Source: a bacterium (GTDB lineage: Bacteria; Electryoneota; Electryoneia; Electryoneales; Electryoneaceae). From it: a stretch of DNA of 64,000 nt. A model generated the notes under the pieces. That model saw only the letters and a program-made list of their open reading frames with translations, did not search any database and was not told where the DNA came from. Positions within the stretch are counted from its first letter, which is position 1, and each line of letters starts with the position of its first letter. This document shows, piece by piece, positions 1 to 64,000 of this stretch. The stretch covers positions 832,001 to 896,000 of the forward strand of contig CAXXKJ010000002.1 in assembly GCA_963675295.2 (NCBI GenBank), written 5' to 3'. Position numbers and translations under genes: made by a program.

Positions 1-881
1 TCGTTGAAATAGCCGTAGGACATGGACGCGACGTCGCAGTCGTAGTAGTCCCGCGCGGCGATGAAGGAATGTGTCACACCAGCGGAGGTTTCCAGCCCTT
101 CGGCATCGTTTCCGATCTTGAGGAACACCAGCTCTGCCTCGGTCGCCATACCGGCGTAGAGGCCGCCGGACGCGGTCCCGCGTCCGAGCACCGTCCCGGA
201 GACATGGGTGCCGTGCCCGGTGACAGTGTTGCCGACGGTGAAGTTGCTGTCCGGCCATTCGCTGTAGTCGACCGCGTGTACCGGGACCGGAATGTCCGGA
301 TGGTCAACATCGACGCCGGAGTCGAGCACCGCGACACGTACCCCGTTCCCCTGGTTGTACACCGCGCCGTAGGAGGTCACGGCGGCGTTGACACCGTTCA
401 GCTCCCGGGCGATATCGTTCTGCGGCGCGAGCACGTCCTCACCGTTGCCCAGCCGTTTCACGAATGGCAGCAGCGCGAGGTCGTCGATCTCGTTCACCGG
501 CACCCGTGCGAGAAAGAAGCCCGTCGGATGGTTTTCCAGCGGCGGAATCCAGTCGGAGAGGATCAGTTCGGCGCCGGTGGCGGCCATGGCGTCAATTTGT
601 GCCGGGCTGGGATAGGCGTCCAGGTGAACGTAGACCAGGTGGTCGCCCGTTGCACGCGTGGACGCGTCCCCACGGACCAGCCAGCCTTCCACACTGGAAG
701 CCGGCCAGGTTTGATCGGCGAGGCGTTGCTTGGCCACGAGCTGCATTTGCAACGATCCGGACAGCTTCTGCCGGGCTTCAGCGGGCATGTCGGGCAGCGC
801 GAGCTGCGTAGCGGCGAACGACGACACGGCGAACGATACGATCAGCGCGATCACATACATCGAAAACAGCGGGCGACTCAT
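1..881 (-). CDS. Secreted S8 (subtilisin-like) serine protease, N-terminal part; runs off the window edge
   Basis: Not in the ORF track because it has no stop in the window. Manual translation from ATG at 881 gives a signal peptide (MSRPLFSMYVIALIVSFAVSSFAA), then VAVLDSGVD (catalytic Asp) and GHGTHVSG (catalytic His). GAGG lies upstream. Confidence 0.85.
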   Translation of the reverse strand, partial: MSRPLFSMYVIALIVSFAVSSFAATQLALPDMPAEARQKLSGSLQMQLVAKQRLADQTWPASSVEGWLVRGDASTRATGDHLVYVHLDAYPSPAQIDAMAATGAELILSDWIPPLENHPTGFFLARVPVNEIDDLALLPFVKRLGNGEDVLAPQNDIARELNGVNAAVTSYGAVYNQGNGVRVAVLDSGVDVDHPDIPVPVHAVDYSEWPDSNFTVGNTVTGHGTHVSGTVLGRGTASGGLYAGMATEAELVFLKIGNDAEGLETSAGVTHSFIAARDYYDCDVASMSYGYFN

Positions 882-990
882 GAAATCAGTCCTCAGGTTG
901 AACATCGGTGCGGGGGGAACTTCGTAGACCCAAGAGTAAGGTAGCTCAAGATATGGGGTTACTCAAACGCAGGAGGGATGGAAGGTGCAT

Positions 991-1029
991 AACAAACCGG
1001 GGACACGTTGTCATCGACGTGTCCCCGGT
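991..1029 (-). terminator. Intrinsic terminator of the 1084-3981 gene
   Basis: Stem ACCGGGGACACGT...ACGTGTCCCCGGT followed by a T-rich tract on the minus strand. Confidence 0.7.
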
Positions 1030-1043
1030 GGTTCAAGTGTTTA

Positions 1044-1078
1044 ACTCACCACTCATCACTCATTACTCACAACTGTCT
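1044..1078 (-). repeat. Heptamer array (NNTGAGT)x4 preceded by AGACAGT, just after a stop codon
   Basis: Plus strand reads ACTCACC ACTCATC ACTCATT ACTCACA ACTGTCT. Confidence 0.75.
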
Positions 1079-1083
1079 TTCAC

Positions 1084-3981
1084 CTACTTCATCAACACGA
1101 CCTTGCGCATCTCGTTCAGCTTGCCGGGGACATTGGCGTGGACGAAATACACACCACTGGCGAGCGACGCTCCGTCAATCGTGAGACGGTGGTTGCCGGC
1201 CGCGAAGGTGCCATCTGCGATGGTCGCGACCTGCTGACCCATCACGTTGATCACAGTCACCTCGAGCGCAGAGGTTTCCGGCAGTGAGAGGCTAATTGTA
1301 GTGGTCGGGTTGAACGGGTTCGGCGCAATCAATCCGACACGGAACTCGGTCGGCAACGGTTTCGCTGACACCGGTTCATCGGCCGAGAAGTCAAGCACCT
1401 GGTGTTGCCACTCGGTCACGGTTCCTTCGGTGTTGAAGTCATCGCCCTTGTAAAAGAGGAACGAGTCGGTCGCCATGGCGTCCGGGTAGAATCCGACATT
1501 GGCATGAACAACGTAGACACCGTCTGACAACCAGCCGGGAACGGCGTTTTCGATCGATGCGATGTCGATCTCCCGGTACGGCCACATGCTGAAGGTGGCG
1601 GTGCGGTAAGCATGCACCATGCCACCGTTCGGGCCGAGCACGTCGATCCAGTAGTTCAGGTTTTCAATCCAGGAATCGACATTCGACGCGATGTTCAACG
1701 CGTAGAACAAGCTGCCACCATTCGACGGAATCCCAGTTTGCAACGGCGTTGCGTTTACCGTTACATCCGGCAGGTCGTCCGCCTCGGAGATCGTCGCGGT
1801 GAGGTGATGGCCAAAGCCGGTGCTGAAGTCACCGTTCAGGGCGTCCTGCAAATCATAGAACTGGTTGGATTGATGCTGGTTCGGGTTGGTCCGGAAGGGG
1901 AACGGCTGGTAGTACCCATCCATGCCTTCGTCGGTAATCTCCGCCCAGATCCAGAAGTTGCCCGTCAGGTTCTGAAGTTGTGGGAAACCGGAGATGTCGA
2001 AATTGACCATGTACTCACCGGTATAGCCCGGGTCCACGTCGAAGTAGTACGTACCGCTCCAGATCTCGTTTGCCGGAGTCGGACCATCCGGGAAGATGTG
2101 GAAATTCATCGACGCATTGACCGGAGCACCACCCGCCGCGGAGTGGAAGAAGGTGCGGAAGTTGATCATGTCGATGTTGTAGGTCATCCCGGCGAAGAAA
2201 TCCGGGTTGATTTCATCCGGTACGAGGTGGACCACCGGTCCGTCGTTGGCGTCGGTAACAGTCAGCGAGCCGGAGTAACTGCGCGAGTCGCAGCCCATTT
2301 CGAACTGTTCCGGCGGGAGCACGTCAATCTCAACCTGGTAGCTGTCGTTTTCCGGAATCTCATCCTGATACGTGTGGTACGCATCCAGCTGGTTGAACCC
2401 GAGGTCAGCCATCTGCGGCAACCAGATTCCGTCTTGCGGGCTGTCCGGATGCCAGAGGTCGAGGTTCAGCGATTCGCCCGGATCCAGCGAATACGGCCCG
2501 TTTGGCCACAACGGGTATACCGCGCCATTCAGATCCCAGAACGCCATGAATTCGTCGGCCGGATCGGTGGACAGGTTGCTGACGACGATGTCTCCGTCCA
2601 CCGGAATGTCGACCGTGGTCGGGTACGGAATGCCCATGGTGATCGCGACATCGGAGGATAACTGATCCTTGAAGATCAGGATGTCGTCAATCCGGAAGAA
2701 GGAGAAGTCGGGCGGTGTTTCCGGGCAGTGGAAATAAATCCGGAGTTTGACGCCGTCCAAGCCGGCGAGGTTGGTGATGTCCCAGTCCCAGGTGTAGCCG
2801 GAGGTGCTGAACGAGGTCCAGATCCCGTCCGTACCGCCAACGTAGACATAGTTGTTCGCTCCCGGGGCAGCCCACTGCTCGGTGATTGGATTGTAGAGCT
2901 CCGGCCGCCAGTAGAACTCATCGGGGAAGTTGTTGGTGTATTCCAGATCAATGCACATGAACAGGTCAAGCCACAGGCTTTCACCGGGATTGACATCCGG
3001 CAGGTTGAATTCCGGGCTTTCGGCGTACTGGTCCTGCATTTCCAGAAGCTGTTCTTCCACCCCGAGGTAGTGGGTCGGCGAATGGGCATTAGCGGCGTTG
3101 TCAATGATCTGCAACGTGATCGGCAGCCCGCCACTGATCTCGGCGCGGGTCAGGAAGGTTGGATCGCCGCCGATGTTACCGCCGTCCGCATCCTCGAACC
3201 AGACGGTCACATCATCCTGCGCGACTTTCAGGTCATCAACCTGCAAGCCGAACATGTCCGGATTGTTGTTGGAATCGTAGGCCGTGTCCGAACCGAAGGC
3301 GACCGCGACATAGACCGTTGCGTAGCTGGCGTAGTCGTTCAGCAGGAACCGTTCCTCGGTCCACGTTGTGCAGAACGGCTCGGTGCCTTCGCCCGCCCAC
3401 GCGGGGAACGGACCCGGGTCCGGCATGTACAGCTCGAACGCTTCGACGTTTGTTTCAGTGTATTGCGGCGACTGAGCCAGCGGATTAATGATCATACGTT
3501 GGCAGTCTTCCGGCGCGGTCCCGGGTGTGTCGCTGTACATCACCCAGACATTGGCACCGTCCCAATTGCCATCTTCGCAATAGGCACGGAACCAGAAGTT
3601 GAAAATGATCGAATCGGCGTCCACAGACAATGGCAGCGCCGGACTGACCATGAAGTCGAGCCAGTCGTTCTCGTAGCCGCCCATCGGCGGGTTACCGACG
3701 TTCGGATCAAAACATCGCCAGCTGTCGCCGCTCCACGATTCCCAATCATCCGTTGCCCAGTGACTGGCTACGTTCGATGGATCGTAGAATGTCCATCCCG
3801 ATGGATCGGTTTCGAAGTCCTCAAACCAGACATCAACATCATCCGGGACCGGCGTTTCGGGTACGTTGATCCCAGGTACCATCTTCGTGGTTGTACGTTG
3901 CGGAGTGAATTGTACTGGTGAGGCAATGACACCCCCCACGAGCAGCATGGCGAGGAAACTGTAGATCGTCTTGCGTAGCAT
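1084..3981 (-). CDS. Large acidic secreted protein with adhesin/MAM-like domains, an Ig-like domain and a T9SS C-terminal sorting domain; paralog of 37163-39421
   Basis: Likely start MLRKTIYS with signal peptide and GGGGG upstream; WFEDFE..GW motif; C-terminal PNPFNPTT...GQQV...LASGVYFV...KVVLMK. Confidence 0.85.
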   Translation of the reverse strand: MLRKTIYSFLAMLLVGGVIASPVQFTPQRTTTKMVPGINVPETPVPDDVDVWFEDFETDPSGWTFYDPSNVASHWATDDWESWSGDSWRCFDPNVGNPPMGGYENDWLDFMVSPALPLSVDADSIIFNFWFRAYCEDGNWDGANVWVMYSDTPGTAPEDCQRMIINPLAQSPQYTETNVEAFELYMPDPGPFPAWAGEGTEPFCTTWTEERFLLNDYASYATVYVAVAFGSDTAYDSNNNPDMFGLQVDDLKVAQDDVTVWFEDADGGNIGGDPTFLTRAEISGGLPITLQIIDNAANAHSPTHYLGVEEQLLEMQDQYAESPEFNLPDVNPGESLWLDLFMCIDLEYTNNFPDEFYWRPELYNPITEQWAAPGANNYVYVGGTDGIWTSFSTSGYTWDWDITNLAGLDGVKLRIYFHCPETPPDFSFFRIDDILIFKDQLSSDVAITMGIPYPTTVDIPVDGDIVVSNLSTDPADEFMAFWDLNGAVYPLWPNGPYSLDPGESLNLDLWHPDSPQDGIWLPQMADLGFNQLDAYHTYQDEIPENDSYQVEIDVLPPEQFEMGCDSRSYSGSLTVTDANDGPVVHLVPDEINPDFFAGMTYNIDMINFRTFFHSAAGGAPVNASMNFHIFPDGPTPANEIWSGTYYFDVDPGYTGEYMVNFDISGFPQLQNLTGNFWIWAEITDEGMDGYYQPFPFRTNPNQHQSNQFYDLQDALNGDFSTGFGHHLTATISEADDLPDVTVNATPLQTGIPSNGGSLFYALNIASNVDSWIENLNYWIDVLGPNGGMVHAYRTATFSMWPYREIDIASIENAVPGWLSDGVYVVHANVGFYPDAMATDSFLFYKGDDFNTEGTVTEWQHQVLDFSADEPVSAKPLPTEFRVGLIAPNPFNPTTTISLSLPETSALEVTVINVMGQQVATIADGTFAAGNHRLTIDGASLASGVYFVHANVPGKLNEMRKVVLMK

Positions 3982-4223
3982 GTGCACACCCCCGTCTTGT
4001 TTGGTACAGCTGATTAAACCTGGACCCAATAATCCGGCCGCTTGATTGGCCGGTTATGCAAAACTAAGATATCAGTGATTGCGTGTATGTGAATTACAAT
4101 GATGAATCGAAATAACTTTACCTTCGTGAGAGACAAACAAGAAAAATGGACCGGCGTGTTAACACCAGTCCATTTCGTCGATTAGGATAAAAGGCTAAGA
4201 ACTTGTTGAAGTTCGGGGAGCTT

Positions 4224-5264
4224 TCAATACCCAACCCCCATCGGTTTTTCGTCCTCGTCCACATCCACTTTACCGCGAAATACCCAGTAGATCGTGGCGG
4301 TGTAGGCGAGCACCAGCGGCATCCCGATCGCGGCAATGATCAGCATCACCATCAGCGTTTTCTCCGACGATGAAGCGTTCGCCGCGTGGAGGCTGTTGCC
4401 GGCAATGCTGGAGTGGATCATGTCCGGGAACATGCCGATGCCGTACAGGATCATCAGGAAGATGATCGAGAAGCAGCTGGAGAGGAACGCGAACCACTCG
4501 CGGTTGTGGTGGATCTCGCGGGGCACATTGGCGATCGCGAGCACACTCAGCAGCGGCACAACGAACAGCCACGGATGTTGCAGGAAAGGTTCGGCCATGT
4601 GCGGCACGAAGAACAGTGTCGCGAGGGTGGTCAGGACATAGAAGCCGATGAACACCAGAATCGCGGGACGGATCCAGCGCCGGATGAACGCGTTCAGTTC
4701 GCCGCTGGTTTTCAGCACGAGATAGATCGAGCCGTGCATTACGAACAGTGCGACTGCGGTCAGGCCAACCAGCACCGAGTACGGGTTCAATTGCGCGATC
4801 AGGTTGCCGTAGTACTCGTGGTCTTCCGTCAACGGGACACCGATTGCGATGTTGCCGAGCGCGACACCCATGATCAGCGGTGCGAGCACGCTCGATCCGG
4901 CGAATGCGTAGTCCCAGAATTTGCGCCAGGTATCCGAATCTCGTGCAGACCGCACCTCAATTGACACCGCGCGGAAGATGAGCATGAACAGCAGCAGGAT
5001 CAGTGCGAGGTAGAAGCCGGAAAACGCGGTCGCATAGGCCATTGGAAACGCCGCGAACAACGCGCCGCCGCCGGTGATCAGCCAGACTTCGTTCCCGTCC
5101 CAAACCGGGCCGATTGCACGCAGCATGGTTTGCCGGTGGGCGTCATTTTTTGTCAGCAGGAACAGCCCGCCGATGCCGAGGTCGAAGCCGTCCAGGATCG
5201 CATAGCCGGTGAACAGCACGCCGACCAGGATCCACCAGGTCGTTTGCAGCCAGGTGATTTCCAT
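4224..5264 (-). CDS. cydB: Cytochrome bd ubiquinol oxidase subunit II
   Basis: LDGFDLGIG and PVWDGNEVWL motifs; multiple transmembrane helices; stop/start overlap with cydA. Confidence 0.95.
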   Translation of the reverse strand: MEITWLQTTWWILVGVLFTGYAILDGFDLGIGGLFLLTKNDAHRQTMLRAIGPVWDGNEVWLITGGGALFAAFPMAYATAFSGFYLALILLLFMLIFRAVSIEVRSARDSDTWRKFWDYAFAGSSVLAPLIMGVALGNIAIGVPLTEDHEYYGNLIAQLNPYSVLVGLTAVALFVMHGSIYLVLKTSGELNAFIRRWIRPAILVFIGFYVLTTLATLFFVPHMAEPFLQHPWLFVVPLLSVLAIANVPREIHHNREWFAFLSSCFSIIFLMILYGIGMFPDMIHSSIAGNSLHAANASSSEKTLMVMLIIAAIGMPLVLAYTATIYWVFRGKVDVDEDEKPMGVGY

Positions 5265-6616
5265 CAGGCGCGCCTCCCTTCCTTGACATACTGGTCGTAA
5301 GTGCCCGGGCCGGTCTTGATTTTCTTGTCGAGCAAGGCGACAAACATGACGAACAGGCCGAGATACACGATTGTGAACAGGATCAGGCTGGCCATCACCG
5401 CGCTGCCACTGACTGTTGGCGAGATGCCGTCAACCGTCCTCATCAGGCCGTAAACAATCCACGGCTGCCGTCCCACTTCCGCTGCGGCCCAGCCGATCTG
5501 ATTTCCGATCTGCGGCAGCAGCACCGTCAGCACCATGATCCACAGCATCCAGCGCAGCTTGAACAGGTGCCCGGTCCAGGCGAGTATCCCACCCAGCAGT
5601 GACAGGCCGATCAGCGCCATCCCGATCGTAACCATGATGTGGTACATCTGGAACACAGTGTTCACTGGCGGCCACTCGTCCTCGGGGAACGCATTCAGGC
5701 CGGTGACTTCGTAGCCGGTGTCACCAGCGATCAACCAGCTCAGCATGCCGGGGATCGCGAGCGATTTCGTTTGCCGGTTGGCCTCGTCCACCCAGCCGAT
5801 GATCGACAGCGGCGCGTTGGACACCTTGTCCTCGAACTGGCCTTCGAACGCTGCGAGCTTCGCCGGTTGGGTTTCCGCGACGGTGATCGCGCTGCCGTGG
5901 CCGGTGGTCAGCTGGCCGAGGCTGGCGACAATCGCCAGCACGAACGCGATCTTCATCGACGCTTTCGCGAAGTCGGTGTGCCGGTTCTTGATCAGGTAGA
6001 AAGCGCTGACGCTGAGTACGATCCACGCGCCCGCCTGCCACGCACCCATGAACGAGTGCGTCAGCCGGTCCATCGTGCTAGGGTTGAACACGACGGCCCA
6101 GAAGTCGGTGATTTCCGCTCGCGGACCGGTGGGGGTTTCCACGATATGGAAGCCGGTGGGCGTTTGCATCCAGCTGTTGGCGACGATGATCCAGACCGCG
6201 CTGAAGTGTGAGCCGAGCATCACCATCCAGGTCGCGAACCAGTGCCAGCCGGGCCGGACCTTGTCCCAGCCGAACAGGACGATGGCGAGGAAGCCGGATT
6301 CGAGGAAGAAGGCGAACACGCCTTCCGCGGCGAGGGCCGAGCCAAACACATCTCCGACATAGCGCGAATAGTTCGACCAGTTGGTGCCGAATTGGAACTC
6401 CATCACGATGCCGGTCGCCACTCCGACAGCGAACACGAGGCCGAAGATTTTAGTCCAGAACTTCGTCATCTGGAGGTATTCCGGCCGCTTCGTTTTCAGC
6501 CACAACCCTTCCATGATGACAAGTATCAACCCTAGTCCGATGCTGATGGGTGGGTAGATGTAGTGAAATCCCACCGTCAGCGCGAACTGGATTCTCGATA
6601 ACAGGGCAACATCCAT
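5264..6616 (-). CDS. cydA: Cytochrome bd ubiquinol oxidase subunit I (short Q-loop type)
   Basis: SRIQFA..FH, EFQFGTNW, FFLES, QPAKLAAFEG and EVGRQPW motifs. Confidence 0.97.
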   Translation of the reverse strand: MDVALLSRIQFALTVGFHYIYPPISIGLGLILVIMEGLWLKTKRPEYLQMTKFWTKIFGLVFAVGVATGIVMEFQFGTNWSNYSRYVGDVFGSALAAEGVFAFFLESGFLAIVLFGWDKVRPGWHWFATWMVMLGSHFSAVWIIVANSWMQTPTGFHIVETPTGPRAEITDFWAVVFNPSTMDRLTHSFMGAWQAGAWIVLSVSAFYLIKNRHTDFAKASMKIAFVLAIVASLGQLTTGHGSAITVAETQPAKLAAFEGQFEDKVSNAPLSIIGWVDEANRQTKSLAIPGMLSWLIAGDTGYEVTGLNAFPEDEWPPVNTVFQMYHIMVTIGMALIGLSLLGGILAWTGHLFKLRWMLWIMVLTVLLPQIGNQIGWAAAEVGRQPWIVYGLMRTVDGISPTVSGSAVMASLILFTIVYLGLFVMFVALLDKKIKTGPGTYDQYVKEGRRA

Positions 6617-6738
6617 GTGCGTCTCGCCGCTTGGTTTGTGTATGTGATCGTGTGGATGTCAGGGTGTTGTCCGCGCGCGCTGTCCGTGGCTGATCGGGTA
6701 GTGCCCCGCCTCAGAACAATCGAACGTTGGTGCAACCT

Positions 6739-6756
6739 TTGCGAACAGATTCACAA
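6739..6756. promoter_or_regulatory. Putative Rex operator upstream of cydAB
   Basis: TTGCGAA-CAGA-TTCACAA is one mismatch from the Rex consensus TTGTGAA-N4-TTCACAA, about 120 bp upstream of cydA. Confidence 0.7.
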
Positions 6757-7162
6757 AGCCTTATACACGGCACATGTTATCAGCCGTCCGGCGGTCCCAT
6801 GCTGGATGGGGTGGGGGGGCGGACGGACGGACGAACGAGAGTGAAAGTACGGCTGGTTCAATCTCATCTCAAGATCTGACCCGGGCTACCCCTCACGGAG
6901 GGCGACATGGTAACCATGCTCTCCTGGAATCTGGATCGAGCCGGACTTGAAACAGGATTCTAACTCCAATATCATCTTCAACTTGGCATCGAGTATTGGG
7001 AGGAGTTTCTGCTTATTTTTTCTAAAGTTGAGTGTCTGTTGTTGCGGATCGGAAACAATTTGTGAACTGTATTTTTTGCGGAACAACCGTATATTTAGTC
7101 TTGTTGATATGTGAGGTATGCCTCAAGCTGGATTCGGTGATCTTACCTGGATCGGGAGGAAT

Positions 7163-8338
7163 GTGGCTGACGATCCCAGATCTGATGTGTTGGAATTGAG
7201 AAAGTTTGTCGCGCCGGAATTCGTGCATGGTGCCGGTGCGCGGCATTTGCTACCTCAGTACATCCAGAACTTCCGTGCGAAGCATGTGTTGCTGGTGTCG
7301 GATCCCGGTGTTTGTGCGGCTGGTTGGGTTGATCCGTTGGCGGCGGCTTTGCAGCAGGATGGAGTCGAGTTCACGCTTTTCACCGACGTTACCCCGAATC
7401 CAAAGGACTACGAAGTCATTGCGGGTCACGAAGTGTATCTCGAGAACGAATGTGATGCGATTGTCGCGGTGGGTGGCGGAAGCCCGATGGATTGCGCGAA
7501 GGGCATTGGCATCCTGGCGACCAATGGCGGCGACATTCTCGAGTTCGAGGGCGTGGACAACATCGCGCGACCGTTGCCTCCAATGATCTTCATCCCGACG
7601 ACGGCAGGCACGGCGGCGGATGTCTCGCAGTTTGCAATTATAACGGATGTCACGCGTGCGACGAAAATCGCGGTCATCAGCAAGGCGTTGATCCCGGACA
7701 TTTCATTGACCGATCCGGAGACAACGGTCACGATGGGGCCGGAGCTGACGGCGCACGTGGGTATGGATGTGTTGACGCATGCGGTCGAGGCGTTGGGGTC
7801 CAACGCCAGTTCGCCGATCACGGACATGCACGCGCTTGAGGCGGCACGTCTGGTGTTCACACACCTCCGTACCGCGATCGCAGAACCGGAAAATATGATC
7901 GCGCGGGAGGGGATGATGCGTGCCAGCCTGCAGGCGGGACTGGCTTTCTCCAACGCGAGTCTTGGGTTGGTCCACGCCATGGCGCACAGCCTTGGCGGAA
8001 ATAAAGATTTACCGCATGGCGAGTGCAACGCGATCCTGTTGCCGTGGGTGATGCGGTTCAATGTGGAAGCTGCACGGGAGAAATACCTCAAACTTGCCGG
8101 GGTGATTCCCGGGTTGTCGCCATCCTCGACGGAGAATGCGACCCTGAACCGGGTGATTGAGGCAGTAGCCAACTTGCAGCGTGATGTGGGGGCGAACATT
8201 CCGCTGTCGCAAATCGGAGTACAGAAAGGTGATCTAAGGGAGCTGGCGGCGCTTGCGTGCGCGGATCCGTGCGTGGTAACCAACCCGCGGTCACCGTCGG
8301 AATCTGACGTGGAGAAGTTGTTTGAACAAGCCCTCTGA
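7163..8338 (+). CDS. Iron-containing alcohol dehydrogenase-like protein, ErcA-like (probably regulatory)
   Basis: LRKFVAPE N-terminus, GGGSPMD, PTTAGT, HAMAH and LPHG metal ligands. GTG at 7163 follows GGGAGG (the ORF track starts at 7118). Confidence 0.85.
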   Translation: MADDPRSDVLELRKFVAPEFVHGAGARHLLPQYIQNFRAKHVLLVSDPGVCAAGWVDPLAAALQQDGVEFTLFTDVTPNPKDYEVIAGHEVYLENECDAIVAVGGGSPMDCAKGIGILATNGGDILEFEGVDNIARPLPPMIFIPTTAGTAADVSQFAIITDVTRATKIAVISKALIPDISLTDPETTVTMGPELTAHVGMDVLTHAVEALGSNASSPITDMHALEAARLVFTHLRTAIAEPENMIAREGMMRASLQAGLAFSNASLGLVHAMAHSLGGNKDLPHGECNAILLPWVMRFNVEAAREKYLKLAGVIPGLSPSSTENATLNRVIEAVANLQRDVGANIPLSQIGVQKGDLRELAALACADPCVVTNPRSPSESDVEKLFEQAL

Positions 8339-10328
8339 CCGCAATAACGACCCGTCCAAGGAAGATCTGAGAAGGAAAGTACTCGGGCTCGGGGAACGCT
8401 CAATGCACAAGAGCTATTACCCGGCATTGCAGGCTCGAGTCCGTGATCTGGAACGGTTCCGCCGTCTGTTGGACTACACGGACGACGGGATTTTCATGTT
8501 GGAAATGCCCGCCGGGCGGATCATTGACGCCAACGCGGCGGCCTCGGAACTCACCCGTCACTCGATGAAGCAGTTGTTGACCAAGCATTTCGCCGATTTC
8601 TTGCCGGCGGATGATTGGGAACAGCATTTCCTCGGTGCATTTGAATCATCCTCCCACCCGAAGAAGTCGATGTTCATCACCCGGATCGAACCTCTCGGTG
8701 CCAGTGAGTTGTTTGTTGAAGTGTCGGTCAGCTTCGAGAAGTTGGACGACACGCTGTATTCGATCGTCGTCGTGCGTGATGTAACCGAGGCGCTGCAGAC
8801 ACGTGAAAATTTACGGCAACTGGACGAAATCATCCGGCAGAGTCCGTTAATTGTGTTCATCACCGATGCGCAGGGCAATATTCAATATGTCAACCCGGCA
8901 TTCAGCAAGGTGACGCAGTACAAGCCAAGTGATGTTCTGGGTAAGAATCCACGGTTGCTGCAGTCGGGGAAAACGCCGGCGGAAACGTACCGCGATCTGT
9001 GGACCACGATTCTGGACGGGCGTGTATGGCGCGGTGAATTGTGCAACCGCAAGAAAAACGGTGAAGAGTATTGGGAAAGCGTAATCATTTTCCCGTTTCG
9101 TGATCACCAGGGTGAGATCTCGAATTTCGTCGGCATCAAGCAGGATATCACGGATTCGCGGCGGCTGAACGAACACCTGCAGCATCAGCAGAAGATGGAT
9201 GCGGTCGGACGGTTGGCCGGTGGCATTGCGCACGATTTCAACAACCTGCTCACCGTGATCCACGGAAACCTGGACCTGTTGATGGCCCGGGTGGATGATC
9301 GCTTCAGCGACTTCGAAGGCGATCTGATGAAGGGCATTCTGAAGGCGACAGACCAAGCTGCGACGATGACGCAGCAGCTGCTGGCCTTCAGCCGCAAGCA
9401 AGTAATGCGGACGCGGCAGGTGTCGGTCAACGAAGTGTTGCTCGACATGAAGAACATGATCCGCCGTCTGGTACCGGAATCCATTGAATTGGACACGCAG
9501 CTATCGCAGCAGGATCTGTTCTCGCTGGCGGATCCAGGGCAGTTGAACCAGGTGGTGCTGAACCTGGTGATCAACGCGGTCCACGCGATGCCGGAAGGCG
9601 GGAAGCTGACGCTTTCGACATACCTCTACGCTCCGCGCACGGGCAACATCTGTCCGACCTGCAAATTGCCATTTGACAGCGAATATGCGGTGATTCGTGT
9701 GCGGGATACAGGCTCGGGGATCAAACCGGAGATTCAGGACAAGATCTTCGACGCGTTCTTCACGACCAAGGATCACGGCGAGGGGACCGGGCTTGGGTTG
9801 TCGATGGTGTACGGGATTGTGCGTCAGTTCAGCGGTCACGTGAAGTTCAGTTCGGAAATCGGACGTGGCAGCGATTTCGAGATTCTGCTACCGCTGGTCG
9901 ATCCCGATTTTGGCAGGGATGCCGAGGAATTGCAGGATATCCGTGGCGGCCGGGAACACATTCTTGTTGTCGAGGACGAGGGCAGTGTGCGTGATATCGT
10001 GCTGCGCATCCTGAAACGACACGGGTACACGGCGGAAGCGGTCGAATCGGCAATTGTCGCCGGCGAACGGCTTGACATGATGGATACGCTGCCGGACCTG
10101 ATCATCTCGGATATCGTGATGCCGGGCCAGTCGGGGCTGAATTTCCTCGCGCAGTTGCGGAAGACGCATCCGACCGTGCCGACATTGCTCATCTCCGGGT
10201 ATTCACCCGATGTCGACATGATCCAGGAGAGCGGCGCGGCTTTTCTGGCGAAACCGTTCAAGACCCGCGAGCTGCTGGAAAAGGTACGCGAGGTGTTGGA
10301 CAAAGCGACGTCATCCAGTCAGGAATGA
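8322..10328 (+). CDS. PAS-PAS hybrid sensor histidine kinase with receiver domain, ErcS-like
   Basis: N-terminal LGLGERSMHKSYYP, two PAS domains, AHDFNNLL H-box, GTGLGL G-box, C-terminal receiver (ISDIVMP, AKPF); overlaps the Fe-ADH gene. Confidence 0.9.
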   Translation: MNKPSDRNNDPSKEDLRRKVLGLGERSMHKSYYPALQARVRDLERFRRLLDYTDDGIFMLEMPAGRIIDANAAASELTRHSMKQLLTKHFADFLPADDWEQHFLGAFESSSHPKKSMFITRIEPLGASELFVEVSVSFEKLDDTLYSIVVVRDVTEALQTRENLRQLDEIIRQSPLIVFITDAQGNIQYVNPAFSKVTQYKPSDVLGKNPRLLQSGKTPAETYRDLWTTILDGRVWRGELCNRKKNGEEYWESVIIFPFRDHQGEISNFVGIKQDITDSRRLNEHLQHQQKMDAVGRLAGGIAHDFNNLLTVIHGNLDLLMARVDDRFSDFEGDLMKGILKATDQAATMTQQLLAFSRKQVMRTRQVSVNEVLLDMKNMIRRLVPESIELDTQLSQQDLFSLADPGQLNQVVLNLVINAVHAMPEGGKLTLSTYLYAPRTGNICPTCKLPFDSEYAVIRVRDTGSGIKPEIQDKIFDAFFTTKDHGEGTGLGLSMVYGIVRQFSGHVKFSSEIGRGSDFEILLPLVDPDFGRDAEELQDIRGGREHILVVEDEGSVRDIVLRILKRHGYTAEAVESAIVAGERLDMMDTLPDLIISDIVMPGQSGLNFLAQLRKTHPTVPTLLISGYSPDVDMIQESGAAFLAKPFKTRELLEKVREVLDKATSSSQE

Positions 10329-10432
10329 GCTTGTCAAGAAGATCTCGTCGACGATGCGATCCCGGATTTGCCTGTCCGGGGTTCGCGGTCCCATACTCCC
10401 GCGTTGAGTAAACACAAACCTGCAAGCGATCC

Positions 10433-10765
10433 ATGTCAAAGAACAAACGTCGTGACGGGCTGGTGTTTTCCACCGGGCCTGTCCGCTCAGAACCTGAACC
10501 GGAGTCCCCGGACACGGGAAAACCGTCCGGACCGTCGGAAGCCGTGCTACGTATCGAGAAGAAGGGGCGTGGGGGAAAGACGGTGACCCTTGTTGAATTG
10601 CGCAACACGCATCAGCCGCGCGCGAAGGAGATTGGTAAAAAGCTGAAAAGCGCGTGCGGGGTCGGCGGCACGACCCGGGGGTTGGTGATTGAGGTGCAGG
10701 GTGATCAGCGCGACGCGGTCCGTCCGATCCTGGAGAAGGAAGGGTTTCGTGTCCGGGGTGGGTGA
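10433..10765 (+). CDS. yciH: SUI1/YciH family translation factor
   Basis: EKKGRGGKTVT, LKSACGVGGT and IEVQGD motifs. Confidence 0.9.
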   Translation: MSKNKRRDGLVFSTGPVRSEPEPESPDTGKPSGPSEAVLRIEKKGRGGKTVTLVELRNTHQPRAKEIGKKLKSACGVGGTTRGLVIEVQGDQRDAVRPILEKEGFRVRGG

Positions 10766-10960
10766 ATGGTGTAGTTGCTGTGATTGCTTGAACCATTTTT
10801 GTCTCCGATTTACGGAGTCCGGCGTTGCCCGGAGCGTTAGGCAGGTCTACCTTTTGCAGCGAACCCCATTGTTTCGTTAACTGATCAGTTCTGCAACACG
10901 GGACGGTTTTCGTGCGACCTGAAAAAGCCCCCCGTCCCTTGCAAGCACTGGGAGAATGTT

Positions 10961-11893
10961 GTGGCACGATATCCGTTTCCCCTCTGGCTGCGAGCGTCTC
11001 GTCCGTTTTCGTTCACGGCCTCGGCGACCCCGATTCTGCTCGGCACCGCGCTGGCGTTTTATCAAACCGGCCATGTCGATGTGATCATGTTCGTCGCGGC
11101 ATTGCTGGGTGGTGTCCTGCTGCACGCCGGCACCAACCTGATCAGCGACTATTTCGACTATTCCAAGGGTGTCGACCGTGAGGAAACCTACGGCGGCAGC
11201 CGCATCCTGGTTGAAAAGACAATGCAGCCAAAGGACGTGTTGACCGGCGGCCTGATCGCCTTCGGGCTGGCCTTCCTGATCGGTGTCTACCTGGTCTGGT
11301 CGTACGGCTGGCCGATTGTGATGTTCGGTCTCGCCGGCATCGCGGGCGGGTATTTCTACACCGCCGGGCCGGTGGGCTACAAGTACCGTGCGTTGGGCGA
11401 ATTCCTCGTCTTCACGCTGATGGGCCCGTTGATGGTCTGGGGCGCGCACTTTGTTCAGGTCGGCGAGCTGCAGTGGATGGTGCAGGTCGGCAATGTGCAG
11501 ATTGCGCCGCTGCTGGTCAGTTTGCCGGTGGGAATTCTGGTCGCGGCGATTCTGTTCGCGAACAACCTGCGCGACATCGAGGACGACAACGAGAGTGGCT
11601 ACCACACACAGGCGAGCCTGCTCGGGCGGAAGAAGGCACGGATCGTCTACGCCGGCTTCCTCTACAGCGCGTATCTGGTGCTGGTGGCGCTGGTCGTGTT
11701 CAAGATGATGCCGATCTGGGCGCTGCTGCCGTTCATTTCGATCCCGGCGGCGTTGAAGGTGAACAAGGTGATCCAGGAATCGCTGAAGCATGACCGTGGC
11801 CACCTGGCGATGGTGGACGTTATGACCGCGCAACTGCACTTCCAGTTCGGTATCCTGCTGACGATCGGAATCGTGATCGGGTATTGGGTGTAG
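10961..11893 (+). CDS. menA: 1,4-dihydroxy-2-naphthoate prenyltransferase (UbiA family)
   Basis: NLISDYFDYSKGVD, NNLRDIEDD and YKYRALGE motifs; membrane protein. Confidence 0.88.
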   Translation: MARYPFPLWLRASRPFSFTASATPILLGTALAFYQTGHVDVIMFVAALLGGVLLHAGTNLISDYFDYSKGVDREETYGGSRILVEKTMQPKDVLTGGLIAFGLAFLIGVYLVWSYGWPIVMFGLAGIAGGYFYTAGPVGYKYRALGEFLVFTLMGPLMVWGAHFVQVGELQWMVQVGNVQIAPLLVSLPVGILVAAILFANNLRDIEDDNESGYHTQASLLGRKKARIVYAGFLYSAYLVLVALVVFKMMPIWALLPFISIPAALKVNKVIQESLKHDRGHLAMVDVMTAQLHFQFGILLTIGIVIGYWV

Positions 11894-11903
11894 CACAACC
11901 AGC

Positions 11904-11931
11904 TGTGAGCGATGAGCTCTGAGCTGTGAGT
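11904..11931 (+). repeat. Heptamer array (NNTGAGY)x4 after the menA stop
   Basis: TGTGAGC GATGAGC TCTGAGC TGTGAGT. Confidence 0.75.
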
Positions 11932-11937
11932 AAAATC

Positions 11938-11969
11938 GAACTGCCACGGAGGTGCATCCGTGGCAGTTC
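11938..11969 (+). terminator. REP-like palindrome / menA terminator (CCACGGA-N6-TCCGTGG family)
   Basis: GAACTGCCACGGA-GGTGCA-TCCGTGGCAGTTC followed by TTGTTT. Confidence 0.7.
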
Positions 11970-12094
11970 TTGTTTAACTTAAGTATAAAGGGGACAGACG
12001 TATTATTAGGTGAAACTAAGCACGAGCAAACCACGTCTGTCTCTATTTATTCGACACTCAGTTTATGCTAAGAGAGTCATAAAAGAGGTGGTTT

Positions 12095-13645
12095 ATGATC
12101 TATTTCAAAAAACACCAACAACTAAAATTTATTAGTATCGCTATACTAATAATATTTCCTTCGCTAGCAATTGCACAAGTCACAAGAGAATGGGTTCGTA
12201 CATTTGATTTGGATTATCATGGCGATGTGCTAGAACTTACAAACGGTAGATATCTTTTCACAAAATATACAGACAACAGAGAATATATTATTATAAGAAC
12301 AAATGGAAGATACCAAGATAGCCTATCTTATGCTGGCTATGATGATACAGGTTTTAACTTAGAACAAATAGATAATGATAAAGTTATTACAACAATGTTA
12401 AATTATGGAGATGATGCTAGGTTTGCATTGTTGTCGATTTATGATGGTATTTTATGGGATTCTGAATCATTTATAGGGAGTATATCATCTATACATAAAT
12501 ATAATAATAATTTTATTGTAACAGGAGTACATCGTATCAGTGCTACAAATGAAAATGCTGTCGTTGTACGTTATGATAGCAATGGAATGATTATATGGCA
12601 TAGTGAATATGATGAGCAGGGAATGGAATCTGCAAGAGACGCTTGTATTAGTGTCACAGGTAATATATATGTAATAATATCAAATGGATTACAACTACGA
12701 TTAAAAATTATTGACGAATCAGGCGATGAAATAAATGAATACCAGTATGATGGTTCTTGGATTATGTCACCACATGCGATAGAGATGATGCCCGATGGTA
12801 ATCTGTTTGTAAAAGGGACATTTTACTTTACACAGGATGACGCTAATTACGCGATGATTCTTTCCCCTGATGGCGATCTACTGACCGTCTGGGACGACCC
12901 GTACACTGGCGATTACTGGGACAATGATGTCTGGCTATTGCCAGATGGAGGGTTTCTGTCCACGCATATCGGAGATATCGGACAGCCGTTTCACTATGAA
13001 ATCGAGTTCATCTGCTACGATGGTTCCTGGAATGAACTCTGGCGCAATTCGGAGGTTGATTTTGAAAGGCGATACTCTGCGGTTAATTCTTATACCGGAT
13101 ATATCACCTCTGACCGCTCCATGTTGTTTTACGGGCAGTTCCAGCATGGTGACTATGAATGGGATGCTCTGCTTCTGAAGTATGATTTGGCACCAAGTGA
13201 CCTTGAAATTGATGTCTTCCGGTACAGCAACCGTGGAGTCCCTGCTCCCGGCCGGTTTTACTGGCATGGCACATTGATCAACAACACTGATGCAGATATC
13301 AACACAGCCGTTTGGGTACTTGTGCGCGGGCCGGACGGTTATCCCAGCGAACCGCTGCGAGTATGGGAGGACATCACCGTCCCAGCGAACGGCACGTACG
13401 AAGCCGATTTGCGGCAGAACATCCCGGCGGACGCTGCGAGTGGCGAGTACAACTACATCGTGCGAGCCGGACTAGAATACAATCCGGGACAGTTGCAACA
13501 CAGCATTCAAGCCTACTTCCCACTCACCATCACCGGTGGCGCTGCTGTCGATCTCGATCCGCCTCGTGTGCGTGGTGTCGTCGCCGCGCCGTTTGAGGGG
13601 CCGGCGATGGTCGAGCTCGCGCCAGAAGTAAAGAAGGCAAACTAG
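12095..13645 (+). CDS. Secreted predicted beta-propeller protein with AT-rich variable N-terminus and a conserved Ig-like C-terminal module shared with 55257-56819
   Basis: Signal peptide ending AIA-Q; repeated D.xG.IIW-type blades; C-terminal APGRFYWHGTL...GEYNYIVRAG nearly identical to the 55257 protein. Confidence 0.8.
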   Translation: MIYFKKHQQLKFISIAILIIFPSLAIAQVTREWVRTFDLDYHGDVLELTNGRYLFTKYTDNREYIIIRTNGRYQDSLSYAGYDDTGFNLEQIDNDKVITTMLNYGDDARFALLSIYDGILWDSESFIGSISSIHKYNNNFIVTGVHRISATNENAVVVRYDSNGMIIWHSEYDEQGMESARDACISVTGNIYVIISNGLQLRLKIIDESGDEINEYQYDGSWIMSPHAIEMMPDGNLFVKGTFYFTQDDANYAMILSPDGDLLTVWDDPYTGDYWDNDVWLLPDGGFLSTHIGDIGQPFHYEIEFICYDGSWNELWRNSEVDFERRYSAVNSYTGYITSDRSMLFYGQFQHGDYEWDALLLKYDLAPSDLEIDVFRYSNRGVPAPGRFYWHGTLINNTDADINTAVWVLVRGPDGYPSEPLRVWEDITVPANGTYEADLRQNIPADAASGEYNYIVRAGLEYNPGQLQHSIQAYFPLTITGGAAVDLDPPRVRGVVAAPFEGPAMVELAPEVKKAN

Positions 13646-13811
13646 CTCAAGTTTTACGGACTCCCGGATCGCAAGACGATCCGGTCTACCCGCCTGAATG
13701 AACCTGCCTGCAGTTCCGTTCCTGCAAACAGGCCCCGTGTCCCCGTTGCCCTGCTCTCTCGCGCAACGCTACTTTCTCTCCAATTCTCCATCACCGTAGA
13801 GGACGTTTCCC

Positions 13812-14450
13812 ATGGATATCTGGACCATTGTCCGGGACGCCAGCCTGGTCAACCAACTGCTCCTGGTGCTGCTGATCCTGCTCTCGATTCTGAGTTGGGG
13901 GGTGGTACTCGAACGTTGGCGGTATTTCCGTGTCGCGAAGAAGGCCGACCTCGAATTCTTCGGCGCGCTACGTGGCAGCCTCGACGCGACGCAGGTGCAT
14001 CGCATCGCGGAGGCGAAACGGAAGTCTCCGGCGGGCAAGGTCTACCTCGCGACGGAGCGGGAACTGCAACGGTTGAACAAGCATGACGCGTCGGCGTGGG
14101 CGGAGGTACTCGACATCGAGGGCAACATCCTGCGTGTGGACGGCGAGCGCGGGCTGCCGTTGTTGGCGATTGTCGCCTCGACGGCGCCGTTTGTCGGTCT
14201 GCTCGGCACGGTCTGGGGGGTAATGGTAGCGTTCCTCAAGCTCGGCGGGATGGAGGGCCAGCCGGCGCTGGAGGTGGTCGGGCCGGGCATCGCGGAGGCG
14301 TTGATCGCGACCGCGATGGGTCTGTTCGCCGCGATTCCGGCGGTGGTGGCGTACAACATCTTCTCCGCCGCGCAACGAAATCTGCTGTTGCGGAGTGAAG
14401 AGTTTGGACGCCGGCTGGTGGTGTCGATCCGTTCGGGCGGAGGTTTCTGA
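13812..14450 (+). CDS. tolQ: TolQ/ExbB proton channel protein
   Basis: APFVGLLGTVWG and GIAEALIATAMGLFAAIPA motifs. Confidence 0.9.
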   Translation: MDIWTIVRDASLVNQLLLVLLILLSILSWGVVLERWRYFRVAKKADLEFFGALRGSLDATQVHRIAEAKRKSPAGKVYLATERELQRLNKHDASAWAEVLDIEGNILRVDGERGLPLLAIVASTAPFVGLLGTVWGVMVAFLKLGGMEGQPALEVVGPGIAEALIATAMGLFAAIPAVVAYNIFSAAQRNLLLRSEEFGRRLVVSIRSGGGF

Positions 14451-14878
14451 TGAACCTGCAGGGCAGATCGAAGGAAGGCGACCTGCAGCAGATGCCGGAA
14501 ATCAACGTGGTGCCGTTGATCGACGTGTTCCTTGTGCTGCTGGTGATTTTCATGATCACCGCGCCGGTGATCAAGACGGCGATCGACATGGGTCTGCCGC
14601 AGGCGGAAACCGCGACCGCGGATCCGTCGCAGGGGATCACGGTCAAGATCCTGCAGGACGGTACGGTGTGGATTGATGAGGAACGTGTGTCGTTGCAGGC
14701 GTTCCCGTCGCGGTTCCGGGATATTTACTCGAACACGGGGCCGGGCGGTGATTTTCAGCCGGTGTTTCTCGCGGCGGGTGAGGAGGTGCCGTACGGGACG
14801 GTGGTGACGGTGCTGGATGAACTCCGCCTCGCGGGAGTTGAGGATCTCGGCCTGTTGACGCAGAAGGAAAGTCGGTGA
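14450..14878 (+). CDS. tolR: TolR/ExbD protein
   Basis: EINVVPLIDVFLVLLVIFMITAP. Confidence 0.9.
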   Translation: MNLQGRSKEGDLQQMPEINVVPLIDVFLVLLVIFMITAPVIKTAIDMGLPQAETATADPSQGITVKILQDGTVWIDEERVSLQAFPSRFRDIYSNTGPGGDFQPVFLAAGEEVPYGTVVTVLDELRLAGVEDLGLLTQKESR

Positions 14879-14988
14879 GGAAGTCGAAGGGAAGTCGGAC
14901 AGAAGTACAAAGTCGAAGAGAAGTCGAAAGTCGAACTGAAGTCGAAAGACTAAGGACGAGAGACTAGAGCCCAGAGACGAGAGACGGT
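14879..14988 (+). repeat. Degenerate purine-rich short-repeat tract (AAGTCGA-like, then AGACGAG-like heptamers) between tolR and tolA/tonB
   Basis: Recurring AAGTCG(A) units followed by ...GGACGAG AGACTAG AGCCCAG AGACGAG AGACGG. Confidence 0.6.
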
Positions 14989-14993
14989 AGTAC

Positions 14994-15818
14994 ATGCGAA
15001 TTCTGAGCGCGACAACTGGTCAAGCCACACCCCGCAGCCACCTGGTATCCTTTGGTGGCCACGTGGTGCTGGTCGCGCTCGCGTTGATTCTGCCGACGCT
15101 CGGTCTGTTACCGGAACCGAAGACCGAGTTCGAGGTGGAGTTTGTCCGTCTCAAGGGTGGCGGTGAGATGCTGCCCGGCTGGGTGAAACCGACCCCGGCG
15201 CCGCCCGACGAATCGCTCGAACCGGACAACAAGCCGTTGGAGCAGCCAAAGCCGGTGGAAGAGAAGCCGAAACCCGCCGAGCCGGAACCGGCAGCGGTTG
15301 AGCAGGAAAAACCGGCCCCCGCGCCGTCGCAACCAGTAGAGGAAAAGCCGAAGCCGCGTGAGGAAACTCCGGCCGCGACGGGCAATGCGTCTCCAGCTGA
15401 AGAAACAACGGAAGAGTCGGTAGCAGACACCGAAACCGGGTCCACCGCTCCCGCGACCGAGGGAGAAACCGGCGCGGGTGTCGGGGCAAAGCCAGGACCG
15501 GAGGGGCCGGGCATGGGCGCGACCAGCGACCTCGAATTCACCGGTGCGAACGCGTATCTGTCTCGTATCGAAGCCGAGGTACAGCGCCGCTTCAACTTCC
15601 GCGGGAAAGCGTCCGGCAAGGTCGCCGAGTACCATTTCACGCTGGACAAGAAGGGCGAGCTGCATGATCTCGTGCTGATGGTCAGCAGTGGCGTGCCGAG
15701 TCTCGATCTCGCGGCACGCAGCGCGTTAACCCGCGCCAACTTTCCGCCGTTGCCGGGCAGTTTCCCCAGTGACCGCCTCGGCATCACCTACAAATTCCAC
15801 GGAGATGGTTCACGATGA
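14994..15818 (+). CDS. TolA/TonB family energy transducer
   Basis: N-terminal TM helix containing His, Pro/Glu/Lys-rich linker, C-terminal SSG..SLDLAA..A...FPPLP domain. Confidence 0.8.
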   Translation: MRILSATTGQATPRSHLVSFGGHVVLVALALILPTLGLLPEPKTEFEVEFVRLKGGGEMLPGWVKPTPAPPDESLEPDNKPLEQPKPVEEKPKPAEPEPAAVEQEKPAPAPSQPVEEKPKPREETPAATGNASPAEETTEESVADTETGSTAPATEGETGAGVGAKPGPEGPGMGATSDLEFTGANAYLSRIEAEVQRRFNFRGKASGKVAEYHFTLDKKGELHDLVLMVSSGVPSLDLAARSALTRANFPPLPGSFPSDRLGITYKFHGDGSR

Positions 15819-17128
15819 AGCCATCGCGATTGCTTCCGCTGTTGCTGCTGCTGGTGTTTGCCGTTTCGAGTTTGTTGACTGGTCCCGTGTTCGCACAGAC
15901 CAGCGAGGATGAGGATGAAACGACCGAGGTCACACTCGAGGCGTTCGGGCAGGGTTACTACCGTCCGGGGTTGATTTACGGCATCCGGTTCGAGCCGGAA
16001 TTGAACGCCGAGCAGCAGATGGCGTCCAAGCTGTTCGATGAACGCCTGCGGTTCGCGTTGGACTGGTCGGGCTATGTCAATTTGCAGCTGACCGACTCGT
16101 TGACCTTCTCCGGCCCGCCGGAAACCGAACAGGCCGAACCGGAAAGCGAATTGCGAGTTGAAATTGCAGCGGATGAAAGCGATCCGGACCTGGTGTACGC
16201 CACGATCATGCTGGCGGAACCGGAGGGGGAGGCGTGGTACACCGGACGGATCGGGTTCAAGCGATCGTACGCCAATGAGTCCGGCGATGCCGCAGCCGAA
16301 ACGATCATCGTGCAGCTGACCGGGATGACGCCGCCGTTCCGTTCGCGGATCGTGTTTGTCGAGTCGAAGGGGAACAACGTCAAGGAACTGATGCTCGCGA
16401 AGTATGACGGGTCAACCAAGCAGCAGTTGACGAACGACGGCTCAATTGCGTTGTCGCCGAGCTGGTCGCCGGACGCGAAGAGTATCGTCTTCTGCAGTTT
16501 CCGAGACAAGGGCGACGCTGACCTTTTCATCGCCGATCTGGCGGGACGCCGGATCCGTCGCCTCGCCCCGCGTGAGGGCACCGACGCCGCGCCGGCATGG
16601 TCGCCGACGGGCCGGGAGATTGTGTTCGCGGGGTCGAACGGTGAGAACACAAACCTGTACATCGTCGACGCGGATGGCCGCAATCTGCGCAAGCTGACCA
16701 CCACCCGCGGGATCGACACCTCGCCGAGCTGGTCGCCGACCGGGCGGGAGATTGTGTTCATGTCCGACCGCAACGGCCACCCGCACATCTACCGCATGGA
16801 CAAGTACGGCTCGAATCTGCGTCGTCTCACCTATGAGGGCAGCTACAATTCCGACCCGGCGTGGTCACCGTCCGGCGACCGGATTGTCTACTGCCGCCGC
16901 ACCGACAACGGCTTCCAGCTGCACTCGATAGACCCGTTGGGCGATGTGGATGTCGCGTTGACCAATGAACCCGGCGATCACCTCGACCCGAGTTGGTCGG
17001 CGGACGGGATGAAGATTACGTACTCGTACCGTGGCCGCATCTGGGTGATGAGCGCCGATGGCACCAACCGGCGGCAGCTGGCGTCCGATGGTCTGCAGCC
17101 CGATTGGTCGCCGATTTTGGAACGATAG
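15815..17128 (+). CDS. tolB: TolB-like protein with PD40 beta-propeller
   Basis: Signal peptide; repeated P.WSP.G..I(V)F blades; position in the tol operon. Confidence 0.85.
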   Translation: MKPSRLLPLLLLLVFAVSSLLTGPVFAQTSEDEDETTEVTLEAFGQGYYRPGLIYGIRFEPELNAEQQMASKLFDERLRFALDWSGYVNLQLTDSLTFSGPPETEQAEPESELRVEIAADESDPDLVYATIMLAEPEGEAWYTGRIGFKRSYANESGDAAAETIIVQLTGMTPPFRSRIVFVESKGNNVKELMLAKYDGSTKQQLTNDGSIALSPSWSPDAKSIVFCSFRDKGDADLFIADLAGRRIRRLAPREGTDAAPAWSPTGREIVFAGSNGENTNLYIVDADGRNLRKLTTTRGIDTSPSWSPTGREIVFMSDRNGHPHIYRMDKYGSNLRRLTYEGSYNSDPAWSPSGDRIVYCRRTDNGFQLHSIDPLGDVDVALTNEPGDHLDPSWSADGMKITYSYRGRIWVMSADGTNRRQLASDGLQPDWSPILER

Positions 17129-17158
17129 TCTATGGTCTATGGTCCATGGTCAATGGTT
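17129..17158 (+). repeat. Left heptamer array (NATGGTY)x4, inverse complement of the right array
   Basis: TC TATGGTC TATGGTC CATGGTC AATGGTT directly after the tolB stop. Confidence 0.85.
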
Positions 17159-17225
17159 ACACAAAACCACAAAACGGCCATAGCCATCTGAATCGGTATC
17201 TGAAGTATATGGGGGAGAATAACTA

Positions 17226-17588
17226 GTGCGTGATCATACAAACTTGACCGCATTTACGTTGGCTGAGGAGTTGGCTATTGCTGTGTATGTTCATACAAGA
17301 GATTTTCCTCGCGAAGAATTGTTTGGGTTAACATCACAAATGAGAAGGGCTGCAGTCTCGGTCGCCTCAAACATCGTTGAAGGTGCAGCCAGATCAAGTC
17401 ATGCGGATTTCCTGCGATTTCTTGACATTGCGTTCGGTTCGGTCCGTGAACTGGAATTTCAGATATCCCTTGCGGCAAAACTCGACTACCTGCAAGAACC
17501 TCGCAGCACCCAATTGTCGGCCTTGGCACAACGTACTTCGAAAGTGTTGCATGGTTTGATCCAGTCTTTGAAAACGAAAAGACCGTGA
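17226..17588 (+). CDS. Four helix bundle protein (23S rRNA IVP / TIGR02436 family, bAvd-like fold)
   Basis: FPREELFGLTSQMRRAAVSVASNIVEG, FLDIAFGS..ELE.Q motifs; 120 aa. Confidence 0.92.
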   Translation: MRDHTNLTAFTLAEELAIAVYVHTRDFPREELFGLTSQMRRAAVSVASNIVEGAARSSHADFLRFLDIAFGSVRELEFQISLAAKLDYLQEPRSTQLSALAQRTSKVLHGLIQSLKTKRP

Positions 17589-17598
17589 ACTCACACCC

Positions 17599-17703
17599 AG
17601 ACCACAGACCACAGACCACAGACCATAGACCATAGACCAAAGACCATAGACCACAGACCATAGACCATAGACCAAAGACCATAGACCACAGACCATCGAC
17701 CAG
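17599..17703 (+). repeat. Right heptamer array (AGACCAH)x14 plus one degenerate unit
   Basis: Counted directly. The last-base pattern C,C,C,T,T,A,T,C,T,T,A,T,C,T shows a 35-bp higher-order duplication. Confidence 0.95.
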
Positions 17704-17826
17704 AGCCCCCATCCTCCGCTCCCGGAGGACAGAACAACTGTCCATGGATCTGGGCAACTGCTGGCGGGATGCGCTCCCTGATCGTACGTTAATCCGTGGA
17801 CTTGAACTGAAACGGGGGTGCCTTCC

Positions 17827-19005
17827 ATGCGACACGCACAGCTTCGAGTAGCAGCAGCCAGTCAATCCGGCCTTCTTCCTTTTGGTTTCCTTTTAGTTCT
17901 TCTGGTGTGTACGGGACTTGCGATGACCGTGCCCGCCTTGGCGCAGCCGACGCAAACCTGGATCTACGCATTTGATGTCTACTATGTGTTTCAGGATATC
18001 TATGACCTTGCGATCACATCGGACGGCAACGTGGTTGCAGTCGGACGTTGGGATGATCGAGCGAGCGCAGTTAAGCTGGACAGCGATACGGGGCAGGTGC
18101 TGTGGGAATACCACACGAACGACAACGATTCGCAGTTGAACTGTGTAAGTTCGGTTGAAGACGGCAGCGGGGATATGCTGATCGGTGGTTGGAAGAATGA
18201 AGATGCTCTTCTAGCCCGGTTGTCAGCACAGGGTGAATTGATCTGGATGCGGCTCTTCAATCCGAGCCCAACGTTGAATCCCGATTGGATCAGTGATATG
18301 CTGATTCATCCGAGCGGTAATATCTATCTCTGCGGTCTTCTGTCCGGACAGAAGACTTATGCTTGGTTACGTGCTGATGATCCCAGCCAACACCAGGTGT
18401 ATCGCAACTTGCCCGTTGTGATACCCCGTGGGCGACGTCTGGAGGTGGCTTCACCATCCTCATTTCTCATTGGGGGTGACATCTGGAGTGGCACAACGTT
18501 ATATGGTGGAGTAGCACAGGTTTCAACATCCGGTGAGGTAGAGTGGATTCACCAGGCACCCGATGTGAACTACACATACGGAGTAGCTCGGACGCAGGAC
18601 GCTATCACTGTGTTTGTGGGTCCGATGAGTGACTTCGGCGAACCCGTACGTGCATTCATACGCGGCCTCGATGGACAGGGCAATCAGGTCTGGGGGCTGG
18701 AACATGGTGTAGGCGATGATAACAGCGTTTACCACGATGTTTGCCCGGCGAATCCAGGAGGTTCCAATGATGTCTATGTCGTAGGGAATCTGTATGAGCA
18801 GAACGGCGGCCCCAGCCGTCAGGTTTTGCGCCGGATTTCGTCATCCGGGGATATCATCTGGACAGTTTACGGCACGGACGGCATCAGCTACCACAACGAG
18901 TGGCGGGTGGTGAAAGCGCTGAATAATGATGGCGTGATTGTCGCGGGTAAACGATTCGTGGCCCACAACGAAGCCGACCTGGTCATCGAACGCTACGATC
19001 CGTGA
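17827..19005 (+). CDS. Secreted predicted beta-propeller protein, paralog 1 of 3; no T9SS tail
   Basis: Signal peptide then AQPTQTW; G..LW blade repeats; ends VIERYDP; start uncertain (17818 or 17827). Confidence 0.8.
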   Translation: MRHAQLRVAAASQSGLLPFGFLLVLLVCTGLAMTVPALAQPTQTWIYAFDVYYVFQDIYDLAITSDGNVVAVGRWDDRASAVKLDSDTGQVLWEYHTNDNDSQLNCVSSVEDGSGDMLIGGWKNEDALLARLSAQGELIWMRLFNPSPTLNPDWISDMLIHPSGNIYLCGLLSGQKTYAWLRADDPSQHQVYRNLPVVIPRGRRLEVASPSSFLIGGDIWSGTTLYGGVAQVSTSGEVEWIHQAPDVNYTYGVARTQDAITVFVGPMSDFGEPVRAFIRGLDGQGNQVWGLEHGVGDDNSVYHDVCPANPGGSNDVYVVGNLYEQNGGPSRQVLRRISSSGDIIWTVYGTDGISYHNEWRVVKALNNDGVIVAGKRFVAHNEADLVIERYDP

Positions 19006-19059
19006 TTAACGTAATCTAAGCAGTAGCTACGGGTTTGAAATGATAAGGGGAGATGTCCG

Positions 19060-20241
19060 ATGAAACGAATTTGGACCTACAGCAGAGTTGGTCCCGGCAC
19101 ACACTTCCAGCAGGTGTTGTTTGGCATGGTCGCGCTATTGTTTGTAACGGTGTCCGCGTGCGCCCAGCCGACGCAGACCTGGATTCATGAGTTTCCAACC
19201 CTGCCGTATCCATGGGAATCGGTGCATGAAATGGTGATCACCACGGATGGCCGTGTCGTGGTGGTTGGTGCATGGAACGACATGTGGGGAATTCTGTGTC
19301 TTGACCTTGCCACGGGCGATCCGCTGTGGGAGTTGTCAGGTGGTGATGATCTCACGAGAATGACCAGCGTTGTGACGACGGATGACGGAACGGGTGATAT
19401 CATTGCCGGAGGCCACCCGCAGTTTGACGCGTTTCGTTCCTATCTCACCCGGGTCAATGCGCAGGGGGAGATCGTCTGGTGGCGCGATTTGCAGCACTCA
19501 AGCCTTCCAAACCGCGTGTACACGATACAGGCTCTGATGAGAATGGGCCCTGACAAGGTGTTTGCGTGTGGGCAGATCAACAGCCGGCCAACAATCGGCT
19601 GGGTGAATATCGATAATCCTGGTGTCCACTGGGCACGTTCAATCAATTCAGGGGACGGCCCGTGGACGATGGCAATGGCTCAATATTCCGGTACATCGGT
19701 CCTGATGGGTGGTAAGATCGCTCAGGGCAACAGCTTCAACGGCATCGTACTGAATATGAGCCGCCAGGGCCAGCTACTCTGGGCATACCAGACGAATCAC
19801 ATGATTTCGGTACTTGGGATAGCAAGTACGATGGACGGAACGGTCATCGCGGCCGGGTACGAAAGCAGGTTGGGTGTTCAAGAATACCCCGCCCGCATGG
19901 AGGGATTGAACGCAAACGGTGAGTTTCTCTGGGCAATCGAGCAGGGTTTGGATAATCATAGCCTGTTCTATGATGTGTGCACGACCGATCCGTCTGGATC
20001 GAACGATGTGTACGTCGCGGGAAGTGTCAATGAGGAAGAGGATGGTCCGAACTACCAGCTGGTGCACAAGGTCAGTTCCACGGGCGAGATCATCTGGACA
20101 CTCTACGGTTCAGCCGGAAACAGTGATCAGAACGGTTGGACTGCCGTTGAAGCGCTGGACAATGGCGGACTGGTTGTCGCCGGAGTGCGTTCGCCCGATT
20201 ACCCGGACGAAACGGTCGTGATCGAGCGCTACGATCCGTGA
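19060..20241 (+). CDS. Secreted predicted beta-propeller protein, paralog 2 of 3
   Basis: AQPTQTW...VIERYDP; colinear with its neighbours. Confidence 0.85.
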   Translation: MKRIWTYSRVGPGTHFQQVLFGMVALLFVTVSACAQPTQTWIHEFPTLPYPWESVHEMVITTDGRVVVVGAWNDMWGILCLDLATGDPLWELSGGDDLTRMTSVVTTDDGTGDIIAGGHPQFDAFRSYLTRVNAQGEIVWWRDLQHSSLPNRVYTIQALMRMGPDKVFACGQINSRPTIGWVNIDNPGVHWARSINSGDGPWTMAMAQYSGTSVLMGGKIAQGNSFNGIVLNMSRQGQLLWAYQTNHMISVLGIASTMDGTVIAAGYESRLGVQEYPARMEGLNANGEFLWAIEQGLDNHSLFYDVCTTDPSGSNDVYVAGSVNEEEDGPNYQLVHKVSSTGEIIWTLYGSAGNSDQNGWTAVEALDNGGLVVAGVRSPDYPDETVVIERYDP

Positions 20242-20339
20242 TCAGGATTTCCAACGGGCAGTGCATGGTTAGACACGATACGGGAATACGGTGCCGGCCG
20301 GAATTTCAGCAATCAGCGCCAGCTACGAGGATATGATTG

Positions 20340-21515
20340 ATGAAGCATGAATGGGATGTTCGTACGGGTGGCTCCGTCACACGGTATTGGCAGATGTGGC
20401 TAGGCCTGGCAGCGATATTGATTGCCGCGGTGCCAGTGTTCGCCCAGCCGACACAAACCTGGACTCACCAGATTTCGGTGCAAGGGATGGCGTATGACAC
20501 CGTTCATGACATGGTGGTGACGCCGGATGGCCGGGTGGTGGTTGTCGGAGCCTGGCACGACATGTGGCGGGTTCGTTGTCTTGATCTTGGCACGGGCGCT
20601 TTTTTGTGGGAGGTCTCCGGAGGTCAGGAGTACTGGATGTTGACCAGTGTGGTGTCTGCGGATGACGGTTCCGGTGATGTAATCGTCGGGGGATATGAAC
20701 GATTCAGCCCGTTCGAAATTTACATCGCCCGCATCGATGCGCAGGGCCATATCGTCTGGGAACGCACGCTTGAGAATCCGAACTACAACCGCGTGTTTAC
20801 CTTAAAGGATCTATTGCGGATAGGACCAGATCGTGTCTATGGCTGCGGCCAGTTCAACAGCCAAACCTCGATCGGGTGGGTCAATATCGACAATCCCAAT
20901 TCGCACCAGGTCTTTTCCTTTGATCGGGAGGAAGGGCCGTGGACGCAATCCCTGGCTAAGTATTCGGATAACTCAATGTTGCTGGGCGGCAATTTCTTTG
21001 AGGGGTATACATTTTTCGCGAATGTACTTCACGTGACGACCTCGGGGCAGATGCTCTGGGTGTATCGCTCCTATGACATGCGGTCGGCGGATTGTCTGGC
21101 TCGAACACTTGACGGCACAACGATGCTTGGGGGGTATCATCCGTATTCCGGTACCGGAGTGTACGCGGCCCGGGTTGAGGCTGTCGATTCGAATGGTGAA
21201 TACCTGTGGTCGATCGAACAGGGTGTAGACTATTTCAGTGTCTTTAACGACATCTGCATGACGGATCCTGCGGGCTCGGATTACGTTTATGTCGCGGGTC
21301 AGGTGGTTGAGGAGCTGGATGGTCCGAACCGTCAGCTGGTGCACAAGGTGAGCTCGACAGGTGAGATCATCTGGACCCTGTACGGTGCGGACGGAGGCAG
21401 CACCGATTGCGAGTACACGGCGGTGGACGCGTTGCCGGATGGTGGTCTGGTTGTCGCTGGAACTCTCTCGGGGTATTCGGTTGGTCAGGTCGTGATCGAA
21501 CGTTACGATCCATGA
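20340..21515 (+). CDS. Secreted predicted beta-propeller protein, paralog 3 of 3
   Basis: AQPTQTW...VIERYDP; QLVHKVSSTGEIIWTLYG identical to paralog 2. Confidence 0.85.
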   Translation: MKHEWDVRTGGSVTRYWQMWLGLAAILIAAVPVFAQPTQTWTHQISVQGMAYDTVHDMVVTPDGRVVVVGAWHDMWRVRCLDLGTGAFLWEVSGGQEYWMLTSVVSADDGSGDVIVGGYERFSPFEIYIARIDAQGHIVWERTLENPNYNRVFTLKDLLRIGPDRVYGCGQFNSQTSIGWVNIDNPNSHQVFSFDREEGPWTQSLAKYSDNSMLLGGNFFEGYTFFANVLHVTTSGQMLWVYRSYDMRSADCLARTLDGTTMLGGYHPYSGTGVYAARVEAVDSNGEYLWSIEQGVDYFSVFNDICMTDPAGSDYVYVAGQVVEELDGPNRQLVHKVSSTGEIIWTLYGADGGSTDCEYTAVDALPDGGLVVAGTLSGYSVGQVVIERYDP

Positions 21516-21641
21516 TCCAAACGACAGGATCTTATCCAAGCCCCCGTGACCCGGATTGCGCGTGTCTTGGGGCTTGTTTGTTGTACCCGAAAAAAATTCA
21601 CGTATCTTCACTTCCATCGTCCATAGCATAGCCCATAGCTG

Positions 21642-22487
21642 ATGAACTACAACCCTGACCAGATCCGTGCCGCGCTGGATGAGATGGCGCGTTTGAACAC
21701 CGAATCGTCCAACCCGCGCAGTGAAACGTTGAGCGAGCTGAGCACGTCCGCGATCCTCGAGCTGATCAACGAGGAGGACGCGACGGTCCCGGCGATTGTC
21801 AACGCCGCGGTTCCGACTCTGACGAACGTCGTCGAGGCGGCGGTCGGTGCGATCAAGTCCGGCGGACGGCTGGTCTATGTCGGCGCGGGAACCTCGGGCC
21901 GGCTTGGTGTGCTGGACGCCGCCGAGTGTCCACCGACCTACGGCGTTCCGCCCACCATGGTCACCGGCATCATCGCGGGCGGGGACAGCGCGTTGAAGGT
22001 CGCCGCCGAGGGGGCGGAAGATGACGAACAGCAGGCGCTGATTGACCTCGAGGCGCATGGCGTGAACGAAAAGGACACCGTCCTCGGCATCACCGCTCGG
22101 GGTCAGACGCCGTATGTGCGCGCGATCCTGCGCGAGGCAAAGCGGCGCGGTGCGTGGGCCGGGCTGTTGACCTGCAATCCGGTGGCGCATGATCCGGAGC
22201 TGGATGAGCTGGTCGTGCTCGATGTCGGACCGGAGGTGGTAACCGGATCGACGCGGATGAAGGCGGGGCTGGCGACTAAGATGGCGTTGACGATGATCTC
22301 CACCACGACGATGGTCCGCTTGGGTCGTGTCGAGGGCAATCGGATGGTGCGTCTGATGCCGAACTCGACGAAACTCAAGGCGCGTCAGGTGAAGCTGCTG
22401 ATGGAGACGAAGGGGTTGACGTTGGAAGCGGCAGCGGAGCGTCTCGAGGCGGCGGGTGGTGATTTGACGAAAGCACTGGGCATGTGA
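21642..22487 (+). CDS. murQ: N-acetylmuramic acid 6-phosphate etherase
   Basis: GAGTSGRLGVLDAAECPPTYG and GPEVVTGSTRMKAG motifs. Confidence 0.95.
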   Translation: MNYNPDQIRAALDEMARLNTESSNPRSETLSELSTSAILELINEEDATVPAIVNAAVPTLTNVVEAAVGAIKSGGRLVYVGAGTSGRLGVLDAAECPPTYGVPPTMVTGIIAGGDSALKVAAEGAEDDEQQALIDLEAHGVNEKDTVLGITARGQTPYVRAILREAKRRGAWAGLLTCNPVAHDPELDELVVLDVGPEVVTGSTRMKAGLATKMALTMISTTTMVRLGRVEGNRMVRLMPNSTKLKARQVKLLMETKGLTLEAAAERLEAAGGDLTKALGM

Positions 22488-22528
22488 TCCATTGCCGGGC
22501 GGTGGAAGTGTAAAGGGAGGAAAGAGAG

Positions 22529-22870
22529 ATGAAGCTGGTGGAACCGTTCCCGGAGTTTGTCAAGAATCTGCCTGAAATTGATCTGCCGGTTCCGGGCGCG
22601 CGGGGCTGGATGATACAGGGTGCGGGGCAGCAGGTGGTGTTCGCTCAGTTTGACGAAACGGTGGACGTTCCCGAGCACTCCCACTCCGAACAGTGGGAGT
22701 TTGCGTTGGGCGGACGTGTCGATCTGAAAATGGACGGGCAGGTGTTGACGCACACGGCCGGTGAGAATTTCTACATCCCGGCGGGCAAGCCGCACGGCGC
22801 GACGGTACACGCCGGCTACCATGCGATGATGGTGTTCAACGAGTCGGACCGGTACAAACCGAAGGCGTGA
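22529..22870 (+). CDS. Cupin domain protein
   Basis: PEHSHSEQW and IPAGKPHG cupin motifs. Confidence 0.85.
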   Translation: MKLVEPFPEFVKNLPEIDLPVPGARGWMIQGAGQQVVFAQFDETVDVPEHSHSEQWEFALGGRVDLKMDGQVLTHTAGENFYIPAGKPHGATVHAGYHAMMVFNESDRYKPKA

Positions 22871-22872
22871 AC

Positions 22873-22900
22873 GAAGAGTGATGAGTTGTGAGTCATGAGT
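22873..22900 (+). repeat. Heptamer array (NNWGAGT)x4 after the cupin stop
   Basis: GAAGAGT GATGAGT TGTGAGT CATGAGT. Confidence 0.75.
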
Positions 22901-23004
22901 AAGTAAACAGCGAACAAATAACAACCTCGTTCGCCCCCGACCAGCTTGCTGGTCGGGTTTGGCCGTGCCGTCAGGGCACATCGCGAACAGAGCGCGTAGA
23001 AAAA

Positions 23005-23036
23005 ACGATGCCACGGATGTGAATCCGTGGCATCGT
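23005..23036. repeat. Left copy of the 32-bp hairpin target duplicated by the IS
   Basis: ACGATGCCACGGATGTGAATCCGTGGCATCGT. Confidence 0.9.
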
Positions 23037-24650
23037 CAGACTGCTGACAAACCCCGTCATTTGATGGGGTTTGTTTTGTATTCACACGGCACATCCTACT
23101 GGTTGGATTTGTGGTATAGTTGGCAGGTTGTGTTTGGTTCTTCGCTCGATTTTTCTATCGAGACCGTTGAGCGTGGTGCGCTGGGATAGAAGACCGGCTA
23201 AATAGGTCCATAGTCTTGAGATAGAGGGGTGTTTCGCCATTGTCATGGCGATCTTCTTCATGTTCTGGCAGGCGGCGGACAGCAGGCATTGTTCACGTGC
23301 TCCGGCTATCGAGCGCAGCCGGGCATAGCGATGGCCATACAGTTGTTTGGCTTCGCCGAAGCTGCGTTCGACCGTCTCCCGTCGTCGCCGGTACGTGGCC
23401 CGTCCGCGTTCTGTCCGAGCGGTCGCGATCATCTTTTCACGGCTGGCCTGCCACACGTGCCGGGTGACCACCTTGCGGTGATTGGCGCTTTCGGTGCATT
23501 GCTGCAACAGGGGACAGAGGACACAGCACGACGGGTCGGAAACATATTCCTGGTAGCCTTCACGTGTCGTCGTGCGATACGGTAGTGTCTGGCCGCCGGG
23601 ACAGTGGTAGACATCCCCCAGCGAATCGTACACAAACAGTCGTTTTGCCAGCATTCCCTTCTTGCGTGTCGTACGTACCGAGCCGATCACGCCGTCGATC
23701 TTTCGATCCTCCAGCCCCTTGCAGATGGCGGCGGTATTGTAGCCGGCGTCGAGACCGACCCTTTCCACCGGGAAGTGGAATTTGCGAATCTGTGTGTCGA
23801 GACGCTCGAGGTAGGGGGTGCTGTCATGTACATTGCCGGGGGTGACATGCGTGTCGGTGATGATTCCGGCCTTGTTGTCTACGGTACGGTGGTCAAGGTA
23901 GAAAAAGCCCTGCGGCTTGCCGTCCCGCACCATGAAGCCGCTGTCCGGATCGGTGGTGCTGACCTTGATTTCCTTTGTCGCCGGCGGTGATGAATCGTCA
24001 TTGTCACGTTTCTTCAGTGGCTTTTTGCCATGCGCCAGGCGATCCGCATCCACCGCCTCTTCCAGATCGGACAGATACGACTTCGTCGCCACTGTCACCT
24101 GCCGCTTCTTGAACTTCTTCTTGTTCGCGCTGGCTTTCAGGTGCGTCGAATCGGTGAACAAGACCCGGCCATCGACCAGGCCACGACGGATCGCCAGCAG
24201 CACGATCTCGTCGAAGATCTCCTGGAAGATGGTGCTTTCACGGAAACGGCGGCGTCGATTCTGGCTGATCGTGGACGCGTCCGGCACCTTGTCACGCAGA
24301 TCCAGCCCGAGGAACCAGCGATAGGCAACATTGACCTGGATCTCACGCACCAGCTGACGCTCGGACCGAATTCCGTACAGGTAACCGATGAACAACATCT
24401 TGAACAGAAGGACAGGGTCAACAGCCGGACGGCCATTGTCGGCGCTGTAGAGATGCTTTACACGATCCCGGATAAACGAAAAATCAATTGCCGCATCAAT
24501 CTTCCGCAAAAGATGATCGTCCGGGACCAAATCGTCAATGTAAATAAGCTCCGCTGCGCTTTGATGAGCTTTGGAAGTAGGTAGCATCTACAAAGATACA
24601 AAACAAATCCCCACAGGTCGAGAGCCCGTGGGGACTTTGTCAGCAGTCTG
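23037..24650 (-). mobile_element. IS1182-family insertion sequence, 1614 bp
   Basis: Perfect 15-bp terminal inverted repeats CAGACTGCTGACAAA / TTTGTCAGCAGTCTG, a single transposase gene, and a flanking duplicated hairpin. Confidence 0.92.
23082..24587 (-). CDS. IS1182-family DDE transposase
   Basis: LVPDDHLLRKID, GRPAVDP, SERQL, DSTHLKASAN, STTDPDSG, DAGY and RRETVERSF motifs. Confidence 0.95.
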   Translation of the reverse strand: MLPTSKAHQSAAELIYIDDLVPDDHLLRKIDAAIDFSFIRDRVKHLYSADNGRPAVDPVLLFKMLFIGYLYGIRSERQLVREIQVNVAYRWFLGLDLRDKVPDASTISQNRRRRFRESTIFQEIFDEIVLLAIRRGLVDGRVLFTDSTHLKASANKKKFKKRQVTVATKSYLSDLEEAVDADRLAHGKKPLKKRDNDDSSPPATKEIKVSTTDPDSGFMVRDGKPQGFFYLDHRTVDNKAGIITDTHVTPGNVHDSTPYLERLDTQIRKFHFPVERVGLDAGYNTAAICKGLEDRKIDGVIGSVRTTRKKGMLAKRLFVYDSLGDVYHCPGGQTLPYRTTTREGYQEYVSDPSCCVLCPLLQQCTESANHRKVVTRHVWQASREKMIATARTERGRATYRRRRETVERSFGEAKQLYGHRYARLRSIAGAREQCLLSAACQNMKKIAMTMAKHPSISRLWTYLAGLLSQRTTLNGLDRKIERRTKHNLPTIPQIQPVGCAV

Positions 24651-24682
24651 ACGATGCCACGGATTTGAATCCGTGGCATCGT
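24651..24682. repeat. Right copy of the duplicated 32-bp hairpin (one difference in the loop)
   Basis: ACGATGCCACGGATTTGAATCCGTGGCATCGT. Confidence 0.9.
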
Positions 24683-24701
24683 GTTTTTGTCTTGATCTTT
24701 G

Positions 24702-24750
24702 TCTCAAGTCTCAAGTCTCAAGACTCAAGACACAGGACTCAGGACTGTCC
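24702..24750 (-). repeat. Heptamer array (CYTGAGW-like)x6 preceded by GGACAGT, after the S8 protease stop
   Basis: Plus strand reads TCTCAAG x3, ACTCAAG, ACACAGG, ACTCAGG, ACTGTCC. Confidence 0.8.
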
Positions 24751-24752
24751 CT

Positions 24753-26951
24753 TTACTTCATCAACATCACCTTCTGGACGAGTGCCTGGCCGCCGTTGAA
24801 CTGCGCGCGGACGAGGTACACGCCGCTGGTGAGGTTGGACGCGTCGAACGTCAGGCTGTGCTGCCCACCGGCGAAACGACCATTCGCGAGCGTCGCGACT
24901 TCCTGGCCGAGCGTGTTAAACACCTGCATCCGCAGGTCGCCGGCGTCCGGCAGGGTCACGTTCAGCGTGGTGGTCGGGTTGAACGGGTTCGGGTAGGCGC
25001 TACCCAGCGCGAATTCGCCCGGCATCGTTTCTTCCGCCGTCGCGATTTCCGCTGACTGCTTCAGATCCCAACCGGTCGAGTTCCAGTTGCCTTCGGATTC
25101 AGTGCCGAGGCTGAACTTGAGGAAGGTGAAGGAATCCTGGTCGATGACGGTACCCGGATACTGGCCGGCCTTGGCGACATAAAGGTATTCACCTTCCGGC
25201 GCGAAGGGCGGAACGTTCTGGTGCACGCCAGTCACGACGATGTCAACACCCGGCTGGAAGTTGACGTTGTAAACGTCCAGCGGATACGTGTTGCCGTTCG
25301 GCAGGATCGCTTCGGTCCAGACCTGGCCCGGTGTCGCGGTGGTGTAGTTGTTGCGGATTTCGGCGTCAAAGATCAGCGTGCCGCCGTTCTGCAGGATTAC
25401 GTACGGCTCGTACAGCGGATCGAGGTTGACGATCACATCGGTCGTCGTCGCTTCCGCCATCAAGACGGCTTGGTACGCGTCAACACGGCCCGCGCCGAAC
25501 ACGTTATCCTTGCCGTTGGAACCGAGATCCAGCGCCGTCGTCTGCAGGATTTCGTCGATCTCTTCCGGGGTCAGGTTCGGGTTGACGCAACGGATCAGGG
25601 CGATGGTCCCGGCCGCGCACGGGGCCGCCATCGACGTACCGGACTTAACGGTGTAGCCGGTGTTGCTGGAGTAGCTGCAGGAGTTAATGCTTTCACCCGG
25701 TGCGGACACGTCCGGCTTGATCAGGCCCTGATTCTGGCCGTTGTTGTAGATGTAGTCAAACCACGGGCTGATGTCTTCCCATGTGACCGGGCCCTGGCTG
25801 GAGTAGGACGAAATGTTGTCGCTGCTGTTGGTCGAGCCGACAGCGATCAGGCCACCTGTTCCGCCCGGTTCAGTCTGGTCGGGATTGTGCCATGGTGAGG
25901 GCACTTTGCCCGGAGATGTAACCTGTCCCGGGGGCGGAGTGCCGCCACCGCCATTACCAGCGGATTTGGTCGAAGTCAGACCGGCGAGCAGTGCCGCGCC
26001 GTAGGCGTCACGGTTGCCCTGGCGCAAGGTTTCGGACGGGTTTCCCCAGCCGAAGCTCATGGTGGTGTGATTGGCACCGTGTTCAATCGCGAAGTCAAGA
26101 CCGGCCCAGCAGTCACTCAGGTCAGCGCTGCCGAAATCGCTCGAGATTTTGACGCACATGATGGTCGCATCCGGCGCGACACCGGCCTGTGTGCCGGCGG
26201 TGCCGTCACTGGCGACGATACCCGCAACGTGGGTTCCGTGACCGTGCGAGTCAATCGGGTCATTGTCGTTGCTGTAGACGTCATATCCGTGGTTCGGGAA
26301 CTGCGCGCCGCCATCCCACAGGTGGTCTGCGAGATCCAGGTGGTGGTAGTTCACGCCGGTGTCCATCACCGCGACGATGATGCCTTCACCGGTATAGCCC
26401 AGGTCCCACGCATCCGGGGCGTTCACCTGGTTCACATGCCATTCAATTTCATCAGTCTGGTTGCCGCCGGGGGTGCCAACTTCTTCGACCGGTTCGATGG
26501 CCGGCACATCCGGCGAGTATTCAATCGCGTTGACGTCGGAACGCTCAGCGAGGCGACGGATCACGGCCGGGGTCAGCTTGGCGGAAATCGCGTTGGCGAC
26601 GACGATCGAACGAATGTTTTCAGCAGTGCCGAGTTGCTCGTCGGCGTACAATTCGCCGAGCACGGCGTCCTGCGAGTCGGCGGCGCGGCTGCTGATTTCA
26701 TCCCACAGGATAGCGCGGCGCTGTTCCATGCTGCGCACACCTTCGACATACATTGCCAATTCCTGCAGGTCCGGACGCGGGTTCATCATGATTACGACCT
26801 CGAGCAGCTCCGCTTCGTCAGCGGCTGCCAGCACGGGGACGAGATGTTCGCCATACACGGACGGAGCAGAGCTCGCGAACGCGGACGGCAGCAGAAACGC
26901 CGCCAATAACATGACAGCGAGGGGGAGACGGAAAATGCGGAAATTCATCAC
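24753..26951 (-). CDS. S8 serine protease with propeptide, Ig-like domain and T9SS tail (copy A)
   Basis: VAVMDTG, HGTHVAG and SGTSMA catalytic triad; C-terminal YPNPFNPTT...SGVYLV. Confidence 0.93.
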   Translation of the reverse strand: MMNFRIFRLPLAVMLLAAFLLPSAFASSAPSVYGEHLVPVLAAADEAELLEVVIMMNPRPDLQELAMYVEGVRSMEQRRAILWDEISSRAADSQDAVLGELYADEQLGTAENIRSIVVANAISAKLTPAVIRRLAERSDVNAIEYSPDVPAIEPVEEVGTPGGNQTDEIEWHVNQVNAPDAWDLGYTGEGIIVAVMDTGVNYHHLDLADHLWDGGAQFPNHGYDVYSNDNDPIDSHGHGTHVAGIVASDGTAGTQAGVAPDATIMCVKISSDFGSADLSDCWAGLDFAIEHGANHTTMSFGWGNPSETLRQGNRDAYGAALLAGLTSTKSAGNGGGGTPPPGQVTSPGKVPSPWHNPDQTEPGGTGGLIAVGSTNSSDNISSYSSQGPVTWEDISPWFDYIYNNGQNQGLIKPDVSAPGESINSCSYSSNTGYTVKSGTSMAAPCAAGTIALIRCVNPNLTPEEIDEILQTTALDLGSNGKDNVFGAGRVDAYQAVLMAEATTTDVIVNLDPLYEPYVILQNGGTLIFDAEIRNNYTTATPGQVWTEAILPNGNTYPLDVYNVNFQPGVDIVVTGVHQNVPPFAPEGEYLYVAKAGQYPGTVIDQDSFTFLKFSLGTESEGNWNSTGWDLKQSAEIATAEETMPGEFALGSAYPNPFNPTTTLNVTLPDAGDLRMQVFNTLGQEVATLANGRFAGGQHSLTFDASNLTSGVYLVRAQFNGGQALVQKVMLMK

Positions 26952-27226
26952 AGTTCACCTCAGAGCAAATGTCGCCAGTTCCGTTGTTGGACACGTTGAG
27001 CTCAAAACATACGGAAGCCGGACCCGTTCGGCAATCCGAATTTGAGGAATTTGGATTTTCGTCACGTTCCTTTTGAACGCCCGGACTCGGGGAGTTCGAT
27101 GTGAGAATCAGTGATTTGCGATCAACCTGCTTAACGGAAAGTGGCATGGACCTGCATGAAGTTGTATTTTCAACGATCAGCCTGCTTGTCGAACTGGATC
27201 GGTGACCGCATCGACACGAGATTCCT

Positions 27227-28912
27227 ATGAAAAAGCTGCCTGCAATTTCCGCCTTCCTTTTGCTGTTCGCAGCATCATCCCGCGCACAACTACCCTTTGA
27301 GTGGGAACTGGATCTTTCTTCTATTGGCAGCGCATCAGTTTCCAACATCCACATGTCCGGCGACTGCAGCATCGTTCTTGTCGGCGAGGCATATCATGAG
27401 AGTGGCGATCCGTCAGACGACTGGCTAATGGTAGTTCGATGCGCCCCTGATGGATCGGGATACGAATTACATCAGCTTGTTCGAAATGTAGGGGGACACT
27501 TCGGAGGGATGGATGATGATGGAAATCTGTACATTTTCTACGAACACAGGAACGACGTTGATCGCAGAATGAAGCTGAATCCGGCAAACGACATCGAATG
27601 GGATTACGAAAGCTCAATCAATGTCAATTACTACGAAGCTGTTGCCCCCAGACCACTACCTGATGGTGATATGCTGTACCTCAATGCGTACGAAGGGTAT
27701 TACGATGACGGGTCCTGTGAAGCATTGCGAATAAATCCAGAAGGCGAGGTGGTCGATTCCGTCTGGATGGAGCTGAATTCCGGGATCAAAGCGTGGGAAT
27801 TCGCTTACGACGGATTTGTGTATGCGCACGGCAGTAATCACTACGGCGGTGCCAATGATGTGTACCTGTTCAATCCGCTGACAACGGAGATTTCCTGGCA
27901 CTGCAGCATCAACGGTGTAAGTGGTGAGGCGGAAGTGCTGTCTGCGATTCACGACGGCAGTGGAATCATGGTCGCGGGCAACTCCCCTGATGGGTATATG
28001 TTCCTTGCCTCCGTCCGGCAGAATGGGTCCCTGTTCTGGGTGTATACGTTTCCCGCGTTTACTGCCAGTGGCCTGTTCTGCACGCAGCATTACACTGCGA
28101 TCCTGTTCAGCAGCTCGGGCGGGTCGATGGTACGTTACGGCAGCTTCCTGATGGGTGGGCAGTTGGACTGGTTCATGCCGCTCAACGGGATGTCGGAATC
28201 GCTCGTTGCGGTGGCGCAATCCCCAGATGAAGGCTATGTAATCGCTGTCCGCCGCGACTACTTGTTGCACCTGTACAAGCTGGCTGGTGTTAAGGTAACG
28301 GTGGCGAACATAGCGCTGGATCCTCCAGACGATACGAACGACGGCGTGCTCACGTTGGACCTGCTCATCGAAACCGGCGAAGTCCGTGACCATAACGTGG
28401 AAGTGCGGTTGCAGGCGGAACATGTGCCGAGCGGCGAGTTATTGCCCGCGGATTCGCTGGTCGTCTCGCTGACGCGAAATGATGAATTGCCATACACCAT
28501 GTATTACACTCTTCCCGCGGGCTCGCAGGACGGGGACTACAAGCTGCTGATCGACCTGCAATCCCTTGATGGCCGATATTCAAAGCAGAGCACCTCGGAT
28601 TTTAACCTCGGCGCAACTGCGGTAGCTGAATCAAATCCGACTGCGAACTCGTTCACCCTGTTTGACGTGTATCCCAACCCGTTCAATTCATCGACCATGA
28701 TCACGTTGAAATTGAAGCATTCCACTCGGCTTGCGGTGAAGCTGTTCAACGTCAACGGTCAGGTCGTGCGCAACCTGCAAGACGCGCAGCAGACGGTTGT
28801 GGGAGTGCATCGTATCGAGCTGGACGGCTCACAACTGCCGTCCGGGATCTACTTCGCGGTCGTGAGTGACGACCGAACGATTCAGGCGCACAAATTGATC
28901 CTGCTGCGTTAA
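27227..28912 (+). CDS. Secreted predicted beta-propeller protein with Ig-like domain and T9SS tail
   Basis: Signal peptide then AQLPFEW; C-terminal YPNPFNSST...LPSGIYF...KLILLR. Confidence 0.82.
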   Translation: MKKLPAISAFLLLFAASSRAQLPFEWELDLSSIGSASVSNIHMSGDCSIVLVGEAYHESGDPSDDWLMVVRCAPDGSGYELHQLVRNVGGHFGGMDDDGNLYIFYEHRNDVDRRMKLNPANDIEWDYESSINVNYYEAVAPRPLPDGDMLYLNAYEGYYDDGSCEALRINPEGEVVDSVWMELNSGIKAWEFAYDGFVYAHGSNHYGGANDVYLFNPLTTEISWHCSINGVSGEAEVLSAIHDGSGIMVAGNSPDGYMFLASVRQNGSLFWVYTFPAFTASGLFCTQHYTAILFSSSGGSMVRYGSFLMGGQLDWFMPLNGMSESLVAVAQSPDEGYVIAVRRDYLLHLYKLAGVKVTVANIALDPPDDTNDGVLTLDLLIETGEVRDHNVEVRLQAEHVPSGELLPADSLVVSLTRNDELPYTMYYTLPAGSQDGDYKLLIDLQSLDGRYSKQSTSDFNLGATAVAESNPTANSFTLFDVYPNPFNSSTMITLKLKHSTRLAVKLFNVNGQVVRNLQDAQQTVVGVHRIELDGSQLPSGIYFAVVSDDRTIQAHKLILLR

Positions 28913-29047
28913 TATGCAGCGGGCGTTTCTGGCGTGTAATGGCCGTCATTCACCATTCTCTCCACGACAAATGCGACCCCTGACTCGGTGCAACCCGCGC
29001 TGTATCTTATGCGTTCCAAACGAAAGCACGTAACCCCGAAGAACGAT

Positions 29048-29300
29048 CAAGCCGCACCACGTACTTGACTAGAACCGTCTCGACGAGCGCTTACCGAGGA
29101 AGAGCGGATGATCCGTGACGCGGTCCGCAGTTGGGTCAGCGACCGCGTCATCCCGAAGATCGACGAAGCGTTTCGTGACCATTTCTTCCCGCAGGAATGG
29201 ATCCCCGAGATGGCGGAGCTCGGCCTGTTCGGGCCGACGTTGCCGGAAGAATACGGCGCGGGGATTGGCGATATCGCGTACGGCCTGGCGATGCAGGAGC
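29048..29300 (+). pseudogene. Decayed 5-prime fragment of the acyl-CoA dehydrogenase gene at 31803
   Basis: Near-identical to 31803-32058 (MIRDAVRSWVSDRVIPKIDEAFRDHFFPQEW), but with the start codon lost, TAT changed to TAG, a frameshift and truncation after MQE. Confidence 0.88.
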
Positions 29301-29355
29301 GCAGAGTTGCATGATCCACCATTTTGTTCAGGATCACGCTTTGTCACGCCAAACC

Positions 29356-31548
29356 CTATTTCATCAGGATCACCTTCTGAACGAGGGGGTGGCCGCCGTT
29401 GAACTGCGCGCGGACGAGGTACACGCAGCTGGTGAGGTTGGACGCATCGAACGTCAGGCTGTGCCGCCCACCGGCGAAGCGGCCGTTCGCGAGCGTCGCG
29501 ACTTCCTGGCCGAGCGTGTTGTACACCCGCATCCGCAGATCGCCGGCATCCGGCAGGGTCACGTTCAGCGTGGTGGTCGGGTTGAACGGGTTCGGGTAGG
29601 CGCTACCCAGCGCGAACTCACCCGGGATCGTAGAATCCACCGTCGCGATTTCCGCTGACTGCGTCAGATTCCAACCGGTCGAACTCCAGTCACCTTCAGC
29701 GTCCGCACCGAGGCTGAACTTGAGGAAGACGAAGGAATCCTGGTCGATGATGTTGTTCGGATACTGGCCGGCCTTGGCGATGTAGAGGTATTCACCTTCC
29801 GGCGCGAAGGGCGGGACGTTCTGGTGCACACCGGTCACGACGATATCGACACCCGGCTGGAAGGTGACATTGTAGACATCCAGCGGATAGGTGTTGCCAT
29901 TCGGCAGGATCGCTTCGGTCCAGATCTGGCCCGGAGTCGAGGCTGTATAGGTGTTGCGGATTTCGGCGTCAAAGATCAACGTGCCACCGTTCTGCAGAAC
30001 CACGAACGGTTCATAGAGTGGATCGAGGAGGACGAGAACATCGCTGAGCATCGATTCCGCAATCAATGCGGCCTGGTACGCGTCCACACGACCGGCGCCA
30101 TACACGTTGTCCTTGCCAGTCGCGCCGAGGTCGACGGCGGTCGTCTGCAGGATTACATCTACCTCTTCCGGGGTCAGGTTCGGGTTGATAGAACGGATCA
30201 AGGCGACCGTACCACCCGCGCACGGGGTCGCCATCGATGTGCCTGACTTTACCGTGTAGCCAGTGTTGCTCAGCGAGCACGAGTTGACATTTTCACCCGG
30301 TGCGGTCACATCCGGCTTCAGCAGGCCCTGGTTGGCACCGCCGTTGTAGATGTAGTCATACCACGGGTCGATGCTTTCCCACGTCACCGGACCGTGGCTG
30401 GAGAAAGCCGAAATGTTGTCGCTGCTGTTTGTCGAGCCGACGACGGTCAACCCGCCTGTGCCGCCATCTTCGATCTGGTCGGGATGACGCCACGGGGATG
30501 GAACCCAACCCGGTGCGGAAATCTGCTCTGGCGGGACGTTGAAGCTGGATCCACCGGAGTTTCCAGCCGCCTTGGTGTTGGTCACGCCCGCAAGATGCGC
30601 CATTTCGTACGTGTCGCGGTTGCCCTGGTGCAGGGTTGCGGAAACGTTATACCAACCCGCGCTGATCGTTGTGTGATGCGCTCCATGCGCCACTGACCAG
30701 TCAATACCGGCCCAGAGATCGCTGAGGTCCGCGGCGCCGTCGTCGTTCAAGACCTTGACGCACATGATTGTCGCATCCGGGGCGACACCGGCCTGTGTTC
30801 CGGCAGTACCATCACTGGCGACGATACCGGCAACGTGCGTGCCGTGACCGCGGACGTCCATCGGGTCAAGGTCGTCGTAATAGACGTCATAGCCGTGGTT
30901 CGGGAAGTCCGGGCCGCCGTCCCATAAGTGGTCAGCGAGGTCGACGTGGTTGTAGTTGACGCCGGTGTCCATGACGGCAACGATCACGCCTTCACCGGTG
31001 TAGCCCATGTCCCACACGTCGGGGGCGTTCACCTGGAGCACATGCCATTCGATTTCGTCGGTCTGGTTTCCGCCCGGGGTGCCCGAGGATTCCACTGGTT
31101 CGAGGCACGGCACATCCGGAGAATACTCGATCACATGGATTTCCGGACGGTCGGCGATACGCTGGATCACGGCCGGAGTCAGCTTCGCGGAAATCGCGTT
31201 TGTGAGCACGATCGAACGGATCCGTTCGGCGTGTCCAAGTTGTTCATCGGCATACAGTTCATCGAGGAGGGCGTTTTGAGAATCCGCTGCGCGCTGGCTC
31301 AGTTCCGCATACAGCAGCGAGCGGCGCTGTTCCATGCTGCGCACGCCTTCCAGGTACTGTGTCATTTCCTGAACGTCCGGACGTGGATTCATTAGGATCA
31401 CGACTTCAAGCAGTTCTGTATCGTCAGCAGCGTCAAGGACCGGCACGAGATGTTCACCGTACACAGTCGGAGCTGCGTTCGCGGTCTGAAACAGGAATCC
31501 AACCATCAACAACATGGCCATGAATGGGATGGAACGATGATTCTTCAC
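29356..31548 (-). CDS. S8 serine protease with propeptide, Ig-like domain and T9SS tail (copy B)
   Basis: Same catalytic triad as copy A and colinear with it; the tail has SCVY instead of SGVY. Confidence 0.92.
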   Translation of the reverse strand: MKNHRSIPFMAMLLMVGFLFQTANAAPTVYGEHLVPVLDAADDTELLEVVILMNPRPDVQEMTQYLEGVRSMEQRRSLLYAELSQRAADSQNALLDELYADEQLGHAERIRSIVLTNAISAKLTPAVIQRIADRPEIHVIEYSPDVPCLEPVESSGTPGGNQTDEIEWHVLQVNAPDVWDMGYTGEGVIVAVMDTGVNYNHVDLADHLWDGGPDFPNHGYDVYYDDLDPMDVRGHGTHVAGIVASDGTAGTQAGVAPDATIMCVKVLNDDGAADLSDLWAGIDWSVAHGAHHTTISAGWYNVSATLHQGNRDTYEMAHLAGVTNTKAAGNSGGSSFNVPPEQISAPGWVPSPWRHPDQIEDGGTGGLTVVGSTNSSDNISAFSSHGPVTWESIDPWYDYIYNGGANQGLLKPDVTAPGENVNSCSLSNTGYTVKSGTSMATPCAGGTVALIRSINPNLTPEEVDVILQTTAVDLGATGKDNVYGAGRVDAYQAALIAESMLSDVLVLLDPLYEPFVVLQNGGTLIFDAEIRNTYTASTPGQIWTEAILPNGNTYPLDVYNVTFQPGVDIVVTGVHQNVPPFAPEGEYLYIAKAGQYPNNIIDQDSFVFLKFSLGADAEGDWSSTGWNLTQSAEIATVDSTIPGEFALGSAYPNPFNPTTTLNVTLPDAGDLRMRVYNTLGQEVATLANGRFAGGRHSLTFDASNLTSCVYLVRAQFNGGHPLVQKVILMK

Positions 31549-31802
31549 AAATCACCTGAATTCAAGTATCGGTAGTTCCGTTGTTGTTAGTCTGAACTTG
31601 AAACATACGTAACCTGGCCCAACTCGACAATCCGAATTTGAGGAATTTGGATTTTGGTCCCGTTCCTTTCGAACGCGCGGACTCGGGGAGTTCTGCGATA
31701 CTCGAACCCACCTCCAGCGCCCGCCTTTCGCCCCTGACTCGGTGCAACCCGCGCCGTATCTTGCACGTTCCAAACGAAAGCCCGTAACCCTGAGGATCGA
31801 CC

Positions 31803-32972
31803 ATGCCGTACCACGCCCTTGACTATTACCGTCTCGACGAACTGCTCACCGAGGAAGAGCGGATGATCCGTGACGCGGTCCGCAGCTGGGTCAGCGACCG
31901 TGTCATCCCGAAGATCGACGAAGCCTTCCGGGATCATTTCTTCCCGCAGGAATGGATCCCCGAGATGGCCGAGCTCGGCCTGTTCGGGCCGACGTTGCCG
32001 GAAGAATATGGCGGCGCGGGAATCGGCGATATCGCGTACGGTCTCGCGATGCAGGAGCTGGAACGTGGCGACTCCGGCGTGCGCAGCTTCGCGTCGGTGC
32101 AGAGCGCGCTGGTGATGTATCCGATTTACACGTGGGGCAGCGAAGAGCAGAAGCGCGATTTGTTGCCGAAGCTGGCACGGGCCGAACTGATCGGCGCGTT
32201 CGGGTTGACCGAACCGGACGCCGGCTCCGATCCCGGTTCGATGCTGACCACCGCGACCAAGGTTGATGGCGGCTATCGTCTCAGCGGCGCGAAGATGTGG
32301 ATCACGAACAGCACCATCGCGGACATTCTGGTGGTCTGGGCGAAGTTGGACGGCGTCGTCAACGGCTTCCTCGTCGAAAAGGGCGCGGACGGGTTGACCT
32401 GCCCGGAAACAAAGGGCAAGTGGAGCCTGCGGGCGAGTGTGACCGGTGAGATCGTGATGCAGGATGTGTTCGTGCCGGAAGAGATGCGTATGCCGGACGC
32501 GATCGGCCTCAAGTGCCCGTTGATGTGCCTCAATCAGGCGCGGTACGGGATCACGTGGGGCGTGCTCGGCGCGGCGCAGGCGTGTTTCGACAGCGCGCTG
32601 CAATACGCATTGAGCCGTCCCCAGTGGGGCAAGCCGATCGCCGGGTTCCAGGCAGTGCAGGAGAAGCTGGTGCACATGGCGACCGAGATCACCAAGGGCC
32701 AGCTGCTGTGTTACCGTCTCGGCCAGATGAAGCAGAACGGCACCAGCTCGTTCCGTCAGGTCTCAATGGCGAAGGGGAACAACTGCCGCGTGGCGTTGGA
32801 GATCGCCCGCGTCGCGCGTGACATCCACGGCGCGAACGGCATCACCGACGAATACCCGATCATGCGTCACATGATGAATCTGGAGAGCGTGTACACGTAC
32901 GAGGGCACCGACACGATGCACACGCTGATCGTCGGCTCCGACCTGACCGGACTGGAGGCGTATAAGGGGTAG
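31803..32972 (+). CDS. Acyl-CoA dehydrogenase, glutaryl-CoA dehydrogenase-like
   Basis: ELERGDSGVRS, FGLTEPDAGSDP, KMWITN, ARYGI.WG and TYEGT motifs. Confidence 0.9.
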   Translation: MPYHALDYYRLDELLTEEERMIRDAVRSWVSDRVIPKIDEAFRDHFFPQEWIPEMAELGLFGPTLPEEYGGAGIGDIAYGLAMQELERGDSGVRSFASVQSALVMYPIYTWGSEEQKRDLLPKLARAELIGAFGLTEPDAGSDPGSMLTTATKVDGGYRLSGAKMWITNSTIADILVVWAKLDGVVNGFLVEKGADGLTCPETKGKWSLRASVTGEIVMQDVFVPEEMRMPDAIGLKCPLMCLNQARYGITWGVLGAAQACFDSALQYALSRPQWGKPIAGFQAVQEKLVHMATEITKGQLLCYRLGQMKQNGTSSFRQVSMAKGNNCRVALEIARVARDIHGANGITDEYPIMRHMMNLESVYTYEGTDTMHTLIVGSDLTGLEAYKG

Positions 32973-32977
32973 GGGGG

Positions 32978-33005
32978 CTGCGGACTACGGTCTGCGGTCT
33001 GCGAT
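32978..33005 (+). repeat. Short heptamer array (CTRCGGW-like)x4 after the stop codon
   Basis: CTGCGGA CTACGGT CTGCGGT CTGCGAT. Confidence 0.55.
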
Positions 33006-33008
33006 GGA

Positions 33009-33099
33009 ACAGAATCTTGCCCGTGTTGGTTTGTCCAATGCGGGTCATCCGAACCTTAAGCGGCATGGCGAATTGTTTTCGTCGTGCCGTTTTGTTTTG
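33009..33099 (+). repeat. About 90-bp structured intergenic element, copy 1 (two hairpins, the second terminator-like)
   Basis: Repeats at 34841-34931; core TCATCCGAACCTTAAGCGGCATGGCGAATTGTTTTCGTCGTGCCGTTTT is identical. Confidence 0.85.
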
Positions 33100-33156
33100 T
33101 CGGGAAATCGGAAATGCTTATCTTCTACTCAAATCGGATTGGATGTGGAGTCCCAA

Positions 33157-34827
33157 ATGAAGCGTATGTTGTTTTCCTCATGGATCGTTCTAACCATTTT
33201 GAGTTCAACTATCCTTGCTCAACCACCTTCTGTGGTTTGGGATCAAACTCTTCCGGCAGGTGGGGAAGCGAGCACGGTTCCCATCGAAGTCGTGACCTAC
33301 GGTGATGGAAGCTTTCGTCTTGTGGCCAGTCATTATGCCATGTGGGACGGATCTGCGATGCTGTACAAGCTCGCGGCGGACGGTTCCATTTTCGGAGTGC
33401 AGACCTATACAGGGTATTATGGCCATCAAACCCATTCGTTGGACGGACGCGTTGATCTCGGAGTGTTGTTGGTAACGTCGGTGCATGAAGAGTACAACGA
33501 AGGTCCAAATGACATTGTTACTGTGCGCCGTCTGGAAGAAAACACGATGGAAGACACATGGAACGGGTTAGGTTGTGCTGCACGATTTGATGAGTCGGGC
33601 GAAAACTATTACGTAGCACGTGGATACAAAGATAGCCATTTCGTTCCCGCTGACATCGGGATCTACCAGTATTCATCGAGTGACAACAGCGTTGTCCGTT
33701 CCCACGGCTACTCGGAAGTTGGCTATCCTAAGGATCTGGCTGTTCTAAGCGAAACTCGGATTTTCCTCGCTGAGCGAAACACCGTTGCCAGTATCGACCT
33801 GGTGAATGACGGCCATGTCCGTTGGACATATCCGATGGATGAGATTAAACGGGTGCATGCCACACCCGACAGCGGTTGTGTCGTATTCAACACCAACCGG
33901 ATTGATCGCCTGACGCGGTCTGGGCAGATGGTCTGGAGTTTTACTACACCTGTCTGGCACTTGAAGGATGTTGCCATTCAACCGACCGGCGCTGTCCTGT
34001 TTACTGGTAACAGCCCAGGGTATGGCGACGGTCTCGATTCACTGCTGGTTGGGGAACTCTCTTCGGATGGAACGCTGCTTTGGAATTGGCTCTCGCCGGA
34101 ACACCAATCCGGTATGGCAATCTCAGCAACGGAGGATGGTGGTTGTGTGATCGGGTACCTCTATGATCAATTCCCGTTTGATGGCCTCGCCGCTCTGCGT
34201 TTGCAGGGGAGGATTCAGTTAACCGCTACGCTCGAAGAACCGGTTTTCCTGCCTGCGGAAGGTGGAGAATTACACCTGGACGTAGAAGTGGAAGCCCGCA
34301 ATATCTCAGGCGCTCAGGGAACGTTTGTGCTGCAAGGCAAAAGCGCAGCGGCGGATCTGCCTGAATTGGAGCTTGAGGGACTAATCCATTCGGGAACGAA
34401 TATGTTTGAGGATGTTGTGTATCCGGTGCCAGAGGGGTATCCTTCTGGCCACTACCAGCTGGTTTCAACACTGAAGGTCAGCGGTTGGCAAACCAGCGAT
34501 TCCTCAGACTTTTACCTCGGAACGTCTGGTGTGGATGTTGAGTTACGCGCAATTGCGCCAGTCCAATTCCTGTTGCAACCCGTCTACCCCAACCCCTTCA
34601 ACTCCACGACGACAATCTCCTTCGACCTGAACCGCCCGACACCGGTCAACCTGTCCGTCTTCGACCTGCTCGGACGGGAGGTGACGGTGCTGAGTGACGG
34701 CCAGCCGTACGCGCCGGGATCGCACCGTGTGGTGTGGGACGCGTCCGGCCTGCCCGGCGGGACGTATTTCCTCCGCGCCCAGACCGATGACGAGCAGCAG
34801 GTGAGACGGATGCTGTTTCTGAAGTAA
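33157..34827 (+). CDS. Secreted predicted beta-propeller protein with Ig-like domain and T9SS tail
   Basis: ATG 33157 after GGAG; signal peptide then AQPPSVVW; C-terminal YPNPFNSTT...LPGGTYFL. Confidence 0.83.
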   Translation: MKRMLFSSWIVLTILSSTILAQPPSVVWDQTLPAGGEASTVPIEVVTYGDGSFRLVASHYAMWDGSAMLYKLAADGSIFGVQTYTGYYGHQTHSLDGRVDLGVLLVTSVHEEYNEGPNDIVTVRRLEENTMEDTWNGLGCAARFDESGENYYVARGYKDSHFVPADIGIYQYSSSDNSVVRSHGYSEVGYPKDLAVLSETRIFLAERNTVASIDLVNDGHVRWTYPMDEIKRVHATPDSGCVVFNTNRIDRLTRSGQMVWSFTTPVWHLKDVAIQPTGAVLFTGNSPGYGDGLDSLLVGELSSDGTLLWNWLSPEHQSGMAISATEDGGCVIGYLYDQFPFDGLAALRLQGRIQLTATLEEPVFLPAEGGELHLDVEVEARNISGAQGTFVLQGKSAAADLPELELEGLIHSGTNMFEDVVYPVPEGYPSGHYQLVSTLKVSGWQTSDSSDFYLGTSGVDVELRAIAPVQFLLQPVYPNPFNSTTTISFDLNRPTPVNLSVFDLLGREVTVLSDGQPYAPGSHRVVWDASGLPGGTYFLRAQTDDEQQVRRMLFLK

Positions 34828-34840
34828 GGAGTAAGGACAA

Positions 34841-34931
34841 ACAGAACTCTTGCCCGTTTTGGCTCGGCCAATGCGGATCATCCGAACCTTAAGCGGCATG
34901 GCGAATTGTTTTCGTCGTGCCGTTTTCGTTT
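34841..34931 (+). repeat. About 90-bp structured intergenic element, copy 2
   Basis: Direct repeat of 33009-33099. Confidence 0.85.
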
Positions 34932-34986
34932 GATTCGAATCAGCTACGTTCTATCTTACGCTGTACCCAATGAATCGGAGGGGATC

Positions 34987-36525
34987 GTGAAATCTCATAT
35001 CACTTGGATATTACTCGTAGCACTCATCCTTTTGTCCAGTCCTGTCCTGCTTCTGGCGCAGTTGAACCGTAGTTGGGTTCATACCTATGGCCAGCCCAGC
35101 GAGGAATACCGCAACCAGTATTCTATCGAAGAGATTCAACCGGCACCCGGGGGCGGCTGGTACCTCGGCGTCAGTACGGTCCATTCCCAACGGCAGTCCT
35201 TTCAAGCCTGGCTTGAAAGCCGATTCCTCAGAACGCATTCGGATGGGGAAACCATCTGGGAATCCGTACAGAATGGAGAACACATCGCTTGCATGACAAC
35301 GCTCGCGGACAGTTCGTTAGGATACGGGTTGAATTCAGGATTTGATGCTCGTAGTGGATATGAAACCAACATCGTGATTGCACGTCACCTGGCCACCGGT
35401 GTACAGGCATGGACGACAAACGGGAATGTCCCATACGATATCAATCCCTGGTTGGGCGCGATGTGCGCACTTCCAGACGCAAATCACCCGGGGCCGGGCC
35501 TCAACCTGTTTGTCAGTTTCGCGATCGACAACGCGCCGTTCTACGACGAACCCTCCGACATCGATCTTCATTTCCGAAATTATGACGAAAGAGGACTCTA
35601 CCGTGAAACAACCCTCCATCTCGGCAATTGCGGCTCCACACATGCCCCCCGGGTCGTTCAGGATGCATTGAGGTTGCCCGAGGGTGATATTCTTGTATAC
35701 GCACGTGGTCGCAATTTTCCCGGCGAACCGACACCGGATTATATCTCAGATGATTTTCTGCTGCGATTGAATTCGGACTTGCAGATTGTGCGGGCCACGA
35801 AGATCCGCGAATTTAATCCCGATCACGATGTCAGTGGGTATGATATCCACATGCTGTTGACCCGGGACGGTTGCGTGATGGTGCAGTCGGGGCTGGGAAT
35901 CGGGAAGTACGCCACAAATGGACGGCTGGTCTGGTTCATGGAATATGCTGACTTTGAGCCGAGACGGGTTGCCCGGGAAACGGCGTCCTTGCCGGCCCTT
36001 CACTATTTCGTCGGCGCGCTGGATGATGACGACCACACCTCCTGCGTCGGCGCTATCGGCACGGATGGGGATCTGTATTTCCTCCAGCCCGTTCCGGAAG
36101 CAATTGAGCTGAATAGCCTTCAGGTGAAAGGGATCGGCAATCTTGTCGTAGGCGGAGCGACCCAAACCAATGACCCGTACGGCCGCGTATACGAGCAGGC
36201 TCTGCTGGTCAATTATGCAAACCCGTATGGCTTGCGGATTACACCAGAAGTTCAGCCAACCCGGCTATCCCTGCTGCCAGTGTCGCCGAACCCGTTCAAC
36301 CCGTCCACCACAATCTCCTTCGACCTCAACCGTCCGACACCTGTTAACCTGGCCGTCTTCGACCTGCTCGGGCGTGAGGTGACGGTGTTGAGTGACGGCC
36401 AGCCGTACGCGCCGGGTTCGCACCGTGTGGTGTGGGACGCGTCCGGCCTGCCCGGCGGGACGTATTTCCTCCTTGCCCAGACCGATGACGAGCAGCAGGT
36501 GAGACGGATGCTGTTTCTGAAGTAA
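34987..36525 (+). CDS. Secreted predicted beta-propeller protein with a T9SS tail nearly identical to that of 33157-34827
   Basis: GTG 34987 after GGAGGG; signal peptide then AQLNRSW; last approximately 80 aa almost identical to the upstream gene. Confidence 0.83.
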   Translation: MKSHITWILLVALILLSSPVLLLAQLNRSWVHTYGQPSEEYRNQYSIEEIQPAPGGGWYLGVSTVHSQRQSFQAWLESRFLRTHSDGETIWESVQNGEHIACMTTLADSSLGYGLNSGFDARSGYETNIVIARHLATGVQAWTTNGNVPYDINPWLGAMCALPDANHPGPGLNLFVSFAIDNAPFYDEPSDIDLHFRNYDERGLYRETTLHLGNCGSTHAPRVVQDALRLPEGDILVYARGRNFPGEPTPDYISDDFLLRLNSDLQIVRATKIREFNPDHDVSGYDIHMLLTRDGCVMVQSGLGIGKYATNGRLVWFMEYADFEPRRVARETASLPALHYFVGALDDDDHTSCVGAIGTDGDLYFLQPVPEAIELNSLQVKGIGNLVVGGATQTNDPYGRVYEQALLVNYANPYGLRITPEVQPTRLSLLPVSPNPFNPSTTISFDLNRPTPVNLAVFDLLGREVTVLSDGQPYAPGSHRVVWDASGLPGGTYFLLAQTDDEQQVRRMLFLK

Positions 36526-37057
36526 GGAAGACAGATAGCGAGGGAGAACGCGTGGCAAAGTAGAAAGGAAGCATAAGGCAGTGCCCTGCCGACGCGTTCT
36601 CGCGGCCAGGTCATGTCGTGCGAAACGCGCTTCAACCGACGGTCTGCTTCTTCTTGGCTCAGCATCGGTCAGACAGCTCCTCCAATTTCAGGCCTAACTC
36701 TAAGTTTTCCATGAGTTAAATTCCATAACACGCCGATTTGCCGCAAATCCTCGAGTCGATATCCTTAAATCGCGAAATTCAGCCGTGGTATTCGACCCTC
36801 GACTCGGACAATTTTCGAGAAACCACTCGAAGAATCTCCTCCTCACCCCGTAAAAAGCGAGAGCTCTCCGAGACAGGGGGTTCTCCGCGCGCTTGAGACT
36901 CAGAAGTATAATTTCCACTAAGTATCATCAGTATCGCGGGTTTCAAAGGGGTTCTGAATTCCGAAATCTGGCTTTTTGGGAATCGTAAATCTGTAAAATC
37001 CCAAAAGAATGGCAGGTAGAAAAGGCTTCAAACTTCTAATACTGTGATACAGAACAC

Positions 37058-37086
37058 TTGATTTTGTAACTTTGTAGCATTATTAT
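37058..37086 (+). promoter_or_regulatory. Putative sigma70-type promoter of 37163
   Basis: TTGATT-17 bp-TATTAT in an AT-rich intergenic region. Confidence 0.45.
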
Positions 37087-37162
37087 AATACCCGAAAGGC
37101 GAGCAGTTCAGGAAACGATGCGCAAAGCGCGGGCAGGTTGGTAGCACGAGGAGGACATCACG

Positions 37163-39421
37163 ATGAAGATGACGACTATTGTACTTCTCACGATTGGTTT
37201 GTTGGCGGTCAGCGGCAACGCCAGTTCATTTGAGCCCGTAGCGATTGAACGGTCCAACTTCACGGTTCCCGTTGACGGAGACATGCCGGTCACGGACAGC
37301 AACATGACCTCTCCTTTCTTTGAAGGGTTTGAGAGTGGAGCGGCCGGGTGGAGTTTCTACGATGGCAACGGTGAGACGATCGGTTGGCAGGTGATCGAGG
37401 ATCCGGACCTCGCGTGGGCGGACGCCTGCTTCCTGGGTTTGGAGAATGCTGAGGCCAACACGGTGCTTTACGCCGAAAGCCCGGCATTCGACACCCCTAC
37501 GCTCGCCGCGGAAGAAACGATGTTCCTGGACGTGTACTTCGCCAATCTGTGGATGAACACGGACAACCTTGCGGAGAGCTTCTGGTGGCGTCCGGAGATT
37601 TACGATCCGAACACGGACACCTGGGGCCCGCTCGCGTCGCTACACAATGCTGTCTATACAGAGAGCAACGGTGGCGTCTGGGAATCCTTCAGCACCAGCG
37701 GCTACGCGTACGACTGGGACATGGAAGACTACCAGGGTCTGACGGGTGTCAAGGTACGCTTTGTGATCAACGTTCCGGCGGACGTGTCCGGATTCGACTT
37801 CATGCGTCTTGACAACGTGGAAGTTCTGCACAGGGCGTTGGATCATGATGTGTCGCCGGTACTGGAGATTCCGTACCCGACGGTTGTCGGCTATCCGGTG
37901 TTCGGTGAGGTGTACCTCTCGAACAATACCATGTACCCGGCGAGCAACGTCAGCGCGGCCTGGACCTTGAACGGTCAGTGGTGCAACCTGCTGCCGATGA
38001 GTCCGTACAACATGGACCCGTACCAGACGAGCCTGCTGTTCATCTCGGACCCGGTGGATCCGGACAATGTCGATTTCTGGCTGCCGACGACGGACGATAT
38101 CGGTGTCAACTACCTGACGGCGACGGCAGAGTATGCGGACGACGAAGATCCGACCAACAACATCTATCCGATGATCGTGAATGTGACCCCGGAAGGCCGT
38201 TTCGAACTTGGTGTCGATTCGCGCGGGTTCACGAGCAACTTGTCGGTGCCGACGTTGAATGATGGTCCGGTGGTTCACATCGATCCGCTCGAGATCAGCC
38301 CGGACTACTTCTACGGACAGAACTACGACATTTCGCAGATCCGTCTCTGGACCTATTTCCACCCGGCGGCTGGCGGTGCCCCGGCGAATGCCAGCATCAC
38401 CTTCCATGTCTACAGCGGTGGGGATACCCCCGGCCCGGAACTCTTCACCAGCGTGTACGAGTTCGATGTTGAGGAAGGGTATGTGGGCGACTACAGCGTG
38501 ATTGCGGACATCGGTGGTGTTGACGGTTCGCGTTGGATTGATGGCGATGTGTGGGTCTGGGCGGAAGTGACGTCGGAGGGCCAGAATGGTTATCCGCAGC
38601 CGTTCATCTACCAGACCCGTGCGGGCGACATGCAGCACAACCAGTTCGAGAACATGGCGGACGCCATGGCTGGTGCGAACTTGAGCGACTATGGTCATCA
38701 CCTGACGGCCACGATCATGCACGCCAGCGAGGAAGCGCCGGTAACCATGGAAGTGACTCCGTTGATCACCGAGATTCCCTGGTTTGGCGGGATTGTTTGC
38801 TACCAGCTGGAGATCGAGTCGCTGGTGGACTATTCGATTGAGGATGTGTGCTACTGGGTGGATGTGATCGGGCCGGAAGGTAACATTCAACAGAGCTATC
38901 GCACGGCGTACTTCACCTTGTTCCCGCACCGTCACATGTTCTTCGCCTGCATCATCAACGCGGTGCCGCTGTGGCTGCCGAACGGCGAGTACGAGTTCCA
39001 TGCGTACATTGGATCTCGGCCGAACTACTACGCCACCGGCATGTTCAACTTTACCAAGGGTGGCACCTGCGGCGACGGTCCGACGATTCAGGAAGGCGGG
39101 CACCAGGAGCTGAACATGGAAGCGGAAGTGATGATCGCTACCGCGGATCTGCCCCTGGAGTATGAGGTAAGCCAGGCCTACCCGAACCCGTTCAACCCGA
39201 CGACGTCGCTGGATATCAGCCTTCCGCAGGCGGGTGAATTGGAAGTGGCGATCTACAACGTGAATGGGCAGCAGGTGGATGTCGTGACGAAGGGTCAGTT
39301 CGAAGCCGGGCGTCACACGTTGACCATCGATGGCAGCCAGCTGGCGAGTGGTGTCTACTTTGTCCGCGCGACGGTTCCGGGCAAGATGACGGAGATGAGG
39401 AAGCTCGTCCTGATGAAGTGA
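37163..39421 (+). CDS. Secreted acidic protein with Ig-like domain and T9SS tail; shorter paralog of 1084-3981
   Basis: Shares SFSTSGY..DWD, PYPT, NDGPVVH, FH.AAGGAP.NAS and GHHLTATI with the 1084 protein. Confidence 0.87.
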   Translation: MKMTTIVLLTIGLLAVSGNASSFEPVAIERSNFTVPVDGDMPVTDSNMTSPFFEGFESGAAGWSFYDGNGETIGWQVIEDPDLAWADACFLGLENAEANTVLYAESPAFDTPTLAAEETMFLDVYFANLWMNTDNLAESFWWRPEIYDPNTDTWGPLASLHNAVYTESNGGVWESFSTSGYAYDWDMEDYQGLTGVKVRFVINVPADVSGFDFMRLDNVEVLHRALDHDVSPVLEIPYPTVVGYPVFGEVYLSNNTMYPASNVSAAWTLNGQWCNLLPMSPYNMDPYQTSLLFISDPVDPDNVDFWLPTTDDIGVNYLTATAEYADDEDPTNNIYPMIVNVTPEGRFELGVDSRGFTSNLSVPTLNDGPVVHIDPLEISPDYFYGQNYDISQIRLWTYFHPAAGGAPANASITFHVYSGGDTPGPELFTSVYEFDVEEGYVGDYSVIADIGGVDGSRWIDGDVWVWAEVTSEGQNGYPQPFIYQTRAGDMQHNQFENMADAMAGANLSDYGHHLTATIMHASEEAPVTMEVTPLITEIPWFGGIVCYQLEIESLVDYSIEDVCYWVDVIGPEGNIQQSYRTAYFTLFPHRHMFFACIINAVPLWLPNGEYEFHAYIGSRPNYYATGMFNFTKGGTCGDGPTIQEGGHQELNMEAEVMIATADLPLEYEVSQAYPNPFNPTTSLDISLPQAGELEVAIYNVNGQQVDVVTKGQFEAGRHTLTIDGSQLASGVYFVRATVPGKMTEMRKLVLMK

Positions 39422-39462
39422 GTCAGCTCACAAAATCCTGATGCAAACAGTAGTAAACATAT

Positions 39463-39496
39463 CCCGGTCCGGGCAAAGCGCCCGGGCCGGGTTTTT
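39463..39496 (+). terminator. Intrinsic terminator
   Basis: CCCGGTCCGGGC-AAAGC-GCCCGGGCCGGG-TTTTT. Confidence 0.8.
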
Positions 39497-39681
39497 ATGT
39501 TCGGGAATGGGGTGCTCTGAGACAATTCGACAAAAACAAGCGTATTTAGTTGATTTGGCATTTTTGTCGTATTAGATTTCCGCTAACTGTTCAAACTGGA
39601 AAAATACTAAGATGTTGGAATCAATAGAAATGGAAGTTCTCGCACATTCTTGTGACAGATTTAGCAAACCGTAAACTGACG

Positions 39682-39696
39682 ATACAACCTTGGGGG
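39682..39696 (+). promoter_or_regulatory. Conserved 5-prime leader motif ATACAACCTTGGGGG (also 42688-42702 and 46690-46704)
   Basis: Identical 15-mer 8-9 nt before the ATG of all three lamin-tail genes. Confidence 0.75.
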
Positions 39697-39705
39697 GAAG
39701 AAAAG

Positions 39706-42420
39706 ATGAGAGTGAAAACGGGTTTGGTTCTGGCCCTGGCATTGATCCTGAGCGTCTGGACCTTGGCAGCACACGCGGACATCGTGATCACGGAGATCAT
39801 GATCGATCCGCACGAAGTAAGCGATGGATATGGGGAGTGGTTTGAAGTGTATAACACCGGCACCGAAGATGTTGACATGTCCGGTTGGACCATTACCGAC
39901 GCTGATGGACAGTCGCATACGATCGGATCGCTGGTTGTTCCGGCGGGTGAGTATGGCTTGCTGGTTGAGACGGCGAACTCCAGCTGGAATGGCGGTGTTA
40001 GTGGCTACGACTACCATTATTCCGGTCATACCTTCGACAACACTGCGGACGAATTGTACCTGCGGAACAGCAGTGATGAGTTGATGGACGCGGTAGAGTG
40101 GGACATCAATGCGGATTGGTATGTGTGTCCAGGTACGACCGTGATCCTGTATGATATGGACACAGATAACAACGATCCGGCGAACTGGGGCCTCTCAACC
40201 GTGGCATGGCCGGGTAGCGATGAGGATTTCGGTTCTCCAGGTTACGAAAACGAAGAAGCCAGGGACGAACCGGTTGTCGTCATCAGCGAGATCATGTTCG
40301 ACCCACACGCTGTCAGTGACGGCTATGGTGAATGGTTTGAGCTGTACAACGCTGAAGACGATACGATCAACGTTCGTCTCTACACTTTCTCCGATCTGGG
40401 TGGTCAATCCTTTTTCATCGGAAACAACCTCTTCATTCCACCTAATGAACATGTTGTTCTGGTAGAAACGCCGAACTCTGACATCAACGGTGGTGTCATC
40501 GAGGATTATAGCTACAGCAGCTTCCTGTTGGATAACGAAGCGGATGAGATCATCCTCACCGGGATGTATGGCAATGTTGTGGACGAAGTTCACTACGACA
40601 TGGCCAACGGGTTTCCGCCTGCGGAAGGCGCGTCCATGACCCTTCCGAATCTCGAAGCGGACAACAATATCGGAGCGAACTGGGGGATTTCGACGGTCGT
40701 GTGGCAGGGCAGTGAGGGCGACTTTGGATCACCGAGTGAAGAAAATGAAGGTCCATATGTCCTACCCAACATTGTCATCTCCGAGATCATGTACGATCCC
40801 TTCGAGGTCATTGATGGCTACGGTGAATGGTTCGAGGTGACGAATCTTGGCGCACAAGCGGTCAACCTTCGCATGTGGACATTCAGCGATACCAGTGGTC
40901 AGACGTTCATGCCAGCGACAGATGTTTATGTCGAACCCGGCGATTATGTTGTCTTTGCGGAGACGGGGAATAGTTCGTACAACGGTGGTGTTAACGATGA
41001 TTTTGATTATGACGGCATGTATCTGACGAATGAAGCGGATCAGATCATTGTGCGCGACATGTACCACGATGTGATTGATGAAGTTTGGTATGATGAAGCC
41101 AACACCTTCCCGAGCGCATACGGTGCTTCGATCTATCTGCCAGATTTAGAAGCGGACAACAACGTCGGAACCAACTGGCTGATCTCGACGCTAGTCTGGC
41201 CGGGAGGTGACGGCGACTTCGGATCGCCGGGCGAACTAAACCAGGAGATCCCGGCACCGACACAGGTAAAGATCACGGAAATCATGAAGAATCCGGCCGC
41301 AGTCATTGATGGCTACGGTGAGTGGTTCGAGCTGGTCAACGAAGGCGATGAAGCGATCAATCTGCGTCTCTGGGATTTCTACGATGCGGGCGATGATTTC
41401 TTCACCGTCACTGCGCAACTGGTCCTGGAGCCAGGTGACTACGCCGTGCTCGCTGAGACGGGCAACTACAGTCTGAACGGCCATGTCGTTGATGATTACG
41501 ATTACAATAACATGGATCTCGACAACGGCGACGATGAGATCATCGCCCGCGATATTCACGGTGTTGTGCAGGATCAGATCTACTACCTCGTCGATGGCAA
41601 CTGGCCGGATCCGGAAGGTGCGACGATGACCTTGCCCGACCCGCGACTCGACAACCAGGATCCGCTGAACTGGGTGATCTCGGAGGAACCGTGGGGCGGC
41701 AGCGAGGGCGATTTCGGCTCGCCCAACTGGCCGATGCATCGCGGCATTCTGACGCTGACTCCGACGCAGACAGTGATTCCGGCCGGCGGCGGCAACCTGC
41801 AGTATGGCATTGATCTGGTGACGTACTTGTATGTTCCGTACGAAAACTGCGCGTTCTGGACGGAAGCGGTGATGCCGGACTCGACGGTGTACCCGATTGG
41901 CAACCAGTACTTCACACTGGCGCCGTTCCTCGCGGTGACGATGCCCAACCAGGTGCAGCCGGTTCCCGGCGGGGCGCCCGAAGGGGACTACACCTTCAAC
42001 GCGTACATTGGTTACCCGGAAACACACATCATCGACAGCTTCGAGTTCACCAAGCTCGGAAGTACGGGTGAATCGTTCGGACCGGAAGACTGGCTGGCCG
42101 CCAATCCGTTCACAACCCCGGATGAGGCAGCCGCGAACGTATCCACGATGCCGAACGACTACGCTGTCGGCAACGCGTACCCGAACCCGTTCAACCCGAC
42201 GACGTCGCTGGACATCAGCCTGCCGCAGGCGGGTGAACTGAACGTGTCAGTGTACAATGTGACCGGTCAGTTGGTATCAACGGTTGCCAGCGGGACGTTC
42301 CCGGCTGGCCGTCACACCCTGACTGTGAACGGCAGCCAGTTGGCGAGTGGTGTCTACTTTGTCCGTGCGACGGTTCCGGGCAAGATGACGGAGATGAGGA
42401 AACTCGTCCTGATGAAGTGA
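39706..42420 (+). CDS. Secreted protein with 4 tandem lamin tail domains, Ig-like domain and T9SS tail
   Basis: Four I(T/S)EIM..P...GEWFE..N repeats; signal peptide from ATG 39706. Confidence 0.88.
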   Translation: MRVKTGLVLALALILSVWTLAAHADIVITEIMIDPHEVSDGYGEWFEVYNTGTEDVDMSGWTITDADGQSHTIGSLVVPAGEYGLLVETANSSWNGGVSGYDYHYSGHTFDNTADELYLRNSSDELMDAVEWDINADWYVCPGTTVILYDMDTDNNDPANWGLSTVAWPGSDEDFGSPGYENEEARDEPVVVISEIMFDPHAVSDGYGEWFELYNAEDDTINVRLYTFSDLGGQSFFIGNNLFIPPNEHVVLVETPNSDINGGVIEDYSYSSFLLDNEADEIILTGMYGNVVDEVHYDMANGFPPAEGASMTLPNLEADNNIGANWGISTVVWQGSEGDFGSPSEENEGPYVLPNIVISEIMYDPFEVIDGYGEWFEVTNLGAQAVNLRMWTFSDTSGQTFMPATDVYVEPGDYVVFAETGNSSYNGGVNDDFDYDGMYLTNEADQIIVRDMYHDVIDEVWYDEANTFPSAYGASIYLPDLEADNNVGTNWLISTLVWPGGDGDFGSPGELNQEIPAPTQVKITEIMKNPAAVIDGYGEWFELVNEGDEAINLRLWDFYDAGDDFFTVTAQLVLEPGDYAVLAETGNYSLNGHVVDDYDYNNMDLDNGDDEIIARDIHGVVQDQIYYLVDGNWPDPEGATMTLPDPRLDNQDPLNWVISEEPWGGSEGDFGSPNWPMHRGILTLTPTQTVIPAGGGNLQYGIDLVTYLYVPYENCAFWTEAVMPDSTVYPIGNQYFTLAPFLAVTMPNQVQPVPGGAPEGDYTFNAYIGYPETHIIDSFEFTKLGSTGESFGPEDWLAANPFTTPDEAAANVSTMPNDYAVGNAYPNPFNPTTSLDISLPQAGELNVSVYNVTGQLVSTVASGTFPAGRHTLTVNGSQLASGVYFVRATVPGKMTEMRKLVLMK

Positions 42421-42460
42421 GTTAGCTCACACAAGATTCGTACAAAAAGTTGTATACATC

Positions 42461-42494
42461 AGCCAGTCCGGAGATTTCTCTGGGCTGGCTTTCT
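42461..42494 (+). terminator. Intrinsic terminator
   Basis: AGCCAGTCCGGAG...CTCTGGGCTGGCT-TTC. Confidence 0.7.
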
Positions 42495-42711
42495 ATTTCG
42501 GTATGGGCGAAGTCTCCGAGTCAAGTTTATAAGAGATTTTCGGAAATCCCGTTGATTTCTGGTTTTTCAGATATTATCCTTAAAAAACTATATACTGTTA
42601 CTTGCTATGTGAAGTAAGTACTTGATTATTATAAAACAAGGAGCAGGCAGAAACGTTTGAGATAAAAGTCACAAAGAGTACAACGTCATACAACCTTGGG
42701 GGGTTAAGGAA

Positions 42712-45700
42712 ATGAAGGGCATGAAATGGATGGTGGTGCTGGCAGCAATCTTTACACTGCTGGCCGGTGCTGCACAGGCAGATGTCATGATCACAGAGGT
42801 CATGATCAACCCGCTCGCGTCAGGCGACAACTACGGCGAGTGGTTCGAAGTGTACAATGACGGCGCGGAAGACGTCGACATGAGCGGCTGGACGGTTGAG
42901 GACAACGATGGCCAATCGTTCGTGATCTCAGCGTTTACGGTGCCCGCAGGTGACTACGCGGTTTTCGCGAAGTACAATAATGATGGGCTCAACGGGCACG
43001 TACCGTACGACTACAGCTATAATTCGGCGATGAATTTCGATGAGCCGGCGGACGAACTGATGATGTACGACGCCGAAGACAATTTGATGGATCAAGTTAC
43101 TTATGACAGTGGCAACGGCTGGGTGTACGTCGAAGGCGCATCGATTCAGTTGACGGATCTCGGTTCTGACAATAACGATCCGGCGAACTGGATAGTTTCG
43201 GAATACGGCTGGTATGAAGGCAACTGGGACTTTGGCACGCCAGGCATGGCATTCGACGGCCCGTATGCGACGAAGCACATGGTCATCAGCGAGATTCTGT
43301 ATGATCCGTTCTCCAGAGAGGACCAGTACGCGGAATGGTTCGAGGTGCACAACGCGGGTACGGACACGACGAACATGCGCTTGTGGACATTTGAGGATCT
43401 GGGTGGCAACTCATTCAGGGTCAATGCTCACATTCTGGTCGCGCCGGGAGAGTACGCTGTGTTTGGCCGTTACGACAACAACGGCTACAACGGGTACATC
43501 TATCCGGACTATGTGTACGGTGGGGATTTTCCGCTTGATAACCAGGCCGATGAAATCGTCATGCACAGGCCTGACGGAACGTTGCATGACGAGGTGCAGT
43601 ACGACGAATCGATGGGCTGGCCGACAGCCTGGGGCGCCAGCATGCAGTTGATGGACGTCAATGCGGACAACAGCGTCGCGTCCAACTGGACGATCTCCCG
43701 CTACGTCTGGCCGAGTAGCAACGGCGATTTCGGCACGCCGCATGAAGCGTTTGACGGACCGTACGATCCACACAACCTGATCATCAGTGAAATCCTTTAC
43801 GATCCAAACGCGACCGGTGATCAGTATGGTGAGTTCTTCGAAGTCTACAACGCAGGCGATGGTCCGACGGATCTGCGGTTGTGGACGGTGAAGGATGCCG
43901 ATTCCGATTCGTTCGCGGTGGCGGCCAGTGTGACGGTGCAACCGGGTGAGTACAAGGTCTTGGGCCGCTACGGCAACGAAGGCTACAACGGCAACATCGA
44001 CGATGACTATAACTACAACGGCGCGATGGTGATGGACGACGACGCCGACGAGGTCATGCTGTATGATCCGAACAGCCAGTTGCATGACATGGTTGCGTAC
44101 GATGAAGGCAGCGGTTGGCCGACAGCGTCCGGCGCGAGTATGCAGCTGACGGATCTGAACGATGACAACAACGATCCGGCGAGCTGGGTGATTTCGCGGA
44201 ACCCGTGGCCCGGCAGCCCGGGGGACTTCGGCACGCCGCACGATCCGTTTGATGGTCCGTACTACGATCATCACATGGTGATTACGGAAATCATGTACGA
44301 TCCGTATGTGTCTGCGGACAACCATGGGGAGTACTTCGAGCTGTACAACGCCGGTCAGGGACCGACCGACATCCGCCTTTGGGAAATCACCAGCGGAGAT
44401 GAACACTACCGGATTCAGTCCAGTGTCATCGCGCAGCCGGGTGAGTACCTCGTGCTCGGTATTTACGGCAACGAGGGCTACAACGGCCACATCAACGACG
44501 ATCTCGATTACGACAACGTCACGTTGAGCAATGTCGCGGACACGTTGACCATCATCGACCCGTACGGTGAAATTCACGACCAGGTGATGTACGATGAGGA
44601 AAATGGCTGGCCGAAACCGTTCGGCGCGAGTCTGCAGTTAACTGACCCGTTAGCGGACAACAGCGATCCGGCGAACTGGTACGCGGCGATGTGGCCGTGG
44701 CCGGACAGTGACGGCGACCTTGGCACGCCGGGCGTCGCCAATGACGGCCCGTACGCTGAAACACAGATCATCATCAGCGAAATCATGTACAACCCGCTGG
44801 CGGTGTCGGATCAATACGGTGAGTGGTTCGAGTTGCACAACGCCGGTACGGACACGGTCAACCTGAAGTATTGGATGTTCTACGACAACGATGCCGACAG
44901 CTTCTTTCCGACCAGCCAACAGTATGTCGCTCCGGGCGAAGAACTGGTGTTCGGGCGTTATGCAAACCCCGGGTACAACGGCAATGTCGTGGTGAACTTT
45001 GACTACGACAACTTCGTCTTCGATCATGACACCGACGAGATTTACATGTACGACGGCAACGGTGTTCTGATCGATGAAGTCGAGTATGACCTCACTGGCG
45101 ACTTTCCGAGTACCGAAGGCGCGTCGATTTACCTGGCGGACCTGAACACGGACAACAATGTCGGATCGAACTGGTACATCTCGACGATTGCCTGGCCGGG
45201 CAGTGTCGGCGATTTCGGTTCACCAGGTGAAGAAAACCAGGACATACCGGCTCCGTACCAGATCAAGATCACCGAGATCATGAAGGATCCGGCTGCCAGT
45301 TCTGACATTTACGGCGAGTGGTTTGAGATCGTCAACGAGAGCGACGAGCAAATCAACCTCCGTCTGTGGGAGTTCTACGACAACGACACGGATTATTTCC
45401 GGATTACCGACAATGTGTTTGTCGAGGCCGGTGATTATTGCGTGCTCGCGCGCTACGGCAACTATGGCTACAACGGTGGTGTCCAGGACGACTACAACTA
45501 CAATGGTCAGATGATCCTGGACAACGACGAGGACGATGAGATCATCATCCGCGACCTGTTCGGTGAGGTTCAGGACGAAGTCTGGTATCTGGAAGACGGC
45601 ATCTGGCCGGATCCGACCGGTGCGACGATGACGTTGCCGGATCCGCGTCTGCAGAACGACGACCCGGCGAACTGGGTTGTCTCGGAGAAGGCCTGGGGCG

Positions 45701-46422
45701 GCAGCGCCGGCGACTACGGTTCACCGGGTTGGCCGATGGAACGTGGTATTCTCACGTTGAACCCGAACCAGACGGTGATTCCGGCGGGCGGTGGCAACCT
45801 GACCTACGGCATTTCGCTGGTGACGTACCTGTACCCGGTTTACGAGAACTGTGCGTACTGGACCGAAGCGGTCATGCCGGATTCGACGGTTTACCCGATC
45901 GGCAACCAGTACTTCACGCTGACGCCGTTCCTCGCGGTCAATCTGCCGAACCAGGTGCAGCCGGTTCCAGGCGGTGCTCCGGAAGGGACGTACACCTTCA
46001 ACGCGTACGTTGGTTACCCGGAAACGCACATCATGGACAGTTTCGAGTTCACAAAGCTCGGCACGACAGGCGAACCGTTCGGGCCGGAAGACTGGCTCGC
46101 AGCGAATCCGTTTGAGGTGTTGGAAGAATCTGTCGCCAGCGAACCGGAACTGCCGACTGTGTTTGCGGTTGGCAACGCCTATCCGAACCCGTTCAACCCG
46201 AGCACGTCGCTGGATATCGACCTGCCGGAAGCGGGTGAGGTTGAGGTGGCAGTGTACAACGTGGCCGGACAGTTGGTCGCTACGGTAACGAAGGGTGTCT
46301 ACCAGGCTGGCTACCACACGTTCAGCATCGACGGGTCACACTGGGCGAGCGGCGTGTATTTCGTTCGCGCGACGATCCCTGGTCAGTTGACCGAGATGCG
46401 CAAAATTGTCCTTATGAAGTGA
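42712..46422 (+). CDS. Secreted protein with 6 tandem lamin tail domains, Ig-like domain and T9SS tail
   Basis: Six I(T/S)E repeats with (G/A)E(W/F/Y)FE..N; C-terminal YPNPFNPST. Confidence 0.9.
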   Translation: MKGMKWMVVLAAIFTLLAGAAQADVMITEVMINPLASGDNYGEWFEVYNDGAEDVDMSGWTVEDNDGQSFVISAFTVPAGDYAVFAKYNNDGLNGHVPYDYSYNSAMNFDEPADELMMYDAEDNLMDQVTYDSGNGWVYVEGASIQLTDLGSDNNDPANWIVSEYGWYEGNWDFGTPGMAFDGPYATKHMVISEILYDPFSREDQYAEWFEVHNAGTDTTNMRLWTFEDLGGNSFRVNAHILVAPGEYAVFGRYDNNGYNGYIYPDYVYGGDFPLDNQADEIVMHRPDGTLHDEVQYDESMGWPTAWGASMQLMDVNADNSVASNWTISRYVWPSSNGDFGTPHEAFDGPYDPHNLIISEILYDPNATGDQYGEFFEVYNAGDGPTDLRLWTVKDADSDSFAVAASVTVQPGEYKVLGRYGNEGYNGNIDDDYNYNGAMVMDDDADEVMLYDPNSQLHDMVAYDEGSGWPTASGASMQLTDLNDDNNDPASWVISRNPWPGSPGDFGTPHDPFDGPYYDHHMVITEIMYDPYVSADNHGEYFELYNAGQGPTDIRLWEITSGDEHYRIQSSVIAQPGEYLVLGIYGNEGYNGHINDDLDYDNVTLSNVADTLTIIDPYGEIHDQVMYDEENGWPKPFGASLQLTDPLADNSDPANWYAAMWPWPDSDGDLGTPGVANDGPYAETQIIISEIMYNPLAVSDQYGEWFELHNAGTDTVNLKYWMFYDNDADSFFPTSQQYVAPGEELVFGRYANPGYNGNVVVNFDYDNFVFDHDTDEIYMYDGNGVLIDEVEYDLTGDFPSTEGASIYLADLNTDNNVGSNWYISTIAWPGSVGDFGSPGEENQDIPAPYQIKITEIMKDPAASSDIYGEWFEIVNESDEQINLRLWEFYDNDTDYFRITDNVFVEAGDYCVLARYGNYGYNGGVQDDYNYNGQMILDNDEDDEIIIRDLFGEVQDEVWYLEDGIWPDPTGATMTLPDPRLQNDDPANWVVSEKAWGGSAGDYGSPGWPMERGILTLNPNQTVIPAGGGNLTYGISLVTYLYPVYENCAYWTEAVMPDSTVYPIGNQYFTLTPFLAVNLPNQVQPVPGGAPEGTYTFNAYVGYPETHIMDSFEFTKLGTTGEPFGPEDWLAANPFEVLEESVASEPELPTVFAVGNAYPNPFNPSTSLDIDLPEAGEVEVAVYNVAGQLVATVTKGVYQAGYHTFSIDGSHWASGVYFVRATIPGQLTEMRKIVLMK

Positions 46423-46462
46423 GTTAGCTAGCTCGATACTTGCACAGATATGCAAACATGAT

Positions 46463-46495
46463 AGCCAGTCCGGCTAAGCTACCGGACTGGCTTTT
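46463..46495 (+). terminator. Intrinsic terminator
   Basis: AGCCAGTCCGG-CTAAGCTA-CCGGACTGGCT-TTT. Confidence 0.75.
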
Positions 46496-46712
46496 CAAAC
46501 TCCTAGGGGACTATAGGCCTCCGAGACGAATACTTAAAGTATTTTTGGAAGTCAAGTTGATTTCCCACCGTATTGATATTATCCTTAAAAACCAATATAC
46601 TGCAAACAGGGCGTGTCGTAATATATTATTATTTTGCAACTTTCGTAGCGGCATCACGAGTAACAACACAACACAAAGAAGCACGCAGCATACAACCTTG
46701 GGGGTAGAACAC

Positions 46713-49700
46713 ATGAAGGGCATAACTTGGGTGGGAGCTTGGGCGTTAATCATGTTGGCGCTGATCGGGACTGCTCGGGCTGATATTGTGATTACTGAGA
46801 TCATGGTTGATCCGCTGGTGGCGTCCGACGCCAACGGTCAGTGGTTTGAATTGTACAACAGCAGTGCGGAGGCAGTCGACCTTTCCGGCTGGTCCTTTTC
46901 GGACAATGACGGTCAGAATTATGTCGTTTCCTCTTACACGATCGAAGCGGGCGACTATGCTGTGTTCGGTATTACGACCAGCACGTTCTACAATGGCAAC
47001 ACCCCGGTAAATCTAGCGTATGGTTCCGCAATAACATTCGATTACTCGGCGGATGAACTTTTGATTTACGATGCGACCAGCAACCTCGTAGACGAAGTGT
47101 GGTATGACGAGAGCACGTGGTCGTACTGTGAAGGTGCATCAATTCAGTTGTCTGACCCTGGATTGGACAATAACGATCCTTCAAACTGGGTCATTTCCGG
47201 ATTCGGCTGGATGACGGGTAACGTCGATAATGGTACGCCCGGCGTGGCATTCGATGGTCCCTATGCGATTCCTGCCATTGTGGTAAGCGAACTGCTGTTC
47301 CACCCGAATGTCGCCAGTGAAGCGAATGGTGAGTGGTTCGAGATATTTAACGCTGGCACGGAGTCCACTGACATGCGTCTCTGGAATTTTCGGGATGCAG
47401 ACAATACTGGTTTTCGTCTTGAGGCTCACCTGATTATCGAACCAGGTGATTTCCTGGTATTCGCGCCGACAACCAGCACCTTTTATAACGGCGGTGTGCC
47501 GGTTGACTTGCAGTATGGGGGGGCGATCACATTCGACAATGATCAGGATGAGCTGATTCTATACAATCCTTACGGCGATGTTCATGACCAGGTGCAGTAT
47601 AACGTGGCGAACGGCTGGCCGACTGCCAGTGGTGCCAGTATGCAGTTAACAGACCTCGGCGCAGACAATGATGATCCGGCGAACTGGGTGATTTCCCGCA
47701 ATGCGTGGGTAGGCAGTGCGGGCGACTTCGGTACGCCGGGTGAGGTGTTCGACGGACCTTACGCTCCGTATGACATGGTGATTACCGAGCTGATGTATGA
47801 TCCGTACGTCTCTTCGGATGAGAACGGGGAATGGTTCGAGATCACCAACGCGGGTTCAGTTCCGGAAAACCTGCGGTTGTGGGAGTTCTTCACCAGCGAC
47901 AACTATTTCCGTGTCAGTGGCAGCATCATGGTGCCGGCGGGTGAAAGCGTCGTCTTCGCTCCGACAACCAGCACTTTCTATAATGGCGGAGTAGCTGTCG
48001 ACTATGCGTATGGTGGTGCTTTGAGCTTCGAAAACGAAGCCGACCAATTAAAAATCGTAGACCCCTCTGGGGTAGTTCATGACAGTATTGCCTATGATGA
48101 AGCTGGCGATTGGCCGCAGCCGTTCGGTGCGAGCATGCAATTAAACGACATCAACAATGAAAACAACGATGGCACCAACTGGTATGCGTCCATGTGGCCG
48201 TGGACCGGCAGTGCCGGCGATCTCGGCACACCGGGTGAAGTTAACGACGGGCCATATGAGGATCCACACGTCATCATCAGTGAGATCATGTACAACCCGC
48301 TGGCGTCCAGCGACGACAGCGGGGAATGGTTTGAGCTGCACAACGCAGGCCAGGACACGATTAACGTCAAGTACTGGACCATGTATGATGCCGGGGGGCA
48401 GAGTTTCTTTCCCGCTGCACAGCTGTACATCCCGCCGGGTGAGGAAGTGGTGTTGGGCAGGAACGGGTCAATGTCATACAATGGCGGTATCGCCTCCATG
48501 GACTACGTTTTTGGTGGCGCCATGGCTTTCGACAACGATGCCGACGAGCTGTTCCTGACCGACTTGAACGGCAATGCGATTGACGCCGTCGAATATGATT
48601 TGAGTAGCGACTGGCCGGATGTGGAAGGGGCGTCGATATATTTGCCGGACGTACTGGCGGATAACAACCTCGCTTCGAGTTGGCACATTGCGACCTTGGC
48701 CTGGTCAGGGAGTTACGGCGATTTTGGTTCACCAGGCGAGGCAAACCAGGCAGTACCGGGTCCTTACACGTTCGTCATCTCGGAAATCATGATCAATCCG
48801 GTGGCTTCCAGCGACGATAATGGTGAGTGGTTCGAGTTGTTCAACAACGGTCCGGAACCGGTCAACCTGCGTCTCTGGGAGTTCTACGACAACGATGGTC
48901 AAAGCTTCATCATCCCGAGCGATGTTTTCATCGGCACAAACGAGTACATCGTGCTCGGACGAAACGGAAGCACATTCTATAACGGCGGTGTGACGCCGAT
49001 GGCCTATGTTTACAGCGGTGCGATGTCATTCGACAACGACGCCGACGAACTCATTATGAAGGATATTCGCAACAACATCGTCGACCGTGTGGAGTGGACG
49101 ACGGATGTCGAATGGCCGCATCCGGAAGGCGCGTCGATTTACTTGCTGAATCCGTACGAAGACAACAACGTCGGCACCAGCTGGGCAATTTCGACGGAAG
49201 CCTGGCCAGGTTCGTACGGAGACTATGGATCGCCGAATGAGAGCAACGTTGCGGGTCTGCTCGATGTGACCCCACTGGTGGAAACCATCCCGGCTGCAGG
49301 CGGTACGTTGACCTACGACATGCACCTGATCAGCTACCTGGCGAACTCGTTTGAGAACATGGCGTACACGGCGAAGGTAATGTTGCCGGGTGGATCACCG
49401 ACGATTCAGCTGATGAACCAGTACTTCACGCTGCCGCCGTTCTTCAACTATTCAACGCAGATCTCGCACGTTGTCCCACCGGGTGCACCGGCTGGAGAAT
49501 ACCTGTACAGTGCACGTGTAGGCTATCCGACAGTGTATGTGAGCGACAGCTTCACGTTTACCAAGCTGGGTTCGACCGGGGAATCATGGTCATTGGAGGA
49601 TTGGACCACGTCCGGATTCGGAATCGCAGAGGACCTAATCAGCAGCGAACCCGAGGCGGCGTTGCCGACAGTGTTTGCGGTTGGCAACGCGTACCCGAAC

Positions 49701-49934
49701 CCGTTCAACCCGAGTACGTCACTGGATATCGACCTGCCGGAAGCGGGTGAGGTTGAGGTGGCGGTGTACAACGTGGCCGGGCAGCTGGTCGCGACGGTGA
49801 CGAAGGGTGTCTACCAGGCTGGCTACCACACGTTCAGCATCGACGGGTCACACTGGGCGAGCGGCGTGTATTTCGTTCGCGCGACGATCCCGGGTCAGTT
49901 GACCGAGATGCGGAAGATCGTGCTGATGAAGTAA
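46713..49934 (+). CDS. Secreted protein with 5 tandem lamin tail domains, Ig-like domain and T9SS tail
   Basis: True start probably ATG 46713 (MKGITWVG, signal peptide); five repeats; tail identical in protein to the 42712 gene. Confidence 0.88.
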   Translation: MKGITWVGAWALIMLALIGTARADIVITEIMVDPLVASDANGQWFELYNSSAEAVDLSGWSFSDNDGQNYVVSSYTIEAGDYAVFGITTSTFYNGNTPVNLAYGSAITFDYSADELLIYDATSNLVDEVWYDESTWSYCEGASIQLSDPGLDNNDPSNWVISGFGWMTGNVDNGTPGVAFDGPYAIPAIVVSELLFHPNVASEANGEWFEIFNAGTESTDMRLWNFRDADNTGFRLEAHLIIEPGDFLVFAPTTSTFYNGGVPVDLQYGGAITFDNDQDELILYNPYGDVHDQVQYNVANGWPTASGASMQLTDLGADNDDPANWVISRNAWVGSAGDFGTPGEVFDGPYAPYDMVITELMYDPYVSSDENGEWFEITNAGSVPENLRLWEFFTSDNYFRVSGSIMVPAGESVVFAPTTSTFYNGGVAVDYAYGGALSFENEADQLKIVDPSGVVHDSIAYDEAGDWPQPFGASMQLNDINNENNDGTNWYASMWPWTGSAGDLGTPGEVNDGPYEDPHVIISEIMYNPLASSDDSGEWFELHNAGQDTINVKYWTMYDAGGQSFFPAAQLYIPPGEEVVLGRNGSMSYNGGIASMDYVFGGAMAFDNDADELFLTDLNGNAIDAVEYDLSSDWPDVEGASIYLPDVLADNNLASSWHIATLAWSGSYGDFGSPGEANQAVPGPYTFVISEIMINPVASSDDNGEWFELFNNGPEPVNLRLWEFYDNDGQSFIIPSDVFIGTNEYIVLGRNGSTFYNGGVTPMAYVYSGAMSFDNDADELIMKDIRNNIVDRVEWTTDVEWPHPEGASIYLLNPYEDNNVGTSWAISTEAWPGSYGDYGSPNESNVAGLLDVTPLVETIPAAGGTLTYDMHLISYLANSFENMAYTAKVMLPGGSPTIQLMNQYFTLPPFFNYSTQISHVVPPGAPAGEYLYSARVGYPTVYVSDSFTFTKLGSTGESWSLEDWTTSGFGIAEDLISSEPEAALPTVFAVGNAYPNPFNPSTSLDIDLPEAGEVEVAVYNVAGQLVATVTKGVYQAGYHTFSIDGSHWASGVYFVRATIPGQLTEMRKIVLMK

Positions 49935-49976
49935 AGACAGTCTTGAGTCCCGAGTCTTGAGTCCTGAGACAAAGAC
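49935..49976 (+). repeat. Heptamer array AGACAGT-(CYYGAGW)x4 after the stop codon
   Basis: AGACAGT CTTGAGT CCCGAGT CTTGAGT CCTGAGA CAAAGAC; matches the sense strand of 24702-24750. Confidence 0.8.
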
Positions 49977-50035
49977 TTCGATACGGACTTCAGACATGAG
50001 TTTCAGGCCTAGACTGAAGACGAAAAACGTTTCAT

Positions 50036-50070
50036 CGGGGACACTTACTCCGCTAAGTGTCCCCGTTTTT
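50036..50070 (+). terminator. Intrinsic terminator
   Basis: CGGGGACACTTA-CTCCGC-TAAGTGTCCCCG-TTTTT. Confidence 0.8.
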
Positions 50071-50261
50071 ATCTGTCGCGTGATAGCCAGACCATTTGGT
50101 GCCCGCTGAGCAACAAGGCTGCCGCCGATCCGCCCATTGCCGTCCATCAGGTCAATTCCGGGATTTTCGAGTTGCCTCTGGTCTGGCCGGGACAATGCTC
50201 GTACATTTCGAGGTTACACTACATCACAACGGTTCCCGTGAGACACATGGAGAGTACCAGA

Positions 50262-51605
50262 ATGAAATGGTCCCCTGCCTTGACGGCACTTTTGTTGTTG
50301 CTGGTTCTGTCAATCAGTGCAACCGCCGAGCCGGTGCAATCAGTGCCGGACGGACGGTTCTATATCACCGTGGGCGACGAGCAGATTTGTACGCCTTACC
50401 TGTCCAACCAGTCCATCGACGAGACCCATCCGAGTCGTGACCGCTGTGTGATCATCCTGCCGGGTGGATCACGTGACATTGAGCAGGTTGGCGACTGGAT
50501 GCAGCAGGCGGCGTTCCAGGCAGACGCGTTGGAGACGACATTGCTGGTCGGCGTCCAATTCCTGCTGGAAACCGATGTTGACACGCATCTGCTGCATGAT
50601 GACGTCGCGTTCTGGGACCACATGGCGTGGTACAACGGCGACGTGAGCGATTCCAGCGGGCACAATCCGCGGTATGCTCGCGCGAGCAGCTTTACGTTCA
50701 TGGACAGCCTGGTGTATCACATCTGGCAGTTGAACCCGCATTTTGAGACGTTTGTCATCACCGGCCCGTCCGCTGGCGGGAAGTACACCCAGCGCTACGC
50801 CGCGACGAACCGGATCGAAACCTTCCTCGCGCAGAATGACGGCCCGCCGATGATCTACACCACGATCAACAACGGATCGTTCGTGTACATGGACGCCGGA
50901 CGGCGCGCGATCGACGGTTCTTTCCCGGAGGCGGACGATTTGTCGCTGACCTTCATCCCACGGTACAACAAGTATCCGTACGGGTTGGAAGAGTTGAACG
51001 ACTATGCGGCGGAAACCGGGTCGCAGACGATCTACAACCAGTACCGTTATCGTTGGGGATTTTACATCATCGGCGAGTTGGACAGCGGTCCGAACTCGGA
51101 TGATCAACCGATGGCGTTACAGGGCTACAACAACATTCAGCGGAATGTGTTCTACGCCGAGCACCTGACTTCGACCTACGGCACCGATCACAACCATGAG
51201 GTGATCGTGATCGAGGGCGCGGACCACAACACGCATGAGATCATCCTCGACCCGACGACATGGGAACCGCTGTTCTACTTTGTTCCGCCGGAGTCGGCGG
51301 TGGAGGAAGAGGGTGGTAATGGTGACTCGTCAACGTTGCCGCGGGAAGCGTCGCTGTCGGCCTACCCGAACCCGTTCAACCCGAGCACGAACCTGACAGT
51401 TTCCCTGCCGCACGCCGGCCAGCTTAAGGTGGAAGTGTTCAACATTGCGGGTCAGCGGGTTGCGTTGCTCGAGGACGCGCCGGTCAGCGCTGGCGAGCAC
51501 GCGTTCACCTTCGCGCCGGAGCAGCAGAGCAGCGGGGTGTATTTCGTGCATGTGACCGCTCGCGGCCAGCTCTCCGAAGTCCGCAAGATCACGCTGCTGA
51601 AGTAG
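50262..51605 (+). CDS. Secreted alpha/beta hydrolase-like protein with T9SS tail
   Basis: Signal peptide from ATG 50262; GPSAGG nucleophile elbow, GELD, GADH; C-terminal YPNPFNPST. Confidence 0.8.
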   Translation: MKWSPALTALLLLLVLSISATAEPVQSVPDGRFYITVGDEQICTPYLSNQSIDETHPSRDRCVIILPGGSRDIEQVGDWMQQAAFQADALETTLLVGVQFLLETDVDTHLLHDDVAFWDHMAWYNGDVSDSSGHNPRYARASSFTFMDSLVYHIWQLNPHFETFVITGPSAGGKYTQRYAATNRIETFLAQNDGPPMIYTTINNGSFVYMDAGRRAIDGSFPEADDLSLTFIPRYNKYPYGLEELNDYAAETGSQTIYNQYRYRWGFYIIGELDSGPNSDDQPMALQGYNNIQRNVFYAEHLTSTYGTDHNHEVIVIEGADHNTHEIILDPTTWEPLFYFVPPESAVEEEGGNGDSSTLPREASLSAYPNPFNPSTNLTVSLPHAGQLKVEVFNIAGQRVALLEDAPVSAGEHAFTFAPEQQSSGVYFVHVTARGQLSEVRKITLLK

Positions 51606-51646
51606 GCCTCGGCACGAATAGAAGTGGTGTACATTGTTGCATTTTT

Positions 51647-51677
51647 CAGCCCGGACACATCGTCCGGGCTGTTCTGT
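51647..51677 (+). terminator. Probable intrinsic terminator
   Basis: CAGCCCGGAC-ACATC-GTCCGGGCTG-TTCTGT. Confidence 0.65.
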
Positions 51678-51800
51678 TCCATTCCTCGGGTGAACTCGGC
51701 GGCGTGTCGCGATCACCGTTGCTTTTTCGAAAGCTCGACCCCCATTTTACAACTCTCGCCGAGGTTCGGGTTCAACGCTTTTGCGTGGTGGAGGAGTGAG

Positions 51801-53138
51801 ATGAGATCGTTTGTACTCGTACTGTTCGCCCTGCTGATGCTGAGCGGAACGTGCTATCTAACCTATGCGGATCCAGTGCAGCACGTCCCGCCGTATCGCT
51901 ACACCATCACGGTTGACAACCACTCGCTCTCGCTTCCGATGATCTACAACGAAGACCCGAGCGAACCTCATCCCGAAGCAACTCGTGCGGTGTTGTACAC
52001 CTCGAACGGGACCCGTGAAGTGGTGCCGATCGGTCAGACACTTGTCGATGCGCGCGATTTGGCGGGTGTCGACTCGGCGTCGGTGCTGATGGTTGGCCTG
52101 CAGTACCTCTATGAAGTCGATATCGAAGCGCACGATCTCGACGACGATGTCGCGTTCTGGAAGCACGAGCACTGGTTCATCGGCAATCTCAGCGACTCGA
52201 CGGAAACGCACCCGCGTCCGGTGAAGATCAGCGCGTATGCGTGGATGGACACGTTGCTCGCGCAGGTGGTGAATCTGAACCCGCAGATCGAGATCATTTC
52301 CTTCCTCGGCGAATCGGCTGGCGGAAAGTTTTTCCAGCGCTATGCCGCGACCACCCGGCTGCCGTACGAGATGGACCTGCCGCAGCTGGTATTCGTAACG
52401 GTCAACAATGGATCGTTCCTCTATTTCGACGAATACCGTTTCGACCTCGATGATGAGTGGACCATCCCCGGGCCGATCAACCAGTCGTTCGTGCCGAAGT
52501 ACAACGAGTGGCCGTACGGGCTGGAGGAGCTGAACGAATACGTTACGTTGACCGGTGCGCAGGTCGTTTTCGACAACTTCCCCTCGCGCAACATGTTCCA
52601 TTTCATCGGCGAAGAGGACAACGGTCTAAACTCCGACGACAAGCCGATGAACATGCAGGGTATGAACAACATCATGCGGCACGTCTTCTACTGGGATCAC
52701 CTGCATCATGTCTGGGGTGACGGCATCGAGGACACGCAGCAGGTGATCGTGATGGAGGATTACGGTCACGAGGGCCACGCGATCGTGCGTTCACCCGCCT
52801 GCCGCAACGCCTTGTTCCTTTACGATCCGTCCACTTCGGTGGATAAAACCGGGAACGCGAACGGCACGTTGCCGGCGAGTGTGGAGTTGAGCTCGTACCC
52901 GAACCCGTTCAACCCGTCCGCGACGGTCAAGCTGTATCTGCCGTCCCCGGGCGAGGTACGGGTAAGCGTGTTCAACCTGCTGGGTGAATCGGTCGCGACA
53001 CTGGCGCATGAGGACATGGCGGCGGGGTCGCACACGTTCACGTTTGACGGGTCCGAGATGAGCAGCGGCGTGTACTTCGTGCAGGTTGTCGCGCCGGGAC
53101 AGGTCTACAAGACGAAGAAGATCACGCTGGTGAAGTGA
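51801..53138 (+). CDS. Secreted alpha/beta hydrolase-like protein with T9SS tail; tandem paralog of 50262
   Basis: GGAGGAG before ATG 51801; GESAGG, GEED, GH; shares PYGLEELN and NSDD.PM with 50262. Confidence 0.82.
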   Translation: MRSFVLVLFALLMLSGTCYLTYADPVQHVPPYRYTITVDNHSLSLPMIYNEDPSEPHPEATRAVLYTSNGTREVVPIGQTLVDARDLAGVDSASVLMVGLQYLYEVDIEAHDLDDDVAFWKHEHWFIGNLSDSTETHPRPVKISAYAWMDTLLAQVVNLNPQIEIISFLGESAGGKFFQRYAATTRLPYEMDLPQLVFVTVNNGSFLYFDEYRFDLDDEWTIPGPINQSFVPKYNEWPYGLEELNEYVTLTGAQVVFDNFPSRNMFHFIGEEDNGLNSDDKPMNMQGMNNIMRHVFYWDHLHHVWGDGIEDTQQVIVMEDYGHEGHAIVRSPACRNALFLYDPSTSVDKTGNANGTLPASVELSSYPNPFNPSATVKLYLPSPGEVRVSVFNLLGESVATLAHEDMAAGSHTFTFDGSEMSSGVYFVQVVAPGQVYKTKKITLVK

Positions 53139-53275
53139 CATCTGGCGACAGTCAGATGTCATACGGAAACAGGCATGGTCGTAGGCTCTCGATATTACCA
53201 AACCACAGTCACAAGTCCTAGGCTTCTATTAGTGGAACCTCGTGCTCATCGTTGCTATCAAGCCTTGGCAATCCG

Positions 53276-54625
53276 TTAATAACCCAACACATCCGATAAC
53301 AGATCAGCCATAGCATTTCGCGATGTCGAATTTAGCGATCCAGCGCCATGCCTGCCCTTAGGTGACTCATAGTATTCAAAATGTTCATCATCAAACTTGA
53401 CACCCTCTATCCTCATTTGTTCCGTAAACCAGCGGCTGTTTTGGAATGCAACGATATCGTCCAGGAGACCATGATAGACTTGCAGCGGATATGGACCATC
53501 ATCATATTTCCAATATCTAGCGACTGAATCTTCCAGAAACCAGTAGCGCAGATTTTCTTTAAGGTCAATAGTATCAGGATCGGATAAGTACAGCTCCACT
53601 CCTTTGGAGGCAATTCTCTTTTTCTGATTCAGAAAAATGTCGCCATAGGTGTATTTGGTATCTAGAATCGACCCGTACACCTCGTCAACGATGCGCTCCT
53701 TTACACCACTTGCCAGTAATCGTTTCGCTGCTCGAACATTGAAAGGAGCGTACTGATCCGTGCCCCCATACAGGGCAATGCTAACCTCTAAATCTCCAGG
53801 TACTCCATTGTCGTATAAAACAGGAGCAACTTTGTAGAGCATCCCAGCGCCCAGACTACCACCAATGATACCGACCTTGTTGTTCAGGGATATACCAAGC
53901 GCTGTAGTTTCACTTAGTACAGCTTTTAAGGATTGTAGAATAGCCATGATCTGGATATCATCAGCCGTAAGACCTTTAGTAAGATAGTCCGTCTTGAGTT
54001 GAGGGTCATCGACAGATAACGTTTCGTATTCTCCACCCTCAAATGGTTTATAAGATGACGTTGATTGAATAGCATTCAATGCATTCTGACAAGTAAGAGA
54101 ATAATCTCCAATCCCCGGTAATACAAATTGATAGCCAAAATATAGAGGGAATACAACAATACATTGTTCGCTGTAAAAATCTGTATTATTCAAATGATCG
54201 TCCCATTTGGTTATTTTATCCAAACCAATTGGATCGTTCGTATTTCCATGAAGATTCAATAGAATCGGATATTCCCCGGATCCAGGGGGAGTCGAATCGT
54301 ACGCTGGTAGTCTGACCATGCAATAATGGTAATAATCATGATTGTTCAGCTCGATTGTATGGCGGAACAGGACCATACTGTATGCGTTACCGACTTTGCA
54401 CATGCCGCCAGTTTTGAGAATTTGGAAATTGTCGTATGTATTTGTCGCCAGGCCACTTCTGTGTGTTCTGAGAGCTGTGATTTCGCTTAACGTTGGCGGT
54501 TCATTTAAAATATCGAATTTCGGGTACATATCGGGTTCCCAATACCGGCCAAACCCATTAGGTTGACCGGAGGGACCGAATTGACCAAAATGAAAGAATC
54601 CTGGAGCATTCAGTCTCATGTTCAT
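53276..54625 (-). CDS. AT-rich alpha/beta hydrolase (esterase/peptidase-like), no signal peptide
   Basis: PILLNLHG, GGSLG (Ser), HGLLDDIV (Asp) and GRHG (His). Confidence 0.72.
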   Translation of the reverse strand: MNMRLNAPGFFHFGQFGPSGQPNGFGRYWEPDMYPKFDILNEPPTLSEITALRTHRSGLATNTYDNFQILKTGGMCKVGNAYSMVLFRHTIELNNHDYYHYCMVRLPAYDSTPPGSGEYPILLNLHGNTNDPIGLDKITKWDDHLNNTDFYSEQCIVVFPLYFGYQFVLPGIGDYSLTCQNALNAIQSTSSYKPFEGGEYETLSVDDPQLKTDYLTKGLTADDIQIMAILQSLKAVLSETTALGISLNNKVGIIGGSLGAGMLYKVAPVLYDNGVPGDLEVSIALYGGTDQYAPFNVRAAKRLLASGVKERIVDEVYGSILDTKYTYGDIFLNQKKRIASKGVELYLSDPDTIDLKENLRYWFLEDSVARYWKYDDGPYPLQVYHGLLDDIVAFQNSRWFTEQMRIEGVKFDDEHFEYYESPKGRHGAGSLNSTSRNAMADLLSDVLGY

Positions 54626-55116
54626 GATTCCACCGTGGTTAGCACATTGATGCGAAATGTGAAAGTTGGCGAAACACCATTTGACGCGGCTTTGACAAAT
54701 AGTTCAATGCCAAAATGATTGCCGCTCTCATCACGAATAAGCGGAACCGCGGCGGGAGTTTCGGGGTGGACGAAGTACAGGTAGTAGTTTAAATCCTCGC
54801 CCAGATCAGCCGTCGATAGTTGATAGGCCCAAGCATATTCAGGTATTTCTGCAGGATTGGGGTCACTTGAATCACCGCCTTTGAGATCGATGAATACAGG
54901 CAACCAACGGGTCTCAATTTGCAACGGGGTCACTTCATCATTCTTGATAATTGGGCGCCAAGCGAGCGTGATTTCCTTAACATTTGATATATCAACTACT
55001 TCAAGAATTGCTGACATGTACCCCGTCCCACCAGTGATCGGAACATCATCGAACCAATCCGTGCCGACAGAAAAGCTTGTACCATCCAGGATCGTCATTT
55101 TCGTTTCCAGCGACAT
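54622..55116 (-). CDS. Hypothetical protein, translationally coupled to the hydrolase
   Basis: 164-aa ORF with GGGGGA upstream; ATGA stop/start overlap at 54622-54625. Confidence 0.65.
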   Translation of the reverse strand: MSLETKMTILDGTSFSVGTDWFDDVPITGGTGYMSAILEVVDISNVKEITLAWRPIIKNDEVTPLQIETRWLPVFIDLKGGDSSDPNPAEIPEYAWAYQLSTADLGEDLNYYLYFVHPETPAAVPLIRDESGNHFGIELFVKAASNGVSPTFTFRINVLTTVES

Positions 55117-55256
55117 CGTGGTAGTCCCCCAGTTGAGTAGATGCGGCTCTCATTTTGTCCGCTTGTTCAAGCTAGTCCATAGCTTTTTTTTTTGTCAAGT
55201 ACTATCTTTGTCTGAGGCACGATGTAATTTTCAGATACAACACTTGAGGTGCAATC

Positions 55257-56819
55257 ATGAAAATGACAAAACAAGAAGCTAAATACTTGATTGTACTGAC
55301 ATTACTACTTGCTATGTTTGGTTGTTCTAATCTATACGCTCAACCACAGTTGCTCTGGGAGCAGCGGATAGGGACTGATGACTATGACGCGATGGGAGAT
55401 GTTGCGTTCTGCTCCAATGGTAATCTGTTGTTCACATCACGTTTGCAATCGGATGAGATGATGCTGGATTGTGTTGCTCAAGATGGGACCCCACTTTGGT
55501 CAACACTAACGACAAGTAATTCAGGTCGTGACCTGGAACGGATTGGATCGATCCGGTTTGCATCAACATACACTTACGGTCTTGATAATAGTACAATCGC
55601 AGTATTTAATATAAGTAGCGGGCTTGAATATATTACAGAAACTATAAATGGTGCATCAGAAGGAATACATACATACCTTAATGGCGGGTATCTAGTATCT
55701 GGCAGTATTAGTTTTAATAACCCGTATGTCTGTAGAATTACAAGTAGTGGAAGCATTGTTTGGTATGCACATGTTGGAGGATCGCAGGCATCTTTTTGTA
55801 ACGATATAGCTTCTGGTATCACTAACATTATTTATGCTCCAGTAACATCAAATGATATTATTATTTATAAGATCAGTCCGTCAGGAAGTGTAATAGATTC
55901 TACTATAGTACAAAGGATAAATAATTCATCAGTTCATAGTACACTTAATATCATACAACAGCCTGATGGTAATTTATTAATGTCAGGATGGTTTTCAATG
56001 GAATTCGATTCCACGTATAGTGGCCTTACAATTTCTCCAGATGGAGATATCCTGAATTATTGGGGTCATCAAGATATGTTATTGCCCTATCACTCCCTTT
56101 ATTCTATGCCTGACGGTGGGTCGGTTTCTATTGTTCCTGATGTTGATTCAGATAATGAGATACTCTTCACTCGTTACGATGCTACAGGGACTCCTATAAT
56201 CGACTGGAGTTACGACATGAATGTAGACGATTACATTTATAGTTCAGAAAATCAGACAGTCGTTGTGAATGCACTAGGAGAAATCTTTCTATTCTCTGAT
56301 TATAATTTTTTCAATATTAGAATAAATGACGATGACACGAACGTATTAGCAGCGAAATTCGGTGTCTGGCATACTGATTTGGAAATCGCCGCGAATCGCT
56401 ACAACAATCAAGATCTCCAGGCTCCGGGTCGGTTTCACTGGCATGGCACGTTGACCAACAACACGGACGCCGACATCACAACCGACGTTTGGGTCATTGT
56501 CCGGGGGCCGGACGGCTATCCGAGTGAGCCACTTCGTGTGTGGGAGGACATCACCATCCCCGCGAACGGCGTCTACGAAGCTGACTTGCAGCAGAATGTC
56601 CCGGCGGACGCAGCATCCGGTGAGTACAACTACATCGTCCGCGCTGGAACCTACGATCCTGACAACCCACAACACACTATCCAAGCGTATTTTCCGCTTA
56701 TCGTCACGGGTGGCACGGAAGTCGATCTCGATCCGCCGCGCACGCGCGGGGTTGTCGCCGCCCCGTTTGTCGGGCCGGTGCTGGTTGAGCTTTCGCCGGA
56801 ACTGAAAACCACGGACTGA
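55257..56819 (+). CDS. Secreted predicted beta-propeller protein with AT-rich variable N-terminus and a conserved C-terminal module shared with 12095-13645
   Basis: GAGG RBS; signal peptide then AQPQLLW; APGRFHWHGTL...VDLDPPR.RGVVAAPF.GP tail. Confidence 0.8.
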   Translation: MKMTKQEAKYLIVLTLLLAMFGCSNLYAQPQLLWEQRIGTDDYDAMGDVAFCSNGNLLFTSRLQSDEMMLDCVAQDGTPLWSTLTTSNSGRDLERIGSIRFASTYTYGLDNSTIAVFNISSGLEYITETINGASEGIHTYLNGGYLVSGSISFNNPYVCRITSSGSIVWYAHVGGSQASFCNDIASGITNIIYAPVTSNDIIIYKISPSGSVIDSTIVQRINNSSVHSTLNIIQQPDGNLLMSGWFSMEFDSTYSGLTISPDGDILNYWGHQDMLLPYHSLYSMPDGGSVSIVPDVDSDNEILFTRYDATGTPIIDWSYDMNVDDYIYSSENQTVVVNALGEIFLFSDYNFFNIRINDDDTNVLAAKFGVWHTDLEIAANRYNNQDLQAPGRFHWHGTLTNNTDADITTDVWVIVRGPDGYPSEPLRVWEDITIPANGVYEADLQQNVPADAASGEYNYIVRAGTYDPDNPQHTIQAYFPLIVTGGTEVDLDPPRTRGVVAAPFVGPVLVELSPELKTTD

Positions 56820-56828
56820 AGTCCGTGG
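56809..56828. repeat. REP-like palindrome CCACGGA-N6-TCCGTGG overlapping the stop codon
   Basis: CCACGGA-CTGAAG-TCCGTGG between convergent genes. Confidence 0.65.
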
Positions 56829-56881
56829 CAAGATGCATCTGAATTCCATGGTATACTGTTCGTCGCATTACCCCAAGCCCG

Positions 56882-58042
56882 CTACTGAGCGATATCATGC
56901 ACCGCGGCGATGGCGGTCTGCACCTGGTCCGGGGTGTTGAACGGCCCTAACGAGAAGCGCACGGTACCGTGCAGGTCGAAGGTGCCGATGGATTCATGGC
57001 ATTTCGGCGCGCACTGCAGGCCGGTACGGGTGGCGATGTCGTGGTCGACGTCGAGCATGATGCCGACGTTCATCGCTTCGATACCCTCGACGTTGATCGA
57101 GAACGTCGCGAGGTGATTCTCCAGCGAATCGCAACAGTAGGTCGTCACCTTCGGCAGATCCTTGATACCGTCCACGAAGGTCTGCACCATCGCCATCTCT
57201 TTCGCGTGGATCGCCGCCGGGCCGCCGTTTTCTTCGATCCAGCGTTGCCCCGCCCAGAGGCCGCCGATGCCCATCAGGTTCGGGGTGCCGTATTCCAGCC
57301 GCCACGGGTATTCCGCCAGGTGATACGGAAACGCCGAACGCACGCCGGTCCCGCCGGAGCGGGTCTGGCCGATTTCAAGGTGTTCGCGGACGCAGATGAC
57401 ACCGGTTCCGGTCGGACCCATCAGCGCCTTGTGGCCGGTCGCGACGAGAGCGTCCACATGCCACGCTTTCATGTCGATCGGGACGACGCCGCCGGTCTGG
57501 GACGCGTCAATAACGAACTTTGCCTGGTGATCCTTGAGGATCGCGCCGATTGCGGCGATATCCTGGACGGTGCCGATCACGTTTGAGCCGTGGTTGACGA
57601 CGACCAGCGACGTGTTTGGCCGCAGTGCGTTCTCGAGGTCGGCGGTCTGGATGAAGCCGTGCTCGTTGGGCGCGAGCCAGGTGACTTCGGCGATGCCGTC
57701 ACGTTCGAGACAGTTCAACGGCCGCAGCACGCTGTTGTGGTCGAGGTTGGTGCTGATGACGTGGTCACCCGGTTTGACCAGCCCCTGGATCACGATGTTC
57801 AGGCCGTCGGTGGCGTTGTGGCAGAAGACGGTTCGTTCCGGCAGGTCGCCGTTGAAGAACGCGTTCAGTTTCTTGCGGGTGTTTTCGACGAGATCGCCGG
57901 CGGAGATGGCGGCGTCAAAGCCCGAGCGTCCCGGGTTGACCCCGTTGTGCCGGTAGAAGTCGTCCATGAACGCGTAGACTTCGTCCGGTTTCGGCCACGA
58001 GGTGGCGGCATTGTCCATGTAGATCAGGTCACGGGCGTCCAT
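56882..58042 (-). CDS. Cysteine desulfurase family (class V PLP-dependent aminotransferase)
   Basis: YMDNAATSWPKP, TGHKAL.GP (PLP Lys), E.GTPN and RTGLQCAP (catalytic Cys). Confidence 0.9.
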   Translation of the reverse strand: MDARDLIYMDNAATSWPKPDEVYAFMDDFYRHNGVNPGRSGFDAAISAGDLVENTRKKLNAFFNGDLPERTVFCHNATDGLNIVIQGLVKPGDHVISTNLDHNSVLRPLNCLERDGIAEVTWLAPNEHGFIQTADLENALRPNTSLVVVNHGSNVIGTVQDIAAIGAILKDHQAKFVIDASQTGGVVPIDMKAWHVDALVATGHKALMGPTGTGVICVREHLEIGQTRSGGTGVRSAFPYHLAEYPWRLEYGTPNLMGIGGLWAGQRWIEENGGPAAIHAKEMAMVQTFVDGIKDLPKVTTYCCDSLENHLATFSINVEGIEAMNVGIMLDVDHDIATRTGLQCAPKCHESIGTFDLHGTVRFSLGPFNTPDQVQTAIAAVHDIAQ

Positions 58043-58183
58043 CGCAACTCCCCCACAAAACGGTGTGTTGTTGAGTATCCGGGAAGATAGTGAACGGGGG
58101 TGCGTTCCGGGGCCTCAGGGAGTTGTCTGGAGATCAGACACCACTGTCCAGCACATCTGATTTCCCCCGTAGTCGTAGTGCGT

Positions 58184-59194
58184 TTAAACCCTGAGATGAT
58201 TCAATAGTTGTTCGCGTGTTCGTTGTCCGGATTGTGCGCCGCGATGTTGCACGGACAGGGATGCGGCGTGCGTTGCCAGCGCGATGGCAGTGTCCATCGG
58301 CAGGTCCTCGGCGAGGAAGGCTGCGACCGCACCGCAGAAGGCGTCCCCGGCGCCGACGCTGTCGATGACGTCGATTTCCGGCGGCGGGAACATCAGGTGT
58401 GCACCGTCGGGACGGATCCACTCCACACCTTGTGGCCCCAGGGTGACAAAGACATGCTGCGCGCCGACTTCGGTCCATTGCACATACCGTTCGGCTGGCG
58501 GAATCGCTTCGTAATCCTCGACATCGAGGATCGCGGCGGCCTGTAGTTCGTTGGGTACGAGCGCAAACAGCCCGCGCGGCGGACGCGGGGACTTGTTCCT
58601 GAACGGATCGGGGTTGAAAATGATCTTCAGGTCGAACTCTTTCGCCAGCTCGATGGCGTGGGTGACCGTCGCGAGCGGGAGTTCATTCTGGATCAGCAGC
58701 CACTTCGCGCGGCGGAACAGGTGCAGCTTGCGGTCGAGGTGGTCCGGCAGCAGGTGGTGGTACGCGCCGGGGCAGGCGGTGATCTGGTTTTCGCCGTGCT
58801 CATCCACCGAGATGATCGCTTCGGCGGTGGGCTGATTCGGCACATGGACCACGCCCTCGGTGTCGACTCCGGCGTCGAGCAGCGGTTGCAACGCTATCCG
58901 TCCCGCCTCATCCTCTCCGCCGATGGCTGAGATGAAGAGTACTTCCGCGCCCATCTTGCGTGCGGCGAGGGCCTGGTTCGCGCCTTTGCCGCCGGGATGG
59001 ATTTCCATGCGATGGCCGATGGACGTTTCGCCGGGGCGCGGCAAGCTGGTGACATAAAAAATACGGTCGAGCACCGTCGCGCCGACAACCAGTATCGTGC
59101 CGGGACGTTCGGGCTGAGCGGGGACGCTGGCAAAGTCCGGCGTGGGTTGCTCCGAGTGTCCGCTGTTTGCGTACAGGGGGGTCGTCTCGTTCAT
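58184..59194 (-). CDS. Ribokinase / PfkB family carbohydrate kinase
   Basis: PGGKGANQA and DSVGAGDAF motifs; probable start at 59194 after GAGG (the ORF track extends to 59305). Confidence 0.88.
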   Translation of the reverse strand: MNETTPLYANSGHSEQPTPDFASVPAQPERPGTILVVGATVLDRIFYVTSLPRPGETSIGHRMEIHPGGKGANQALAARKMGAEVLFISAIGGEDEAGRIALQPLLDAGVDTEGVVHVPNQPTAEAIISVDEHGENQITACPGAYHHLLPDHLDRKLHLFRRAKWLLIQNELPLATVTHAIELAKEFDLKIIFNPDPFRNKSPRPPRGLFALVPNELQAAAILDVEDYEAIPPAERYVQWTEVGAQHVFVTLGPQGVEWIRPDGAHLMFPPPEIDVIDSVGAGDAFCGAVAAFLAEDLPMDTAIALATHAASLSVQHRGAQSGQRTREQLLNHLRV

Positions 59195-59355
59195 CGAGTC
59201 CTCATCAGATTGGGGGACGACGTGTCCGTAAGATAGTCGCGCCATGCGCCTCGCGCCTGTCTGGACACGAAGGTTGTGCAAAATCGTATACTCAGCAGGA
59301 TTCATAAACGCGAAGCGTTACGCGCTGTCAACGGCAAGCGAAGGATGGAATTGCG

Positions 59356-59799
59356 GTGAACAATCGTCACGAAAAACCGTGGGTGATCAGCCAGGTCCGT
59401 GTGCCATACGGCCACACCGACCAAATGGGGAACGTCTATTATGGTCACGCGTTACTCTATTTCGAGATGGGCCGGACCGAATGGATGCGTGAGGGTGGGC
59501 TGACGTACCGTGAGTTTGAGGATATGGGCTTTTTCGTGCCGGTGATCGAGGCGCACGTGCAGTATCGCGGGCGGTTGTTCTACGATGACCTCCTCGAGAT
59601 CTGGACGGCGGCGTCAATGGAGGGCCGGTCACGTTTCCGGTTCACGCATCAGCTTCGCCGTGCCGGCGAAGACACCGTGTTGTTTGAGGGGTATACGATC
59701 CACCCGGTGGTGGATGAGAGTGCGAAGCCGATCAAGTTGCCGCCGGTGATGCGGGAGCTGCTGGAGCGGCTCGGAGAGTACAAACCCGAAAAACCCTGA
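59356..59799 (+). CDS. YbgC/FadM family acyl-CoA thioesterase
   Basis: RVPYGHTDQMGNVYYG..L.YFE.GRTE hotdog-fold motif. Confidence 0.88.
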   Translation: MNNRHEKPWVISQVRVPYGHTDQMGNVYYGHALLYFEMGRTEWMREGGLTYREFEDMGFFVPVIEAHVQYRGRLFYDDLLEIWTAASMEGRSRFRFTHQLRRAGEDTVLFEGYTIHPVVDESAKPIKLPPVMRELLERLGEYKPEKP

Positions 59800-60076
59800 A
59801 TCCGCATCGGGGTTGACTGTGCGCTGGAACACAGTGAGGGCTCTGGGAACCGATAAACGGGTCCGAATCGGTGTGGAGAGGTTGACTCCCCGTCTAGGGC
59901 GAGTGTAGTTTGAGCGTGCTAACCCGCAAGGATAACGACTTGGAGTGCATCGGGACGCTTCGCTATCAGAGTTTGTGTGTGACAAGGCAGCAGGCAGGAT
60001 AACTCTCGCGCTGCCGGAATAGCCAGGCGTGCCAGGCGAATCTCCCCGATTCGTCATTGGCCTACCAAGGACGTTC

Positions 60077-63000
60077 ATGATTCGCGTGACAACTCAATCA
60101 TCAGCGACGATTCGTTTGCTGTGCTTCGTGTGCCTGATCGCGGTATTGATCACGGGCACCGCCCGGGCCGGTGTGTTCACCGTGCTCGAGGACAACGCCA
60201 GCGAAACGGTGGTCGAGCTGTCGTTCCCCGAATGGGAGCAGCGTCAGTTCGAGGATGGAACGCTCTACGTGCCGGTCTCGGCGGCGGTGGACAGCCGCGT
60301 GGGCATGCGGATGACGCCGTATGTGTCGCGTCTGGTCGCGTTGCCGGCGGCAAGCTTGCCGCAGATCGTGATTGAAGAGCAGCGTTGGGGCGATGCGTTC
60401 GAGGGACTGGCTCCATACGGCGATGCGTCTGCGGACAACCTGCCGGTCTCGAGTCTGCAGGGGCGTGGGCCGGTGGTGCTGAGCGAGCCGTACACGTGGC
60501 GTCATCGTAACGTCGCGCACGTGTTCGTGGTGCCTGTCCGTGAGACGGACGGCGGCGTGGTTCCGCTGCAGTACATCCGTTTCCGGATCGTGCATCCGCG
60601 TCCGCAGGCCGGACTGCGTAGCGAGCCGGACCGTCTCGCAGAGCTCGGCGTGCTGAACGGCAAGTCTGCGCGAAAGTGGGCGTTACCGAAGAAGCGCAGC
60701 AACGCTCGCAGCATTGCGTCGACGTTCGGCTGGCCGGACGGTCAGATGTTGCGTATCGAGATCGAACAGGAAGGGATGTATCAGATCTCCGGCGCGACGC
60801 TGCAGGCGCGCGGCATCGATGTCTCCGGGTTTGATCCCCGCAAATTCCGTCTCTACAACAACGGCGGCCAGCGGCTGCCGGTTGTATTCAACTCGCCGCG
60901 TCCGGATTCGCTGATCGAAAACGCGATTCTTGTCACCGGCGAGGATGATGGCAGTTTTGACGATGACGACCGTATCATCTTCTACGGACGGTCGGTCAAC
61001 ACGTGGGTCTCCGGTGCGACGCCGGGATCGTATGTACACACGATGAATCCGTTCACCCGCCGCAATGTCTACTGGCTGCAAATTTCGAACACCGGCAACG
61101 ACGGCAAGCGGATGAGCGACTTGGATGCCGACATCGCGGTCACGTATGAAGCGGATCACGCGCGCTCGCGCGTGTTCGTCGACACCGAGGCGATTGTCTA
61201 CGGCAGCAAGAATCATCCAGAATCGGGGACTCTGTGGTACGCGAAGGAGCTGAATGCGGGTGAAGCGTATTCGGTCAGCTTTGAAGCCGATAAGCCGTTG
61301 CAGGCGTCGGATGCGTCGGTCTGGGTGATGTTCGAAAACGTCGGTGTCTTCTCCGAAGAAGCTGTGGTGCAGATCAACAGCACGGTGATTGACACGATCG
61401 AGCTGGACGACGAGCGGCGCAAGCTGTCGATCCCGGACGGGGTGCTGCGTGACGGCTCCAACAACTTCAGCTTTCGTTTGATCGGCGGACATGTCTACTT
61501 CAACGCGATTGAGGTGGATTACCTGCGCTCGCTGGAAAGCGATGAGGGCAAGATGGCGTTCGACGCGCTCCCGCAGGACGGCATCGCGCGGATGACGCTC
61601 GAGGGGATGGACAACCCATGGCTGTTCGACATTCAGGACTATTCGAATGTCAGCTACACCCGTGGCGAAACGCTGAGCATTGTCAGTTCGGTGAGCAGTC
61701 CACGCCGGCACCTGGCGGTTGAAAACGATCAACTGCTGTCCCCGGCGTCGATTCAGACGGCTGGCTTTGGTTCGCCGGACTACCCGAACGGCCTGCGTGA
61801 TCCGAGTCTCGCGCCAAACACCATCTACATCTACCATTCTGATTTTACCGACGCCACCCGGCAGCTGGAGACGTACGTCGAGGATCGTGACGGTCGCGAA
61901 ATCCTCAGCGTGGACATTGAGGATGTGTACCAGGAGTTTGCGTGGGGGTTGTACGACCCGGTGGCGATTCGCGACTTCCTGATGTACGCGTACGAGAACT
62001 ATGCGGTTACGCCGGGCACCGTGCTGCTGGTCGGTGATGGTGATTACGATTACCGCAACATCGTCTCGGACGCCGACAACAACTGGATTCCGCCGTACGA
62101 GGACGGTATTCTCTGCCGCGACTTGTGGTACACGCAATTCGCCGCGAACGATGTGATCCAGACGCAGATGGTGATGGGGCGTCTGCCGGTGCAGTCGAAT
62201 TCCGAGCTCGAGGTGTACCTCGACAAGCTGCGGCGATACGAAAACGACAGCGACCTCGGCGCGTGGCGCTCGAAGCTGGTGATGGTCGCGGACGATGAAT
62301 ATGTCGAAACCGGCCCCTCGGTGCAGGAACAGATCCACATGGAAGACGCCGAGGAATTCGCGAATGAAGCCGCGCCAGACTTCATCACCGTGAAGAAGAT
62401 CTACATCGGGACCTACCCGACCACGTTCGATCCGGGCACCGGCGGGCGGCGCAAGCCTGCCGCGACGGCTGCCCTGCTCAACGAGATCAACCGTGGCGCC
62501 TTGATTGTCAGCTTCATCGGTCATGGGAACGCGCATGTCTGGACCCATGAGTCGGTTCTGCTCGATACGCGTGACACGCAGTTGATCGACAGCGGCGACC
62601 GCACCCCATTGTTCCTCGCGGCGACGTGTTCGTGGGGGCATTTTGACCGGCCGGAAAACGAAGCGCATCCGGAGCAGTTGCTGGTTAACCCGGGCGGAGC
62701 GATTGGTGTTGTCGCGGCCAGCCGTGTGACCAACGCGTTCGCGAACAACCGTTTCGCGCTGGCGTTTTACGAGCGTGTGTTCAACCGGGAAGCGGCGCTG
62801 TCTGCAGCGGAGGCGCTGTACCTGGCGTTGATCGATCACCCTGAGAGCACGAACCAGTACTACCACTACTTCGGCGAGCCGGACATGAAGCTGGCGCTGC
62901 CGAAGCTGGATGTTGACATGACCAGCATCAACCCGGACAGCCTGACTGCGTTGCAGAACGCACAGGTGACGGCGGAGGTGCGTGCGCCGGACGGTTCGGC

Positions 63001-63973
63001 GCTGCCGGAGTTTGACGGTGAGTCGGTGGTGACGGTGTATGACAGCGCGGACACGCTCGAGTATGTGTTCGTGGATGGCAACGGCAACCCGGCGGACACG
63101 CTGCAGTACTACGTTTCCGGCGGAACGCTGTTCCGTGGGGTGGTATCAACGTCGGAGGGTGAACTCGCGGCTGAGTTTATCGTCCCGCGCGACGTCAAGT
63201 ATGGCAGCCAGAACGGCAGCATCCACATGTACGCATACAACGACGAAACCGACGGTGTCGGTTCAACGGCTGGCGTGAAGATCTCGACGCAGTCGGCCAG
63301 CAGCAACGACAACACACCGCCAGAGGTGACGCTGTACTTCGATCACCCGAACTGGCGTGAAGGCGACCTGACCTCGGCCTCGCCGACGTTGTACGTTTCG
63401 CTGTTCGATTCCAGCGGCATCAACCTGACCGGCGAAATCGGGCATGATATCCGTGCGGTGATCGATGGCACGGATGAGGTGTTGCTGACGGAAACATTCA
63501 CGTATGAACGTGACAGCTACACCGCCGGCATCGCGACGGAGCAGCTGTTCGGCATCGAACCGGGCGAACACACGTTGGAAGTGTGGGCGTGGGACAACGC
63601 GAACAATTTCTCTCGCGCGGAGACAAAGTTCGTGGTGGTTGACGCGGACCAGGAAGTGGCGTTGAATAATGTGCTTAACTGGCCGAACCCGTTCGAACAG
63701 CGCACGAACTTCACGTTCGAGCTGTCCACCGATGCGGAAGTCTCGATACGGATTTATACCGCCAGCGGGCGGAAGATCCGTGAGATTGGGCCGATCCAGG
63801 CACAGGCCGGGTTCAACTATCCGGCGGATGGCGCGAGCCAGGCGCTGGAGTGGGATGGCCGTGACGATTACGGCGATCCGGTGGCCAACGGGGCGTACCT
63901 GTATGTCGTGGAGGCTACCTCGACGTCTGGTCAGAGCGCCGAAGTTGTTGGCAAGCTGCTTCGAATACGCTAA
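60077..63973 (+). CDS. porU: Type IX secretion system sortase PorU (C25 gingipain-like)
   Basis: LLVGDGDYDYRN, GRLP, FIGHG (His) and ATCSWG (Cys), DSSGINLTG.IGHDI, AWDNANN and NWPNPF tail; start probably ATG 60077. Confidence 0.88.
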   Translation: MIRVTTQSSATIRLLCFVCLIAVLITGTARAGVFTVLEDNASETVVELSFPEWEQRQFEDGTLYVPVSAAVDSRVGMRMTPYVSRLVALPAASLPQIVIEEQRWGDAFEGLAPYGDASADNLPVSSLQGRGPVVLSEPYTWRHRNVAHVFVVPVRETDGGVVPLQYIRFRIVHPRPQAGLRSEPDRLAELGVLNGKSARKWALPKKRSNARSIASTFGWPDGQMLRIEIEQEGMYQISGATLQARGIDVSGFDPRKFRLYNNGGQRLPVVFNSPRPDSLIENAILVTGEDDGSFDDDDRIIFYGRSVNTWVSGATPGSYVHTMNPFTRRNVYWLQISNTGNDGKRMSDLDADIAVTYEADHARSRVFVDTEAIVYGSKNHPESGTLWYAKELNAGEAYSVSFEADKPLQASDASVWVMFENVGVFSEEAVVQINSTVIDTIELDDERRKLSIPDGVLRDGSNNFSFRLIGGHVYFNAIEVDYLRSLESDEGKMAFDALPQDGIARMTLEGMDNPWLFDIQDYSNVSYTRGETLSIVSSVSSPRRHLAVENDQLLSPASIQTAGFGSPDYPNGLRDPSLAPNTIYIYHSDFTDATRQLETYVEDRDGREILSVDIEDVYQEFAWGLYDPVAIRDFLMYAYENYAVTPGTVLLVGDGDYDYRNIVSDADNNWIPPYEDGILCRDLWYTQFAANDVIQTQMVMGRLPVQSNSELEVYLDKLRRYENDSDLGAWRSKLVMVADDEYVETGPSVQEQIHMEDAEEFANEAAPDFITVKKIYIGTYPTTFDPGTGGRRKPAATAALLNEINRGALIVSFIGHGNAHVWTHESVLLDTRDTQLIDSGDRTPLFLAATCSWGHFDRPENEAHPEQLLVNPGGAIGVVAASRVTNAFANNRFALAFYERVFNREAALSAAEALYLALIDHPESTNQYYHYFGEPDMKLALPKLDVDMTSINPDSLTALQNAQVTAEVRAPDGSALPEFDGESVVTVYDSADTLEYVFVDGNGNPADTLQYYVSGGTLFRGVVSTSEGELAAEFIVPRDVKYGSQNGSIHMYAYNDETDGVGSTAGVKISTQSASSNDNTPPEVTLYFDHPNWREGDLTSASPTLYVSLFDSSGINLTGEIGHDIRAVIDGTDEVLLTETFTYERDSYTAGIATEQLFGIEPGEHTLEVWAWDNANNFSRAETKFVVVDADQEVALNNVLNWPNPFEQRTNFTFELSTDAEVSIRIYTASGRKIREIGPIQAQAGFNYPADGASQALEWDGRDDYGDPVANGAYLYVVEATSTSGQSAEVVGKLLRIR

Positions 63974-64000
63974 CTTCGCAAACTTTAACATTACGAATAG

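Follow-up and report, generated by a model that had tools for sequence, protein, structure and literature searches.

What is a gene of the PF05635 four-helix-bundle family doing directly behind tolB, enclosed by two arrays of heptamers that are reverse complements of each other? To our knowledge, this family has no known function, though structures of its members have been solved. Its genes have already been noticed in rRNA genes, in cas loci and beside DGR research. The gene considered here lies in a 64-kb stretch of bacterial DNA, which was analyzed as a whole and is referred to as the window. Do the flanking arrays belong to the gene, and if so, do they act in RNA or in DNA?

The locus behind tolB

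The host gene appears to be complete. Its product matches TIGR02800 (propeller_TolB, E = 9e-82) and contains PD40 repeats. The C-terminus of the protein (...DWSPILER) matches the ends of its relatives (...DWSPILNR or ...DWSPILE), so TolB was not truncated by an insertion. A TolB in a sister genome is 77% identical. The gene that follows had been assigned to PF05635/TIGR02436 in the first-pass annotation, and both profiles place it there above their curated cut-offs: PF05635 with 108.9 bits (cut-off 33.8; E = 1.8e-31; residues 6-110 on profile positions 2-106 of 106) and TIGR02436 with 110.9 bits (cut-off 24). The 120-aa protein matches the PDB entries 2gsc (XCC0516, E = 4.4e-21) and 2rld (E = 3.3e-6), both of which were deposited with five chains. 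Its N-terminus, MRDHTNL, agrees with the family consensus MRDHTKL. The motif reported for the family is GxxRxxxSxxxNxxE (PMC3936711); R41-x3-S45-x3-N49-x2-E52 is present, in columns that are invariant in a 28-sequence alignment, and the residue three positions before R41 is Q38 rather than G. A profile built from the alignment hit this frame alone in the six-frame translation of the window, where no other PF05635 gene was found. No protein match was obtained in the phage collection, and PADLOC returned no match at E ≤ 0.01 for the four-helix gene and its two downstream neighbors.

Two period-7 arrays were resolved around the gene by Tandem Repeats Finder (TRF; Table 1). The left array (91% matches) shares its first base with the TAG stop codon of tolB (17126-17128), and the right array (89% matches, score 152) begins 10 nt past the TGA stop codon of the PF05635 gene. 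The first-pass annotation had described four units at the tolB stop and about 14 units 10 nt past the gene stop, and both arrays were recovered at these places. Its notation, (NATGGTY)x4 and (AGACCAH)x14, denotes the same arrays in another register, with copy numbers that TRF revises to 4.3 and 14.9. It had also predicted that the mutually inverted arms could form a stem of about 28 bp in several registers and loop out the whole open reading frame (ORF). This agrees with the pairing observed here: the arms are reverse-complementary over 30 nt at 90% in three registers, over 35 nt at 86%, and at 83% or more in eight registers. Several registers are available because the right arm is more than three times as long as the left. 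The long-range stem between the arms belongs to the minimum-energy fold as well as to the centroid fold (z = -3.0), and equal folding was reached in none of 20 shuffles.

Table 1. Features of the tolB-proximal locus (positions in the window)
Feature	Position	Strand	Remarks
tolB	15815..17128	+	Last recognisable gene of the tolQ-tolR-tolA-tolB row; host context, outside the cassette
Left arm	17123..17157	+	(GTCTATG)x4.3 at 17128-17157; pairing continues for 5 nt (CGATA) beyond the array, at the tolB end; 35 nt at 86%
Leader, left arm to start codon	17158..17225	+	68 nt; read from the sequence
Shine-Dalgarno-like GGGGGAG	17211-17217	+	8 nt 5' of the GTG start; not within the paired arm
PF05635/TIGR02436 four-helix-bundle gene	17226..17588	+	GTG start, TGA stop; profile matches
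Right arm	17599..17702	+	(AGACCAT)x14.9; variant units AGACCAC and AGACCAA; more than three times the left-arm length
Small 7-bp hairpin past the right arm	17712..17729	+	In minimum-energy and centroid folds; without a U-tract; absent from the terminator-scan list

The arrays stand out within the window. A scan for inverted pairs over its whole length yielded 29 pairs, the longest 10 of which all lie at this locus, and no inverted repeat in the window is stronger than that of the two arrays. The double unit AGACCATAGACCAT, with up to two mismatches allowed, occurs 17 times in the window and every time within the two arrays; the mean in shuffled sequences was 0.35, and 17 was reached in 0 of 100 shuffles. 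No promoter of the sigma-70-like type was detected in 16900-18000, and the terminator scan placed no plus-strand terminator-like site between tolB and the four-helix gene. Rfam gave no match at E ≤ 1 in 16800-18000 and none at the gathering threshold in the whole window, rRNA included.

Heptamer arrays are not confined to this locus. When periods of 4-12 were tested in the window, self-matching runs appeared at period 7 alone. Eleven period-7 rows reached a TRF score of at least 30, where 20 dinucleotide shuffles averaged 1.3. All 11 rows lie in short spacers at gene ends. The array units of the window include ACTCATC, AGCTGTG, GACGAGA, AGTCYTG, CTGCGGT and ATGGTCT. The AGACCAT unit was not found outside the cassette in the 64-kb window, and no inverted partners were seen for the non-cassette arrays, which have other units. 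An earlier suggestion that these orphan arrays are targets or remnants of the cassette is therefore unsupported.

Recurrence, covariation and transfer of the bracket

The family is large, with 4,149 protein matches at E = 0.001 or better. The first-pass annotation had pointed to the flanks of PF05635 relatives as the place to look for further inverted arrays, and it is there that they were found. The comparison set comprised 77 loci from many phyla, taken from one genome scan (the best 80 of 585 confirmed matches). At a more sensitive setting, an array of period 7 or 8 was detected within 260 nt of the gene at 74 of the 77 loci, and on both sides at 51. An inverted pair across the gene was present at 41 of 77 loci, or 36 of the 65 with both flanks, and a direct pair alone at only 2. 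Among control ORFs from the same loci, an inverted pair was found in 5 of 168 (Fisher p = 3e-19). Two of these five are themselves PF05635 paralogs, and one overlaps a PF05635 ORF on the opposite strand. Arrays are concentrated at the gene: period-7 arrays have a density of 6.1 per kb in the 100 nt that precede it, 6.0 per kb in the 100 nt that follow it and 0.2 per kb beyond 1 kb. The density drops about 30-fold within 250 nt.

Relatives on plasmids (cyanobacterial and Gemmatirosa; 33-43% identity) carry an inverted pair in 11 of 12 cases by the same rule, and in the twelfth (L086) an array of period 14/21 precedes the gene and its complement follows it. The inverted-pair rule failed at 29 of the 65 both-flank loci, some of which have degenerate arms that TRF missed, such as L020. 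The association was also seen in the reverse direction. A blind scan yielded 93 inverted array pairs, and 50 of them span the known PF05635 gene of their locus. When 10 ORFs inside other inverted array pairs were tested, five proved to be PF05635. Among the other 43 pairs, 19 are gene-less, with gaps of 7-99 nt, and occur in the same genomes. Taken together, this comparison of genomic sequences shows that the same bracket recurs around PF05635 relatives in many phyla. No description of a family-wide association between PF05635 and inverted arrays was found in the literature searched. At two loci (L007 and L080) the gene is instead flanked by arrays in direct orientation, with the complement further out.

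The identity of the repeat unit is not conserved. Unit-7 arrays flank the gene on both sides at 29 loci, with 18 unit types among them; the nearest arms are exact reverse complements at 14 of these loci and one mismatch away from this at a further 8. Pairings of arms from different loci come within one mismatch in 31% of cases, and the observed fit was reached in 0 of 10,000 permutations. As judged from these units, the repeat varies by locus while the arms are shown to stay complementary. The duplex energy of the 200-nt flanks had been tried as a test (median -128.7 kcal/mol for real pairs and -108.2 for cross-locus pairs, p = 1.7e-7) and was replaced by the test of unit complementarity. Only 13 of 67 real flank pairs had a duplex energy better than the 5th percentile of the cross-locus pairs, because many loci have similar units. 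The paired arms have a median length of 32 nt (IQR 27-35, maximum 94; 56 loci).

Do the arms follow the gene in orientation? In 43 of 52 inverted pairs the purine-richer arm precedes the gene (p = 2e-6), a bias that links the arms to the gene's sense; the arms in the window have the minority orientation, with purines at 3/7 upstream and 4/7 downstream. Translational masking was considered as a general role and rejected: the paired left arm contains or adjoins a Shine-Dalgarno-like tetramer at only 14 of 56 loci, and the site in the window lies outside the arm. The ribosome-binding site (RBS) is thus seldom in the stem, which argues that masking is not the general purpose of the arms. Mismatches of the G.U type in 42 stems numbered 57 for the sense RNA and 75 for the antisense only (p = 0.14). 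This absence of a sense bias means that the classical signature of selection for a sense-strand RNA helix is missing, and the antisense strand folds equally well. The cassette is antisense to both of its co-directional neighbors at 12 of 33 loci and antisense to tRNA genes at 10 of the 10 tRNA-scanned loci. Thus, the message of the host cannot always carry the cassette. Separately, at L074 and L023, arrays alternate in orientation between tRNA genes.

The arms also appear to travel. Two relatives (L053 and L061) are 92% identical from -41 to +29 only, and a second pair, from Desulfobacterales (L041) and Nitrospira (L072), is 83% identical from -51 to +35/+50 only. Since DNA homology ends at the outer arm edges in two independent genome pairs, the unit of transfer consists of the arms and the gene, and these alignments show that the arms move between genomes together with the gene. 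The relatives have a patchy spread over phyla with protein identities of about 60-70% everywhere, and their cassettes are found in either orientation in very tight operon spacers, between cas6 and cas4, between cas10 and cmr3, between the genes of RNR subunits and among tRNA genes. Two paralogs in one genome (L010 and L018) have only the ORF in common (93%); their arms differ and point in opposite directions. The protein itself is shown by substitution rates to be under strong purifying selection in relatives (dN/dS of 0.01-0.13 in 8 pairs). The 50 nt upstream of the gene, compared in three pairs, retain 86-94% identity despite 30-47% divergence at synonymous sites.

A candidate intervening-sequence-type cassette and its alternatives

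These observations are best accommodated, at a probability of roughly one half, if 17123-17702 is a single unit: a selfish gene cassette of the intervening-sequence (IVS) type, made up of inverted arms and a PF05635 gene with its own RBS, that occupies the spacer of an operon rather than a helix of rRNA and whose stem would be cut by RNase III in RNA. The model is drawn by analogy. In one report, the 23S rRNA IVS of Coxiella encodes the same protein family and has a 28-bp terminal stem that is cut by RNase III in vitro, and two to three tandem GACAGAT heptamers, in a number that varies by strain, precede its S23p ORF (PMC4990558). The cassette resembles the 23S rRNA IVSs of Coxiella, Leptospira and others in that a PF05635 ORF is looped out by complementary termini (here over 30-35 nt at 86-90%, with the stem present in the predicted folds), and it resembles that of Coxiella in particular in the length of its stem (about 30 bp here, 28 bp there) and in having tandem heptamers before the ORF (PMC4990558). 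It differs from the rRNA IVSs in its location, a spacer of the tol operon between tolB and a protein-coding gene rather than an rRNA gene, and in its arms, which are long and unequal arrays (4.3 and 14.9 copies). Unlike the Coxiella IVS ORF, which has been reported to be decaying, the relatives of the cassette gene are under strong purifying selection.

How would such a cassette work? It would be transcribed together with tolB, and in the RNA the left arm would pair with one of several registers of the right arm into a stem of about 30 bp, with the whole ORF looped out. By analogy with Coxiella, this stem may be cut by RNase III; cleavage would detach the cassette RNA from the message of the host, control how much protein is made and reduce the damage to the host transcript. 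Replication slippage may change the copy numbers, and the tandem repetition would leave some register able to pair. The complementarity of the arms may be kept by selection for pairing or by template switching between the arms. In the most speculative step, the pentameric protein would bind the repeat arms. The first-pass annotation had proposed an IVS-like or mobile RNA cassette. The cassette part is strongly supported by the bracket in many phyla, the covarying units and the homology that ends at the arm edges, and the same bracket around relatives in many phyla makes it look like a widespread IVS-like gene cassette. The RNA part fares less well, as G.U-type mismatches are without sense-strand bias, and an RNA-level action is therefore put forward here only as the suggested one.

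A serious though less likely alternative is that the arms act in DNA instead, as the terminal inverted repeats, hairpin or cruciform of a non-autonomous mobile cassette. Its movement would depend on a recombinase from another locus or on recombination within arrays, with any RNA stem as a by-product. Such a role would fit the end of homology at the arm edges, the patchy distribution at similar protein identities, the tight spacers occupied in either orientation and the lack of strand bias in wobble-type mismatches, and the gene-less inverted array pairs (19/43) could be empty or landing sites. At two loci, L041 and L077, a perfect 14-nt terminal inverted repeat, GTAACTACTCAGGT, lies outside the arrays and is flanked by 8-bp direct duplications (TATTTTAA and GTTACTTG), but these may belong to another element with the cassette nested inside. 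Such 8-bp duplications occur at these 2 of 78 loci only, and neither 86 of 89 loci nor the window (one match with three mismatches, 2.14 expected) contain the terminal repeat. Against a DNA role, no target-site duplication was found at 72 of 78 loci, the window included, where the arms lack the flanking direct repeat (4 nt or longer) that a transposon or MITE would have; repeats of 4-5 nt at 4 loci are at the level of random-offset controls, of which about 8% show them. Moreover, the cassette encodes no recombinase, the unit and length of the arms vary by locus in a way that a sequence-specific transposase would not tolerate, and a symmetric role in DNA leaves the upstream position of the purine-rich arm (43/52) unexplained.

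REP/RAYT systems (REPtrons) and miniature inverted-repeat elements likewise place a small gene or segment between hairpin-forming inverted repeats in intergenic regions. Unlike in REP/RAYT, the gene here encodes a four-helix bundle in place of a Y1 transposase, no dispersed copies of the arm unit were found within the 64 kb checked, and the window has no target-site duplication. The relation to DGRs is also distant. The protein shares a four-helix-bundle fold with bAvd (PF22296, E = 4.3e-5), and solved relatives were deposited with five chains, but its scores are under the curated cut-offs (24.4 bits versus 40, and 27.8 versus 80 for NF033474, DivGenRetAVD). No reverse transcriptase was found among 37 ORFs of the window scanned against NCBIfam, several of which had no match at all, and no pair of template and variable repeats is present, as a DGR would have.

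Heptamer repeats of heterocystous cyanobacteria are known as STRR. Other heptamer arrays include GGGAATC in Xanthomonas, TAACTGA in Beggiatoaceae and GGGACCG in Geobacter, and they share with the cassette a 7-nt unit, an intergenic position near start or stop codons, a variable copy number and, in Xanthomonas, convergent pairs (PMC4692102, PMC4679880, PMC2700814). The cassette differs from them as a matched inverted pair around one gene family with a unit that varies by locus, and the passages searched make no mention of an S23p or four-helix gene (PMC4692102, PMC4679880, PMC2700814). Could the arrays be a general intergenic feature, with the four-helix protein as a trans factor that binds or maintains them and the arrays at its own gene as operator-like sites for autoregulation, comparable to RAYT and REP? 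This is quite unlikely. It would account for the excess of period-7 rows in short spacers at gene ends of the window (11 versus 1.3 expected), for arrays within 260 nt of 46 of the 168 control ORFs and for the alternating arrays between tRNA genes at L074 and L023. It would also suit the weak Pfam match to the nucleic-acid-binding bAvd and the reported observation that, among long repeats, heptamers show the greatest over-representation in Xanthomonas and Nostoc, with 70-75 convergent GGGAATC pairs in Xanthomonas (PMC4692102). However, a single sequence-specific binder is hard to reconcile with units that differ between arrays of one genome, the AGACCAT unit is limited to the cassette within the window, and array density falls about 30-fold so close to the gene.

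Finally, that the two arrays are independent products of slippage, complementary by chance, or an artefact of assembly is hardly credible. Short tandem repeats do form readily, and several further heptamer arrays exist in the window, but 17 double-unit matches (0.35 expected) all lie in its strongest inverted repeat, complete genomes and plasmids from many phyla contain the same bracket, and no permutation of 10,000 reached the observed fit.

Implications for the PF05635 family

A near-constant signature of inverted, fast-evolving arms of about 30 nt turns the vague notion of a selfish IVS ORF into a defined element, with arm pairing, cleavage by RNase III, binding of the protein to the repeat and mobility as its candidate properties. 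The presence of a PF05635 gene inside a cas or a tol-pal operon thus calls for caution in inferring a functional link to that operon. The arms also provide a lead on the over-representation of 7-nt tandem repeats in certain bacteria. A broader proposal, and a doubtful one at present, is that PF05635 genes with inverted arms make up a large unrecognised class of hairpin-borne mobile cassettes, whose pentameric protein would bind the arms and help to make or move them. If this were true, landing in the tips of hairpins or in existing arrays would explain the source of ORF-bearing rRNA IVSs. A hairpin-borne class of cassettes would then also explain the scatter of PF05635 inside operons, cas loci and tRNA clusters, as well as part of the excess of heptamer repeats in some bacterial genomes.

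The four-helix gene and its arms

The product of the four-helix gene was found to be a clear member of both PF05635 (108.9 bits, cut-off 33.8) and TIGR02436 (110.9 bits, cut-off 24). It is similar to the solved protein XCC0516 (2gsc; E 4.4e-21), and the Avd models of diversity-generating retroelements (DGRs) matched it only below their cut-offs. The gene lies between two heptamer arrays, the arms of the cassette, directly downstream of a row of tol genes. The C-terminus of TolB is natural, the array at its stop codon notwithstanding, and its nearest named relative comes from Calditrichota.

Features of the tol row and the cassette (window positions)
Feature	Position	Remark
tolQ	13812-14450	first of the row with tolR, the tolA-like gene and tolB
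tolR	14450-14878	tol row
tolA-like gene	14994-15818	tol row
tolB	15815-17128	final gene of the tol row
Left array (GTCTATG)x4.3	17128-17157	TRF; first base is the final base of the tolB stop codon
Four-helix gene	17226-17588 (+)	120 codons, GTG start; GGGGGAG 8 nt 5' of the start; between both arrays
Right array (AGACCAT)x14.9	17599-17702	TRF

The inverted heptamer arrays that the first-pass annotation had described around this gene are real. Both are TRF arrays. Three registers give 30 nt of mutual reverse complementarity at 90%, and extension by 5 nt into tolB gives 35 nt at 86%. Of the 29 inverted repeats in the window, this pair accounts for the ten longest. The 17 occurrences of the double unit in the window, against 0.35 expected, all fall within these two arrays. 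Among periods 4-12, self-matching runs in the window were found for period 7 alone, and period-7 arrays are about eight-fold enriched across the window (11 rows vs 1.3 in shuffles). The complementarity thus exceeds chance.

Other period-7 arrays were observed in the window at 1044-1069, 11901-11930, 14865-14986, 24703-24746, 32978-33003, 34823-37, 49939-49968 and 59237-59258, with differing units (ACTCATC, AGCTGTG, GAAGTCG/GACGAGA, CTCAAGA, CTGCGGT, AGTAAGG, AGTCYTG and TCGCGCC). All stand in short spacers, directly after stop or before start codons, and one fills nearly the whole spacer between 31803-32972 and 33004-34827. The tolR-tolA spacer array (14865-14986) is a composite of GAAGTCG-type units (TRF periods 7, 11, 18 and 29) followed by (GACGAGA)x4.6. 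The arrays at 24703-24746 (-) and 49939-49968 (+), 25 kb apart, carry the AGTCYTG unit family in the sense of the preceding gene, which ends just before the array (24753-26951 (-) and 46440-49934 (+)). Since they read alike in gene sense, they are copies of one kind and no complementary pair. An inverted partner was found near none of the non-cassette arrays in the window. With AGACCAT confined to the cassette and the other arrays lacking such partners, the suggestion that orphan arrays are targets or remnants of the cassette was left unsupported.

The 24703 array adjoins an IS1182-family transposase gene (23082-24587 (-), E 5e-143). This gene has a terminator-like hairpin on one side and, on the other, a subtilisin-like protease gene, which belongs to a paralogous pair (24753-26951 and 29356-31548, both -). 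Large secreted proteins whose C-termini carry type IX secretion sorting domains are encoded in a cluster at 27227-28912, 37163-49934 and 60029-63973, and the window also encodes a PorU-type type IX secretion sortase (E 1.6e-212). Taken together with the TolB of Calditrichota type, these genes assign the window to the FCB group. Two 15-nt near-tandem duplications (39776-39804 and 42779-42808) with the common ending ...CATGATCA each follow, at a distance of up to about 125 nt, the start of a gene for a large secreted protein.

Arrays around relatives of the gene

Genomes were scanned with an alignment of the window protein and 27 homologues, and the best 80 of 585 confirmed matches gave 77 loci (55-69% identity). 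Among these best 80 matches Planctomycetota predominate, and the others belong to Verrucomicrobiota, Hydrogenedentota, Desulfobacterota, Nitrospira, Chloroflexota, Acidobacteriota, Actinomycetota, Deinococcota and Bacteroidota. In this same sample, arrays of period 7, 14 or 21 with a TRF score of at least 30 were found within 250 nt upstream at 55 of the 77 loci, downstream at 46 and on both sides at 34. The first 100 nt upstream and downstream of the gene hold 6.1 and 6.0 arrays per kb, respectively, compared with 0.2 per kb more than 1 kb away. Under a more sensitive rule (TRF score at least 24, unit exactly 7 or 8 nt), 74/77 of these best-match loci have an array within 260 nt of the gene and 51/77 have arrays on both sides. 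Inverted pairs span the gene at 41/77 loci of the sample, or 36/65 with both flanks available; a direct pair alone was seen at two of the 77. The flanks of many relatives held inverted arrays of the kind for which the first-pass annotation had proposed to look, and an inverted pair was found at only 5 of 168 other ORFs (at least 90 aa) in the same loci (p = 3e-19). Two of these five are PF05635 paralogs in their own right; a third overlaps a paralog encoded on the opposite strand. Degenerate arms are visible by eye in some loci that fail the rule, such as L020, L030, L040 and L060. A tblastn search of a plasmid collection returned 26 records, mostly Nostocales. Twelve were sampled (33-43% identity), and 11 passed the inverted-pair rule; in the twelfth (L086), a long period-14/21 array precedes the gene and is matched by its complement on the downstream side. 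The period is 8 in two of the twelve (L084 and L085) and in a few genome loci, so period 7 is the norm and no fixed rule.

The two arms were also shown to vary together. Clean unit-7 arrays stand on both sides in 29 loci, which have 18 distinct units between them. When the upstream unit closest to the gene is compared with the closest downstream one, read as its reverse complement, the two are rotation-identical in 14 of the 29; the remainder differ by one base (8 loci), two (3) or three (4). Only 31% of cross-locus pairings fall within one mismatch, and the observed fit was reached by 0 of 10,000 permutations. The unit may differ between two copies in one genome with the complement matching each, as in a Hydrogenedentes genome with TAGGCTG/CCTACAG (L035) and AGGCTTT/AGCCTAA (L057). 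L067 has two different arrays per side in mirrored order. Local alignment of the flanks gave a stem score of at least 30 in 56/78 loci. In these 56, the paired arms have a median length of 32 nt (IQR 27-35, maximum 94), and the right arm usually starts no more than 20 nt from the stop codon (37/56). In 43 of 52 inverted pairs it is the upstream arm that is richer in purines (p = 2e-6); the window arms are nearly purine-balanced and of the minority orientation.

Transfer and insertion sites

Two verrucomicrobial loci (L053 and L061) are 92% identical from -41 nt, counted from the start codon, to +29 nt, counted from the stop codon, and unalignable outside. For L041 (Desulfobacterales) and L072 (Nitrospira), the corresponding stretch runs from -51 to +35/+50, at 83% identity. 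These limits include the arms, which therefore travel with the gene. In L041 (2949-3403) and L077 (2957-3395), on one Desulfobacterales and one Nitrospira contig, perfect 14-nt terminal inverted repeats (GTAACTACTCAGGT) enclose the cassette outside its arrays and are themselves flanked by 8-bp direct duplications (TATTTTAA, GTTACTTG); L072 retains the left terminal repeat only. As read from sequence, these repeats and duplications are a transposition signature confined to that subgroup. No such target duplication was found at 72 of 78 loci, the window among them. Two paralogs in one genome (L010 and L018) have the ORF alone in common (93%), with differing arms in opposite orientation, and in L007 and L080 one arm of a larger inverted pair contains the gene. 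Strong purifying selection acts on the protein (dN/dS 0.01-0.13 in 8 pairs). The upstream 50 nt are 86-94% identical, vs synonymous differences of 30-47% (3 pairs computed).

Cassettes lie in very tight spacers, in many cases within operons. On cyanobacterial plasmids they occupy the cas6-cas4 spacer (L080 and L086) and the cas10-cmr3 spacer (L084), and in L078 the cassette separates ribonucleotide reductase genes, which lie on the other strand. Close ORFs flank the gene on both sides in 55 loci: it is co-directional with its neighbours in 21 and antisense to both in 12, the neighbours being convergent in 16 and divergent in 6. In Pirellulaceae and one Saprospiraceae contig, the sites are large tRNA clusters, with the cassette antisense to the tRNAs in 10/10 loci scanned. 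Five such clusters (L023, L024, L028, L047 and L074) pack up to 19 tRNA genes into 6.3 kb; between the tRNA genes stand heptamer arrays that alternate in orientation, and the PF05635 genes are antisense to the tRNAs. In the precursor RNA, a stem formed by consecutive arrays could enclose a single tRNA.

The same genomes hold gene-less inverted array pairs with short gaps, which could be empty hairpins. Examples with 14-38 nt between the arms are L085 435-515 (a Gemmatirosa plasmid), L017 464-553 and L073 2769-2870, near the PF05635 gene or elsewhere in the locus; one such pair is (GAGGGCAG)x4.4 with (CTGCCCTC)x4. L017 (Trueperaceae contig) and L021 (Anaerosomatales contig) are 94.7% identical over 1104 nt, of which 600 nt are flank; a larger segment could have been transferred recently, or a contig could have been binned wrongly.

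Precedent and possible roles of the arms

The closest precedent is experimental. [quoted passage not shown] The parts are alike, whereas the window element lies in an mRNA spacer. In an IVS-type cassette, the paired arms would form an RNase III substrate, and tandem repetition would supply many equivalent registers despite slippage. This reading is favoured by the Coxiella precedent, by a stem between the arms predicted in both minimum-energy and centroid structures, and by a scan between tolB and the four-helix gene that found no promoter-like or terminator-like site. From the IVS-like proposal of the first-pass annotation, the architecture and the recurrent, transferable unit are well supported, given the bracketed relatives and the arms that travel with the gene; processing of the cassette RNA by RNase III is plausible.

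The arms may instead, or in addition, serve mobility at the DNA level. This is a strong rival to the RNA reading, because the mismatch spectrum has no preference for G.U in sense RNA (57 vs 75), the antisense strand folds as well as the sense strand, and many cassettes are antisense to host genes. A third reading, in which the four-helix protein binds or makes heptamer arrays in general, would fit the high array background of carrier genomes, but units are diverse within one genome and AGACCAT is restricted to the cassette.

Heptamer arrays have been described in Xanthomonas, Nostoc, Beggiatoaceae and Geobacter, with convergent pairs in Xanthomonas (available text of PMC4692102, PMC4679880, PMC2700814). 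In the literature searched, no family-wide link between PF05635 and flanking inverted arrays was found, and the available text of the Coxiella paper alone places heptamers beside such an ORF (PMC4990558). The association may already have been mentioned in subscription journals, database family descriptions or supplements. The family has been reported in rRNA insertions of CPR bacteria (10.1101/2024.02.27.582315) and inside cas loci (PMC3936711; PMC10910872), as far as the available text of these sources goes. The reported CRISPR-Cas association of PF05635 may, in view of the cas-spacer cassettes on cyanobacterial plasmids, be a matter of insertion into operon spacers, with no shared function.
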